From Mustelus asterias (taxonomy: Eukaryota): a stretch of DNA of 64,000 nucleotides. The translations under genes were made by a program, and so were the position numbers. Below the pieces are notes generated by a model, which saw only the letters and a program-made list of their open reading frames with translations, did not search any database and was not told the origin of the DNA. Positions 1 through 64,000 of this stretch are shown in pieces (the stretch's first letter is position 1; each line of letters opens with the position of its first letter). The DNA lies in assembly GCF_964213995.1 (NCBI RefSeq), contig NW_027590170.1, positions 868,001 to 932,000 of the forward strand, given 5' to 3'.

Positions 1-230
1 ATGGTTAGTGGTTGGGTAGTCCTATTGTCTTTCGACAGCATTTGAGTTACAACACAGCAGATTTACTCAGCAACTCATTTCGAAGGCAATTTTGGGATGA
101 TTGTAAATGAACAAAGACTATGCTGATGATGGAACTTTTCCTCACAAAACAACGCAGAGTTTTTGACAAAGTTTCTGCCTGATTTCGAAGCATCGGACCA
201 ATATGTAACAACTGCCGCGCATTGGCAAGT

Positions 231-304
231 GGGCCAGTAGCACAATGGATCATGCATCTGACTGTAAGTCAGAAGATTCCATGGTTTGATTCCTCGCTGG
301 CTCG
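231..304 (+). pseudogene. tRNA-Arg(ACG)-derived pseudogene; anticodon loop now reads GTA
   Basis: GGGCCAGTAGCACAATGGATCATGCATCTGACTGTAAGTCAGAAGATTCCATGGTTTGATTCCTCGCTGGCTCG aligns with vertebrate tRNA-Arg(ACG). The T-arm/B-box is damaged. Both flanks are homologous to the flanks of the intact copy at 48803. Confidence 0.8.
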
Positions 305-744
305 GCGTAAACTTTTAAACTATGTTCACAAATTCCATGTTACTTTCGATAAGAGAGTTGACTTTATAACTTTAGACCGATTGAGATAAATGCTGACGAA
401 CTTTAGTCAGCTTCTCTGGAGAAGTTAATGTTATCTAATTGTTTTTCAACAGAAGCCGACTATTTTAAGTTAAATTCTACGAAAGATTTGCATTAAGTAA
501 GTTTAAGACATTAAATGAATGTTAATCTCAAATGCATTTTTGAGATAATTCAAATTACCTTAGAGAATTTACACAATTTTGTAAAATTTGCGTCATAACA
601 TTCAGCATTTCTGATTTTGAAGTAACATTTGAGCCGAGGTCAGAGCAAAGATAAGATGGCTGCAACATCTAGATTCGGATAATGTTCAGCAACAAGCTGA
701 AATCACGCAGATTTCCCTCACCCTGCATGAGAAAGCTTAAAGAA

Positions 745-820
745 TGCTCCTGCCCTGTTTCAAACCGGCGATGTCTCACGTGTGAAGCGAACGTGACAAC
801 CACCACTGCACTACAGAAAC
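745..820 (-). pseudogene. tRNA-Val(CAC)-like pseudogene
   Basis: Reverse complement begins GTTTCTGTAGTGCAGTGG; 3-nt insertion in the D-loop and damaged stems. Confidence 0.8.
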
Positions 821-1262
821 AAAAGACAGCAACGCACCGCCAATCGTGCCTGACTACAATATTCAACCCTACTGTGTTGCTGAAGGTTCTAATTGTGAGA
901 TTGAGAGCTCATGTCACTTAATCCAAGGAGACGTCCGTTCCTTTCAACCTGATATCTCAAGTTGCCTTGAACTTCCAAATTTAGAAGCTTTCGTCTGGCA
1001 AATATCTAAGGCAGCAACGGTTTCTGCTCATTCATTAATGCATCATTCTCATCTTTCTTCGAATAATCTCAATAAATTGTATTTAGTATTTGTTTCGTTA
1101 TTCAATATTTAATATCAATACATTATTTAACACGTCCTCATTATGAACTGAATATCGCTGAAATTGAATATTGCTGAATTGCAAACATAACTGACCAACA
1201 AAAGAATCGAGTCACCGAGTACTGCAGGTCCCATTTGTGCGTATTTGAGATAGCCAGATTTC

Positions 1263-1465
1263 CATAAGATCATAAGACATAGGAGCAGAATTAGACCACT
1301 CGGCCCATCGAGTCTGTTCCGCCATTCAATCATGGCTGATATTTTCCTCATCCCATTCCCCTGCCTTTTCCCCATAACCCCTCATCCCCTTGTTAATCAA
1401 GAACGTATCTATCTTTGTCTTAAAGACACCCATTGACCGGCCTCCGCAGCCTTCTGCGGCAAAGG
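1263..1465 (-). mobile_element. CR1 LINE 3' end fragment inserted in a tRNA-Val unit
   Basis: cataagatcataagacataggagcagaattag... is the reverse complement of a CR1 3' tail like that at 47.8 kb; absent from sister units. Confidence 0.8.
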
Positions 1466-2047
1466 GTTTGAAACAAAGTCAACTATTTTGAAATGGAAAT
1501 GATTGAAGATTTATCTATTAGTTCTAATTAATCCCTTTTTATTATGAATGTCAAACATTCAGGCGCCTAAATTCCGTCCACGGAATCGAACGTTCAGTAG
1601 ATCCGCACTGAGTCTCGATTTCCTTATCTGTCTGAGTCGTTTTTCGTATTTCTTTATTAGGAATATCGATTTTTAAAAAGTGGCTTCTGGAAAATGTGCG
1701 TAATTTCCCTTAGTTCGGTTACAGTATCATTTGTATCTGTCTTTTTGAGCAGACATTACTATTAGACATGTTTCAGATGGTTATTAACTATGTTAGTCTG
1801 CACCTATAAACACATTAAATTCTGTTGTAGGCTGAATGAGATGCTAACATATGCACAGTGTCGAAACATGAATGTTTCTATGCTGCGACTGTGTCATAAA
1901 AATGAGCATTTCTGATTTTGGTGAAAGCATTTGATACCGAGGTCACAGCAAAGATAATATGGCTGTTACATTCAGCTTTCGATAATGTTCGGCAACAAAC
2001 TGAAATCATGCAGACTTCCCTCAATAGACAAGGGAAACACTAATGAA

Positions 2048-2120
2048 TGTTTCTGCACGGTTTTGAACTAAGGACTTTCCACGTGATAAGTGAACGCGAT
2101 AGCCACTGCGCTGCGGAACA
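2048..2120 (-). pseudogene. tRNA-Val-like pseudogene
   Basis: Degenerate reverse-complement match to tRNA-Val at the homologous unit position. Confidence 0.72.
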
Positions 2121-2390
2121 AGTGACAGCATAATGCGGCCAATTGACCTGGCTACAATGTTCAACTCCATTGTGTTGCTGCACGTTCTCACAGTTAGATT
2201 GAGAGCCCATGTCGCTTAATACGAGAATACATCCGTTACTTTCAAACTGATATCTGAACTTATCTTGCACATCGAAATTAAAAAGCGTTCGCCCGCCAAA
2301 TGTCTCAGGGCGCAATGATTTCTCCTCCATTCTGCCTCATTCTTATATTCCTGCGAACATTTTCAGCCAATTATACGCAGTATTTGTTTC

Positions 2391-2578
2391 ATGGAATCAT
2401 GGAATCCCGACAGTGCCGGAAAGGCCATTCAGCCCAACGAATCTGCAGCGACTCCGGAGTATTGTAACTACACCCCTTTCCCGCGGCCTGTTCCCGTAAC
2501 ACTACTCCTTTCCCATGGCTAATCTATCGAACCCAATGGGCAATTTAGCATGCCCAATCCACTTAAATAGCGCATCTT
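2391..2578 (-). mobile_element. HE1-type V-SINE 3' fragment
   Basis: gggcaatttagcatgcccaatccac... matches the reverse complement of the SINE body at 23.4 kb; has a CR1-like tail. Confidence 0.7.
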
Positions 2579-3621
2579 CATTCAATATTTAATATTAATC
2601 CATTTATTTTATGTATATGTCCTAATTCTGAATTTAATATCTCTGGAATGTACAATCGGACTGTCGGCATTGTTCAACTCCGCTCCGTTGCTGCAGATTC
2701 TAATGGTGAGACTGAGAGTCCATGTATCTCAATACAACAAGACAACCGTTACTTTCAACCTGATATCTCAACTTATCCTGAATTTCAACATTTAAAAGCG
2801 TTCATCTGGCAAATGTCTAAGGGAGCAATGATTTCTGCTCAATCATGAATGCGTCATTCTCATCTTCCGTCAATTAATTTCAACCAGTTATATCCAGTAT
2901 TTGTTCGTTATTCAACATTTAATATCAATACTTTTATTTAACACAGATGTCCTCATTCTGAATTGAATATCTCTGAAATATACAATATTGATTTGAAAAC
3001 ATGACTGACCAACAGAAGAAATCGAGTCACTCGGTAACACATATGCCATGGTGCTTATATGAGATTGAGCACAATCAGCTTTTAAACAAAATCAAGTATT
3101 TTTAAAGGGATTTAAGAATGATCTGTTAGTTATACCTGATCCTTCTTTATTCAGTATGTGAAACATTCTGGCGCCTAAATCTCGATTTCCTCATCTGTCT
3201 GAGTGTTTCTTTCTGTTTCTTTATTATGAAGAACAATTTAAAAAATATGCTCCTGGGCAATGTGCGCCATTTCCTCTCGTTCAGTTACAGTTTTACTTGT
3301 GCCACTCTTCATGAACACGCAATAATTAGACATGTTTCAGATGGTGATTAACTATGTTCGTCTGCATCCATAAACCCAATAAATTCTGTTGTAGACTGAA
3401 CGAGATGCGGATATGTGTACAAAGAATACAAATATTTATTTCATTCCATTGCGTCCTAAAATACAGCATTTCTGATTTTCCGAAAAGCATTTGATTTGAT
3501 GTAAGATCTGATTTTCCGAAAAGCATTTGAGTTGATGCATGATCGAAATTCGCTTAATGTTAAGCAATGAAACTTAATCAGGCAGACTTCGCTCAAGCTT
3601 AACGGAAAAAAAACCCAACAG

Positions 3622-3696
3622 CGCTTCTTGCCCGGTTTGCGAACCGGAGACTTTCGGCATATGAGGCAAACGTGACAACCACTACACTACATAAAC
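3622..3696 (-). pseudogene. tRNA-Val-like pseudogene
   Basis: Reverse complement GTTTATGTAGTGTAGTGGTTGTCACGTTTGCCTCATATG...; A-box intact, anticodon arm and T-loop altered. Confidence 0.78.
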
Positions 3697-4119
3697 ACCT
3701 GACCGCACGCTATAGCAAATCGGCCCATCTGTAATGTTCAACTGCGCAGTGCTGCTGCAGGTTCGAATGGTTAGACTGAGAGCTCATGACACTTGATTCA
3801 AGAAGAAAACCATTACTTTCAACCTGATTTCTCAACTTATCTTGTACTACAAAATTCAAGAGCGTTCGCCTGGCAAATATCTAAGGGAGCAATGATTTCT
3901 GCTCATTCATTAATGCATCATTCTCATCTTCCTTCGAATAATCTCAACCAGTTGTACTCATCATTTGTTTCGTTATTCAATATTTAATATCAAAACATTA
4001 TTTAACACATATATCCTCTTTATGAATTGAATATCTCTGAAATTGAATATCACTGAATTGCAAACATAACTGGCCAACAAAAGGAATCGAGTCTCCGGGT
4101 AATACAGATCCCATGTCCC

Positions 4120-4940
4120 ATACCAGGATGTTGCCTGGTATGGAGGGGCTTGGTTATGAGGAGAGATTGGGGAAACTGGGGTTGTTCTCCTTGGAAAGAC
4201 GGAGGATGAGGGGAGACTTAATAGAGGTGTATAAAATTATGAAAGGCATAGATAGGGTGAACGGTGGGAAGCTTTTCCCCGGGTCGGTGGTGACGTTCAC
4301 GAGGGGTCATAGGTTCAAGGTGAAGGGGGGGAGGTTTAACACAGATATCAGAAGGACATATTTCACACAGAGGGTCGTGGGGGCCTGGAATGTGTTGCCG
4401 GGCAAGGTGGTGGAGGCGGACACACTGGGAACGTTTAAGACTTATCTAGACAGCTATATGAACGGAATGGGAATGGAGGGATACAAAAGAGTGGTCTAGT
4501 TTGGACCAGGGAGCGGCGCGGGCTAATTGTTCCTTGTTTCTCGTGGAAGTGGAAATGACTAGGGTTGGGAAGCATTTTCCGATCAGGGCCATTGTGATCT
4601 CCTGGACTCGTTTCGATCGCCTCAGGGGGTCGGAGAGGAATTTCCCAGATTTTTTTTTCCCCATATTGGCCCTGGGGTTTTTCACTCTGGGTTTTCGCCT
4701 CTCCCTGGAGATCACATGGTCTGGAATGGGGGGGTGGGGGTGAGTTAATAGGTTGTAATGAACAAAGCATCGTAGCTGTGGGGGACAGCTCGGTGGATAG
4801 GATATTGGTATGTAGATAGGCTGGAAAATTGGGCGGGGATCCTGGATTCAGGATTCAATCCTGGACCGGGGAGCGGCGCGGGCTTGGAGGGCCAAAGGGC
4901 CTGTTCCTGTGCTGTATTGTTCTTTGTTCTTTGTTCTTTG
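4120..4940 (+). mobile_element. 5'-truncated CR1 LINE with extended, duplicated 3' UTR
   Basis: ORF 4113-4499 (TRMLPG...YEERL...LFSLERRRMRGDLIEVYK...TRGH...FTQRVV) is the CR1 ORF2 C-terminus; ends in a (ttgttct)n tail. Confidence 0.92.
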
Positions 4941-5543
4941 ATGCTTATTTGAGATTGACCATAGCCAGCTTTTAAACAAAGTCAACTATTTTTAAATGGA
5001 AGAGATTGAATTGTAATCTGCTAGTTATATTGAGCCTTTTTGGCTATGGGTGTGAAATATTCAGGCGCATAAATTTCGGCCATCTGTAGGAAATCCCATT
5101 TGATCGGCACTGAGTCTCGATTTCCTCATCTACCTGAGTGTTTTTTTCCTGTGTTTTTGTTATGAAGAACGAATTTAAAAACCATTCTTCTGGAAAATGT
5201 GCGCCATTTCCCTCAGTTTACTGCCAGTATCATTTGTGTCTGTCTTTTTGAGCACACACTATTTGACATGTTTCAGGTGTGATTAACTATGTTAGTCTGC
5301 ACCTATAAACACATTAAATTTTGTTGGATACTGAACGAGATGCTAAGTGTGCACGTCGTCAAAATAGAGACGTTTCTTTCCTGACAATGCATGAGAAATC
5401 AGCGTTTCTTATTTAACAGGAAGAATTTGAGGCATGGAGCAGAGCAAAGATAATACAGCTGTAACATAGAGATTAGGGTAATGTTCAGCAGCAAGCTGAA
5501 ATCATGCAGATTTCCTTCACTCTCTTTGAGAAAGCTTAATGAA

Positions 5544-5616
5544 TACTTCTGCCTGGTTTCGAACCGTGCACTTGTCGTATGTGAGGCGAAGGTGACAACC
5601 ACTACACTACACAAAC
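5544..5616 (-). pseudogene. tRNA-Val(CAC)-like pseudogene
   Basis: Reverse complement GTTTGTGTAGTGTAGTGGTTGTCACCTTCGCCTCACATACG...GGTTCGAAACC; A/B boxes retained, acceptor stem mismatched. Confidence 0.8.
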
Positions 5617-6447
5617 AAGTGACAGCTCAGCGCCGCCAATTGGCCTGACTACAATGCTCAATTCTACTGCGTTGTTGCAGGTTCGGATGGTTAGATTGAG
5701 GACCCATGTCACTTAATGTAAGAACACATCTGTTACTTTCAACCTGATATCTCAACTTTTCTAGAATCTCAAAATTGAAAAAGGTTCATCCGGCAAATAT
5801 CTAAGCGAGCAATGATTTCTTTGTCATTAATGTATCATTCTCATCTTCCGTCGAATAATTGCAACCAGTTATACCCAGTATTTCTCGTTTTACAACATTT
5901 ATTATCAATACATTTATTTAACACATATGTCATTCTGAATTGCATATCTCTGAAATATACAACGTTGTATGCAACATGACTAAATCTCATTCATCTGTAG
6001 GAAGTCCAGCAGGTTCCTACTGATTCTTGATTTCGTCATCTGTCTGAGTGGCTTTTCCTATTTTTTTTATCAAGAAGAACAATTTTAAAAAGGATGCTTC
6101 TGGGAAATATATGCCATTTCCTCTAGTTCAGTTACAGTTTAAATTGTGTCTGTCTTATGGCAGACTACTATTCGAAATGTTTCTCATGGTGATCAACTTT
6201 GTTAGTCTGTACCTGTAAACTCATTCAATTCTGCTGTGGACTGAACGAGTTGCGAATATGTGCACAAACAATGCAAACATTTATTTGCTGCCATTGCTTC
6301 CTAAAATACAGAATTTCTGATTTTCCTAAAGACATTTGAGGCCGAGGTCAAAGCCAATATAATATGGATGTAACATCGAGATTCGCATGATGTTGGGCAA
6401 TGAAATTAAGCACACATCGCTCACGCGTAATGAGAAATATCCAACAG

Positions 6448-6520
6448 TGTTCCTGCCCGGTTTCGGGAGGAGGGCCGCTTGCGTGTGAGGGAAACGTGAT
6501 AACCACTGCACTACAGAAAC
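6448..6520 (-). pseudogene. tRNA-Val(CAC)-like pseudogene
   Basis: Reverse complement GTTTCTGTAGTGCAGTGGTTATCACGTTTCCCTCACACGC...; T-arm broken. Confidence 0.8.
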
Positions 6521-7159
6521 AGCTAAGAGCGCATTGCATCCAATCGGCCTGTCTGCAATGATCAACAGCGCTGTGTTGCTGCAGGTTCCAATAACACTAA
6601 ATTGCAAACATAACAGATCAACAAAATGAATGGAGTCACCGGGTAATACAGATCCCGTGGTGCTTATTTGAGATTGACTACAGTAAGCTTTTAAACAATA
6701 TCAACTATTTTTAAACGGAAAAGATTGAATAATTATTTGTTAGCCATACTTAATTCTTTTTTATTATGAGTGTGACACATTCAGGCTCCTCAATTCCGTC
6801 CATCTACAGGAAAATCCAGTAGATCCGCAATGTCTCGATTTCCTCATCTGCCTCAGTGTTTGTTTTCTACTTCTTTATTATGAAGAACGATTTTTGAAAA
6901 TATGTTTCTGGGAAATGCGTGCCATTCTCTCTTGGCTCAGTTACAGAATTACTTGTGTGTCTTTTTGAGCACAAACTACTATTAGACATTGTTCAGACGG
7001 TGATTAAATCATTTAGTCTGCATCTATAAACCCATTAAATTCTGTTGTAGACTGAACGAGATGTTAATATGTGCACGTCATCTTTCTTTTCATTGCGTCA
7101 TAAAAGTCAGCATTTCTGATTTTGAAGAAAGAATTTGAGGTTGAGGTCAGAGCAAAGAT

Positions 7160-8112
7160 CTCTTTGTGATTTTTATAAATGAACTGGATGAGGAAGTGGA
7201 AGGATGGCTTGGCAAGTTTGCTGATGACACAAAGGTTGGTGGTGTTGTGGATAGTGTAGAGGGATGTCAACAGTTGCAACGAGACATAGATAAAATGCAA
7301 GACTGGGCGGAGAAGTGGCAGATGGACTTCAACCCAGATAAGTGTCTGGTGGTTCATTTTGTCAGGTCGAATAGGATGAAAGAATATAATATTAAGGGTA
7401 AGACGCTTGGCAGTGTGGAAGATCAGAAGGATCTTGGGGTCCGGCTTCATAGGGCGCTCAAAGCAGCGTCGCAGGGCGAGGCTGTGGTTCAGAAGGCGTG
7501 TGGAATACTGGCCTTCATCAATAGAGGAATTGAGTTTAGAAATCGGGAGATAATGCTGCAGCTGTATAGGACCCTGGTCAGACCCCACCTGGAGTACTGT
7601 GCCCAGTTCTGGTCGCCTCATTACAGAAAGGATGTGGACGCCATAAGAAAGGGTGCAGAGGAGATTTACAAGGATGTTGCCTGGATTCGATGGCATGCCT
7701 TCTGAGGATAGGTTGAGAGAGCGAGGTCTTTTCTCCTTGGAGAAGCGAAGGGTGGGAGGTGACCTGATAGAGGTGTATAAGATGTTGAGAGGTATTGATA
7801 GAGTGGATTTTCAGAGGCTTTTACCCAGGGCTGAAATGGTTGCCACAAGAGGTCACAGGTTTAGGGTGCTGGGGAGTAGGTGCAGAGGAGATGTTAGGGG
7901 TAAGTTTTTGACTCAGAGGATGGTGGGTGCGCGGAATTGGCTGCCGGTAGTGATGGTGGAGGTGGATTCGATAGGGTCTTTTAAGAGACTTTTGGATAAG
8001 TTCATGGAAGTTAGTAAGATAGAGGGTTATAAGTAAGCTGAGTAGGTAGGGACATGTTCAGCCCAACTTGTGGGCCGCAGGGCCTGTTTGTGCTGTTGCT
8101 TTTCTATGTTCT
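7160..8112 (+). mobile_element. 5'-truncated CR1 LINE in a tRNA-Val unit
   Basis: ORFs 7166-7705 and 7653-8036 (KFADDTK, WQMDFN, RPHLEYC) separated by a frameshift; TSD AAAGAT at 7154-7159 and 8113-8118. Confidence 0.93.
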
Positions 8113-8184
8113 AAAGATGATATTCTGATAATGTTCAGCAACGAAGTGAAATTATACAGTCGTCCCTCACCCTACATCCAAACT

Positions 8185-8610
8185 CAGTTCATAACTTAGA
8201 TGTTCCATCCCAGGTAGCAATCTGCTGACTCTCCTCTGCAACCCCATCCAGTGCAATCGCATCCGTCCAATTATGTGGCATCCAGAACTGCACACAGCCC
8301 TCTAGCTGTGGCCTCACGATAGTTCCATACAACTCCAACATGACCTCCCTCCTTTTGTAATTAATGCCTCGATTGATGAAGTCAAGTTTCCCAAATGATT
8401 TTTCCTACTAATATTTCCGTCCGTCTTCAGAGACCTGCGGGCAAACACGCCAAAGTTCCTTTGTTGAACAAAACTTCCAAGTGTCATGCCAATCATTGAA
8501 AGTCTCTTTGTCAAATTGATCCTGGCAAAGTGCATCGTCTCACAGTTTTCAGACTTAAATTCCATCTGCCATCTATCTGCCCAATTGAATCCCTGCCATA
8601 TATTCTTGTA
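8185..8610 (-). mobile_element. Degenerate CR1 fragment
   Basis: ORF 8314-8616 contains WADRWQMEF...CETMHF. Confidence 0.8.
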
Positions 8611-9089
8611 GACCAATACACTTTACCTGACCGAAGCCTGGAAGAACGTATTCTCACTCATCCAGGACATGTTGGGGCTTCTTTCAGACCAAAATATTCC
8701 ATGTGGATTAATGACGTGGAAACTGTTCCTCCAACCTACAATTGCATTTATTTTTTGTTCGCATCATGACTTCTTGCAACCTGCGTCTTACCCTTATAAA
8801 GTGGAAGCCTTACTACAAAACCTCCTTTCACAGTGCAGTGATGAAGAGTGCACATTTCTGTCTAAGACAACTTCCTCAGTCAATCCAGTGGTAACTTCAG
8901 CATACAAATTATTTGATAAACAACACTTCATAAGCACCTTTGATTATCGTTTTTCAGCAATCAGGTCCAGAAATAATTCAAAAAGAAAAACAGCTATCTA
9001 CCATTCCAACCGTTTCATTTCTGATGAAATCATGAAATTCGCCTTGGAGTTAAAGCGTTGAGTTTTTTTTTGCTGACTGCTTGTTTCAA

Positions 9090-10150
9090 GTCATAGAGTC
9101 ATAAAGTCATAGAGGTTTACAGCATGGAAACAGGCCCTTCGGCCCAACTTGTCCATGCCGCCCTTATTTTTTTTTAAACCCCTAAGCTAATCCCAGTTGC
9201 CCGCATTTGGCCCATATCCCTCTATACACATCGTACCCATGTAACTATCTAAATGCTTTTTAAAAGACAAAATTTTACCCGCCTCTACTACTACCTCTGG
9301 CAGCTTGTTCCAGACACTCACCACCCTCTGTGTGAAAAAGTTGCCCCTCTGGACACTTTTGTATCTCGCCCCTCTCACCTTAAACCTATGCCATCTAGTT
9401 TTAGAATCCCCTACCTTTGGGAAAATATATTGACTATCGACCTTGTCTATGCCCCTCATTATTTTATAGGCCTCTATAAGGTCACCCCTCAGCCTCCTAC
9501 GCTCCAGAGAAAAAAGTCCCAGTCTATTCAGCCTCTCCTTATAACTCAATCCATCAAGTCCCGGTAGCATCCTAATAAATCTTTTCTGCACTCTTTCTAG
9601 TTTAATAATATCCTTCCTATAATAGGGTGACCAGAATTGCACACCATATTCCAAGTGTGGCCTTACCAATGTCTTGTACAACTTTAACAAGACGTCTCAA
9701 CTCCTGAATTCAATGTTCTGACCGATGAAACCAAGCATGCCGAATGCCTTCTTCACCACTCTGTCCACCTGTGACTCCACTTTCAAGGAGCTATGAACAT
9801 GTACCTCAAGATCGCTTTGTTTTGTGACTCTCCCCAACGCCCTACAAGTCACAAACAGGGATGTTCTTGGTTGTTTCTGTCCCATGATATATCACTCCTG
9901 AAGCGGACTAAGAAGATTGCAGGTATCGCAGGCACCCAAAACAAGTTTATTTTTAAATGTCTATTCGCAAGATACTAATCCTTCCCGCACAGAGTCATCT
10001 ATGTAATTTATATAAATGCTGAATAATAGGGGACCCAGCACTAATCCCTGTGGTACACCTCGGGACACGGGCTTCCAGCCAAAATGGCAGCCTTCTGTCA
10101 TCACCCTCTTTCTCCTATCACCCCTGTTAGTTTCCTGGACCCTATGAGCG
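9090..10150 (-). mobile_element. CR1 LINE fragments (3' part 9090-9845 plus RT piece ~9975-10150)
   Basis: ORF 9187-9690 (LYKTLVRPHLEY...RGDLIEAYK) and ORF 9961-10164 (GVPQGLVLGPLLF); tail repeat at ~9090. Confidence 0.9.
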
Positions 10151-10281
10151 CGGTATAATACCATATATTCAATTGGACTCAGCTTTTGGTCAGAATCAGT
10201 TAAGTTACAAGGAGCATATTTTGCAGGGTAGTGACGAAACCAATCTCAAAAATAGACCGTTCCTATATCTATTTTGATTCA

Positions 10282-10586
10282 TGATGTGGAGTTGCCGGCG
10301 TTGAAATGGGGTAGGCATAGTAAGTAGTCTCACAACACCAGGCTAAAGTCAAACAGGTTTATTTGGTAGCACGAGCTTTCGGAGCACTGCCCCTTCATCA
10401 GGTGAATGCAGGATTTGCTTCACAGGCAGAGCATATGTAGACGCAAACTCAATTACACGATAATGGTTGGAATGCGAGTCTTAACAGGTAATCAATTCTT
10501 TACAGATGCAAAAAATGTGAGTGGAGAGAGGGCTAAGCACAGCTTAAAGAGGTGTGAATTGTAGCCAGCCAGGACAGTGAGTGAGA
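10282..10586 (-). mobile_element. Penelope-like element terminal (pLTR) fragment containing a hammerhead motif
   Basis: Homologous to the termini of the GIY-YIG element at 29285-31656; 15-bp TSD ATCTATTTTGATTCA at 10267-10281 and 10587-10601. Confidence 0.85.
10370..10404 (-). ncRNA. Minimal type I hammerhead ribozyme motif
   Basis: Reverse complement CAC-CUGAUGA-A-GGGGC-AGU-GCUCC-GAA-AGCU-C-GUG: intact catalytic core, stem II, palindromic AGCU stem III, and stem I CAC/GUG. Confidence 0.7.
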
Positions 10587-11044
10587 ATCTATTTTGATTC
10601 AAAACGTCTCCCTCATTCTGGAATATATTCGTTCTCAATTAGTTCTTGATTTAATGGTGATCATCGACAAAACTGTCTTTCAGTCTCAATCTCAAACACC
10701 TCAATGAATTTCCCCTATCGGAACAACAGATCAGTCCAGTTCTGGGCGTTTCCATTCACTGGCATGCAATTTACTACAGGGAAGACTTGCACCACAGTAG
10801 TTCTAAGACCCAGGATTAGATAGATTCAGGTATGATTCTGGTCTGTGTCCGTCTGTCCAATTCGATTCTACAGTTTATTCCATTTTCTATGTCGCTCCAG
10901 GAAACAGTTGTGAGTCAGTTTGTTTCGAGGTTAATGTGGCTTAATTGCATTGTGTGTTTGAGCGGCTGAGAACGGTGCTGCTCATTGTGGCTGCATTTGT
11001 CCCAGATTCCACACAACCCCCAACAGACAGGAGCTCCCACACGC

Positions 11045-11083
11045 AGTTTTTGTACAGGGGCGAGACTGCTTTGTAGCATTGTG
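11045..11083 (-). promoter_or_regulatory. Recombination signal sequence, 23-bp spacer
   Basis: Reverse complement CACAATG + 23 nt + ACAAAAACT, immediately after YYCALS. Confidence 0.95.
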
Positions 11084-11541
11084 AGGCTGAGAGCGCAGTA
11101 ATATGTGGCAGTGTCTGTCAGCTGCAAACTTGAGATAGTCAAACTGGTGAATTTAGTCGAGATCTGGAGCTCCACGGAAAAACGTGTTTCAGCAAAATCT
11201 GCGTTCTCTTCATAATTATTCGTGTCCTTCAGCAGTACAAACTCGGGCTGTGTCTCTGGATACTGTCGGTACCAAGATAACGTATAGCCGTTCATTGCAG
11301 TCACATAGCTACAGTTTAAAGTCACCACTTCTCCTTCTGTCTTTGCATCTGATGAGAGCGACTGAGTGACAGTGTCTGCATGAGCCCCATCTGAAAGAAG
11401 AACAGAAAAGTTACGATCGGCAGCTGATCAAATTCTGATTTATCACATGGCTGGGAAACTAGAGAAAGGACGAAATGTCTTTCCTCCATCGTTACCTGTC
11501 AGGAATGCCCCCCACACAACCCAGATGCTGAGTAGTCGCAT
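11084..11541 (-). CDS. T-cell receptor alpha/delta V gene segment, apparently functional (leader 11496-11541, intron 11391-11495, V exon 11084-11390)
   Basis: Leader MRLLSIWVVWGAFLT with phase-1 GT..AG intron. V exon DGAHADTVTQ...VTLNCSY...WYRQYP...RFSVEL...LTISSLQLTDTATYYCAL is open, has the Cys23/Trp41/Cys104 pattern and is followed by a 23-RSS. Confidence 0.92.
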
Positions 11542-13014
11542 TCTATCTTCCCGCTCTGTAAAAGGGCTGCTCGATATTTGAAGATACCCTTTGTAAACCT
11601 CGCCTTCTATAATCTGCTGTCGTGTTTCAGCATGTTCTCAGCTCACTTCCTGTGTCCCCAGATTGACATATCGTGAGGTCGCAGGCAGTTACTAACAACA
11701 CCCTGACACTGAATGCAATTACTGTCCTTATAAAAGGGAATGGATCCGGATTTACAGTCCCGGGTTGGGAAAGAAACCGTTCCTGAAACGCTGTGATCCA
11801 ATAGGATGCTATTAATAAAGAGAAGGAATCGATTTAACTTCGCCATTCTTTTCTGATAATGTACATTTAGCGTTGATACAAAGCAAGGCGAGACACACAG
11901 AGGCTGCAAATGGATAGGGGAACATGAGCGTTTTTGCAAAAAAATGATCGACAGGAATATACTGAGGAAAATTAAGAGGTTATTCACATTGGCGAGAAAA
12001 ATAGAGAAAAGTAAAATAATACACTTAAATGGTGAGAGTCAATTATATGTTGGTGTGCAGACATCTCTCACCGTCCTTGTGTACACATGTAACCTACAGG
12101 TGGAGACAGCAATCCAGAAGGCAAATACAATTTTGACCTTCATTCCAAAGTAGTTGAGCGACACGAGAATGGTTGAATTGCTGCAATGGAAGAAGACTTT
12201 GGTCGGGCCACGTTTGGAGAAAAGAGTTCAGTTTCCGTCAGTGCTCTTAAGGAAAGGTGCATTTACTCAAGGATGTTCAAGAGGTAATGACAGAGCAGTT
12301 CTGAGGCGGCACTTAACCCTTTCCTGCTCCTATTCATCAGAGCCCATGACAGGGCTTGAGAAAAGCAGAAAGGGATCTTGAAAGAGGAAGGGAGAGAGTG
12401 AGTCGGAGAGGCAGACGGAATAATGGAGAGAGGGGAATGGGAGAGTCAGAAATGGAATGGAAGTTGCAGTGGGAGAGGGGGCAGTGAATGATTACGGAAA
12501 TAATTGTTGGTTGCGGGAGATAGGGCATTATTGGGAGACACAGGAAGAGGTCAGGGGACTTCCATAGCTGAGTAGCTCACTAGATGTCCAAGCAGAATTT
12601 GGACCCTTGATTCCTGTCTGTAGTCAGTGTCATGGTATGAACCCTCTATCTCTTAATTCACAGATAGCAGTGTGAGCACTATGCAAATGGATCCTTCCTG
12701 GCTTTTTACCCCATTCTTTTCAATCGTTTCTTCTTGAATTTGGATGAATAGGTCGTGTGTCTCTCTGAATTCCTGCCTGTCTTCAAACGAGTTTTCAATT
12801 CAAGTATCACAGGAAGTGGACAGAGAATGAATCAGAGAGCGTTTGACAAAAAAAAGTAAATGTAAGTCTTAACGGTAAATAAAAGACACCTCAGATAGTT
12901 TTGTAATGTATTGAAAAACAGTTCAATTTTACTGCAATTTTTGTGATACTAACTTTGAATTGTCATATAATGTGATTATGCAGATTGTAATCGTGCATTA
13001 TAAATAAAATATAC

Positions 13015-13230
13015 AAGGGGTAGTGGAGTTTTCCCTGGTGTCCAGGTCAATGTTTATCCCAAAATCAACATCACATAAACAGATTCTGTAATCATTGCCA
13101 CATTGCTGTTTGTGTTACTTTTCCGTGTGTACTTTCTCTGTTATAATAGCGAGTGCACTTACAATAAATTATTGGCTGTAAAATATTTTGAAATGTCAAC
13201 CGGTATTGCGAAGAGCCGTATAAATCCACA
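13015..13230 (+). mobile_element. Old Deu-domain (SacSINE1/AmnSINE-like) SINE 3' fragment
   Basis: ggagttttccctggtgtccaggtcaatgtttatccc...cattgctgtttgtg...attggctgtaaa resembles the Deu-SINE core and tail as recalled; not verified. Confidence 0.5.
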
Positions 13231-13804
13231 ATTTACCTTTAACGTCGAATTACATAGAAAGATTGCTCTCTCGGAGCGATGCGCATCCTGATTCCCATGA
13301 AGCCACTCCCCAATCTAGCATGCAAAATGTGTGATGGACACACTGCTCACTTCCTTGGACGAGCGCATCTCCAACAGCAATCATGAAGCAAGACCCAATC
13401 CAGGGTAAAAGAAGCCTTGATGTTTGGCACCCCATCCACAGATTTTGCATTCTCTTTCTCCACATCGCATACAGCGTGTATTATCTACATTGCAGCAACT
13501 TGCCATGGGTCCTTTGACAACAGATTACAAACCTGGGAACTAGACCACCTGGAACCTGTAATCACCTGGATGATGTAAAACCGAATTGCGCAAGTTCCCC
13601 TCAAATTCACAGGAGATCCTTATCTATGAAGAAATTGCAATTCATCTGTCAGTGCCATCTTATTAAAATAAGTGCAAGGGTAATAAAAAAAAGGAAAAAA
13701 GCAGTGGGGATGAAAAATAAAACAATTAAATTTAAGGATCTTCAATAAATATAGAAAGAGCAATAGGACAACGAAGGAAAATGGCAGGTAAGAAGAGGAG
13801 GACG

Positions 13805-14390
13805 CAGGGCATTGGTGAGGCCGCAGCTGGAATACTGTGTGCAGTATTGGTCCCCTTACTTGCAGAAGGATATATTGGCCTTGGAGGGAGTGCAGAGAAG
13901 GTTCACCAGCTTGATACCAGAGATGAGGGGTGTTGATCATGAGGAGAGACTGAGCAGATTGGGTTTGTACTCATTGGAATTTAGAAGGCTGAGGGGGGAT
14001 CTTATAGAAACCTATAAGATAATGAAGGGGTTGGATAGAGTAGAGGTGGAGAGATTCTTTCCACTTAGAAAGGAAGCTAGATCTAGAGGACACAGCCTCA
14101 AAATAAAGGGGGGGTCAGTTTAGGACAGAGTTGAGGAGGAACTTCTTCTCTCAGAGGGTGGTGAATCTCTGGAATTCTCTGCCCACTGAAGTGGTGGAGG
14201 CTACCTCGTTGAATATATTTAAATCACGGATAGATGGATTCCTGATCGGTAAGGGAATTAGGTGTTATAGGGATCAGGCGGGTAAGTGGAACTGATCAAC
14301 TTCAGATCAGCCATGATCTTATTGAATGGCGGGGCAGGCTCGAGGGGCTAGATGGCCTACTCCTGCTCCTATTTCTTATGTTCTTATGTT
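13805..14390 (+). mobile_element. CR1 LINE 3' fragment
   Basis: ORF 13812-14123 (VRPQLEYCVQYWSP...RGDLIETYK); (ttcttatg)n tail; same subfamily as 29511-30907. Confidence 0.92.
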
Positions 14391-14425
14391 TCTTGATTCC
14401 ATGATGTAGCTTCGATCTACAAGAC

Positions 14426-16075
14426 TGGTGGAGTAGTGGATGAGGTGGAGGGCTGTTGTAGGCTGCAAAGAGACATAGAAAGAACCATAGAACCATAGAA
14501 AATTACAGCTCAGAAACAGGCCTTTTGGCCCTTCTTGTCTGTGCCGAACCATTTTATGCCTAGTCCCACTGACCTGCACTTGGACCATATCCCTCCACAC
14601 CCCTCTCATCCATGAACCCGTCCAAGTTTTTCTTAAATGTTAAAAGCATTTCCCACTTTATCCGACAGCTCATTCCACACTCCCACCACTCTCTGCGTGA
14701 AGAAGCCCCCCCTAATATTCCCTTTAAACTTTTCTCCTTTCACCCTGACCCATGCCCTCTGGTTTTTTTCTCCCCTAGCCTCAGCGGAAAAAGCCTGCTC
14801 GCATTCACTCTATCTATACCCATCAAAATCTTATACACCTCTATCAAATCTCTCCTCAATCTTCTACGCTCCAGGGAATAAAGTCCCAACCTATTCAATC
14901 TCTCTCTGTAACTCAGCTTCTCAAGTCCCGGCAACATCCTTGTGAACCTTCTCTGCACTCTTTCAATCTTATTTACATCCTTCCTGTAACTAGGTGACCA
15001 AAACTGTACACAATACTCCAAATTCGGCCTCACCAATGCCTTATACAATCTTACCATAACACTCCAACTTTTATACTCGATACTCCGATTTATAATTGCC
15101 AATGTACCAAAGGCAATCTTTACGACCCTATCCACCTGTGACGTCACTTTTAGGGAGTTCTGTACCTGTATTCCCAGATCCCTCTGTTCAACTGCACTCT
15201 TCAGAGTCCTACCATTTACCCTGTACGTTCTTCTTTGGTTTGTCCTTCCAAAGTGCAACATAGATAGGATGCAAAGCTGGGCTGAAAAATGGCAAATGGA
15301 GTTTAACCCTCATAAATGTGAGGTGATTCATTTTGGTAGGACTAATTTTAATGTGGATTACAGGGTGAAAGGTAGGGTTCTGAAGACTGTGGAGGAACAG
15401 AGAGATCTTGGGGTCCATATCCACAGATCTCTAAAAGTTGCCACTCAAGTGGATAGAGCTGTGAAGAAGGCCTATAGTGTGTTAGCTTTTATCAACAGGG
15501 GGTTGGAGTTTAAGAGCCGTGGGGTTATGCTGCAACTGTACAGGACCTTGGTGAGACCACATTTGGAATATTGTGTGCAGTTCTGGTCACCTCACGATAA
15601 GAAGGATGTGGAAGCGCTGGAAAGAGTGCAGAGGAGATTTACCAGGATGCTGCCTGGTTTGGAGGGTAGGTCTTATGAGGAAAGGTTGAGGGAGCTAGGG
15701 CTGTTCTCTCTGGAGCGGAGGAGGCTGAGGGGAGACTTAATAGAGGTTTATAAAATGATGAAGGGACAGATAGAGTGAACGTTCAAAGACTATTTCCTCG
15801 GGTGGATGGAGCTATTACAAGGAGGCATAACTATAGGGTTCATGATATCAGAAGTAGGTTCTTTATACAGAGAGTGGTTGGGGTGTGGAATGGAGTGCCT
15901 GTAGAGATATTGGAGTCAGACACTTTAGGAACATTTAAGCGGCTATTGGATAGGCACATGGAGCACACCAGGATGATAGGGAGTGGGATAGCTTGATCTT
16001 GGTTTCAGATAAAGCTCGGCACAACATCGTGGGCCGAAAGGCCTGTTCTGTGCTGTACTGTTCTATGTTCTATGT
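14426..16075 (+). mobile_element. CR1 LINE split by a nested antisense CR1
   Basis: 5' stub GGVVDEVEGCCRLQRDI continues at 15258 (ORF 15269-15778); ttctatg tail near 16070. Confidence 0.9.
14480..15257 (-). mobile_element. Nested CR1 LINE
   Basis: ORF 14740-15261 is the CR1 ORF2 C-terminus; TSD ACATAGA at 14473-14479 and 15258-15264. Confidence 0.92.
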
Positions 16076-16969
16076 ACAATAAGAAGAGAGGGGAGGGAAT
16101 TGATAAATGAAATACAACAGAAAATGGCAAATCGGCTCGCCATACATTCTTAGATTGATTGGTGGAGAAATTCAATTAATCTCCTTCTCCTCTTCTTTCC
16201 CCAGAGCCCTCTAAACAAACACCCCTGCAACCATGTACCAGCTCCTCTTTTGAAAGATACTTTTGTAGCTGCTGCCAGCGCCCTTTCACGCAGCGCGTTC
16301 TAATTCACAACTCGCTGTCATGCCATTTTTGATTTTTCCAGTCGCCTCAAATCATTGTTTTCAGTTTAAAGGGCCTCCTGCTATTAGAAACGTTTGTTCC
16401 TTATTTACACCATCGAAATACATGATGGATTTGAACACTTTTAGTAAATCTCCCTTCAGCTGAGAAAACTGATGGTGGTTCTCTGTGAATTAAAGTTCAC
16501 AGATAGTTAGAAATGAGAATGACTACTCCTTCATTCTTGGTAGGACTCTGTCATCAGATGAGACCCTAAATCTCAGTTTTTAGATTGCCATCCAAATACT
16601 TCAACATATTTTCACACCTAATTAAAAGTTCATTGCACGGACTGAACTGCTCTGCCTGAGAGGTTTTGTTTCTGATTTGAAAACGTTGTTTTATAGAGTG
16701 AACATGGATGTTTTTCACACAGAGGGGTTCTGTGTAAACTTTCCAGCATGATGTCAATAAAAAATCGACTTTCGGAAAACAATTGAAATATCATTATAAA
16801 AACTGACCCAACAGAATTCACAATGCCTTTCGCTGCTCTCTGGTGCCAAATGTTGTAACCGAACATAAGGATAAATGTCAGTGCGTCGCCAAAAATCAGG
16901 GAATCAATGCTGATTTCAGCAATGATAGATTGTAATCTTGCCGCACCCCATCTCCAACTTTGCAACGTG

Positions 16970-17225
16970 AATTTGTGTGTGCGTTTGTGCGATGATTTTC
17001 AGTATTGTTGCATATGGTTGTGTCTGCTTGCATGTCTTTGTGTGTGTGCACGCGCGTGTGTGTGTGTGGACATTTGTTTGTGTACATTTGTGTGTGTGCT
17101 TGTACTTGTGTGTGTTTGTGCATGCGCCTTTGTTTTGTGTGTCTTTATGTGCGTGTATTTGTGCGTGCGTTTGTGTGTATGTGTGCATGATGTGTGTCCG
17201 TGTTTGTGTATATGCTTGTGTGTAT
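16970..17225. repeat. Degenerate (TG)n microsatellite
   Basis: TG-rich low-complexity tract. Confidence 0.9.
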
Positions 17226-17764
17226 GTTTTATATTTCAGATGATACACAGTAGCTCTTATTCCATTTCCACATTTTTACATCCAACATGTACCACTGTTG
17301 CTTTTTTATTTAGTGTTTCTGCCTGCCATCCTATCCTAACTGCGTGCCATCCTATCATTTTGTTCTGTACCCTTTGCAGTGTTTCTACTCCTTGGTACTT
17401 CCTTAAAACTGCTCTATGTTTTTTCAGTTCAGGTGAAAGGTCACGTGAACATATTTTTCCAATTCGACAGATAATGGCAGTCATTCTGATTATTTTCAAC
17501 ATCATCTTGTCTCTGCTTTATACAAGCTAGAATTCAAACTTTATAACCTCTCAAATTTAAGATTTGTTCAGGCAGATCACAGACAGCCGACAAATCATCA
17601 ATTCCACTCCCACTCTGAGCTATGGGGGTATATTTATATAGTTTCTCATTTCGCAATAAGACCCACACACCGAGCTTTAGATTTGCTTCTGTTATTATTT
17701 TAGTGCCCAGCAGGTTATTTAGACTGAAATTGGCATCAACCGTGCATGATCTCAGTCTCTCGCT

Positions 17765-18050
17765 GTGTTTGGGATTGTGTGTGTGATAGTGTTTGTATTT
17801 GAGTGTGTAGGTGCATTTGTGTACGTCTCAGTGTTTTACATTGTCTGCATGTCTGTGATTGCAAGTGTGTTTGTGGATGTCTACGCGTTTGCCTGTGTCT
17901 GTCTGAAAGTGTATTTCTTCGAATGTGTGTGTGCAAGTTTGCCTGTATTTGCCTGAGATTGTATATCTGTGAATGTGTTTGCGTGTGTGTGCGAGTTTGC
18001 CTGGGTCTGTCTGAGAGTGTATGTCTGTGAATGTGTGTGTGCGTGCGCGA
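17765..18050. repeat. Degenerate (TG)n/(TCTG)n low-complexity tract
   Basis: TG-rich, with repeated gtttgcctg...ctga subunits. Confidence 0.85.
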
Positions 18051-18553
18051 GTTCACTTGCAGCTGTTTCTGAGATTGTTATCAATTCTGTGAATAGTTTC
18101 GTCGACATTACAATAAATGTAATAGGAATAAGAAAATACAGCAGCACAATCCTCCAGCTTTTCTATGTTTCAACATGATCCTTCAGTAATCTGAGGATTC
18201 AGCGATCTCCCAGACAGAGACCATTTACCTCACATCGCCACAAGAGGGAGCGCCCTCACTGTGTTTGTGCGCTCACTGCAGCAGGAGATGAGTGGAATGA
18301 AAGGGGATTGTGTTATTGTCAATCTTTTCATGTTTCATAAATATTTTTCGTTAAAAGATAATTGGCCGTCCAGTGATTCTGTTCATCCACATTACTAACT
18401 TTCTTACATGGCATCTCAGTGGAACAGAAGAGAAAATGCTGGCACTTTTTTACAGAGCTGCCGAAGACGATTTAACCCCACATGTCAAGGAGAAAAAGCC
18501 AGAGATGACAAGATACATTTCCATTGGCAATTTAAACCAAACCTTTTGGAATT

Positions 18554-20654
18554 CTACTTTACTATTTTTACAATGAGATTGCCAAGATATTTTGCTGCAT
18601 TTTAGAACTTCTCTCTGAATTTCCTCTGCGTCACTGCATAAATGCACATGTTAGTGCAACAGCTCAGCAGCTGAAGCATGTTTCCACTTTCCTGGTGAAT
18701 GAATTTAGGGTCGTTGAAATTGGACCCTGCGAAATAAGATTCATTTATGATTTTCACACAGAGGAAATTCACAACGTATGTCGTCCACAACAGAATAAAG
18801 CTTCCCGTGATGGTGAAAAGTAAAACAATAGACTTCTTCCTGTTCTTCATTTCTGGATCATTCTGATTCTCTGCACTGCTGTGAGTCCGGAGTCTCTGGC
18901 GGGATCTACTGGCCGCCAGGATGTGTCTCACGGTCAGTGCATTAAACAACAAAATCAGAAGGAAAGGCAGAATAGGATTTAATACAAGTGCAAACCAGTC
19001 ATAACTGCCCATGAGAAGGAAGTGTAGTAGCTTGATTTTATCTTGCAAAACCAAGGCACATTTTCCACTATATAGACTGGCTCATATATAAAGTTCGAAT
19101 GAATCCTTTTCAAACAGTTCAACAAACAAACCGTTCCTACCACCACATCCGCTGTTTTTTCAGTGCAATAGTTTGTACGCACTTTCTGGCAGCAAATGGC
19201 TACATAACGATCAAAGGTGAAAAATAAGGTTAGCCAAACAGAACACTCCATGTTTGCCTAGATTATCACAGAACTCAGAGTACAGGCTGGAGTCAACGAC
19301 ATAAAACTTACCGGAAAATAAATGCCAATAATCCGATTGAATATTACAGCGATGACAACAACAAGGAGATCCGTCACTGCCATGGCAATCAGATAACGAG
19401 TAATGCATTTGGAGAGACCACACCTTCCTCGGGACAGAATCACAATCGCCACCACGTTAGCTGAGAGGAAAAAGAAAATTAAAGTTGTAAAGTTATTCAA
19501 CAAATTCCAAACAAGGACTGGGTGTGACAGACCTATTTGGACATATTTTCCAGTTCACCTTCGTTAGAAGAGACGGCTATTGATTATTTTTCAATGTCAA
19601 TTGTGTTTCAGAAAGAGCTACAAGGGCAACCTCCAGTTATGTTGCACCTTGAAGGCAAAAGGTTTCCCAAGTCTCTTAACAGGAAAGTGCTGCAGTACAA
19701 TTTGACATCTAACAACAGGAGCAGATATTAATTATGCTAAATGCTGAATAACTGGACGACGAAATACGCTTAAGGAAAGCATGTGAGGAACAGAGTGAGG
19801 AAGAAAGGCAATGTGATTCTGGACAATAATTGCAAATTTAAGGACTGAAAGGCTGAAGATGCCCAGATCGTATACGACATTTGGCATTCAACCTTTGTAT
19901 CATGTATCCCATAAACGAAATAGTCTGTAAATACGGTTGATATATCAGTTACAGTTGCATTGTTAAACTGTATAATGTGATAAGGATTCAGTTTGGCTTG
20001 TTAGAATTCCACGGGAATCTTCTCAGTAGGTAGGATGTATCAAGTTAATGCAATTTAAGGAGCATCAGATGGTTTGCATCAGAAATCCTGCTGGCTTGGA
20101 AACAGCAGTTTCCATTCTGCTGAGCAATGATATGAATTGCTCCATGATGAGAAGCGAAAAATGGTATATATTGACTGGAGTTTGATGCGTGAGTGGCGAC
20201 CTCGTTGAAAGAGAATTCTCAGCAGCCATACAGGGTATATACTGGGATGTCATGTCCGGTGATTGTGGAATCATGCCCAAAGTTTGTATTGCTGTAAATG
20301 TATTCTCACAGCAACTATAGATTTCAAAGACATGAGCAGCCTCGCTTTCATAAACGCATGCTGGCAAGAACAGCCACAGAGTATTGAATGTGTCAGAGAC
20401 TTAATGAGTAAGACTTGAGTTTAAATAAAACATAATTAAATAATGAAATGATAGGCCACCACTGAGCAAATAAGTTTTTAGAAGATACCTGGAAACAATT
20501 ATGTCATGTTCTTTATTGCCATGTTCAGCACTAACTTCATAAAACAGCGGCACGTCAAGTTAATGATTTCGTAGAATGACTTACCCGGAACCCCAATGGC
20601 AGCAATAATTGGATAGTAAATGCCATAAACTACACCAGTTATTCGACCATGCAT
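18554..20654 (-). pseudogene. GPR139/GPR142-like rhodopsin-class GPCR pseudogene (exon 1 20585-20654, exon 2 18554-19460)
   Basis: Exon 1 MHGRITGVVYGIYYPIIAAIGVP|gt splices in phase 1 to ANVVAIVILSRGRCGLSKCITRYL...SVWLT..FTFDRYVAIC...LLFNALTV...NRKKSIVLLF...LLSCCTNMCIY. Disabled by an in-frame TAG at 19258-19260, a frameshift near 19000 and a premature TAA at 18602. Confidence 0.88.
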
Positions 20655-23159
20655 TCTGTATGAGAAATAATGACGGTTGATCACAGGGACTCTCTGTGAC
20701 AAGGTCCAATAAATCCACATTTATACTATTGGAAATCTATAGGGAGGCAATTAAATTCTACAACTATTTACAGTTTGTTGAACAAACTGATTGAGCAGTA
20801 ACTTCCCATGATCATTCAGGGAGGGGTTTAGAATGCTTCGAGACCACAGGGAGCTGCCGATCCGTGCAGTCTAACATAGTTTAGAATTAATTAGTTAATA
20901 CTTGCGCAAATGTAAGACATGCTTATCATGTGGAATATTCATTATTTGGTATTGCTTAAGAAATATGATAGCCATGAGGCTAAAACCAGCATGGCTCAGT
21001 GACATTAGAACAGAAGAGAATCGGAATGGCAATGTAAGTCATATGCTGTCGAATGTACTCCCATAACTGAAGTAAAAGTCACCTGCAACACATAGTTCCT
21101 CACAAAAGGTAAGTTATTTCCACACAGTATAAATGATGCTGGCAGTAGCCAAAGGTCATCCACACCAGAGAACCTGCACTCTCACACCATTTTTACGCAT
21201 TTACCCAGCACGCGAAACATCATAAAATTGTCCAACGCGCATCACGTGGGAGCGTCAACAAAGTTCAGACTGAAAAACATATGGAAATTATCAGATATGT
21301 TTTATACAGTCCTAGGCCTCTTGATTATTACAGTCATTTCTTTCCAAATTTATGTTTCGCTGAACCACATTACTATTGTGCTGGTCAGGCCCTCCTTGGA
21401 CATTGCATGAGGCACTGTTTCTGATGGTTCGCAAGTGAATAAAGGCATAAGATTCCACAGATCTGAATAAAAACAAACTTTACTATACACGATTAGAAAG
21501 GTAAAACAATTTACAATATGTGGAAGGTAAAACATTCAATGGCTTTAGGGAGGAATGGTAGATGAGATGTTAGTTTACAAGGGCATGTGACAAAGACTTG
21601 TTTGAGAAGTTGCTGATGACAGTGTATTTGAAGGAGAGAGGGAGCTATTCACACCACACGCAATCTCTCTCTCTCATTCTCACACGTACACAAGGTGATT
21701 AGGACGGTAAATACATGGGGTTACGGGGATAGGGCCTGGGTGGGATTATTGTCGGTGCAGGCTTGATGGGCCGAATGGCCTCTCTCTGCACTGTAGGGAT
21801 TCTATAATCACAGAAACTGCTGATATCTAACTGGAGTGCATGGTGATTTGTAACGACAATGAATCTTTATTTTTTATTAATTATAACTCCGCTTTGGAAA
21901 GTAATTAAACAATGCCAGCTATCCAGTAGTTACATTGCCACATCGTTAAGTTTTTCATCTGTTAGCTTCACTAATTTGGGCGAAGATGTGCTGAGTGGTT
22001 TGTTGTCCATGAAAGGATCACATGTTCCAAATATTACAACCCTCCGTCGACATACTTTTCATGTTCCCTCTTTCTGTCCTTGAGGTGAAGACTCACCATC
22101 AGTAGTGGAAGAATCAGCAGAAGAGCGGGAATATCGTCTGGTGACGGACAGTCGATGTTTCCTGATAGTCTGGGGATTGAATTCACTCAACAACTCTGTA
22201 AGGAATGAAGGTGGTCGACACAGATGAAATAAAGGACCTGGTTCAATTAATGAAGTACACGAGAACAAAGGGGAGAATGTAGAACAACGTCTTTCGGGCC
22301 CATCTATGGATATATCCATCAATTCATTCATTGATCCCGGAAACAAAATGTCATGGCATCCAAATGTCACTGTTTGTTACATTACCCCCATCACCTCTTT
22401 ATTTTATCGGGCAGACAGTGGCATATTATTAATGGAACTTGACCAGTAATCGAGGTGCCCGGGATAATGCTGTGGCGACATGGGAACAAATCCCATCAGA
22501 GGAGGTGGTGGCTTTGAAGGCAATTAGAATGGAATTTGGAACTAACAGTTGTCATGGGAACCTCTCTGATTCACCAGTGAAGGGAATCCTCCATCGTACC
22601 CTGAACTCAACTATATTAGTCTCCAGATGGAGGGCAATATGACTAACTCTTCAAAATGTATCCTCTGCCTTATAGTCTGCTTGTATTTCCTGTTAACCAT
22701 CAACCCATCCATCAAATGTTATGATATGTTGGCGTGATCCTCCAAAGGACTGTTGTTGCTAAGAGGGACAATATAAATTGAATAACTGCCACTTATGTGG
22801 CTGCAATATACTTTGACTAAATATGCTTTCGTGGTAATATAATTCTTTCACAATTCTGCAGCGCTCTGCATACGATCAACACCACTGGATTTTCTTTTGG
22901 ATTATGCTTCAAATTATTTCAATAAGAAGATCCTGAGTCTTCAGCAGTGTTAAGTTTGACATGTGGATTGGAAATAATGGTTGCATCCCTGATGAAAACA
23001 GATGACTTGAAGTTTTCGTTTATCAAAGCAACAGTTTAACCCTCATGTTTGGCAACAGATGTATGCAGTTAATACATTTTTGGTATTTTTATTCCTTCAC
23101 TGTCCTTGCTATTTGGACAGCGACATAATTGCCACTCCTCCAATTTGAGGCAGTTTGGT

Positions 23160-23249
23160 GGCTTGTTGGTCGAGGGGTATGATTCTCGCTTTGGGTGTTT
23201 AACTGTACAAGCTTGCGAGAGGTCCCGGGTTCAAATCCCGGACAAGCCC
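23160..23249 (+). tRNA. TRNAP-UGG: tRNA-Pro(TGG) with 18-nt intron (23196-23213)
   Basis: Removing TGTTTAACTGTACAAGCT after G37 gives a 72-nt sequence nearly identical to vertebrate tRNA-Pro(TGG). Acceptor stem GGCTTGT/ACAAGCC is paired; B-box GGTTCAAATCC is intact. Confidence 0.9.
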
Positions 23250-23257
23250 GTATTTAT

Positions 23258-23600
23258 GGGTGGCACGGGAGCACAGTGGTTAGCACTGCTGCTTCACAGC
23301 TCCAGGGACCTGGGTTCGATTCCTGGCTTGGTCACTGTTTGTGTGGAGTTTGCACATTCTCCTCGTGTCTGCATGGGTTTCCTCCGGGTGCTCCGGTTTC
23401 CTCCCACAGTCCAAAGATGTGCGGGTTAGGTTGATTGGCTGTGCTAAAAATTGCCCTTAGTGTCCTGAGATGTGTAGGTTAGAGGGATTAGTGGGTAAAT
23501 ATGTCGGGATATGGGGGTAGGGCCTGGGTGGGATTGTGGTCGGTGCAGACTCGATGGACCGAATGGCCTCTTTCTGTACTGTAGGGTTTCTATGATTCTA
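23258..23600 (+). mobile_element. Full-length HE1-type tRNA-derived V-SINE
   Basis: tRNA-like head (gcacagtggttagcactgctgc...gggttcgattcc), V-domain (tgtgtggagtttgcacattctcc...gggtttcctccgggtgctccggtttcctccc) and CR1-like tail ending ttctatgattcta. Confidence 0.9.
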
Positions 23601-23692
23601 GTTTTCTGAGTATTGAACATCACTGGCCGTCGAGGAATTAATCAGACGATTTTATTTAAATTGTAGGACGGCTCAGATTTGATCTGATTAGA

Positions 23693-26055
23693 AACATAGA
23701 AACATAGAAAAACTACAGCACAAACAGGCCCTTCGGCCCACAAGTTGTGCCGAACACATCCCTACCTTCTCGACCTACATATAACCCTCCATCCTATTAC
23801 GCTCCATGTATTCATCCATGAGTCTCTTAAAAGAACCTATTGAGTTCGCCTCCACCACCACTGACGGCAGCCGATTCCACTCGCCCACCACCCTCTGTGT
23901 GAAAAACTTAGCCCTAACATCTCCCCTGTACCTACCCCCCAGCACCTTAAACCTGTGTCCTCTCGTAGCAGACATTTCCACCCTGGGAAAAAGCCTCTGA
24001 GAGTCCACCCGATGTATGCCTCTCAACATCTCGTACACCTCTATTAGGTCTCCTCTCATCCTTCGTCTTTCCAAGGAGAAAAGACCGAGCTCCCTCAGCC
24101 TATCCTCATAAGGCATGCCACTCAATCCAGGCAACATCCTTGTAAATCTCCTATGCACCCTTTCAATCTTTTCCGCATCCTTCCTATAGTGAGGCGACCA
24201 GAACTGAGCACAGTACTCCAAGTGGGGTCTGACGAGGGTCTTATATAGCTGCATCTTTATCCCGGGCTCCTAAACTCAATCCCTCAATTGATAAAGGCCA
24301 GCACACCATACGCCTTCTTAACCACCTCCTCCACCTGCGGGGCCGATTTCAGAGTCCTATGGACCCGGACCCCAAGGTCCTTCTGATCCTCGACAGTACT
24401 AAGAGTCTTTCCCTTTATATTGTACTCCTTCATCCCATTTGACCTACCAAAATGGACCACGACGCATTTATCTGGGTTGAAGTCCATCTGCCACTTGTCC
24501 ACCCAGTCTTGCATCCTATCTATGTCCCTCTGTAACTTCTGACATCCCTCCAGACTATCCACAACCCCACCAACCTTCGTGTCGGCGGCAAACGTACTAA
24601 CCCATCCCTCCGCTTCCTCATCCAGGTCATTTATGAAAATGACAAACAGCAAGGGTCCCAGAACAGATCCCTGGGGCACACCACTGGTGACCGACATCCA
24701 TTTAGAAAAAGACCCATCTATACCCACTCTCTGCCTCCTTTGGGCAAGCCAGTTCTGGATCCACCAGGCAGCAGCCCCTTGGATCCCATGCCCTCTCACT
24801 TTTTCTAGAAGCCTTGCATGGGGGACCTTATCGAACGCCTTGCTAAAATCCATATAAACCACATCTACCACCTTCCCTTCGTCAATGCGTTTAGTCACAT
24901 TTCCGAAGAACTCCAGGCTCGTAAGGCAAGATCTGCCCTTGACAAAGCCATGCTGAGTATTCTTGAGCATACTAAACCTCTCTAAATGCTCATATATCCT
25001 GTCCCTCAGGATCTTCTCCATCAGTTTATCAACCACTGAGGTTAGACTCACCGGTTTGTAATTACCTGGGCTGTCCCTATTCTCCTTCTTGAAAATAGGA
25101 ACCACATCCGCAATCCTCCAATCCTCCGGCACCTCTCCCGTCTCCATCGACGACGCAAAGATCATCGCCAGAGGCTCTGCAATCAGTTCCCTCGCCTCCC
25201 ACAGTAACCTGGGGTACATACCATCCGGACCCGGTGATTTATCTATCTTGATGCCATTCAAAGATTCCAGCACAACCTCTTTCTTAAAGTTCACATACTC
25301 AATCCTTTCAGTCCACCGCACGCCCGCAGTCCATCCACCCAGGTCCTTCTCCTCTGTGAAAACCGAGGCAAAATACTCATTGAGCACCTCTGCGATTTCT
25401 ACTGGTTCTTTACAGACTTTCCCGCCTTCACCTTTTATAGGCCCTATTCCGTCACGTCTCACCCTTTTACTCTTCGCATATTTATAGAACGCCTTAGGGT
25501 TCTCCTTAATCCTACCTGCCAGGCCTTCTCGTGATCCCTTCTGGCTCTCCTAATTTTCTTCTTTAGTCCCTTCCTACAAGCCGTATACTCTTCTAAATCC
25601 CTATCTTCGCCAAGCTCTCTGAGCCTTTTGTACGCTTTCCTTTTCTTCTCGACTAGGTCCCGCAGAACTTTCGTGCACCACGGTTCCTTTAACCTACCAA
25701 CTCCTCCCTGTCTGCTCGGAACGTTGTCCTGTAGAACTCTAGACAGACATTCCTTGAAAAACTCTCTTCAGTACATTTCCCCGAGAATACCTCCTTCCAA
25801 TTTACTCCTCTAATTTGCTGTCTAATGTCCTCATATTTCCCCTTACTGCATATAAGCACTTTCCTAGCTTGCCTGATCCTCTCTTTTTCCAATGCAAGCC
25901 TAAAGGAGATAGAGTTCTGATCGCTATCCCTAAGATGCTCTCCCACTGAGAGATCTGACACCTGTCCAGGTTCATTGGTCAGTATTTGATCAAGTACAGC
26001 CTCTCCTCTTGTAGGCTTGTCCACATGCTGTGTCAGGAAACCCTCCTGAACCCTC
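23693..26055 (-). mobile_element. CR1 LINE, ~2.4 kb, 5'-truncated
   Basis: ORFs 24284-25462 (KSPGPDG, QHGF, DFSKAFDKV, GVPQGSVLGP) and 23775-24254; TSD CTGATTAGA at 23684-23692 and 26056-26064. Confidence 0.95.
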
Positions 26056-26944
26056 CTGATTAGAGACTGACAAATAAAAGCTTGGCTTCAAACAATTAAT
26101 ATAATTTTAAAAGGTTAACTTAAGTTATGAGTTTAATAACAAAATGTTGTCTCACATCACTGTCCTGTACAGAGAATAGATTTACAGTAGAAAAACAGAT
26201 AATAGCTGGACCATATTCATAATTCCATTAAATATTAATTGGAACAAAAACTCAACTCGATTTGATCATTACTTTTCAGTGTTGCAGATTACCTCAATCA
26301 CTTTTTTCTCATAAAGTTTATCATTTTTGTATATTCTATCCATCAACAAATGTATTTAAAACGCATTTTCGTAGATTGTACGAATCACCAGAGAAAATAT
26401 GAAAAAAACCAATGTTATTAAAGTTAGATAGTACTTTTACCGATCATATTGGAGTTTCAATATAGTAATCCAGGAAGTCCTAATTCAGGGACCAACTAAT
26501 GTTACTGCCCATCATGTTAGTGTGGTGTAATTTCAGACAGATTTGAAAAGTCCCAAAACGTTCCTTCGTAAATTCAACATGGAAAATAATCACTGAGAAT
26601 ATGATATATCAGCGCATTTAGAAACGTCGAGAGTTTACAAGTTTATGGATAAATCAAGCAGTCGAAGGTATGATTCATTTCAAATTGTTAAAATTAGATT
26701 CGACTTAATTAAATATATATTTAATATATATATGATAATTTGAAATTGGTTTTATAACAACGGCCAGGTGTCTTGTGAGTTTAATTAAACCTAATTGTTT
26801 CATGAAGTACAAAGCAAAAAACATTTTCGAATCATTAAACAGTGTTTTATTTTCATACTCTATAAATCAGGTATCAAGAAAATTAACCTCCAGCCTCTGA
26901 AGGAGGGCATTTATCTTCACTTGAAGTTAAAGGTTTTTTTAAAA

Positions 26945-27220
26945 CTTTATTTATTCGTCACGAGTAAGGCTTATATTAACACTGCAGTGAAGTTACAGTG
27001 ATAATTCCCCTAGTCGCCACACTCTGTCGCCTTTTCGGGTCAATGCACTTAACCAACACGCCTTTCAGATTGTGGGATTAAAATCGGAGCACCCGGAGGA
27101 AACCCACGCAGACACGGGGGGAACGTGCAAACTTCACACAGACAGTGACCCAAGCCAGGAAACTAACCCGGGTCCCTGGCACCGTGAGGCAGCACTGCTA
27201 CCCAATGTGCCACCGTGCCG
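26945..27220 (-). mobile_element. V-SINE variant with a non-CR1 3' tail
   Basis: 27060-27220 is the reverse complement of the V-SINE head/V-domain; the tail at 26945-27050 differs from the copy at 23258. Confidence 0.75.
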
Positions 27221-27224
27221 CTTG

Positions 27225-28485
27225 AAGAAGCTGACCAGGGTTAGTCAGCATGGCTCCGTCAGAAGAATGTCATGCCGATAGTATTTGATTAATTTTTTGA
27301 GCAGGTGAACAGGGTAGTGAAGCCGATGGAGTTTACATGGATTTCAGCAAAATCTTTGACAAGACCCCACATGGGAGATTTGTAATGAACGTAAATTCAC
27401 ATGGGATACGGGGTGATTCAATCAAGTGCATTCATATTTGACTCATTTGTCGGAGACAGAGGGCGATGACAGAAGGCTGCTGTAGTGATTGGAAGCCAAT
27501 GTCCAGTGGCGTATCACAGGGATCTACCTTGGGGTGCGTATGGTTCGTCACTTATATAAATGACATTGATGCCTATGTGGAGGGTACGATTAGTAAATTT
27601 GTGGATTAGACAAAGACTGGACAGGTGGTTAGCAGTGAGGCCTTGGGCTAGTTACCCTTGTGCTACAAGAAGATATAGATGGAATGGTCAAATGGGAAGA
27701 TAAGTGACAGATGAATTTTAACCATGCAAAGTGTGAGATGACACACTTTTGGAAGGAGTAATTTGACAAGAAAGCTTTCAATGAATGGTGGGACACAAGA
27801 ACGTTTGTCCACAAATCTCTGAAAGCAGAAGGGCATGTTAGTAGGGTGGTGAAAAACGCATATGGGACACTTACCTTTATCAGTCGAGGCATAGAGGACA
27901 AAAACAGGGAAGTCATGTTGGAGTTGTATAGAACTTTGGTGAGGCCACAGCTGGAGTGTTGTGTACAGTTGGGTCCCCACATTATCGGAAGGATGTGACT
28001 GCACTGGAGTGGGTGCAGAGGAGATTCACCAGGATGCTGCCTGGGATGGAGCATTTAAGTTATGAAGAGAGGTTGCGTCGGCTTGACTTGTTTACATTGG
28101 AGCAGAGAAGACTCAGGGGCGACCTGATCGAGTGTACAGGATTATGGGACATGGATAGAGTGGATAGGGAGCAGCTGCTCCCCTTAGTTGAAGGGTCAGT
28201 TACGAGGGACAGAGGTTCAAGGTGAGAAGCAGGAGGTTTAAGGGAACGTGAGGAAAAAGATTTTTACCCAGTGGGTGGTGATGGCCTGGAATTTGCTGCA
28301 TGGGAGTGTAGTAGAAGCAGATTGCCTCACATCCATTAAAAAACATCTGGATGAGCACTTGGCACATCTTGACATTCAGGGCCATGGGCCAAATTCTGAC
28401 AAATGGGATTAAGGGGGAGGTTAGGTGACCCTAATGTGTCGCTGCGGACTCGATGTGTCGAAGGGCCTCTTCTGTTCTCTATGAT
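27225..28485 (+). mobile_element. Old degenerate CR1 LINE
   Basis: Decayed RT motifs (YMDFSK, VRPQLE, RRFTRMLPG, RGDLIE). Confidence 0.85.
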
Positions 28486-29284
28486 TTGCTAATATGAGTG
28501 CGAATCAATTCAACATAACAGATCTTTCCCACTGGAGTAATATAATGTCATTTCAGTGAATGCAAAATTCCATCAGTTCGGGAGTATGTTTAAGTGCACC
28601 TCAATGAACTTAGAAACGAATGCATCCTTAAACAAACTGTGTTCAGCTCAAGAAAATGTCTCATCTTGGTACAAAGAAATCAATGCGAGTTTGAAATGAA
28701 TATCGTTTTAATTTCAAATAAATTATTCAATTATTGTGAACATAACTTGATTGTGTGGAGTTTGCACTTTCTCCCCATGTCTGGATGGGTTTCCTCCGGA
28801 TGCTCCTGTTTCAAATTAACTGGTCTATAATTTCTCAAGTTCTGCATTTCTCCGTTTTAAAATGTGGGCATTTTTCCATTTTCCTTTTATCGTGGGCAAC
28901 AGTCATTACAAAGGGATCAAATTGCAAAATAACGTGATGATGAGATTTATTGCACAAAGTCTAAACCACAGATGTGCATGGCTGCCCTTGACATAAAGAT
29001 GTGACTTGAAGGAGTGCGGCGTCAAGGAACCCGAGCAAAACTGCAGTCAGTGGAAATCAGGGGAATATACGTCTCAGGATGGAGGCAGACCGAGCAAAAA
29101 AATATAGCTTCAGTTGCTTGATGTCAATCAACTCAGGTTCCAGGACATCACTACAGGAGTTCCTCGGGACCTTCCGTCCATCATAGGGTCAGTAGGAGGG
29201 ATGTTCTCCAATGATTGTGCAATGTTCAGCATCATTTGCAAATGCAGAGACACTTGAAGCAGTCTATGGCTAAATGAAGCAAGG

Positions 29285-31656
29285 TAAGAAGTATCACAAC
29301 ACCAGGTTAAAGTCCAACAGGTTTATTTGGTAGCAAAAGCCACCAGCGTTCGGAGCGCTGCACCTTCATCAGGTGAGTGGGATTTCAGTTCACAAACAGG
29401 GCATATAAAGACAAACTCAATTTACAAAATAATGGTTGGAATGCGAGTCTTTGCAGATAATCAAATCTTAAAGGTACGGACTATGTGAGTGGAGAGAGGG
29501 TTAAGCACAGGAAAAGTTAGCTTAACGTCTGTAGTTGGGAAAATGCTGGAATCCATCATTAAAGAAGAAATAGCAGGCCATCTGGATAAGAATGGTTCGA
29601 TTAAGCAGACGCAACATGGATTCATGAGGGGAAAGTCGTGCTTGACGAACTTGTTGAATGTTTATGAAGATGTGACTATTGCGGTTGATGGAGGGGGCCC
29701 AGTGGATGCGGTGTTTTTGGATTTCCAAAAGGCATTTGATAAGGTGCCTCACAAAAGGTTGCTGAAGAAGATTGGGTCACACAGAGTTGGGGGTAGGGTG
29801 TTAGCGTGGATTGGGGATTGGCTATCCGACAGGAAGCAGAGAGTCGGAATAAATGGGTGCTTTTCTGCTTGGCAGATGGTAACTAGTGGCGTGCCGCAGG
29901 GATCGGTACTGGAGCCTCAACTATTTATCATTTATATAGACGATCTGGAGGAGGGGACTGAGTGTCGGGTAACAAAGTTTGCAGACGACACAAAGATAAG
30001 TGCAAAAGTGAATCGGCTGGAGGGCGTAGAAGGTCCGCAGAGAGATTAGGACAGGCTGAGAGAGGGGGCGAGGATCTGGCAGATGGAGTATAACGTTAAC
30101 AAATGTGAGGTTATTCATTTTGGAAGAAATAACAGCAAATTGGATTATTATCTAAATGGAAAGAAATTACAACATGCTGCTGTGCAGAGGGACCTGGGGG
30201 TCCTTGTGCATGAGACGCAAAAACCCAGTCTGCAGGTGCAACAGGTGATCAAGAAGGCAAATGGGATGTTGGCCTATATCGCAAGGGGGATAGAATATAA
30301 AAGCAGATATACTTGCTGCATCTGTACAGGGCATTGGTGACGTCGCAGCTGGAATACTGTGTGCAGTATTGGTCCCTTTATTTGCGGAAGGATATATTGG
30401 CCTTGGAGGGAGTGCAGAGAAGGTTCACCAGGTTGATACCAGAGATGAGGGGTTTTGATTATGAGGAGAGACTGACCAGATTGGGTTTGTATTCGTTGGA
30501 ATTTAGAAGGCTGAGGGGGCATCTTATAGAGACCTATAAGATAATGAAGGGGCTGGATAGGGTAGAGATGGAGAGATTCTTTCCACGTAGAAAGGAAACT
30601 GGAACTAGAGGGCACAGCCTCAAAATAAAGGGGGGTCAGTTTAGGACAGAGTTGAGGAGGAACTTCTTCTCTCAGAGGGTGGTGAATCTCTGGAATGGTG
30701 AAGTGGTGGAGGCTACCTCGTTGAATACGTTTAAATCACGGATAGATGGACTCCTGGTCGGTAAAGGAATTAGGGGTTATAGGGATCAGGCGGGTAAGTG
30801 GAACTGATCCGCTTCAGATCAGCCATGATCTTATTGAATGGCGGGGCAGGCTCGAGGGGCTAGATGGCCTACTCCTGCTCCTATTTCTTATGTTCTTATG
30901 TTCTCATGTTAAAGAGATGTGTATTGTCTCCAGCCAGGACAGTTAGTGAGATTTTGCAAACCCAGACAAGTCGTGGGGGTTACAGATAGTGTGACATAAA
31001 CTCAATATCCCGGTTAAGGCCGTCCTCATGTGTGCGGAACTTGGCTATCAGTCTCTGCTCAGCAACTCTGCATTGTCGTGTGTCGTGAAGGCCACCTTGG
31101 AGAACACTTACCGAAGATCAGAGGCCGAATGCCCGTGACTGCTGAAGTGTTCCCCAACAGGAAGAGAACACTCTTGCCTGGTGATTGTCGACCGGTGTTC
31201 ATTCATCCATTGTAGTAGCGTCTGCATGGTCTCCCCAATGTACCATGCCTTGGGACATCCTTTGCTGCAGCGTATCATGTAGCCAACGTTGGCGGAGTTG
31301 CAAGTCTATGTACCGTATACCTGGTGGATGGTGTTCTCACATGAGATGATGGCATCCGTATCGTTGGTCCGGCACGTCTTGCAGAATTTGCTGTGGCAGG
31401 GTTGTGTGGTGTCGTAGTCACTGTTCTCCTGAAGGCTGGGTAGTTTGCTGCGGACAATGGTCTGTTTGAGGTTCTGCGGTTGTTTGAAGGCAAGAAGTGG
31501 GGGTGTGGGGAATGATGAAGGATGACACCAGATTCCGGAGCAGCGCTCCGAAAGCTAATGGCGTTTGCTACCAAATAAACCTGTTCGACTTTAACCTGGT
31601 GTTGTGAGACTTCTCACTGTGTTTACCCAAGTCCAAAGCCGGAATCTCCACATCAC
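29285..31656 (-). mobile_element. Penelope-like (Neptune-type) retroelement with inverted pLTR termini, interrupted by a CR1
   Basis: Minus strand ~30980-31500 translates PLLAFKQPQNL...PCHSKFCKTC...NVGYMIRC...WYIGET...EH...VGEHF...AEQRLI...GLN (GIY-YIG endonuclease preceded by a Cys motif). Termini 29285-29375 and ~31538-31656 are inverted. 13-bp TSD AAATGAAGCAAGG at 29272-29284 and 31657-31669. Confidence 0.9.
29511..30907 (+). mobile_element. CR1 LINE nested in the Penelope-like element
   Basis: ORFs 29489-30049, 30083-30340 and 30313-30807 carry RT motifs; host sequence resumes (aagcacag|gttaaagagatgtg). Confidence 0.93.
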
Positions 31657-31809
31657 AAATGAAGCAAGGCCAGGCTTCGGCTGACAAGTGACAACTAGCA
31701 ATTCTACCTATTCTGTTGTAGAAAGTGTGGTTGATTGTGAAAAATATACGCAAATCCTCTTTACCTTGAACGCAACATACAACTTGCCTTCTTTACTCCG
31801 TCTTCTAAA

Positions 31810-32720
31810 TGCACACTTACTTCCAATGAACTGGGCTTTGTAGTTTTTTGAGGTCTTGGACAGAGCGCAGGCCATACAAATCTGTGATACAACTAGGAAG
31901 AATGCTTTCTACAGTGCATCTGTAAAAGTTGGTGAAAGTCGTAGCGGACATGCCAAATATCCGTAGTCTTTTACGAACGTTGAGGCGTTGGTGCTTTCTT
32001 AAATACAGCGTAGGCGTGGAAGGAGTGGGACAGGTTGCTGGTGATCTGGACACCTGAAAACATGAAGCTTTCGACAATTTCTGTTTCGTCCCCTTTGATA
32101 TAAGCAGGGGCATGTCCTTCACTATACTTCCTGAAGTCGATGACTATCTCCTTCGTTTTGTTGACATTGAGGGGGAGATTAGTATCGTCGCACCACTTCA
32201 TCAGATTCGCTATCTCATCCCTGTACTCTGTCTCGACATTGGTTGAGATCGAGCCCATTTCAGTGGTGTCATCAGCAAATTTGAAAATCGAGATGGAGGA
32301 GAATTCGGCCACACAGTCAGAAGCGTATAAGCAGTATACAGCAAGGAGCTGAGGAAGCAACCTCGTGGGACACTGCTGTTGAGGATGATCGTTGTGGTGG
32401 TGTTGTTGCCAATCCTTACTGATTGCGGTCTGTGGGTGAGGAAGTTCAGGATTCAGTCACAGACCGAAAAGCCGATCCCCAGGCCACGGAGTTTGGAGAA
32501 GAGTTTCCATAGGAATATTGTTATTGAAGGCTGAGATGTCTTCGATAAATTGGAGCCTGATATAGGTGTCGTTGTTATCTATCACTTCCAGGGTTGGGTT
32601 CAGGGCCAGGGAGATGGCATCTGCTATGGACCTGTTGCGGCGGTCGGCGAACTGTCGTGGATCCAGGCAATCTGGGAGGCCGGAATTGATTCTTGCAATG
32701 ACGAACCTTTTAATGTTAAT
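31810..32720 (-). mobile_element. Rex1/Babar-type LINE RT fragment
   Basis: LDPRQFA.RRNRS..DAI; KFADDTT; LNVNKTKEIVIDFRK; FYRCTVESIL. Confidence 0.85.
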
Positions 32721-33575
32721 TATAACCAGGGACTTACTGAAGTTGATAAAAAGCACATAACTTCTAATTTTCACTCATGTAATCTGCGTTTCATTATGAT
32801 GTAAGAGATATATTCGGGTTGCTCATCATTCAAAATTTCATCACATCAGCAAAGACAGTTTCATTCTAATTTGCTGCCATTCAGTGAGTGAGTTTCACAC
32901 GTTATCAACTTGCCTCGATGAGTGCAGCTCTAACAACGCTCAAGAAGCTGAGCATTATCTAGGCCGCTCCATTGGCAACCATTTCACAAATATTTTGTTC
33001 TTCCAGGCTGATGCATGGTGGTAGCCGTGTGTATCACCTGCAAGATGCGCAGCAGGAACTGACCAAGCCTCCTTCGACAAAACCTTCTAAACCCACGCCA
33101 ACTGCCCTCAGGAACGACAAGGGCAGGAGGAGGACCACCTCCTGGATGTTGCCTCCAAGCCACTCACCATCCTGACTTACAAATATATCGCTGATCCTTC
33201 ACTTCATCCCTAAGAACATTGTGGGTGGACATGGAGCACCTAGGCTCCATTGGATCGAGAAGGCTCTCCACCATTTTCTCAAGGGCATTGGGATGGGCAA
33301 TAAATGCTGGCCTCGCAAAACACGCCATATCCCATAGATGTTTCGGACCCTTTACTGGTAATAGCGTTGTGATACAGCGTTGGAAAGTGTATCCACTCTA
33401 TAAAGCGACTTTGAGTACTGACCAAGTTGGTTTTCCAATAAATATGGAACGTAAAAGTTGATAGAGGTTGATATTTCGCAGTTGATTTATTTTTATTTAG
33501 AGACTAAATGCTGAACATTGCTGTCCTGATTCTGAAGACGGAACTTGGGTTGATGTTCATTTCTTTCATGCACAG

Positions 33576-33884
33576 ATCCTCCCCGATATCCTGATGCCAC
33601 AGTGATGATACTGCCACCACCAATGGAACAGGTCTTACTGGAGGCGACCGTGACCTTAACCTGCGTAATTTCTGATGCTCCTTATGGAGTCAACGTGTCC
33701 TGGATTCGAGAAAAGAAGCGTCTGAAATCAGAGGTTGCCGAAACACCTGGAGAGGATCCTTTCAGCGTGGTCAGCAATTTAAACATCTCGACAGTAGCCT
33801 GGCAAAGTGGGGCTGAGTTTGATTGTGCGGTGAGCCATCCGGATCTGCCGTTTGATTTAAGCAATTTCATCCAGAAGAAAGAAG
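33576..33884 (+). CDS. IGHM: IgM heavy chain Cmu3 exon
   Basis: ag|[43 protein letters not shown]...[17 protein letters not shown]...KKE|gt: 309 nt, phase 1-1, open; closely matches shark IgM CH3 as recalled. Confidence 0.9.
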
Positions 33885-34367
33885 GTGCGAGGTGAGATTG
33901 GAGCAATAAAATGATGCCTGTGCCTCTCCCCTACGCTGGTGGAAAGAACATTGTTTTTTTTTGTTGTTTTAGTGAATCACAATGATAATTGATAATGCCA
34001 CGAACCAAAACCTTTGAATGTACAGGGCATAGATTTCAGGGAAAATTGTGCAAGGTAGCGAAAGAGAAAAAGAATACAAGGGTTGAATACTCGTCGAAAA
34101 AACTGTGGAGATTGACCACCAGCACAGAGCACTGGGGCGGAACGGCCTGCTTCTCTGCTGTCATTTCTATCCAACTTTCAAGTCCAACTCGCAGTTTTCG
34201 GAGAGAATGACGGCACTGGTCCGTACTCCGAGCAGGGTAAGAATGCAAAGGGGACAAGGAAAATATTCTACATTCAGGAGAACAAAGATTCTTCTCACAC
34301 TTGTCAACCTCTTTCACTACTTCTGGAATTCTCCAGTTTATTGACATTTATTTTGCATTTTCTGCAG

Positions 34368-34759
34368 ATCCAAATCCTCGTGCACCGTCCGTCTCTGTCC
34401 TCCTGCCCTCGGCAGAAGAAGTCTCCTCTCCGAGATTCGTCTACCTCAGTTGCTTTGTGAGAGGTTTCTCCCCACGAGAGACCTTTGTCAAGTGGACCGT
34501 CAATTGCCAGCCGGTGAATCCTGGGAACTACAGGAACAACCAGGTGATGGGGAAGAAGGGCAATAGCTCCTTCTTCATGTACAGCCTGTTATCCATTGCA
34601 GCGGAGGAGTGGGCCAGCGGCGCTTCTTACTCCTGTGTGGTGGGACATGAAGCCATCCCCTTGAAGATCATCAACAGAACAGTTGATAAATCCAGCGGTA
34701 AACCTAGTTTTGTGAACATTGCCCTTGCACTGACAGACATCATCAATTCATGTGAATGA
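34368..34759 (+). CDS. IGHM: IgM heavy chain Cmu4 exon plus secretory tailpiece
   Basis: ag|[20 protein letters not shown]...[15 protein letters not shown]...[59 protein letters not shown]. Internal TM-form donor G|GTAAAC and an AATAAA ~30 nt after the stop. Confidence 0.93.
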
Positions 34760-34897
34760 GAAACAGTCGGTTACATTTCAGCTCTTAAATAAACAGCAAT
34801 ATTAGGCCTTCCCTCAAACCCAAGTTTATTACACGGGCGTTGGCGTTCAATTCATGCTGCGTAATTTGTCAAAGAAAAAACTGTTTAGTAGGGAAGT

Positions 34898-35127
34898 ACC
34901 AGCTTCTTCACTTCTGCCATCAGACTTTTGAATGGACTAACTATGTATTAATCTGGTCTTTCTGGACGTCGTATCTCTGACTGTAACACTACATTCTGGA
35001 CCCATTCCTTCCCTTCTCCCCTTTGTGCTCTATGAACGGTATGCTTTATCTGTAAAGCGCGCAAGAAACAGTACTTTTCACTGCACACCAATAAATGTGA
35101 CAATAATATATCAAATCAAATCAAATC
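34898..35127 (+). mobile_element. Rex1/Babar 3' end fragment
   Basis: Homologous to 43710-43920; (aaatc)n tail. Confidence 0.75.
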
Positions 35128-36532
35128 GGAAATGTACCTGCACTGGCCCAAGTCTTACACCGAGCGCTCCCAATTCCGACACGCCACAAATGAGAGAAGT
35201 ATTGGATCTCATTCACTACATGGCTGCACGGAATAATTACCGTAGCTTTCCTCCTGTTGAAATCTGATCGTTTCTCATTGCTACCAAACGCATGTATGAA
35301 ATTGACATTCCTGTGTCTCTGGTCCGTTCGTTGTCCATCACCCTCCCTTTAGTTGCTCGCAGCCCATTGCCCCATGAGACTGGGAGGAGAGTTGCATTAT
35401 TTTCCTCACTGTTCACTTGATGTGATTGTATGTTAAGATCCTTCGGAATCATATCTACATCATAGATTTTATTTGAGCTTCTGTTGTAAATACTAATATA
35501 TTCTTGGCAACAAATCTCTTGTTACTTTGAGCCATATCGAGTACCCCTAGATTTATTTCAGCCCCCTAGTCTGGAATGGCACTTTCTGATTCTAATGATG
35601 GATCAATTTCTCTGCCGCATGGTTATGGTTTTCCACCGAATTGTACTTCGACAAAGCAAGTTATGAAGTGCATGTAACTGCATATTGGAACGTTCACTTC
35701 CCACTAAGCATTGTCAAGGTTATTTATGATTTCCTTGTATCCATCAAACCCCTGTTCAAGACAGTGGAGCTGGCAACATTGGGTGGAGTATTTCTTCGAG
35801 TTGGAAGGACCCTTTTGCAAGCATTTGTCTCTGAGTGCCCTGGAATCAATGTGAAAGGTCATGGACATGAAATATGAGTTTCAATGATCGATCCACAAAT
35901 GCTTCCAGACTTGCTATTTTTTTTCTCGCATTCTGGCCGACAGATGCAGAATTCTGATGAGCTTTAGATGACAAAATGAAATCAAATTTTCCATTTTGTG
36001 AGAATGAAGCATACTATCTAAATGACGAGATATTCCAGAGCTCTGAGGAGCAGAGGAATGTGAGTGTCCGAGTGCATGAATCACTAAAGGCTATTAGGCA
36101 GGTACATCAAATAATGAGGTAAACTAATAGATTGTTATCACTTGATGCGAGGGGAATTAAGTACAAAAGTACCACGATAATGTTTCAGCTCTGCAAGGCA
36201 CGAGTGAGACTATTTTGCTGTACAGTGTATGGTATTAGCAACTTTTTCAAAAAATCTGTAAATGTATTCAGAGAAAGTTTATCATTCTACTCCCTGGAAT
36301 GGGTGGGCTGTTTTATGAGGAAAGGTGAGATAGGGTAAACTCTATCTGTTGAAATTTAGAAGAGTGAGGGTTGACTTGACTAAATATATATAAGATCCCG
36401 AGGGGTCCTGACAGAGTGGATGTAGAGAGGATGTTTCCACTTGTTGCACACATAGGAACTAGGGTCCGTTGTTTAAAAGTAAGTGGTCACCCATTTAGAA
36501 CGGAGATGAGGTGAAATATTTTCACTCAGAGG

Positions 36533-38507
36533 TTTACTAAGGAGGTTGAATCTCTTGTGAAGAGGAAGAAGGAGACTTATGTTAAGATGAGACGTGAAGG
36601 CTCAGTTAGGGCGCTTGAGAGTTACAAGTTAGCCAGGAAGGACCTAAAGAAAGAGTTAAGAAGAGCCAGGAGGGGACATGAGAAGTCTTTGGCAGGTAGG
36701 ATCAAGGAAAACCCTAAAGCTTTCTATAGGAGTAAAAGAATGACGAGGGTAAGATTAGGGCCAGTCAAGGACAGGAGTGGGACGTTGTGCGTGGAGTCTG
36801 AAGAGATAGGAGAGACACTAAATGAATATGTTTCGTCGGTATTCACACTGGAGAGGGACAGTGTTGTTGAGGGGAGTACTGAGATGCAGGCTGTTGGACT
36901 GGATGGTATTGATGTTCATAAGGAGGAGGTGTTAGCAATTCTGGAAAGGGTAAAAATAGATAAGTCCCCTGGGCCGGATGGGATTTATCCTAGGATTCTC
37001 TGGGAGGCTCGAGACGACATTGCAGAGCCTTTGGTTTTGATCTTTGTGTCGTCATTGTCTCCAGGAACAGTGCCAGAAGACTGGAGGATAGCAAATGTTG
37101 TCCCCTTGTTCAAGAAGGGGAGTAGGGACAACCCTGGTAATTATAGACCGGTGAGCCTTACTTCTGTTGTGGGCAAAGTATTGGAAAGGATTATAAGAGA
37201 TAGGATTTATAATCACCTAGAAAGGAATAATTTGATTAGGGATAGTCAGCACGGTTTTGTGAAGGGTAGGTCGTGCCTCACAAACCTTATTGAGTTCTTT
37301 GAGAAGGTGACCAAAGAGGTGGATGAGGGTAAAGCGGTTGATGTGGTGTACATGGATTTCAGCAAAGCGTTTGATAAGGTTCCCCATGTAAGCTTTTGCA
37401 GAAAATACGGACACATGGGATTGAGGGTGATTTAGTGGTTTGGATCAGGAATTGGCTCGCTGTAAGAAAACAAAGGATGGTGTTTGATGGGAAATATTCA
37501 TCCTGGAGCTCAGTTACTAGTGGTGTACCGCAAGGATCTGTTTTGGGGCCACTGCTGTTTGTCATTTTTATTAATGACTTGGATGAGGGCGTGGAAGGAT
37601 GGATTAGTAAATTTGCGGATGACACTAAAGTCGGTGGAGTTGTAGACAGTGAGGAGGGAAGTGGCAGGTTACAGAGGGACATAGATAAGCTGCAGAGCTG
37701 GGCTGAGAGGTGGCAAATGGAGTTTAATGCGGAAAAGTGTGAGGTGATTCACTTTGGAAGGAGTAACAGGAATACAGAGTACTGGGCTAATGGTAAGATA
37801 CTTGGTAGTGTGGATGAACAGAGGGATCTGGGTGTCCATGTGCATAGATCCCTGAAAGTTGGCACCCAGGTTGATAGGGTTGTTAAGAAGGCGTACGGTG
37901 TGTTAGCTTTTATTGGTAGAGGGATTGAGTTTCGGAGCCAGGAGGTCACGCTGCAACTGTACAAAACTCTGGTGCGGCCGCATTTGGAGTATTACGTACA
38001 GTTCTGGTCGCCATATTATAGGAAAGATATGGAAATGTTGGAAAGGGTGCAGAGGAGATTGACCAGGATGTTGCCTGGTATGGTGGGAAGATCGTATGAG
38101 GAAAGGCTGAGGGGCTTGAGGTTGTTTTCGTTAGAGAGAAGAAGGTTAAGAGGTGACTTAATAGAGGCATACAAGATGATCAGAGGATTAGATAGGGTGG
38201 ATAGTGAGAGCCTTTGTCCTCGGATCGTGTTGGCTAGCACGAGGGGACATAGCTTTAAATTGAGGGGTGAGAGATATAGGACAGATGTTAGAGGTAGGTT
38301 CTTTACTCAGAGAGTAGTAAGGGCGTGGAATGCCTTGCCTGCAGCAGTGGTGGACTCGTCAACGTTGAGAGCGTTCAAGTGGTTATTGGATAAACATATG
38401 GATGATATTGGAATAGTGTAGTTTAGAGGGGCTTTAGATTGGTACCACTGGTCGGCGCAACATCGAGAACCGAAGGGCCTGTACTGCGCTGTAATGTTCT
38501 ATGTTCT
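36533..38507 (+). mobile_element. CR1 LINE (~2 kb) nested in an older CR1 (~35980-38690)
   Basis: ORFs 36557-37435 and 37396-38421 with full RT motifs and one frameshift; older element resumes at agaggctcgtgaatctttgg. Confidence 0.93.
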
Positions 38508-39092
38508 AGAGGCTCGTGAATCTTTGGAACTCTGCCTGAAAAGGCGGTAGAAACAGAGTATTTGAATATTTTTAAGGCAGAGGTGGATAGATTCTTGCTA
38601 AGCAAGGGGGTGTTAGGTTTTCTTGATTATGAGGAGTGCAGATTACTATCAGATGAGTCACGATCTTATTAAAATGGCTGAGAACGTTCGAGTGTCTGAT
38701 CGGGCTCCGCCTGTTCCTTGTCTATATGTTCAACTCTCACTCCACTATTCAGAAGAGTTACGCATTTCCTATGAGTCATATTATTATAATACGTGAACAA
38801 TGATTTGGTCCATATTAACTGACCATGAATCAAACCGCGGCCGTGGAGATAAACTGGTCGAATCTTGATCACTGGACCACCACTGAGGTTGGAGACAAGC
38901 GAATCCCGTGGATACACGAGATTGCAATACCGATTTTGTTTTACAGTGATTCAGTTTTCTTTATAAATTCTTGAATTCGCATATTGTGCACGTGTCGACA
39001 AAAAAGCAACATTTGAAGGGTGGTCTATTGTGGCACTGAGAAGTAGATGAATTGTTGGAGTTTAATGAAATTTTCGTTTTCTATCTCATTTT

Positions 39093-39987
39093 TCAAAACT
39101 TAAACAAATTAATAAATAATTTCAGTGGATAATTCACTCCATTCTTTAACTCGGCTCTGAAATTCCTTTGAGTCCCAGCATAAATAAACGGGTTGATGCA
39201 GGAACTCAGAAACTGCAGCATATATCCGCTTTCCTCCAAGATAAATGACCATTCACTAATATCAGGAACAGAAAAATAAGGAACCTTTGCAATTCGGACA
39301 TAGAGTATCGTCACAAAAAATAACGTATATAAGAGATGGCAAAGAGTAAAATAATGGACTTTCTCCGCTTCTCCACCTCTGGGTCACTCTGTTTTTCTCC
39401 ATTACTCTGTGCCCGGAGTCTCCTGCGGGCCCGATTAGCCGCGACAATGTGTTTGACGGTCAGAGCATTGAACAATAAAATCAGAATAAATGGGATACAG
39501 GGCATTGAAATTGTTCGAAACAAATCATAGGCGTCCCATGCGGGGGATGTATAAAATAATTGTTTTATAACACAGAACCAAGGTATGTTGTCAATTATAT
39601 GCAGAGGTTCAAAGATAAAATACAGGAAGGATGTTTTTAGAGAGCTCAATGTGCAGACGGTCCCTATGACCCACGCTGCTGTCTTCTCCGTGCAGTATTT
39701 GATTTTCAGCTTCTGGCAGCAAATGCCCACAAATCGATCAAAGGTGAAAGCAACCGTTAACCAGGCAGAACTGTCAATGGTTGCGTAGATTATCACAACG
39801 TGCAGAATGCATATTGGTGTGATTGACAGGAAACTGCCGGGGAAATAAATCCCAGCAGTCCGGCTTAATATCACGCTGGTGATAATGACCAAGAGATCCA
39901 TCAACGCCATGGACACCACATAGTAAATTATACATCTGGAGAGACCACAGCTCCTTCGGTATAGGATTAAAATGACTGCCAAGTTTG
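39093..39987 (-). pseudogene. Second GPR139/GPR142-like GPCR pseudogene (exon 2; possible decayed exon 1 ending near 40917)
   Basis: cag|ANLAVILILYRRSCGLSRCII...SAWLTVAFTFDRFVGIC...LLFNALTV...RRKSIILLFAIS, then a deletion/frameshift in TM6, then LQFLSSCINPFIYAGTQRNFRAELKN. Confidence 0.88.
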
Positions 39988-42048
39988 CTGTAAAATAGAG
40001 AAGGAAAGGGAACATATGGGTGACAGCACGATAGACAAGATGTTATTTTCTCAACTCCCATCCAAATGATACAAGATTGTGCAAGAAATTGAAACGTTTG
40101 CGACTTGATTCTGCTTTGCAAACTGTCCCTTGTTCGGGTTCCCATGCACATAATCATAAGAATTATAAATAAGCTGGGTCAGTGACATGGAACTGCATAA
40201 TGCAATACAATATAATGAAATTTAAGAAAATATTAAATAACCATAAATGCAACTTCAGGAATAGTCAGCAACTTATTACAGGACACGTTGGATATGTAAT
40301 TATAAAAATACATTAATTGCCATATTCAACTGGAAAGTTCCCATCTCGTTCAACTTCAAAAGTTGCCCCATCTGGAGAATTATTCTTAAACTATTCACTG
40401 TTGGAAATGCCTGCATTAAACCAAAATATAAATCTTCAATCAAAACAGCGGGAGCCAATTGGCGTTTCTCTGAATTTACAAAGGCAATGTTGAAAGGAGC
40501 TCCTAACCTGAGAATTAGCCGTAATTGCTGGTGTATAATGTAATACTGGAACTGGCAGATGTAAAGGACGCAATTGAAGAGAGTCTTACTCTCATTGCAG
40601 GGGTAAATGAACAAATCTGACCTGAAGTGCATATTTGAAGGTAAATATCAGATTTGGAGCTCGCAAGCAGTACTGGGTCCATTCAATATGTCTTCTGAAA
40701 TTTCAGAGAGAGGCGTGCAACTGACCGCAGGCATTTCCAAAATCACTTATATTCCATGCAAAATATGCCTCCAGTTACCGTACCTCGGTCAACATAGTCA
40801 AAGCAATCAGAAAAGAATGGAGAGAAATTGTGACTTGTGTAATGAGAGTCCAGGATACAGACTGGAGACGAAAATAGTGTTCTTGTGTTTTTTATGGGTG
40901 TGTACCAATTACTCACCAAAGAGCCACGATTGCAATCCTCCTATACTGTCAAAAACCCATTGACACCTAAGGTCTGTCAATAAAATATTTCATTATGTTC
41001 AGACAGCAATTATTTGTACGACTCAATCCATTGCTCTCAATATCCACAACACGAAGAATATCGAGAATTATATCGTGATAACGTTGTGGTAATTCGCCCA
41101 CTGGAACAGGGAGAAGATGATACATATTTACATGCGCAGAGAGGTGACAATGTGATAATTCAAGCACAACAATGATACTGATAATACAAAAGTTACATGT
41201 TTGCACGGCAATAACTATAACTTCCAATAGCAGCAACAATAATACTGCAGAAATGGATTTATGCTGTGGTATCCAAGTGAAAATTCGTAATGGTTAGTGT
41301 GTCAATGTTGTAATCGAACTACATGTACAATATAATAACTTTGAAGTAATCCATCTACAATAACATTGCTAAGAAAAATATAACTACATTTCTAAATTGA
41401 GTTTGCAGTGGTAAATAGCAAGGTAGGACGCGTGAGGTGGGACAAAAGTGTGGCACAGGTCAGAGGCAGGGAGAGCCACAGTGAATGAGGCTCCCGCGGG
41501 CCTCATACAAAATCTGGCACAGGTCGATAATCAATGATTCATTGTCAGGACAACACATGGTGTTAAAAATCAGCGAAAATTTACTCATAGTGAACCTGAC
41601 AATACAGTCCCGTCTAAGTGTTTTCCCTCACTGAGGTTACTGATTGTCACTGTTGGGAAGTTTAACATGTTTTTACTCATATTACTATCACATCAAGTCC
41701 AATCGCTCCCCGATCCTTTCACACAAACCCACAGATCTCCCAGGTGAACCATGTCATCAGACAGACCACACCTTTCAAAAGTGATCAAGTATCAAAGGCA
41801 GACTCAGAGTTGTCACATGTTGAAGTCGCTGGGTTAAAATTATTGACTGTAACATGTGTACTTTATAAACAAAAACCCACAGTTGCAAACAGTCGAGGTA
41901 ACAATATTGGACGGATATTTTGCTGGAACTTAAAGTCCACAAATGCTGATGCGGTAAGTTATTTAATCAATTTCGGCTTTCACTCGAGGTGTCAGAACTG
42001 CTTTGTAGAAAGTTAAACAATTTTTATTTTGCTGGCTACTAACGTGCA

Positions 42049-42138
42049 GGCTCGTTGGTCTAGGGGTATGATTCTCGCTTAGGGTACCTCGCCCCATTAG
42101 CATGCGAGAGGTCCCGGGTTCAAATCCCGGGCGAGCCC
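42049..42138 (+). tRNA. TRNAP-AGG: tRNA-Pro(AGG) with 18-nt intron (42085-42102)
   Basis: GGCTCGTTGGTCTAGGGGTATGATTCTCGCTTAGGG[TACCTCGCCCCATTAGCA]TGCGAGAGGTCCCGGGTTCAAATCCCGGGCGAGCCC. Exons are essentially canonical vertebrate tRNA-Pro(AGG); TTTT terminator at 42141-42144. Confidence 0.93.
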
Positions 42139-42439
42139 CGTTTTGACCGAAATATTGTGTTCGAAAGGAGATATTGTGATTTGTTTCAGGTGCAAACGGC
42201 GGGATGGCTTTCTGCTGACTGGCTCCGAAAAAGAGTCACAAAGGCACAGAATCTTACAGCACGGACAGAGCCCACTCGGACACCCACATGGCAGGCGCGG
42301 ACATCCATCATGTCTGCGCCTGCCACGTGAGAGCTGGACGGGAAGCGTTCGTTCTGATTCTCGCTCCACAGATACTTCCAAAAGTACTGACATAACCCAG
42401 TATTTTCTGTTTCTATTTCAGGTTTTGAAAGTCCGCAGT

Positions 42440-43075
42440 GTGCTGCATTATATTAGACTTTGGGCTGACAAGTGGCAAGTAACAGTCGCGCCACACAAAT
42501 GCCAGACAATGTCCATCACCAATAAGAGAAAATCTAACCATCGCCTCTTGACAGTCAATAGTTGTTCCATCACTGAATCCCCCACTGTTAACATCCATAC
42601 GGTTACCATTGACCAGATACTCAATTGGACTCGCCACATAAACACAATGGCTACAAGGGCAGGTCAGAGGCCAGGAATACTGCGGCGAATAACTCACCGC
42701 CTGACTCCTCAGAGCCTGTCCACCATCTACAAGGCACAAGTCAGGAGCGTGATGGAATATTCCCACCTCGCCTGGATGGGTGCAGCGCCCACAACACACA
42801 AGAAGATTGACATCATCCAGGACAAAGCAGCCCGCTTGATTGGCACCACATCCACAAGCATTCAATCCCACCACAGCCGATGCTCAGTAGCAGCGATATG
42901 TATCTAAAAGACACACGGTAGCAATTCACCAAAGATCCTTAGACAGCACCTTCGAAACCCATGACCACTTCCATCCAGAAGGACAAGGGTAGTAGACACA
43001 TGGGAACACCACCACCTGCAAGTTCTCCTCCAAGTCACTCACCATCCTGACTTGGAATTATATTGCCATTCCTTA
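42440..43075 (+). mobile_element. LINE of a second CR1/L2-group family, ORF2 C-terminal fragment
   Basis: WADKWQVT.APHKCQ...LNWTRHI...IYKAQVRSVMEY...IQDKAARLI. Related remnants at ~13300-13600, ~29000-29284, ~32900-33330 and ~47870-48360(-). Confidence 0.8.
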
Positions 43076-43172
43076 GCATGGCCTCATTCTGTGGTGTACT
43101 CATTTTCTAATTTAGTGCGTACCTCACCCTGAGGCCGTGAACTGCAAAGTATTTTCTCATTTCTCATTTCTG

Positions 43173-43922
43173 TCATCTCTCCCTCAATGTCAGCAAAACG
43201 GAGATTGTCATTGACTTCAGAAAGCGTCGAGGAGAACATGCCCCTGTCTCCATCAAAGGGGACGAAGTAGAAAGGGTCCAGAGCTTCAGGTTTTTAGGTC
43301 TCCAGATCACCAACAACCTGTCCTGGCCTCCCATGCCGACACTATAGTGAAGAAAGCCCATCAACGCCTCTACTTTCTCAGAAGACTTAGGAAATTTGGC
43401 ATGTCAGCTCCGACTGTCACCAAGGTTTACAGGTGCACCATAGAAAACACTCTTTCTAGTTGTATCACAGCTTGATATGGCTCCTGCTCTGCCCAAGACC
43501 GCAATAAACTACAAAGGGTCGTGAATGTAGTCCAATCCATCACTCAAACCAGCCTCCCATCCATTGATTCTGTCGACGCTTCCTGCTGCCTCGGCAAAGC
43601 AGCCAGCATTGTTAAGGACCCCACGCACCCCGGACATTCTCTCTTGCATCTTCTTCCTTCGAGAGAAAGATACAGAAGTCTGAGGTCACGTACTAGCCGA
43701 CTCAAGAACAGCTTCTTCCCTGCAGCCATCATACTTTTGAATGGCCATTACCTTGCATTAAGTTGATCTTTGTCTACACCCTGACAGTGACTGCAATACC
43801 ACATTCTGCACTCCCGTTTCCTTCTCTATGAACAGTACGCTTTGTCTGTATAGCGCGCAAGTAAAAATGCTTTTCACGGCATACTAATATATGTGACAAT
43901 AATAAATAAAACCAAATCAAAT
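43173..43922 (+). mobile_element. Rex1/Babar-type LINE 3' fragment
   Basis: LNVSKT.EIVIDFRK...KAHQRLYFLRRL...RYRSLRSRTSRLKNSFFPAAI; aataaa and aaatc tail. Confidence 0.85.
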
Positions 43923-44614
43923 AGTTTCATTTCTCCTGACTTCCACACTATTCCTGTTGTTACATTTCCTCCCTCCTGAGTTTCAGTCGTTTCAAATTCC
44001 CACATTTTTCACCTTTTCCTGTTGTAATGAAAGGCCATGGACGTAAAAGATGAGCTTTGTTTCCCTGTCCACAAATTCTGGCTGAATTCCTAAGTTTCTG
44101 CAGCATCTTCCGCCTTCGCTGCAGTTATCTGATCGGATTTGAATGGCCAAGAGAGCATCTTTTCTTTCAATCAGTGGCTGCTTATAGGCTCCTTGGTGTA
44201 GGGGTCTGAATCGCATTTTGGTATGCCTTAACCACCGAGATCCCGAGTTGAAATCCGAGACTAGCCCTACTGTTTCTTCTTATCCCTGTTACATCAAAAC
44301 ATCGAAACCAGGAGTAGGTCATTGGAACATCATCTACCACTCATTGTTGTCATGCCTGATAATCAAATTCAATACCCTGATCCGCCATTTAGCCCCAAGA
44401 GCTATATTAAACTTCTCTTGAAATCATAGTGTTCGGCCTCAACTACTTTCTGTGGGAGAGAACTCTGCAGATTCACCACTCTCTGGCTGAAGGAAGTCTC
44501 ATCATCTCAGCCGTTATCCTCAAACTATTATCCCGAGTTCTGGACTCCCCACTAAAGAGAACATTCTTTCTGAATCTACCCTGTTTCATCCGGTCAGAAT
44601 GTTATAAGGTTCCA

Positions 44615-44935
44615 TTAGAATCATAGAATCCCTGCAGTACAGAACGAGGCCAATTCGGCCCATCAAGTCTGTACTGACCGCAATCCCATCCAGGCCCCAC
44701 TCCTGTAACTACATGCATTCACCCTGCTAATACCCCTGACACTAGGGCCAATTTAACACGGTCAATCAACATTAGCCGCACATCTTTGGACAATGGGAGG
44801 AAACCGGAACACCCGGAGGAAACCCATGCAGATAGGGGGAGAATGTGCAAACTCCACACAGACAGCGACCCGATGCCAGATTTGAACCTCGGACCCTGGC
44901 GTTTTGAGGCGGCAGTGCTAACCAATGTACCACCC
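44615..44935 (-). mobile_element. HE1-type V-SINE
   Basis: Reverse complement of the 23258 SINE including its tail. Confidence 0.85.
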
Positions 44936-45021
44936 AAAACATATCTGCCCAGAAATAGCCAGGATTAGTTGGCAAGAAATGCATTTGCCAATGTTGGACA
45001 CCTAAGTGTTAAAATAAGCCG

Positions 45022-45094
45022 CATCCCAGAAGTGACTCGAACACATGCTCCCTGGTTTAGGAAGCCAGTGCCTTACGCGTTAGGTTACTGGGAC
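45022..45094 (-). pseudogene. tRNA-Arg(CCT)-like pseudogene
   Basis: Reverse complement GTCCCAGTAACCTAACGCGTAAGGCACTGGCTTCCTAAACCAGGGAGCATGTGTTCGAGTCACTTCTGGGATG resembles Arg(CCT); D-loop GG lost and T-stem mismatched. Confidence 0.75.
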
Positions 45095-45449
45095 TATCGG
45101 TGAGCTACTGCTGCAACTTTAAAAAGCTGTATATCTCCATCCACATAGACAGTGACTAACCCCAGAATCGAAATCAGGTCCCTGGTATTGTGAGCCAGCA
45201 GAACTAGCCACTGTGCCGCCCTCTCCCACGAAGATTTGATCAGATTTCATGAGCTGCAGATTTTGTTTTTTCCTTTGCATTGCAGACTTTGGGATTGGTC
45301 CACATGGGGTTTCGTTTGAGAACCTGAGCACAAACTGTGAAGAAACTATCAGCACAACACACTCGCTCGAAAATAAAGATATGATCAACAGGGTTGGCTA
45401 TGTAACTTGACGTTCATTTTATCTCCATTCACCTCTTCAGCTGGCCCCA

Positions 45450-47849
45450 TGATTATGGAACTTTTTGGAACAGCTTGTGATGGAGCCCACGAGGGAACAG
45501 GCTATTCTGGACTTAGTGTTATGTAATGAGCCAGACGTGATAAAAGATCTTAAAGTAAGGGAACACTTAGGAAGCAGTGATCATAATATGGTAGAATTCA
45601 GTCTGCAATTTGAAAGAAGGAAGGCAGAATCAGATGTGAAGGTTCTACAGTTAAATAAAGGTAATTACAGGCGCATGAGGGAGGAACTGACAAAAATCGA
45701 CTGGAAGCAGAGCCTAGTGGGAAAGACAGTAGAACAGCAATGGCAGGAGTTTCTGGGAGTAATTGAGGACACAGTGCAGAGGTTCATCCCAAACAAAAGA
45801 AAGGTTATCAGAGGGGGGATTAGGCAGCCATGGCTGACAAAGGAAGTCAGGGAATGCATCAAGGCAAAAGAGAGAGCCTATAATGTGGCAAAGAGTAGTG
45901 GGAAGTCAGAAGATTGGGAAGGCTATAAAAACAAACAGAGGATAACAAAGAGAGAAATAAGGAAGGAGAGGATCAAATATGAAGGTAGGCTAGCCAGTAA
46001 CATTAGGAATGATAGTAAAAGTTTCTTTAAATACATTAAAAACAAACGGGAGGCAAAAGTAGACATTGGGCCGCTCCAAAATGACGCTGGTAATCTAGTG
46101 ATGGGAGACAAGGAAATAGCTGAGGAACTTAATAAGTACTTTGCGTCAGTCTTCACAGTAGAAGACATGAGTAATATCCCAACAATTCAGGAAAGTCAGG
46201 GGGCAGAGTTGAATATGGTTGCCATCACAAAGGAGAAAGTGCTAGAGAAACTAAAAGGTCTGAAAATTGATAAATCTCCGGGCCCAGATGGGCTACATCC
46301 TAGAGTTCTAAAGGAGATAGCTGAAGAAATAGTGGAGGCGTTAGTTATGATCTTTCAAAAGTCACTGGAGTCAGGGAAAGTCCCAGAGGATTGGAAAATC
46401 GCTGTTGTAACCCCACTGTTCAAGAAGGGAACAAGAAAAAAGATGGAAAATTATAGGCCAATTAGCCTAACCTCAGTTGTTGGCAAAATTCTAGAATCCA
46501 TCGTTAAGGATGAGATTTCTAAATTCTTGGAAGTGCAGGGTCGGATTAAGACAAGTCAGCATGGATTTAGTAAGGGGAGGTCGTGCCTGACAAACCTGTT
46601 AGAGTTCTTTGAAGAGATAACAAATAGGTTAGACCAAGGAGAGCCAATGGATGTTATCTATCTTGACTTCCAAAAGGCCTTTGACAAGGTGCCTCACGGG
46701 AGACTGCTGAGTAAAATAAGGGCCCATGGTATTCGAGGCAAGGTACTAACATGGATTGACGATTGGCTGTCAGACAGAAGGCAGAGAGTTGGGATAAAAG
46801 GTTCTTTCTCAGAATGGCAACCGGTGACAAGTGGTGTCCCGCAGGGTTCAGTGTTGGGGCCACAGCTGTTCTCTTTATATATTAACGATCTAGATGACGG
46901 GACTGGGAGCATTCTGGCCAAGTTTGCCGATGATACAAAGATAGGTGGAGGGGCAGGTAGTATTGAGGAGGTGGGGAGGCTGCAGAAAGATTTAGACAGT
47001 TTAGGAGAGTGGTCCAAGAAGTGGCTGATGTAATTCAACGTGGGCAAGTGCGAGGTCGTACACTTTGGAAAAAAGAATAGAGGCATGGACTATTTTCTAA
47101 ACGGTGACAAAATTCATAATGCTAAAGTGCAAAGGGACTTGGGAGTCCTAGTCCAGGATTCTCTAAAGGTAAACTTGCAGGTTGAGTCCGTAATTAGGAA
47201 AGCAAATGTAATGTTGTCATTTATCTCAAGAGGCTTGGAATACAAAAGCAGGGATGTACTTCTGAGGCTTTATAAAGCACTGGTTAGGCCCCATTTGGAG
47301 TACTGTGAGCAATTTTGGGCCCCACACCTCAGGAAGGACATACTGGCACTGGAGCGGGTCCAGCGGAGATTCACACGGATGATCCCAGGAATGGTAGGCC
47401 TGACATACGATGAACGTCTGAGGATCGTGGGATTATATTCATTGGAGTTTAGGAGGTTGAGGGGAGATCTGATAGAAACTTACAAGATAATGAACGGCTT
47501 AGATAGGATGGACGTAGGGAAGTTGTTTCCATTAACAGGGGAGACTAGGACGCGGGGGCACAGCCTTAGAATAAAAGGGAGTCACTTTAGAACAGAGATG
47601 AGGAGAAATTTCTTCAGCCAGAGAGTGGTGGGTCTGTGGAATTCATTGCCACAGAGGGCTGTGGAGGCCGAGACGTTGAGCGTCTTCAAGACAGAAATTG
47701 ATAAATTCTTGATTTCTCAGGAATTAAGGGCTATGGGGAGAGAGCGGGTAAATGGAGTTGAAATCAACCATGATTGAATGGTGGAGTGGACTCGATGGGC
47801 CGAATGGCCTTACTTCCGCTCCTATGTCTTATGGTCTTATGGTCTTATG
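45450..47849 (+). mobile_element. Young CR1 LINE, 5'-truncated, ORF2 nearly intact
   Basis: 522-aa ORF (endonuclease end SDH motif to RT FADD) and 245-aa ORF in the same frame, separated by one TAA at 47031-47033; (cttatggt)n tail. Confidence 0.96.
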
Positions 47850-48802
47850 GGTTCAGTGAGCTGCCTGGATGTTTCTTTTTGTTCATGTGGGTGTCGCTGG
47901 CTAGATCAGCATGCACTGCCCATCAGTATTTAGCCTTGAGAAAGTTGTGGTGAGCTGCCTTCTTGAAACGTTGTAATCCATTTGTACAGGAACACTTACA
48001 GTGCTGTTAGGGAGGGAAGTCCACGAATTTGTCCCAATGACAGTGAAGGAACGGCGATATATTTCCAAATCAGAATGCTGAGGGAATTGAGGGTGGTGTT
48101 GGCTGTGTGGCGTTGGAGGGGGGAGGGGGGAGAGGGGGCGGGGGGGGGGGTGGCAGGGGAGCTGCCAGGTGGAAGCGGTCTTGGGTTTGGGAGATGCTGT
48201 CTAAAGTGCCTTTGGTGGATTCCTGCATCATGCAGACAAGTGGAGAATATTCTATCGCACTCCTGACTTGTGCCACGTCGATCGTGGACTGTTTTGTGGG
48301 AGTCGGGAGGTGAGTTACTCCCACAGGATTCCCATCCTCTGCCCTGCTCTTTTAGCCACTGAATAAACTGATAACATGCGTGCTGAGTCAGAATAGGTGT
48401 GTCTTCTTTCCTGCTCAGTTTGTCGTGAATTTTCCGCACTTTTGTCTTTTCCTGAATGTATTTTGAGGCTCAAGTAAGGGCCAATGCCATATGATTGTAA
48501 GATACTACATTCAGGTAATATTCAATCGTGGATTCACTAGCGGGAGGGGTACGGTTTCGAGTCATGTTGTTGACGCTGGATTGATAAAGCAGAGAAGCAG
48601 GCTGAAGCTTTGGGAACCAGGGTTCGAATTCCAACACAGCAGATTAACTCAATTCAAGGCAAAGTAGAATTACTGTAAGTGAGTAGAGAAAATTTTAATT
48701 ATGTAATATTTCCTCACTAAAACGAATATGTTTTGACCATGTTTCTGCCGATTTTGAAGCCTCGGACCGATATATAAACATTGCTGCACGCTGCTTTGCC
48801 GT

Positions 48803-48875
48803 GGGCTAGTGGCGCAATGGATAACGCGTCTGACTACGGATCAGAAGATTCCAGGTTCGACTCCTGGCTGGCTCG
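48803..48875 (+). tRNA. TRNAR-ACG: tRNA-Arg(ACG)
   Basis: GGGCTAGTGGCGCAATGGATAACGCGTCTGACTACGGATCAGAAGATTCCAGGTTCGACTCCTGGCTGGCTCG; canonical apart from a U5.G68 wobble. Confidence 0.95.
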
Positions 48876-50583
48876 GTGTGATAATTTAACAGTAGTTCAC
48901 AAACTCCATGTTCGTGTGGGTGAAAAATGTGTGTTGACAAATTTTGGACCAATTCAGAGAAATGTTGACCAAATGCAGTCAGCTTCTGTGATGAAATTTA
49001 TCTTAGCCAATGATTGTTCAAAAAAATGTTGACTATTCTAAGAAAAAAAATACTGATAAACTTCAATTAAGTTTTTTTTTAAAAAATAGTTTATTTAAAT
49101 GACGAATTCTCGTTAAAGTATTCGGGGAAAATATGTTAGCAAGTTTAAGCTACTCTTTAAAAAGTTGGAAATTTCTCGAAAAATATGAGGAAACATTACA
49201 TTTTTCAAAATGGTGAAAACATTTTCTAAAAAGTTGATGAACTCTGATTAAACATGTTTAATTTTAAGAAGCAAAATACACAGAAATGTTTTTTAAAAGT
49301 TGACAAATTTCAGTTAAATCAGATGGAGGAATTTCTTTGGAGTAAGTTTAGTTTTGAAAAGTTCAAATTAGCCAGAAGTTTCTGGTTTGTGATGCTGGGA
49401 TTGTTGTCCATTGGAGCGAAGGAGATTGAGGAGCGATTTAATCGAGGTGGACTAGATTAGGGCAAGTTTAGAGGGGGAGGGGCAAATTTTAAGATATTGG
49501 GCAAGGCGGGGGCGAAGAAGATTTGGAAGCAACATTTTTTCCACAGCGAGTGCTCAGGACCTGGAACTCATTGCCTCCGAGAGTTTTGGATGAGGTCAAT
49601 TTAGGTAATAGAAATTCTGAGGTGGACATGGACTTCCTGAGAAAGAAGATGGGTCTCCAGGAACATTCTTTAGGCAGGTAGATGGATCTCCTCGGTGACA
49701 TTGAATCTGAAGATCAACCTGTGGAAGCACACCCCTTCCCCGGCCACCGCCCCCACCCACTGTTGAGAACAGTACAGCACAGGAAACAGGCCCTTCGGCC
49801 CTCCAAAATGTTTGACAAGAACCCCGCTGATATTAAATGCAAGGGCATCAAAATCAAAAAGGGTATTTTGGAACATTCGTTCTTCGTTGTAGATATTTTC
49901 AATTTCATATAACGTGAAAAAGGATATGCAAAATATTCAGACTGTTGAATGGGAACTCCCGACATTGTTACAAGGACAACATTAACCATTTACCTCATTG
50001 TCACCACCTCAGAAGCTGTCTTGGCTCAAGGGCCAACATTGCGGTGAATCCTCGTTTCGGTCCCGCTGTGGGGAAAACAACTTCATTGATTCACTGGCCC
50101 TGCTCTGACGTAATAAACTGGAGAACAAAGGGTCTGTGAGCTGATTGGATGAATTGGAGAATCAGGGACATGATTGGACGTCACCAGTTGATTCGTTTGG
50201 GAATTAACCAATCGCTGGAGAGACCGGAAATACATGTAAATATCTTCACCCAAACAATTACAGATTGAACCCATTCTGTTTAATTCCGCAATAAACTCGC
50301 TGCAAACATGTTGGGTATCATTTTGTATTCGTTTCTCACTGTTTCAGCTCTTTTGCCTGGTAAGTCTACAAGGGACATAAACTTCTTCTTGCAAGCGATG
50401 TCGACAGTAATTTGGGTCCGCTTTGCTGTAGATGATAATGTGATCCGTGTTCTGATGTTATGAGTTACAATAGAATGATAATAACACCTTAACTTTCAAT
50501 ATTTCTAAATTTCTGCCGGTGTCACTACTGGAGACTCAATATCAAAGGAGCCGGTTACAGCGATGAAGTTTGAATGGGACTCA

Positions 50584-51523
50584 AAGAACAAAGAACAAAG
50601 AAAGTTACAGGCTCTTAGGCCCTCCAAGCCTGCACCGATCATGTTGCCCGACTGAACTAAAACCCGCTATCCTTCCGGGGACCATATCCCTCTATTCCCA
50701 TCTTACTCATATATTTGTCCGGACGCACCTTAAATGTCACTATCGTATCTGTTTCCACTACCTCCCCCGGCAGCGTGTTCCAGGCACCCAACACACTCGG
50801 TGTAAAACACTTACCTCATTAATCTCCTTTAAACCTTGCCCCTCGCACCTTAAACCTATGCCCCTTAGTAATTGACTCTTCCACCCTGGGAAAAACCTTC
50901 TGACTATCCACTCTAGCCATGCCCCTCAGAATCTTGTCGACTTGTATCAGGTCGTCCCTCAACCTCCGTCGTTCAAGTGAGAACAAACCAAGTTTCTCCA
51001 ACCTCTCTTCTTAGCTAATGGGCGGCATGGTAGCACAGTGGTTAGCACTGCTTCTTCACAGCTCCAGGGACCTGGGTTTGATTCCCGGCTTTGGTCACGG
51101 TCTGTGGCGTAAGCACATTCTCCTCGTGTCAGCGTGGGTTTCCTCCAGGTGCTCGGATATCCTCCCACAGTCCAAAAATGTGCGGGTTAGGTTTATTAGT
51201 CATGCTAAAATTGCCCCTTAGAGTTCTGAGATGCGTAGGTTTGAGGGATTAACGTGTACATGTGGGGGTAGGGTCTGGGTGGGATTGTGGTCAGTGCAGA
51301 CTCGATGGGCCGAATGGCCTCCTTCTGTACTGCAGGGTTTCTATGATTCTGATGCTCTCCATGCCAGGCAACATCCTGGTAAATCTTTTCTGCACCCTCT
51401 CCAAAGCCTCAACATCGTTCTGGTAGTGTGGCGACCAAAATTGAAAATTATATTCCAAGTACGGCCTAACTAACGTGCTATAAAGCTGCAATATGACTCG
51501 CCATTTTTTAAACTCAATGCCCC
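50584..51523 (-). mobile_element. CR1 LINE inserted in the V exon, itself carrying a nested SINE
   Basis: ORFs 50819-51001 and 51291-51491 are CR1 ORF2; aagaacaaagaacaaag tail. Confidence 0.9.
51020..51350 (+). mobile_element. HE1-type V-SINE nested in CR1
   Basis: gggcggcatggtagcacagtggttagcactgc...ttctatgattct; homologous to the SINE at 23258. Confidence 0.9.
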
Positions 51524-51954
51524 GGTGACCAATAGGTTAACTGCACAGCAGCTGGTGCATATTACATTCAATTGTATCGCCAGGACCGGGAGAAGGTTCC
51601 CAGCAAAAAGAACGGAGAAAGCCCCCATCTTCTTGATCTATATCTCTTATTATGGAGATATTTCCAGTGCAAAGGGCGTGGGAACACTATTTTCTGCATA
51701 TATCGAGAGGTCGAAAAGCGAGGGGAACTTCAGCATGTGTGAGCTGTGGCTGTCGGACAGCGCGGTGTATTACTGTGGACTGAGAGACGCAATGACAGAA
51801 ACCAGAGGGAGCCTGGTATGAAAAATAAAACATTGCCCCAGAGTGACAAGATGAACGGAGCAGAGAATGGTAATAATATTGGGCTATAAATAGAGCATGA
51901 TTCACTCTGTGGTGCTTCTATACATTTTCGGTATTGCTCATATTCACAACAGGA

Positions 51955-52205
51955 GAGGCGATGGCCGAGGGGGTATTATCCTGAGACTATTAATCCAGAA
52001 ACTCAGCGAATGTTGCGCGGACCCGATTCAATGAAAACAATATCGACAACTAAGAATCTACTGACGACCATGAAGCCATTGTCGATTGTCGGAAAAACCC
52101 ACTTTGTTCACTCATGTACTTTGGGGAATGAAATCTGCCGTCCTTACCTGGTCTGGCCTACACGTGACTCCAAAGCCAAAACAATGTGGTTGACTCTCAA
52201 CTACC
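51955..52205 (+). mobile_element. Second tRNA-derived SINE family (partial)
   Basis: tRNA-like head followed by a core gaaatctgccgtccttacctggtctggcctacacgtgactcc recalled as a shark SINE; decayed relative at ~22450-22650. Confidence 0.55.
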
Positions 52206-52812
52206 GATGGACAACTAGTGGTATCCAAGTCCCACACACAGAAAAAATTCACTGGAATCACTGTTAAAACTGTCCTGATAATAAGGCTAATGGACGTATT
52301 GAGAAAAAAAAAACAAGGACAGAACTATTTAGCCTCCATTAGCTTCCGGGTCACAGTAAGAAAATAAGGGTTTTTTGTGGAATGTCAATTATTGAGCATG
52401 TTCAAAAAAATCAACAGCTTTTGGAAGCCTAATGGCATTAAGCGCTATGCAGATAGCGCGGGAAAGTGGCGTTCAGGCTGGTCAGCCCTGATCTAACTGA
52501 ATGACGAAGCAGAATCGAAGGACAGAATGGCCTACTGCTGTTCCCATGTTCCTGTACCCCATTTTTCTACATTCTTCCCCAAGTCAATAGCTAAATGTGT
52601 AAGTTGTCTCTGTAAGGATGATTATATTAATCCAGCTCACGGTGCGTCTGGTTACTGTCTGTTATCTCACCACCTGGGTGTCACACAGCACCACTGGAGA
52701 CAGAAGGGAGGGAGCTGAGAACATCCGGAGAAAGGAAGCTGATTATTGAAGGCGGGGATTAGACCGGATAAAATCAAACACACAGCTCCCCTTTTACAGA
52801 GCGACAGCGGCA

Positions 52813-54490
52813 ATGCAGCTGCTGTGGGGATCATTCCTGACAGGTAATTATGTGCAAAAGACGTTGCACCATTTCACACGTTTCCCAAGCTTGGTTCCAG
52901 ACCACAAATTAATCATACGCCCTTCTGACCATTTTCTGTTTTGTTATTTCCATATTTGAGACATGGAGATTCTGTCACCCAGCCGCTCACATCAGATGTT
53001 AAGAGAGAAGGCGAGATCGTGACTTTAACATGTAGCAATGAAACCAAGCACGCTGAATGTCTTCTTCACCACTCTGTCCACCTGTGACTCCACTTTCAAG
53101 GAGCAGAGAGCGACTATAGGTTGTACTGGTACCGACAACATCCAGACACGCAGCCCGTGTTTATAGTGCGGAAAGATACTGATAGTTATGAAAATAAAGC
53201 AGATGTTTTTAAAAGTCGCTTCTTTGTAGCTAATGTCGCTCTGTAGGAGGTAGCTAAATTGATACAAAATTGGCTTGATGACAGAAGCCACAGGGCGGTT
53301 GTAGAGGGTTGTTTTTTAAACAGGAGGCCTGTGACCAGCGTTGTGCCTCAGGGATCGGTGCTGGGTCCACTGTTATTTGTCATTTATATTAATGATTTGG
53401 GTGAGAAAAAAGGAGGCATGTTTAGGAAGTTTGCAGATGACACGAAGATTGGTGGCATAGTGGACAGTGAAGAAGGTTATCTCGGATTGCAACGGGATCT
53501 TGATAAATTGGGCCAGTGGGCTCACGAATGGCAGATGGAGTTTAATTTAGATAAATGCGAGGTTATGCATTTTGGTAGATTGAACCAGGGCAGGACTTAC
53601 TCAGTTAATGGTAGGTAATTGAGAAGAGTTACAGAGCAAAGAAATCTAGAGGTGCAGGTCCATAGCTCCTTGAATGTAGAGCCACAGGTGGACAGAGTGG
53701 TAAAGAAGACATTCAGCATGCTTGGTTTCATCGCTCAGAACATTGAATACAGGGATTGGAACGTCTTGTTGAAGTTGTACAAGACATTGGCAAGGCTACA
53801 CTTGGAATACTGTGTACAGTTCTGTTCACCCTATTATAGAAAGGATATTATTAAACTAGAAAAAGTGCAGGAAAGATTTACCAGGATGCTACCGAGACTT
53901 GATGGTTTGAGTTATAAGAAGAGGCTGGATAGACTGGGACATTTTTCTCTAGCGTGTAGAAGGCTGAGGGGTGACCTTATAGAGGTCTATAAAATAATGA
54001 GGGGCATGGATCATCTAGGTAGTCAATATATTTTCCCAAAGGTAGGGGAGTCTAAAACTAGATGGCATAGGTTTAAGGAGAGAGGGGAAAGATGCAAAAG
54101 TGTCCAGAGGGCAGATTTTTCACACAGAGGATGGTGAGCGTCTGGAACAAGCTGCCAGAGGTAGTGGTAGAAGCGGGTACAATTTTGTCTTTTAAAAAGC
54201 ATTTCGACAATTACATGGGTAAGACAGGTACAGAGGGATATGGGTCAAATGTGGGCGATTGGGACTAGCTTTGGATTTTTTTTTAAAAAGGCGGCATGGA
54301 CAAGTTGGGCCGAAGGGCCTGGATCCATGCTGTTAACCTCTATGACTTCATGACTCTAGGTCTATCTCCAGACCTCGAACAAATTCATGAGTTTAAGTAT
54401 ATTTGATCTGAGCCTGACTGATGCTGCCGTTTATCATTGCGCGTCCAGACTCACAGAGATAGAAAGAAGGCTCACCCTCATTCAGAAACC
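52813..54490 (+). pseudogene. TCR alpha/delta V pseudogene, paralogue of the 11 kb V (short leader 52813-52843; V exon from ~52954; 23-RSS 54452-54490)
   Basis: HGDSVTQPLTSDVKREGEIVTLTCS...YWYRQHPDTQPVFIVRKDTDSYENKADVFKSRF [CR1] LQTSNKFMSLSIFDLSLTDAAVYHCASR; CACAGAG + 23 nt + TCAGAAACC; acceptor mutated (cat). Confidence 0.88.
53245..54357 (+). mobile_element. CR1 LINE inserted in the V exon
   Basis: ORFs 53259-53618 and 53619-54137; same subfamily as the 9.1-9.8 kb element. Confidence 0.92.
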
Positions 54491-56019
54491 TGCTTAACAC
54501 TGGAGATGGCGACTGAGGATTGCTGAGACTCATGGCCAGACGTTCAGTGAGTTTTCAGCCGCTCAAACACAAACAGAGGAAACCAAGTTAACCGCAGATG
54601 CAACTGACACCTAACTCTTTCCAGCCGCAATGGAGAAAACAAACTGCAGAATCCAATCTGTCAGGCAGATCCAGCACAGAACCATACTCGACTCATTCTT
54701 CCAAAAGACAATCATGCCACTTTTCTGGTCTGGCTCCACCAGTCGGTGGTGAGCTGGATACCAGTGAATGGAAATACCTCAAGCTGCGACACAATTAATG
54801 TCCTGGTCATGGGAATGTTTCCATTGCCTGCGACCGCAGTTGGGAATAAAAGCCTTCTTTGTTAATTGGGGATAGTTCTCAAAACATTACAGGCATTGAA
54901 CCCACCGTCATTGCACTCAACAGCAAATTTCAAAACTATCTGTGTAGAAAACAACTCGCATTCAATTTCAGAGGAGTCCTAAAATCTACAGCTTGCATCA
55001 CAGTAACAATAATACAAATCAGATGTCTGTTTGGATTGGCAGAAACATATTTTGAAAATATAATGAATACATTGAATCTCCAGAAAGAAGGCCATTTACC
55101 ACTCAGCACCAACAGAGGAAGCTCATGCATCACGTATTCATGACCACTGCAGCTAATCCACCAAGAAGTCGCATGGCACTGGGGAATGAGGGCTTTCATT
55201 ATTCTCATCATAAGTCACCAATTCAGAAATCTGCAAACATCCTTATAATTTGCCTTACTTGTTAGGAGACCACTATGTTTGATTTGGACTCTGTTACATT
55301 GATCAAATTCCATTGTTAATGATGACCACTCTCTACATAACCAACTGGGCCCTTACCTGTGCCCCAAATTTAAACTTATTTAAATGAAACGGTGGCCTGA
55401 TGCTCTACAATCACAGTTCAATCTACTAGATGTTTCAAGATAAACCTTTCCCATATCAGATTGTACTTTATATTGTTGACTTCATATATTCCTTGAATTT
55501 CTGCTGCCATCTCAGTCATTGCTTCTCCCTTTGTCTATTTGCTTTTATCACTGTGCCTCTCCTTAACTCTCTCACTGACTTGTCATTGTCCTTGCAATTC
55601 TGTCGATTCCTCTGCCTATTTTTCTGTGATTCCTATGCGCCTAATTCCATCTCTCCATATGTCAGCTGAACAATATCTATTTCCAACCTCTGCAACAGCA
55701 GGGAACACAAGTGACCTTCAATGGGTATTGCTGACTTCATCTGTCCGTTTCGTAGTCACTGTGGCATCCTCATGCTCTCTGCTCACTATGAATTCACTGA
55801 ATGAGACAAATAGAATCTCAGGCACCAATTTAAAACTTCGCAATGAAAGTCATGCCACCTGGTGGTGGCATCGCTAAATGCATGTTGGTCAAGTTTGTCA
55901 AACTCTCTTTCACATCCTGAATTACGTAAATTAATTTCCAGGGGTTCTTCCCCTGCTTTAAAACACGCACTCGGCCAAAAAATCCAAACAGACATTTTTC
56001 AACACACCGGCAGCCGGCG

Positions 56020-56092
56020 GTATCAGTAGTGTAGTTGTTATCACGTTCGCCCCCAACGCAAAAAAGATCCCGGTTTGAAATCAGGCAGAAAC
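56020..56092 (+). pseudogene. tRNA-Val-like pseudogene
   Basis: GTATCAGTAGTGTAGTTGTTATCACGTTCGCCCCCAACGC...; multiple lesions. Confidence 0.75.
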
Positions 56093-56939
56093 ATTCATTA
56101 AACTTTCTCATGGAGGGTGAGGTATGTCTGTATGATTTCAGTTTCTTGCTGAATATCATCGGAATCTCGATGTTACAGCCACATTATCTTTGCTCTGACC
56201 TCGGCCTCAAATGCTTTCTCCAAAATCAGAAATGCTGAATTTTATGACGCAATGTCAGGAAAGAAACGTTCCTATTTTGACACCGTGCACATATTAGCAT
56301 CTGCTTCAGTTTACACCAGTGTTTAGTTGGTTTAATAGATGCAGACTAACATAGTTAATCACCATCTGAAACATGTCTAATAGTGATGAGTGCTCAGAAA
56401 GACAGACACAAGTGATGCTGTAAGTGAACTAAAGGAAATTGCACACATTTCCCGGAGCATTCTTTTTTGAAGATCGTTCTTCATAATAAAGAAATAGAAA
56501 AAAAAACACTCAGACAAATGAGAAAATCGAAACTTAGTGCGGATTTGTTGGACTTTCCTATCGATGGACGGAATTTTTTAAGCGCCTGAATGTTAGTTAC
56601 ATATATTAACCGGTGACTCGATTCCTTTTGTTGGTCAGTTATGTTCGACATAAAATGTTGAATAACGACAAATACTGGATATAACTGGTTGAAATTATTC
56701 GACGGAAGATGATAATGATGCATTAATGATTGAGCAGGAATCATTGCTCCCATAGACATTTCCCAGACGAACGCTTTTGAATTTTGAAGTTCAAGATGAG
56801 TTGAGATATCAGGTGGATAGTAACGGAGTTGTTCTTGTATTAAGTAACATGGGCCCTAAATCTAACCATGAGAACCTGCAGCAAAACAGTGGAGTTGAAC
56901 ATTGTAGTCAGGCGAATTGGAGGCGTGGTGCTGTCTCTT

Positions 56940-57012
56940 GTTTCTGTAGTGTAGTGGTTATCACATTTGTTGAACACGCGCAAGGTTTCTGGCTCGAAAC
57001 CGGGCTGAAACA
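56940..57012 (+). pseudogene. tRNA-Val(AAC)-like pseudogene
   Basis: GTTTCTGTAGTGTAGTGGTTATCACATTTGTTGAACACGCG...; anticodon arm damaged. Confidence 0.78.
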
Positions 57013-57720
57013 TTCATTAAGCTTTCTCATGTCGGGTGGGGGGAATCGATATGATTTCAGTTCGTTGCTGAACATTATCCGAATCTCGATGTTACAGCCA
57101 TATTATCATTGCTCTGACCTCGGCTTCAAATGTTTTCTGGAAAATAAGAAATGCCGATTTATTTTTGACGCACTGACAGAAAGAAACGTTTCGATTTTGA
57201 CGCAATGCACATAATAGCACCACGTTCAGTCTACAACAGAATTTAATGGGTTTATAGGTGCAGACTAACATCGTTAATCACCATCTGAATCATGTCCAAT
57301 AGTAGGGTGTGCTCTAAAGGATAGACACAAGTGATACTGCAAGTGAACTAGAGGAAACGGAGCATATTTCCCAGAAGAATCCTTTTTAAAATCGTTCTTC
57401 ATAACAAAGAAATAGGAAAGAAGACTCAGACAGATGAGGGAATGAAGACTCAGTCCGGATCTACTGGACATTCCAAAAGATGGCCGGAAATTATGCGCCT
57501 GAATATTTCACGCCCATAATAAAAAGCTCAAGTGTAACTCACAGATATCTTTTCAATCCCTTCCATTTAAATGTGGTTGACTTTGTTTGAAAGCAGACTA
57601 TGGTCAATCAAAAAAATTGCGATCTGTATTACCCGGTGATTCGATTCCCTTTGTTTATCAGTTATGTTTGCAATTGAGTGATATTCAATTTCAGAAATAT
57701 TCTATTCATAATGAAGACAT

Positions 57721-58535
57721 ACAGAACAGTACAGCACAGAACAGGCCCTTCAGCCCACGATGTTGTGCCAAGCTTTATCTGAAACCAAGATCAAGCTATC
57801 CCACTCCCTATCATCCTGGTGTGCTCCATGTGCCTATCCAATAACCGCTTGAATGTTCCTAAAGTGTCTGACTCCACTATCACTGCAGGCAGTCCATTCC
57901 ACACCCCAACCACTCTCTGCGTAAAGAACATACCTCTGATATCCTTCCTATATCTCCCACCATGAACCCTATAGTTATGCCCCCTTGTAATAGCTCCATC
58001 CACCCGAGGAAATAGTCTTTGAACGTTCACTCTATCTATCCCCTTCATCATTTTATAAACCTCTATTAAGTCTCCCCTCAGCCTCCTCCGCTCCAGAGAG
58101 AACAACCCTAGCTCCCTCAACCTTTCCTCATAAGACCAACCCTCCAAACCAGGCAGCATCCTGGTAAATCTCCTCTGCACTCCTTCCAGCGCCTCCACAT
58201 CCTTCTTATAGTGAGGTGACCAGAACTGCGCACAATATTCCAAATGTGGTCTCACCAAGGTCCTGTACAGTTGCAGCATAACCCCACGGCTCAGAAACTC
58301 CAACCCCCGTTAATAAAAGCTAACACACTATAGGCCTTCTTCACAGCTCTATCCACTTGAGTGGCAACCTTTAGAGATCTGTGGATATGGACCCCAAGAT
58401 GTCTCTGTTCCTCCACAGTCTTCAGAACCCTACCTTTGACCCTGTAATCCACATTTAAATTAATCCTACCAAAATGAATCACCTCACATTTATCAGGGCC
58501 TACCAAAATGAACCACCTCACATTTATCACATTTA
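57721..58535 (-). mobile_element. CR1 LINE in a tRNA-Val unit, with a ~32-bp tandem duplication at its 5' truncation
   Basis: ORFs 57791-58303 and 58291-58617; cctaccaaaatgaa(t/c)cacctcacatttatca is repeated at ~58466-58529. Confidence 0.92.
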
Positions 58536-58873
58536 TATGTGTTAAATAATGCATTGATATTAAATATTGAAACAAATACTGAGTACAATTGTAAAATGAG
58601 CTTTGACAAAGTATCATCTGGACTCGAAATGTCAGCTATTTTCTATCCTTACAGGTGCTGCCAGACCTTGTGAGATTTTCCTGCATTTTCTCTTTTGGTT
58701 TCCGATTCCAGAATCCGCAGTAATTTGCTTTTATTACGGAGTACAAATGGTTCAGATTATTCGAAGGAAGATGTGAATGATGCATTAATGAATGAGCAGA
58801 AATCATTGCTCCCTCAGATATTTGTCAGACGAACCCTTTTAAATTTTAAAGTTCCAGGTAAGTTGAGCAATCA

Positions 58874-59697
58874 GATGGAAAATTGGGCGGAGAAATGGTA
58901 GATGGAATTTAATCCAGATCAATGCGAAGTGATGCATTTTGGAAGAACGAATGTCGGGGGGAGTTATACAATAAACGGCAGAGCCACCAAGAGTATAGAA
59001 ACACAGAGGGGCCTAGGTGTGCAAGTCCACAAATCCTTGAAGGTGGCAGCACAGGTGGAGAAGGTGGTGAAGAAGGCATATGGTATGCTTATCCTTATAG
59101 GACGGGCTATAGATTTTAAAAGCTGGAGTCTGATGTTGCAGCTGTATAGAACGCTGGTTAGGCCACATTTGGAGTACTGCATCCAGTTCTGGTCGCCGCA
59201 CTATCAGAAGGACGTGGAAGCTTTAGAGAGAGTGCAGAGAAGGTTTACCAGGATGTTGCCTGGTATGGAGGGTCTTAGCTATGAGGAGAGATTGGGTAAA
59301 CTGGAATTGTTCTCCCTGGAAAGACGGGAATGAGGGGAGACCTAATAGAGGTGTACAAGATTATGAGGGGTATAGATAGGGTGAACAGTGGGAAGATTTT
59401 ACCCAGGTCGGAGGTGACGATCACGAGGGGTCAAGGGCTCAAGGTGAGAGGGGCGTGATATAACTCAGATATCAGAGGGACGTTTTTTTGCACAGAGAGT
59501 GGTGGGAGCCTGGAATGCGCTGCCAAGTAGCGTTGTGGAGGTAAACACGCTGGCATCGTTTAAGACTTACCTGGATAGTCACAGGAGCAGTCTGGGAGTG
59601 GAGGGATACAAACGAATGGTCTCGTTGGACCAATGAGCGGCACAGGCTTGGAGGGCCGAAGGTCCTGTTTCCTGTGCTGTACTGTTCTTTGTTCTTT
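58874..59697 (+). mobile_element. CR1 LINE in a tRNA-Val unit
   Basis: ORF 58902-59333; ttgttctt tail; related to the 4.1 kb element but with a short 3' UTR. Confidence 0.92.
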
Positions 59698-59821
59698 GAA
59701 AGTAATGGGTACCTTCCTGAAACAAGTGACATGGGCTCTCAGTCTAACCATTGGAACCTGCAGAAATACAGCGCAGTTGAACATTGCAGGAAGGCCGATT
59801 TGCTGTAGTCTGCTGTCAGCA

Positions 59822-59894
59822 GTTGCTGTAGTGTAGTTGCTATCATGTTCGCCTCACACGCAAGCGGCCCCGGGTTTGAAACTGAGTAGAAACA
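59822..59894 (+). pseudogene. tRNA-Val(CAC)-like pseudogene
   Basis: GTTGCTGTAGTGTAGTTGCTATCATGTTCGCCTCACACGC...; A and B boxes mutated. Confidence 0.78.
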
Positions 59895-60662
59895 TTCATT
59901 AAGCTTTCCCATGCAGGGTGAGGGAAACCTGTGTGATTTCAGTTCGTTCCTGAACATTATCCGAATCTCGACGTGACAGCCATATTATCTTTGTTCAGAC
60001 CTTGGCCACAAATTCTTTCTGCTAAGTAAGAAATGCTGATAGTTTTTTGATGCACTGGCAGGAAAGAAACGTTTCGATTTTGACACCGTGTATATATTCG
60101 CATCACGTTCAGTCTACAACAGAATTTAAGGGGTTTATAGGTGCAGACTAACATCGTTATTCACCATCTGAAACTTTTCTAATCGTAGTATGTGCTCCAG
60201 AAGACTGACGCAAATGCTACTGTAAGTGAACTAGAGGAAATGTTGCACATTTCCCAGGAGAATCTCTACTGAAACAGTTCTTCATGACAAAGAAATAGGG
60301 AAAAAAACCATTCAGACAGATGAGGAAATCGAGCCTCAATGCGGATCTAGTGGACTTTCCAATAGATGGCCGGAACTGATGCGCCTGAAAGTTTCACGCC
60401 CATAATAAAAAAGGCTCCACTGTCACTAACAGACAATTCTTCAAAGTCTTCCATTTAAATGTGGTTGACTTTGTTTAAAAGCTGGCCATAGTCAATCTCA
60501 AAATTGTGATCTGTATTACCCGGTGACTCGATTCATTCTGTTGCTCAGTTATGTTTGCAATTCATTGACGTTCACTTTCAGAGATATCCAATTCATAATG
60601 AAGACATATGTGTTAAATAATGCCTTGATACTAAATAGTGAAACAAATACTGAGTACAATTG

Positions 60663-60806
60663 CACAATGAGCTTTGACAAAGTGTCGTCTGGACTCGAAA
60701 CGCCAGCTCTTTTCTCTCCTTACAGATGCTGCCAGATCTTGTGAGATTTTCCAGCATTTTATCTTTTGGTTTCAGATTCCAGCATCTGCGGTAACTGGCT
60801 TTTATT
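60663..60806 (+). mobile_element. 144-bp short element with a degenerate hammerhead-like head; copies also at 58592-58735, 62167-62310 and 63393-63523
   Basis: Perfect 14-bp TSD ACTGAGTACAATTG at 60649-60662 and 60807-60820; absent from left-array units and from the 56.6 kb unit. Confidence 0.85.
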
Positions 60807-61106
60807 ACTGAGTACAATTGGTTGAGATTATTCGAAGGAGGATGAAAATGATGCATTAATGAATGGGCAGAAATCATTGCTCCCTCAGATATTTGCCAGA
60901 CGAACGCTTCTAAGTTTTGAAGTTCAAGATAAGTTGAGCAATCAGGTTGAAAGTCGCGGTTATCTTCCCGACACAAGTCACATGGGGGTAGGGGGGGGGG
61001 GGGTGGCGGAGGAGAGGGGGTTCTCAGTCTAACCATTTGAACGTGCAGCAATACAGCACAGTTGAACATTGCAAACAGGCCGATTTGCTCTAATGTCACT
61101 CAAGCT

Positions 61107-61179
61107 GTTTCTGTAGTGTAGTGGTTCTGACGTTCGCCTGACACGCGAAAAGTCCCCAGTTCAAAACCACGCAGAAACG
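61107..61179 (+). pseudogene. tRNA-Val-like pseudogene, anticodon GAC
   Basis: GTTTCTGTAGTGTAGTGGTTCTGACGTTCGCCTGACACGCGAAAAGTCCCCAGTTCAAAACCACGCAGAAACG; T-stem broken. Confidence 0.8.
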
Positions 61180-61349
61180 TTCGTTAAGCTTCTTCATGTC
61201 GTGTAAGGGAAAATTGCTTAATTTCAGTTCGTTGCTCATCACCATGCGAGCCTCGATGTTAAAGGCGCGTTATCCTTGCTCTGACATCACCCTCAAATGC
61301 TTGCTGTAAAATAAGGAACAGGCCGATTTGCTGTCGTCACTTATCAGCT

Positions 61350-61422
61350 GTTTCTGTAGTGTAGTGGTGATCACGTTCACTTCACACGCGAGAAGTCCCC
61401 GGTCCGAAACCGAGCAGAAAAA
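61350..61422 (+). pseudogene. tRNA-Val(CAC)-like pseudogene (short 243-bp local duplication)
   Basis: GTTTCTGTAGTGTAGTGGTGATCACGTTCACTTCACACGCG...GGTCCGAAACC. Confidence 0.8.
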
Positions 61423-62576
61423 TTCATTCATCTTTCTCATGTAGGGGGAGAGAAATCTGTATCATTTCAGTTCATTGCTGAACATTATCCGAATCTCGAT
61501 GTTACAGCCATATTATCTTTGCCCTAAAGCTGGGCCTCAAATGTTTTCTATAAAATAAGAAATGCTGATTCATTTTTTGACACACTGACAGGAAAGAAAC
61601 GTTTCGATTGTGACACATATTCGCATCTCGTTCAGTCTACAACAGAATTTAATGGGTTTATAGGTGCAGACTAACATGGTTAATCACCATCTGAAACATA
61701 TCTTATAGTAATGTGTGCTCCAGAAGACTGACACAAGTGATCTACATGAAAGACACTCATTTCCCACAAGATTCTTTTTTGAAATCGTTCTTCACAACAA
61801 AGAAATAGGGAGAAAAAAAAACTCAAACAGATGAGGGAATCGAGACTCAGTGCGGTTCTCCTGGACTTTCCTATTAATGGCCAGAATTTATGCGTCTGAA
61901 TGTTTCACGCCCATTATAAAAAAGGCTCAAGTGTCACGAACAGATAATTCTTGAATCTCTTCCATTCAAATGAAGTTGACTCTGTGTGAAAGCTGACTAT
62001 GTTCAATCGCAAAATTGCGATCGGTATTACCCGGTGACTCGATTCCTTCTGTTGGTCAGTTATGTTTGCAATTCAATGATATTCAATTTCAGAGATATTC
62101 AATTCATAATGACGTGTTAAATAATGCATTGATGCTAAATATTGAAACAAATACTGAGTACAATTGTAAAATGAGCCTTGACAAAGTGTCATCTGGACTT
62201 GAAACGACAGCCCTTTTCACTCCTTACATTTGCTGTCAGAGCTTCTGAGATTTTCCAGCATTTTCTCTTTTGGTTTCCTATTCCAGCATCCGCAGTAATT
62301 TGCTTTTATTACTGAGTACAGTTGGTTGAGATTATTCGAAGAAAGATGAGAATGATGCATTAATGAATGGGCAGAAATCATTGCTCCCTTAGATATTTGC
62401 GGGACGAACGCTTTTAAATTTTGATGTTTGAGATAAGTTGAGCAATCAGATTGAAAGTAACGGTTATCTTCCTGAATTCAGTGACATGGGCTCTCAGTCT
62501 CACCATCGGAACCTGCAACAAGACAGCGGAGTTGAACATTGCAGATAGGCAGCTTTGCTCTAACGTGTTTTAGGCT

Positions 62577-62649
62577 GTTTCTGTAGTGTAGTGGTTAACA
62601 CATTCGCTAAACACGCAAATAGTCCCCGCTTCGAAACCAAGTAGAAGCA
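62577..62649 (+). pseudogene. tRNA-Val(AAC)-like pseudogene
   Basis: GTTTCTGTAGTGTAGTGGTTAACACATTCGCTAAACACGC...; stems damaged. Confidence 0.78.
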
Positions 62650-63789
62650 TTCATTAAGCTTTCGCATGTCGTGTAAGGAAAAATTGCTTGATTTCAGTTA
62701 ATTGCTCAACATTATCCGAAACCCGATGTTAATGGCATGTTATCATTGCTCTGGCATCACTCTCAAGTGTTTTCTGTGAAATAAGAAACGATTTTTTTTT
62801 GACGCACTGACAGGAAAGTTCGATTTTGACACCGAACACATATTCGCATCTCGTTCAGACTACAACAGAATTTAATGGGCTTATAGATGCAGATTAATAT
62901 GGTTAATCACCATCTGAAATATCTGATAGTAGTGTGTGTTCAAAAAGTGATACTGTAAGTGAATTGGAGGAAATGGCGCACATTTCACAGAAGAATCTTT
63001 TTTAAAATGGTTTTTCGTCACTAAGAAACAGGAAAAGACACTCAGGCAGATGAGGAAATCGAGACTCACTGCGGATCGACTGGACTTTCCTGTAAAGGGC
63101 CGGGATTTATGCGCCTGAATGTTTCACGCCCGTAATAAAAAAGGCTCAAGTGTCACGAACAGATAGTTCTTGATTCTCCTCCATTTAAATGTCGTTGACT
63201 TTGTTTAAAATTTGACGATAGTCAATCTCAAATTTGCGATCTGTATTAGCCGGTGATTCGATTCGTTCTGTTGGTCAGTTATGTTTGCAATTCAGTGATG
63301 TTCAATTTCAGAGATATTCAATTCATAATGAAGACATATGTGTTAAATAACGCATTGATATTAAATATTGAAACAAATACTGTGTACAATTGTACAATAA
63401 GCTTTGATAAAGTGTCATCTGGACTTGAAACGTCCGCCCTTTTCACTCCTTACAGGTGCTGCCAGACATTGGGAGATTTTGCAGCATTTTCTCTTTTCTC
63501 ATCCGCAGTAATTTGCTTTTATTAATGAGTACAATTGATTGAGATTGTTCGAAGAAAGATGGAAATGACGCATTAACGAATGGGCAGAAATCATTGCTCC
63601 CTTAGATATTTGCCAGAAGAAGGATTTTGAATTTTGATGTTCGGGATAAGTCGCAGAATCAGATTGAAAGTGACGGTTATCTTCCTGAATTCAGTGACAT
63701 GGGCTCTCAGTCTCACCATCGGAACCTGCAGCATCACAGCGTAGTTGAACATTGCAGACAGGCAGATTTGCTCCAGTGCGATTACAGCT

Positions 63790-63862
63790 GTTTCTGTAGT
63801 GTAGTGGTTATCACATTCGCCTAACACGCGTAAGGTTCCTGGTCCGAAACCAGGTAGAAACA
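63790..63862 (+). tRNA. tRNA-Val(AAC), best-preserved copy, function doubtful
   Basis: GTTTCTGTAGTGTAGTGGTTATCACATTCGCCTAACACGCGTAAGGTTCCTGGTCCGAAACCAGGTAGAAACA; T-stem paired, but T-loop reads TCC instead of TTC and there is one anticodon-stem mismatch. Confidence 0.6.
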
Positions 63863-64000
63863 CTCATTCAGCTTCCTCATGCCGCGTAAGAGAAAATTGA
63901 TTGATTTTAGTTTGTTCCGAATCAGTTTCCGAGCCTCGATTTTAACGGCATGTTATCATTGCTCTGACGTCACCCTCAAATGCTTTCTGTGAAATAAGAA

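Follow-up and report, generated by a model that had tools for sequence, protein, structure and literature searches.

A probable retrocopy of an intron-containing tRNA-Pro(UGG) precursor joined to a SINE, from a large family of intron-bearing proline tRNA genes in Mustelus asterias

The segment at 23154-23603 of the window (the whole 64,000-nt stretch of Mustelus asterias DNA analysed here) is probably an unspliced pre-tRNA-Pro(UGG) and a SINE that entered the genome as a single 450-bp unit, the likely route being retrotransposition of an RNA that joined the two. Its tRNA part derives from a big family of proline tRNA genes with introns at position 37/38, which are likely removed by TSEN/RTCB. 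Using exact two-motif patterns in the species' own 3.68-Gb genome, we found 170 intron-bearing Pro genes (61 AGG, 90 TGG, and 19 CGG). The Pro introns are likely a spliced class outside the four usually listed for animals. The features of the locus, and the partner gene in the window, are as follows.

22793..23153, no strand: left flank of the target site; paralogs that lack the insert match it at about 90% identity
23154..23603, + strand: whole inserted unit (leader, pre-tRNA, trailer, and SINE), 450 bp, missing at the paralogous sites L177 and L178
23154..23159, + strand: six bases from the left breakpoint to the tRNA, a short leader, perhaps partly a target-site duplication (the duplication is not established)
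23160..23195, + strand: tRNA-Pro 5' exon, 36 nt, anticodon TGG at 23192-23194, variants U5 and G13
23196..23213, + strand: intron, 18 nt, at the canonical position 37/38, its 3' part pairable with U32-G35
23214..23249, + strand: tRNA-Pro 3' exon, 36 nt, B box intact, variant A68
23250..23257, + strand: short trailer ending in T3, without T4; its first 6 nt equal the trailer of the family-B member L127
23258..23600, + strand: full-length tRNA-derived SINE on the same strand as the tRNA, 78-89% identical to other copies over about 340 nt
23604..23690, no strand: right flank of the target site, joined to the left flank in the empty paralogs
42049..42138, + strand: partner tRNA-Pro(AGG) gene with an 18-nt intron (42085-42102), family flank, and T4 terminator

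An earlier note on this DNA had read 23160-23249 as a tRNA-Pro(TGG) gene with an 18-nt intron at 37/38, and this reading was confirmed by the sequence, by Rfam RF00005, and by intron-aware ARAGORN. The RF00005 match, in which the loop carries 21 inserted nt, scored 47.9 bits (E = 3.8e-07); the cloverleaf is normal in this model, with every stem paired, once the intron (23196-23213; TGTTTAACTGTACAAGCT) is removed. ARAGORN with introns on returned Pro(tgg) i(38,18); without the intron option, it miscalled the segment as Lys(CTT). The 3' exon motif occurred twice in the window and never in 100 shuffles. The exons differ from the commonest exon letters only at U5, G13, and A68; the U13G change, absent from the earlier note, forms a G.U pair in the D stem. 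Both the A and B boxes are intact. Two further features are absent from the earlier note: within 40 nt 3' of 23249 there is no terminator of T4 or longer, and the SINE comes next, beginning 8-10 nt 3' of that position. The intron is of the canonical type in lying between nt 37 and 38 and in being short (18 nt, where canonical introns span 6-133 nt), and U32.G is present at the A-I position, that is, a pyrimidine at 32 with an antepenultimate purine. The anticodon UGG on a Pro body falls outside the recognised metazoan set of GUA/UAU/CAA/UCU. A match of the intron to C2141 was discarded, as it is not a tRNA.

The same note had compared this intron with that of the partner AGG gene. The two are indeed divergent, mostly in the 5' part (7 of 18 bases in common, and 3 of the first 11); the register G16.U32, A15-U33, A14-U34, and C13-G35 is readable from the TGG gene; and the base opposite position 34 (intron position -5) is U in the AGG gene and A in the TGG gene, as had been claimed. 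The acceptor pair U5-A68 is likewise present in 23160-23249.

We regard 23154-23603 as one inserted unit because its flanks are directly joined at L177 and L178, where homologs of 22793-23153 and 23604-23690, about 90% identical, are separated by 2 bases. In the search for empty sites, the 260 nt upstream matched seven places and the 91 nt past the SINE matched four, with the window and its twin counted; L179 and L180 hold the left flank only and are uninformative on this point. The boundaries of the unit sit at transcript ends, with the 6-nt leader and the T3-ending trailer around the tRNA and the 3' tail of the SINE at the right end. No clear target-site duplication was found; one 5-mer is repeated at the two ends, but two of its five bases are different in the empty paralogs. 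The sequence upstream of 23160-23249 scored 21-26 against the flanks of families B and C, compared with a null maximum of 34 and within-family scores of 81-182. The SINE, in our assumption, resembles shark HE1. A weak match between the focal upstream and that of L011 (score 47; maximum of 200 shuffles, 40) was set aside, and the idea of a DNA-level duplicate related to L011 was dropped, once the empty sites at L177 and L178 were known.

Of the 142 distinct Pro genes, 11 have a SINE head no more than 18 nt away, or 10 if the twin is left out; the expected number is 0.19. Among these SINE-joined copies the junctions differ, the upstream scores to the family flanks are 19-33 (null maximum, 34), and L032 and L109 are 5'-truncated. 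The Pro copies L001, L002, L004, L005, L008, L032, L033, L104, and L109, with or without the intron, abut a same-strand SINE head; in L001 the leader and first bases are repeated.

The closest relative of the inserted tRNA is L186, a decayed copy that has 17 of 18 intron bases in common with 23196-23213, already carries U5 and A68, and has the flank of family B (score 203; focal upstream, 17). The U5-A68 pair of 23160-23249 was therefore inherited from the source lineage. In the course of events that we propose, a family-B Pro gene would have been transcribed by Pol III, the pre-tRNA would have been joined to SINE RNA by template switch or ligation, and the joined RNA would have been inserted by a LINE reverse transcriptase.

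The tRNA and the SINE may instead have been inserted sequentially. A different history is very unlikely, namely that 23160-23249 originated by DNA duplication as a live Pro(UGG) gene under its own selection, with the SINE added afterwards and the unit deleted from the paralogs. It would suit the intact cloverleaf and internal promoter and the mere three exon changes, all of them pairing-compatible, but it has to account for a left breakpoint 6 nt ahead of the tRNA, a right one at the tail of the SINE, and a copy that has neither the family flank nor a terminator. The acceptor stem bears on it in both directions: 11 of the 12 copies with C5T also have G68A (75 collapsed units, Fisher p 0.0005), but this co-occurrence reduces to about three events, G68A occurs alone in 14 copies, and U5/A68 was inherited, as L186 shows. 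The earlier view of 23160-23249 as a second selected gene is thus unsupported, the tRNA and the SINE being a single inserted unit. Judged from its sequence, 23160-23249 is more likely a slowly decaying retrocopy, though its cloverleaf and internal promoter could still allow transcription.

The earlier note had also held that the intron is a family-wide feature and not a one-off lesion, which is supported in this genome by the 170 intron-bearing genes against 10 intronless ones. These counts come from exact two-motif patterns applied to the whole genome, where no intron-bearing GGG gene was found and the reversed-pattern controls gave 0 matches; they are lower bounds, and some of the genes counted may be haplotype duplicates (a twin of the focal region is 99.4% identical to it over 6 kb). 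A relaxed scan of 312 kb added one intronless gene, one CGG intron gene, and three decayed copies. The 180 genes collapse to 132 intron-bearing and 10 intronless distinct contexts. In the 132 distinct intron genes, the exons are unchanged in 47 (27 of these also have T4), carry at most one change in 80, and carry four or more in 23; T4 occurs within 30 nt in 76. Seven of the 10 intronless genes have unchanged exons and T4. The introns have diverged over at least eight flank-defined lineages. Exact searches with motifs for the four usual classes gave 63 matches for Arg-TCT, 59 for Tyr, 44 for Ile-TAT, and 12 for Leu-CAA (178), so that Pro accounts for 170 of the 348 intron-bearing matches across the five classes searched.

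Several members of the family were observed in passing. L006 (1477-1566, -) and L007 (1480-1569, +), on C19, are two single-copy AGG genes lying close together; their exons are intact, both have the U20C change, their terminators are good, their introns are very diverged, L006 is mismatched at 34:-5, and the two are candidates for the oldest intron-bearing loci. L034, L037, L038, and L039 (C3, C4, C10, and C17) are intact intronless Pro genes and possibly ancestral vertebrate loci; they lie on large contigs, apart from the clusters of intron genes, and some of them form close pairs or a trio. The TGG copies L012, L022, L027, and L131 have in common a deletion of the 3' acceptor strand and have nevertheless been duplicated. 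The main CGG family (L043-L058) has a private exon change, U16, which is a usable mark for spliced reads.

One intronless locus bears on splicing. The Pro gene L031 has a 43-nt trailer that is identical at 38 of 43 positions to that of an intron-bearing TGG gene; the trailer matches at 34 or more positions in 15 of the 132 intron genes, and at 9-20 in the other nine intronless genes. Past the trailer, identity falls to 12-14 of 57, and the next feature is a fragment of a LINE reverse transcriptase in sense orientation (RVT_1, E = 1.7e-11). Upstream of L031 no homology was found. This arrangement suggests that L031 is a retrocopy of a spliced precursor, which would point to precise splicing, at one locus; the alternative is an origin from an intronless source gene that has been lost. 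Among the sequencing runs listed in a search, none of RNA contained the sequence, and those from other organisms contained only small shares of it (0.07-0.18), which are not taken as evidence of expression, habitat, or spread. The sequence immediately preceding the retrocopy (L031, 1445-1479) is a perfect 15-bp inverted repeat whose arms are 5 nt apart; it may be a mark left by repair during insertion.

We propose that the introns of the Pro family would be spliced in vivo by the ordinary TSEN/RTCB pathway and that precursors would occasionally be joined to SINE or LINE RNA and reinserted, 23154-23603 being one such event. Selection for an anticodon-intron helix would be weak, with -5 following 34 in three big 18-nt families and not elsewhere.

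The helix was studied in 68 distinct anticodon-plus-intron types. The base was pairing-compatible at -4 in 67 types, at -6 in 65, and at -3 in 61, and position -7 was mismatched in 56; all 14 lineage representatives have A at -4 and a pyrimidine at -6. Position -5 against N34 gave 48 Watson-Crick pairs, 7 wobble pairs, and 13 mismatches, and -5 was the best Watson-Crick match to N34 of the 13 positions tried (48 of 68 types; the next, 32). Over 52 distinct 18-nt rows, 34:-5 was UA in 22, AU in 17, CG in 5, UG in 4, and other in 4, and the register was 93% paired, with no within-family constraint and a helix that is marginal in folding. The slid controls (26-49% versus 92%) speak for the whole cloverleaf and not for the helix, the search pattern itself fixes the anticodon stem, and the shuffle control for pair counts ignores relatedness.

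In 23160-23249, the register lies at -0.9 kcal/mol relative to an open loop with P(34:-5) of 0.12, and the minimum-energy fold pairs the intron with itself instead. The median P(34:-5) over the 68 types was 0.08, so the helix is thermodynamically marginal, and the register beat 95% of intron shuffles in only 22 of the 68. Folding was rejected as support for the helix (whole-gene z of -1.16, and a differing minimum-energy fold). The within-family substitution test, in clusters of six or more genes with 17-nt introns excluded, gave no signal of constraint (4.8 changes per column in paired columns and 5.2 in others; Fisher on transitions, p 1.0). A weak conserved anticodon-intron helix is likely, and the tracking of wobble base 34 by intron position -5 is suggestive only.

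The covariation proposed in the earlier note holds in part: the three big 18-nt families fit, with A-U, U-A, and C-G, but the family with 13-15-nt introns fails (2 Watson-Crick, 3 wobble, and 7 mismatched among 12 types). Since the 34:-5 counts come from three amplified families, they represent only about two anticodon changes. The accompanying prediction of G at -5 in Pro(CGG) was borne out in 14 of 19 genes and in one diverged CGG intron, but in the main CGG family U stands at -3 in all 15 genes, so that the U32:-3 pair, which is the A-I pair, is missing and U.U occupies its place.

That the 34:-5 match reflects chance and shared descent in three amplified families, with only the purine-pyrimidine pattern at -3, -4, and -6 under selection, is quite possible, if somewhat short of an even prospect. 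The small number of anticodon changes among the big families and the mismatches in 7 of the 12 13-15-nt types are what it would lead one to expect, as is the recent switch from U34 to C in L041 and L053, which left -5 unaltered and the pair uncompensated. Collapsed units fit 34:-5 in five of eight cases (binomial p 0.027), but in three of six (p 0.17) when the two families that prompted the covariation idea are removed. What descent and chance explain less readily is that -5 was the best of the 13 positions, that the diverged CGG intron retains G there, and that only one change at -5 occurred within the 18-nt families; 9 of 14 hand-picked lineage representatives also fit (permutation p 0.024), though these are not independent. 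A broader alternative holds that the intron genes are mostly a passive expansion by segmental duplication, that the 10-11 intronless genes supply tRNA-Pro, and that the inserts are poorly spliced or unspliced. The good state of those intronless genes (7 of 10 with unchanged exons and T4), the many decaying intron copies, the absence of within-family constraint on paired columns, and the CGG family without an A-I pair all agree with it, but the insert is always at 37/38, exons are unchanged over lineages whose flanks no longer align, the bases at -4 and -6 are uniform in kind across all the representatives, and L031 looks like a spliced product. We consider this alternative improbable, and prefer a family whose introns would be removed by TSEN/RTCB.

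Other tRNA observations were made in the window and the genome. tRNA sequences form a dispersed cluster in the window (230-306, 5543-5617, 45021-45094, 48802-48876, and 56020-63863), and many of them are decaying Val-like copies; the copy at 230-306 was called Tyr(GTA), yet it resembles the Arg(ACG) gene at 48802. Intron-aware ARAGORN called nine intron-bearing matches Ala(AGC), and the three inspected (L016, L018, and L068) are Pro(AGG). A single tandem array at G000:C7:40238239-40358049, repeating every 1445 bp, contains 46 of the 59 matches to intron-bearing tRNA-Tyr. At L003:1390-1700, decayed Tyr-like, Pro (with intron), and Arg-like tRNA sequences are a few tens of bases apart.

The focal copy, probably a retrocopy, is the least important part of these findings, and the family matters more. 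We put forward only tentatively, as rather doubtful in its full form, that cartilaginous fishes have a fifth animal tRNA-intron class, which was gained in tRNA-Pro, came to occupy all three isoacceptors, and tracks the wobble base. It would make up about half of this genome's intron-bearing tRNA genes, explain much of the reported shark expansion, and tie proline decoding (perhaps 34/37 modification) to TSEN, and its pre-tRNA/SINE and pre-tRNA/LINE chimeras would record unspliced and spliced intermediates. If true, intron and intronless genes for the same mature tRNA-Pro, with three anticodons and 68 natural intron variants, would be a ready test set for the substrate rules of TSEN, U.U at the A-I position among them, and for intron-dependent modification, and the isotype behind much of the shark excess of intron-containing tRNAs would be named. 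For annotation, intron-blind scans miscall intron-bearing Pro genes.

In the available part of PMC12530127, metazoan introns are described as prevalent in Tyr-GUA, Ile-UAU, Leu-CAA, and Arg-UCU and 'essentially absent' elsewhere, and the portion of PMC12168002 at hand agrees with this four-class list. All four classes also occur in this genome, in the numbers given above; Pro is absent from that list, whereas 170 such genes are present here. On that literature statement alone, we favour a gain of Pro introns in this lineage over loss elsewhere. An expansion in sharks of tRNA loci that carry introns has been reported (bioRxiv 10.1101/2025.06.08.657570); the main text names no isotype (0 matches to proline, Pro, or tRNA-Pro), and its Fig. 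3A or supplements may give a breakdown. Literature searched by title or abstract start, with GtRNAdb, subscription papers, and supplements outside its scope, yielded no description of tRNA-Pro introns in sharks or other vertebrates, and the available parts of PMC8450103 and PMC11408192 contain nothing on vertebrate Pro introns. Automated shark genome annotations may already hold intron-bearing Pro genes. The mechanism is already known; Pro as the intron host, and the scale, appear unreported in the literature covered. The gain and persistence of tRNA introns are treated as an open question in the parts of PMC4090602 and PMC10275265 available.

Saccharomyces cerevisiae has 10 intron-bearing tRNA-Pro(UGG) genes (PMC4090602, available part), which share isotype and anticodon with 23160-23249. 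Those genes are fungal, and here AGG and CGG genes bear introns too; the likeness noted is one of isotype and anticodon. In chimeras of noncoding RNA and retroelements (U6/L1 and tRNA/LINE-1; PMC13174262, available part), a Pol III RNA lies 5' of a retroelement in one unit, as here. In humans, tRNA/L1 chimeras mostly consist of antisense tRNA halves and have 9-19 bp duplications, whereas the unit described here has a complete pre-tRNA, intron and trailer included, that is joined in sense orientation to a SINE, and it shows no clear duplication.

Among the closest known systems is the canonical eukaryotic intron at 37/38, processed by TSEN and RTCB. According to the available portions of the sources, tRNA introns must be removed before the tRNA is used (PMC4090602), the A-I pair and the anticodon-intron helix are standard for canonical introns, and TSEN measures from the tRNA body and chiefly needs the A-I pair (PMC10485636, PMC10275265). 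Strengthening the anticodon-intron helix has been reported to impair splicing (bioRxiv 10.1101/497545, available part); the marginal stability found here fits that report, and is no support by itself. As far as those portions of PMC10275265, PMC10485636, and bioRxiv 10.1101/497545 go, the Pro introns are like canonical ones in position, length range, U32 with a purine at -3, N33-N35 pairing, and a weak helix. They differ in that the host is Pro, in three isoacceptors, and in that U.U occupies the A-I position in the main CGG family.

Follow-up and report, generated by a model that had tools for sequence, protein, structure and literature searches.

A tRNA-Pro(AGG) gene with an 18-nucleotide insert

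The 64,000-nucleotide stretch of Mustelus asterias DNA analyzed here (the window) holds a tRNA-Pro(AGG) gene (42049-42138, plus strand) in which a 72-nt tRNA body is interrupted by 18 further nucleotides. The question that it raises is whether this insert is an intron that the ordinary tRNA splicing enzyme would remove, or merely a random indel. The 5′ exon (42049..42084, G1 to G37) is identical to an intronless gene of the same genome and contains the A box (42056-42066), U32 (42079), U33 (42080), the anticodon AGG (42081-42083) and G37 (42084). The insert (42085..42102) was placed at site 37/38 by ARAGORN, by inspection and by its pairing register, and is followed by the 3′ exon (42103..42138, U38 to the discriminator C73), which includes the B box (42117-42127). 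A G in place of A at 42131, giving U.G in the acceptor stem, is the sole exon difference from the intronless gene, and a run of four T residues (T4; 42141-42144), the minimal Pol III terminator, lies beyond the exon; all of these features are on the plus strand. The gene therefore keeps the mature tRNA body (with one wobble-preserving change), both promoter boxes and the terminator, and in these respects, as in the 18 nt after G37, the initial annotation was borne out. The presence of U on both sides of the insert permits a one-base shift, but in copies whose inserts start with G, A or C only 37/38 is possible. In intron mode, ARAGORN reported the gene as tRNA-Pro(agg) with an 18-nt intron, and it was missed both by a tRNA scan without introns and by an Rfam scan at the gathering threshold.

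The insert had also been credited with a bulge-helix splice geometry. Its segment at 42097-42100 (UUAG, intron nt 13 to 16) can indeed pair with loop positions 35 to 32 (G35, A34, U33 and U32, as G.U, A-U, U-A and U.G), which makes G(-3), at 42100, the anticodon-intron partner of U32 and leaves C, A and U38 as an unpaired 3-nt bulge. The bulge and the 4-bp register thus stand as claimed, but a loop takes the place of the second bulge and the helix is a minor one in computed folding. The strict archaeal bulge-helix-bulge (a 4-bp helix, two 3-nt bulges and an outer helix) is absent from the window gene, whose geometry is instead bulge-helix-loop, with the 5′ site inside a 14-nt loop made up of G36, G37 and 12 intron nucleotides. 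With the cloverleaf stems enforced, the helix had a probability of 0.31 to 0.34 for three of its pairs and 0.01 for the fourth; it was absent from the free minimum-energy fold and was not singled out by folding alone (z = -1.07), and the intron bases can alternatively pair with G35 to G37.

The window contains a second member of the family, a tRNA-Pro(TGG) gene (23160..23249, plus strand) with a different 18-nt intron (23196-23213), recognized by ARAGORN in intron mode and by inspection. Its intron positions -6 to -3 (CAAG) pair with G35, U34, U33 and U32, i.e., they are the complement for its own anticodon. However, this copy is probably weak or dead, since it has three exon changes and runs into a SINE-like repeat without a preceding T4. 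The scan without introns miscalled it as tRNA-Lys(ctt).

Several other features of the window deserve mention. An IgM-like last constant exon with a secretory tail (34241-34759, plus strand) sits among tRNA genes and LINE fragments; compared near 34358-34756, it reaches 82 to 84% identity with shark IgM, 62% with a skate protein and 49 to 57% with chimaera proteins, and among its 42 matches all of the named ones are from cartilaginous fish, with shark IgM the closest, in support of a shark host. There is also an antigen-receptor V-like exon (10915-11427, minus strand), and two fragments (39311-40042, plus strand; 18602-19081, minus strand) resemble, by eye, single-exon G-protein-coupled receptor genes. 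Six decayed tRNA-Val genes form a run at 56939-63863, and further Val and Arg copies lie at 230-5617, 45021-45094 and 48802-48876.

Proline tRNA genes across the genome

We counted tRNA-Pro genes genome-wide with a pattern that was exact over the anticodon arm and allowed an insert of 8 to 30 nt, a design that excludes decayed copies and favors intact ones. It recovered 173 insert-bearing genes (64 AGG, 90 TGG and 19 CGG) against 10 intronless ones (6 TGG, 3 AGG and 1 CGG), i.e., ca. 95% of exact-core Pro genes carry an insert. Reversed control patterns gave no match anywhere in the genome, and a shorter pattern found no inserts of 1 to 7 nt genome-wide while recovering the same 10 intronless genes. 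Read by eye, the inserts were 18 nt long in 146 genes, 17 nt in 6, 15 nt in 1, 14 nt in 4 and 13 nt in 16. The comparison of intron-bearing with intronless Pro genes that the initial annotation had called for therefore reveals a genome-wide family. Given that a first look had returned 552 and 612 Pro candidates, decayed copies probably outnumber intact ones. Moreover, 173 is not a clean gene number, since some of the small contigs may be duplicated haplotypes; two loci are 99.7% identical over 3 kb, although C71 by itself accounts for 27 of the genes.

The two kinds of gene are laid out differently. All 10 intronless genes are on contigs C3 (159.8 Mb), C4, C10 and C17 (91.9 Mb); three of them are decayed, and the other seven are perfect, are terminated and cover all three anticodons, so that splicing is not demanded by gene content. 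Contigs numbered up to C23 carry 8 of the 173 insert-bearing genes. The others are on smaller contigs, among them C71 (20.4 Mb, 27 genes) and C85 (5.7 Mb, 13 genes), where they sit among other tRNA genes and repeats, mostly in arrays. Copies of the window gene's family have ca. 2.2 kb of flank in common at 90 to 97% identity, which points to segmental duplication. On C85 of this assembly (G000), Pro(CGG) intron genes recur every ca. 0.64 to 0.67 Mb (1015628, 1680515, 2342466 and 2983663), a spacing that suggests very large tandem units.

Two intact Pro(AGG) genes with introns form a divergent pair, 1.7 kb apart, at 64.52 Mb on G000:C19, a contig of 85.7 Mb (L091:1477-1566, minus strand; L092:1480-1569, plus strand). 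Both have terminators; their exons are identical and match perfectly, with C at position 19 in both, their introns are 0.44 alike, and their flanks are CpG poor. They are candidates for an ancestral or tissue-restricted locus. Only repeats, and no synteny marker, were seen near this pair or the intronless loci among the flank matches listed.

Possible pairing between intron and anticodon loop

In the available portions of PMC8479045 and PMC10275265, the hallmark of a TSEN substrate is a pyrimidine at position 32 paired with the third-last intron base. Across the Pro family, the insert is at site 37/38, and by eye the third-last base is a purine in 157 of 173 genes, comprising all AGG and TGG genes and 3 of the 19 CGG genes. 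The remaining 16 CGG genes have a pyrimidine there, so most CGG copies fail the anticodon-intron pair rule. The main Pro(CGG) family (L074-L083 and L085-L089; 15 copies) has U at -3, facing U32 as U.U, and mostly U at position 16, and either TSEN tolerates U.U or this family is unspliced; a related copy (L073:2392-2481) has G at -3. Human TSEN needed only a pair at this position (PMC8479045, part of the text), although a Drosophila reporter yielded next to no product when the proximal pair was U-G, and less product when it was U-A (PMC6614914, likewise in part).

We examined the register of the pairing in 60 distinct anticodon/intron types, drawn with a relaxed pattern from 102 distinct contexts. 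Positions 32, 33, 34 and 35 pair with -3 to -6 in 53, 59, 52 and 59 of the 60 types, so that 223 of 240 cells are paired in this register, compared with at most 128 of 240 in seven others. At -5, opposite the wobble position, 18 of 20 AGG types have U, 28 of 30 TGG types have A or G and 6 of 10 CGG types have G. Eight representatives, chosen by hand as one per intron family, form 29 of 32 possible pairs; shuffled introns formed 15.05 ± 2.8, and none of 100,000 shuffles reached as many. Six of the eight pair best with their own anticodon, the CGG representative ties, and one C19 gene fits TGG better. In 14 hand-picked, aligned 18-nt genes, the wobble pair is A-U in four, U-A in four, C-G in three and unpaired in three, and 91% of helix cells are paired, compared with 18 to 57% when the helix is slid; one column pair covaries. 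These counts and shuffles overstate independence, because the copies are related by duplication, and only a few ancestral changes, in that one column pair, underlie the covariation. Computed folding gave the helix as dominant in two of the eight representatives and did not favor it in six.

Even so read, conserved length, register, the reversed control and covariation together exclude the possibility, raised with the initial annotation, that such inserts are rare random indels without conserved length or pairing. Four genes (L072:1480, L084:1480, L090:1480 and L071:1480) carry an intron from the family of another anticodon, with a wobble mismatch, and are likely to be recent anticodon point changes. 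We also considered whether the AGG intron arose when the gene duplicated its anticodon arm, given that UUAG can pair with itself and that CTCGC occurs again within the intron. This idea is not needed, since the TGG and CGG introns carry complements of their anticodons rather than duplicates.

Inserts in other isotypes

The intron class is broader than first described, in that it takes in all three Pro anticodons and also tRNA-Arg(UCG). Genome-wide, 58 of 59 exact-core Arg(UCG) genes carry an insert of 16 to 22 nt, and one (L190) does not. The intron-bearing genes (L192:1479-1571, plus strand, and 57 more) have A2 and U65 (counted along the spliced gene) where the intronless gene has other bases, and these two positions could serve as markers of splicing. 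Among the Pro genes, U16 of the CGG family, C19 of the pair on contig C19 and G65 of the window gene likewise occur in none of the exact-core intronless genes. The pair C32-G(-3) is found in 15 of 15 distinct types, although, owing to repeats within the intron, the -6 register fits almost equally well. As a negative control, Arg(ACG/CCG) gave no insert-bearing genes genome-wide. Leu(AAG/CAG/TAG), a second control, gave one insert, a plain tandem duplication: in L382 (G000:C71:13736022-13736060), a Leu(AAG) gene, 12 nt of the anticodon loop are duplicated in tandem, a chance mimic of an intron.

Other isotypes were sampled in 800 kb of stretches plus the window, a sample outside which Ala, Cys, His, Phe and others fall. 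Credible introns in it were confined to Pro, Arg(UCG), Arg(UCU) and Ile(UAU), the last two being the ordinary intron genes, which this genome also has. Asn, Asp, Gln, Glu, Gly, Leu(AAG, CAG, TAA and TAG), Lys(CTT), Met, Ser, Thr, Trp and Val genes in the sample were intronless. Additional "intron" calls by ARAGORN for SeC, Val, Ala, Ser, Gln and Arg(gcg) were rejected as SINE pieces, misfolded or decayed Pro and Arg genes, or noise. The genome also has an exon of the TSEN catalytic family (one PF01974 match over the cut-off).

Are the inserts spliced?

We consider it likely, from the genes themselves, that the inserts are TSEN-type introns of the ordinary kind, in isotypes for which no vertebrate intron class has been described, and that the usual tRNA splicing enzyme cuts them out. 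What we envisage is an old, array-amplified shark tRNA-Pro family with introns at the canonical position in all three anticodons, part of which would be transcribed by Pol III. As with human TSEN, the shark enzyme would bind the mature tRNA body and measure to the 5′ site after G37, and would use the U32:purine(-3) pair and the 3-nt bulge to cut before U38; RtcB ligase would then join the exons into an ordinary tRNA-Pro. Arg(UCG) would follow the same scheme. The common 18-nt length and the saturated intron sequence suggest a single old origin. For the window copy itself, with its U.G pair, we are less confident, although on balance it is probably transcribed by Pol III, cut by TSEN and ligated by RtcB. 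The initial annotation's proposal of a TSEN-spliced tRNA-Pro class in this shark is in this way supported in part: every sequence property that we tested agrees with it, and splicing itself is what we infer. A suggested link to the order of I34 editing, in contrast, can be rejected, because the introns are not specific to AGG (109 of the 173 intron genes are TGG or CGG and lack A34) and because three intact AGG genes without an intron specify an identical mature tRNA. Intron-dependent modification, the other role suggested there, finds no support in these genes.

The most serious alternative, which we nevertheless regard as unlikely, is that the introns were once real but that today's copies, carried along as passengers by segmental duplication, are silent or stay unspliced, with intronless genes making all of the tRNA-Pro and with duplication and gene conversion keeping the exons alike. 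In keeping with such an account, the intact intronless set sits on large chromosomes, copies have kilobases of flank in common, neighboring tRNA genes in the arrays (e.g., the Val genes of the window) are heavily decayed, and the anticodon-intron pairs are weak (U.G) or absent. Around the window gene, CpG is richer than in 96% of array windows (the 96th percentile of the array background), a modest enrichment and a weak sign.

The state of the exons argues the other way. In the eight representatives the exons are identical at 69 to 71 of 71 positions, compared with 0.22 to 0.67 for the introns and 0.38 to 0.77 for 60-nt flanks. Families whose flanks cannot be aligned thus still have conserved exons, and this conservation extends beyond the promoter boxes to the acceptor stem. 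Within families, diversity (mean pairwise difference, with exon positions taken only outside the searched core) is two to five times lower in exons than in flanks: 0.034 versus 0.137/0.193 in AGG-18, the window gene's family (24 copies; 0.299 in the 5′ part of the intron), 0.137 versus 0.262/0.316 in TGG-18 (21 copies), 0.023 versus 0.042/0.054 in CGG-18 (13 copies) and 0.022 versus 0.099/0.090 in TGG-13 (4 copies). In the 88 distinct copies with an exact core, the exons are perfect in 28, carry at most one change in 54 and carry three or more in 21; a T4 lies within 30 nt in 52 and is lacking in 36, and 37 combine at most one exon change with a T4 in that distance. Near-intact copies also have CpG-richer flanks than decayed ones (median 0.68, n = 54, versus 0.51, n = 21), with the reservation that the copies are not independent. 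Furthermore, changes at -3 in the window gene's family stay G or A, and passengers would leave Arg(UCG) with a sole exact-core intronless gene. Conservation of the whole body would be explained most simply by splicing, since an interrupted anticodon loop cannot decode.

A role that does without splicing, either as TFIIIC/Pol III chromatin elements within the arrays or as unspliced tRNA-like RNA, strikes us as improbable. The promoter boxes are intact, a barrier function of tRNA genes is established (PMC10275265), and the helix is weak in folding, all of which would suit such a role; however, it leaves unexplained why the spacing to U38 is fixed at 3 nt, why a purine stands at -3, why the base at -5 follows the wobble base and why the acceptor and anticodon stems are conserved. 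Random insertion, a tRNA-derived SINE or assembly error can be dismissed with near certainty: most copies are indeed on small, repeat-rich contigs, and the Leu(AAG) gene proves that chance tandem duplications of the anticodon loop exist, but insert lengths are 0 or 13 to 18 nt only, several unrelated-looking inserts occupy one site and register, two intact copies are on the 85.7-Mb chromosome (C19), and flanks are shared through segmental duplication without a retroposon body (ca. 2.2 kb of flank within a family and no common 3′ body across families).

If the inserts are indeed removed as ordinary TSEN-type introns, the spliced product would be identical or nearly so to that of the seven intact intronless genes, and since it matches their tRNA, the intron family would raise the dose of existing decoders, possibly in oocytes, and would not supply a new one. 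One more speculative possibility, which we hold only tentatively and which rests by analogy on the parallel between the array/scattered layout in this shark and that in zebrafish, is that Pro and Arg(UCG) each have two parallel gene sets, a scattered intronless somatic one and intron-bearing arrays that stock the egg. The maternal supply of all proline decoders may then pass through TSEN, and the introns may represent an ancient vertebrate state that was lost in mammals; were this true, tRNA splicing would be put to use in development.

The mechanism itself is ordinary. What matters is that the picture of vertebrate tRNA introns rests on human and mouse, and that which tRNAs bear introns, and why, is an open question. 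With introns in ca. 95% of intact-core Pro genes and nearly all Arg(UCG) genes, the repertoire has changed within the vertebrates. The coexistence of intron-bearing and intronless genes for the same tRNA makes this genome a natural test of what introns do (in modification, dose or tissue), and the U-A, U.G and U.U variants probe how much of an anticodon-intron pair vertebrate TSEN needs. For annotation, the practical point is that scans without an intron mode miss or misname such genes.

Relation to known tRNA introns

Introns in tRNA-Pro are not in themselves unusual, one being known in the tRNA-Pro(UGG) of yeast. In metagenomes, where Pro(AGG) introns are common in eukaryotes with other exons, we found at least 121 loci, with introns mostly of 18 to 20 nt, which we take to be fungal. 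Among the matches listed, 66 of 84 types have a purine at -3, and in the Pro(AGG) introns this is most often G (35 of 74 types). Metagenome and fungal Pro introns thus share isotype, site and similar length with those of the shark. They differ in that the metagenome Pro(AGG) genes have other acceptor stems and weaker pairing at positions 33 to 35 (203 of 336 cells), and the shark exon is in none of the 121 loci, among the matches listed. Nor did those matches hold any sign of common descent with the shark introns; they held no animal-type exon, which is not informative on absence in animals. Lineage-specific gain and loss of tRNA introns is documented for yeasts (PMC4090602).

The shark array and scattered copies of the same tRNA have a counterpart in zebrafish, where maternal isodecoders form repetitive arrays and late isodecoders are isolated genes. 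That study, in the available part of its main text, makes no mention of tRNA introns (PMC11417395).

A human tRNA-Pro(AGG) intron has also been predicted, in what we take to be a low-confidence call. It concerns one gene of 10, from GtRNAdb (PMC3159098, Table 4), and is absent from a later list of human intron families, namely, Tyr(GUA), Ile(UAU), Arg(UCU) and Leu(CAA) (PMC10275265). The initial annotation's statement that vertebrate introns belong to these four classes consequently holds for human high-confidence genes but not for that prediction; moreover, the human case is likewise a vertebrate Pro(AGG) intron but a single copy, whereas the shark genes form a conserved multifamily class. 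A survey of GtRNAdb gives Tyr, Ile, Leu and Arg(UCU) introns for animals (PMC12168002), and the axis of its Fig. S7, which pools eukaryotes and offers labels without values, places UCG, AGG, CGG and UGG in the first dozen or so. The papers searched in full text contained no description of introns in the Pro or Arg(UCG) genes of any vertebrate, sharks included. The portions available of PMC13079951, PMC12530127, PMC4033280, PMC4536317, PMC8044555 and PMC2888827 contain nothing on them, and no shark entry was found in what was available of the supplements of PMC8044555 and PMC8450103. The pattern may already be visible in GtRNAdb, however, since the accessible text of PMC8450103 names elephant shark among the genomes behind tRNAscan-SE 2.0.

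Judged by the genes, the shark introns are most likely TSEN introns of the textbook kind, and they occur in two isotype groups that the literature searched does not list among the intron classes of vertebrates. As in the four vertebrate families processed by TSEN and RtcB (PMC10275265 and PMC8479045, as far as these are available), a short intron lies at 37/38, base 32 can pair with the third-last intron base so as to leave a 3-nt bulge, and the intron sequence varies among members; as in Arg(UCU) and Leu(CAA), intron-bearing and intronless genes are mixed. Unlike those families, the shark isotypes are Pro(AGG, UGG and CGG) and Arg(UCG), the Pro genes have U32 rather than C32 and often a U.G pair, and the intron-bearing genes make up nearly the whole exact-core set and are arrayed, with the intronless ones scattered. 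These two intron-bearing families would join the four known from humans and mice.
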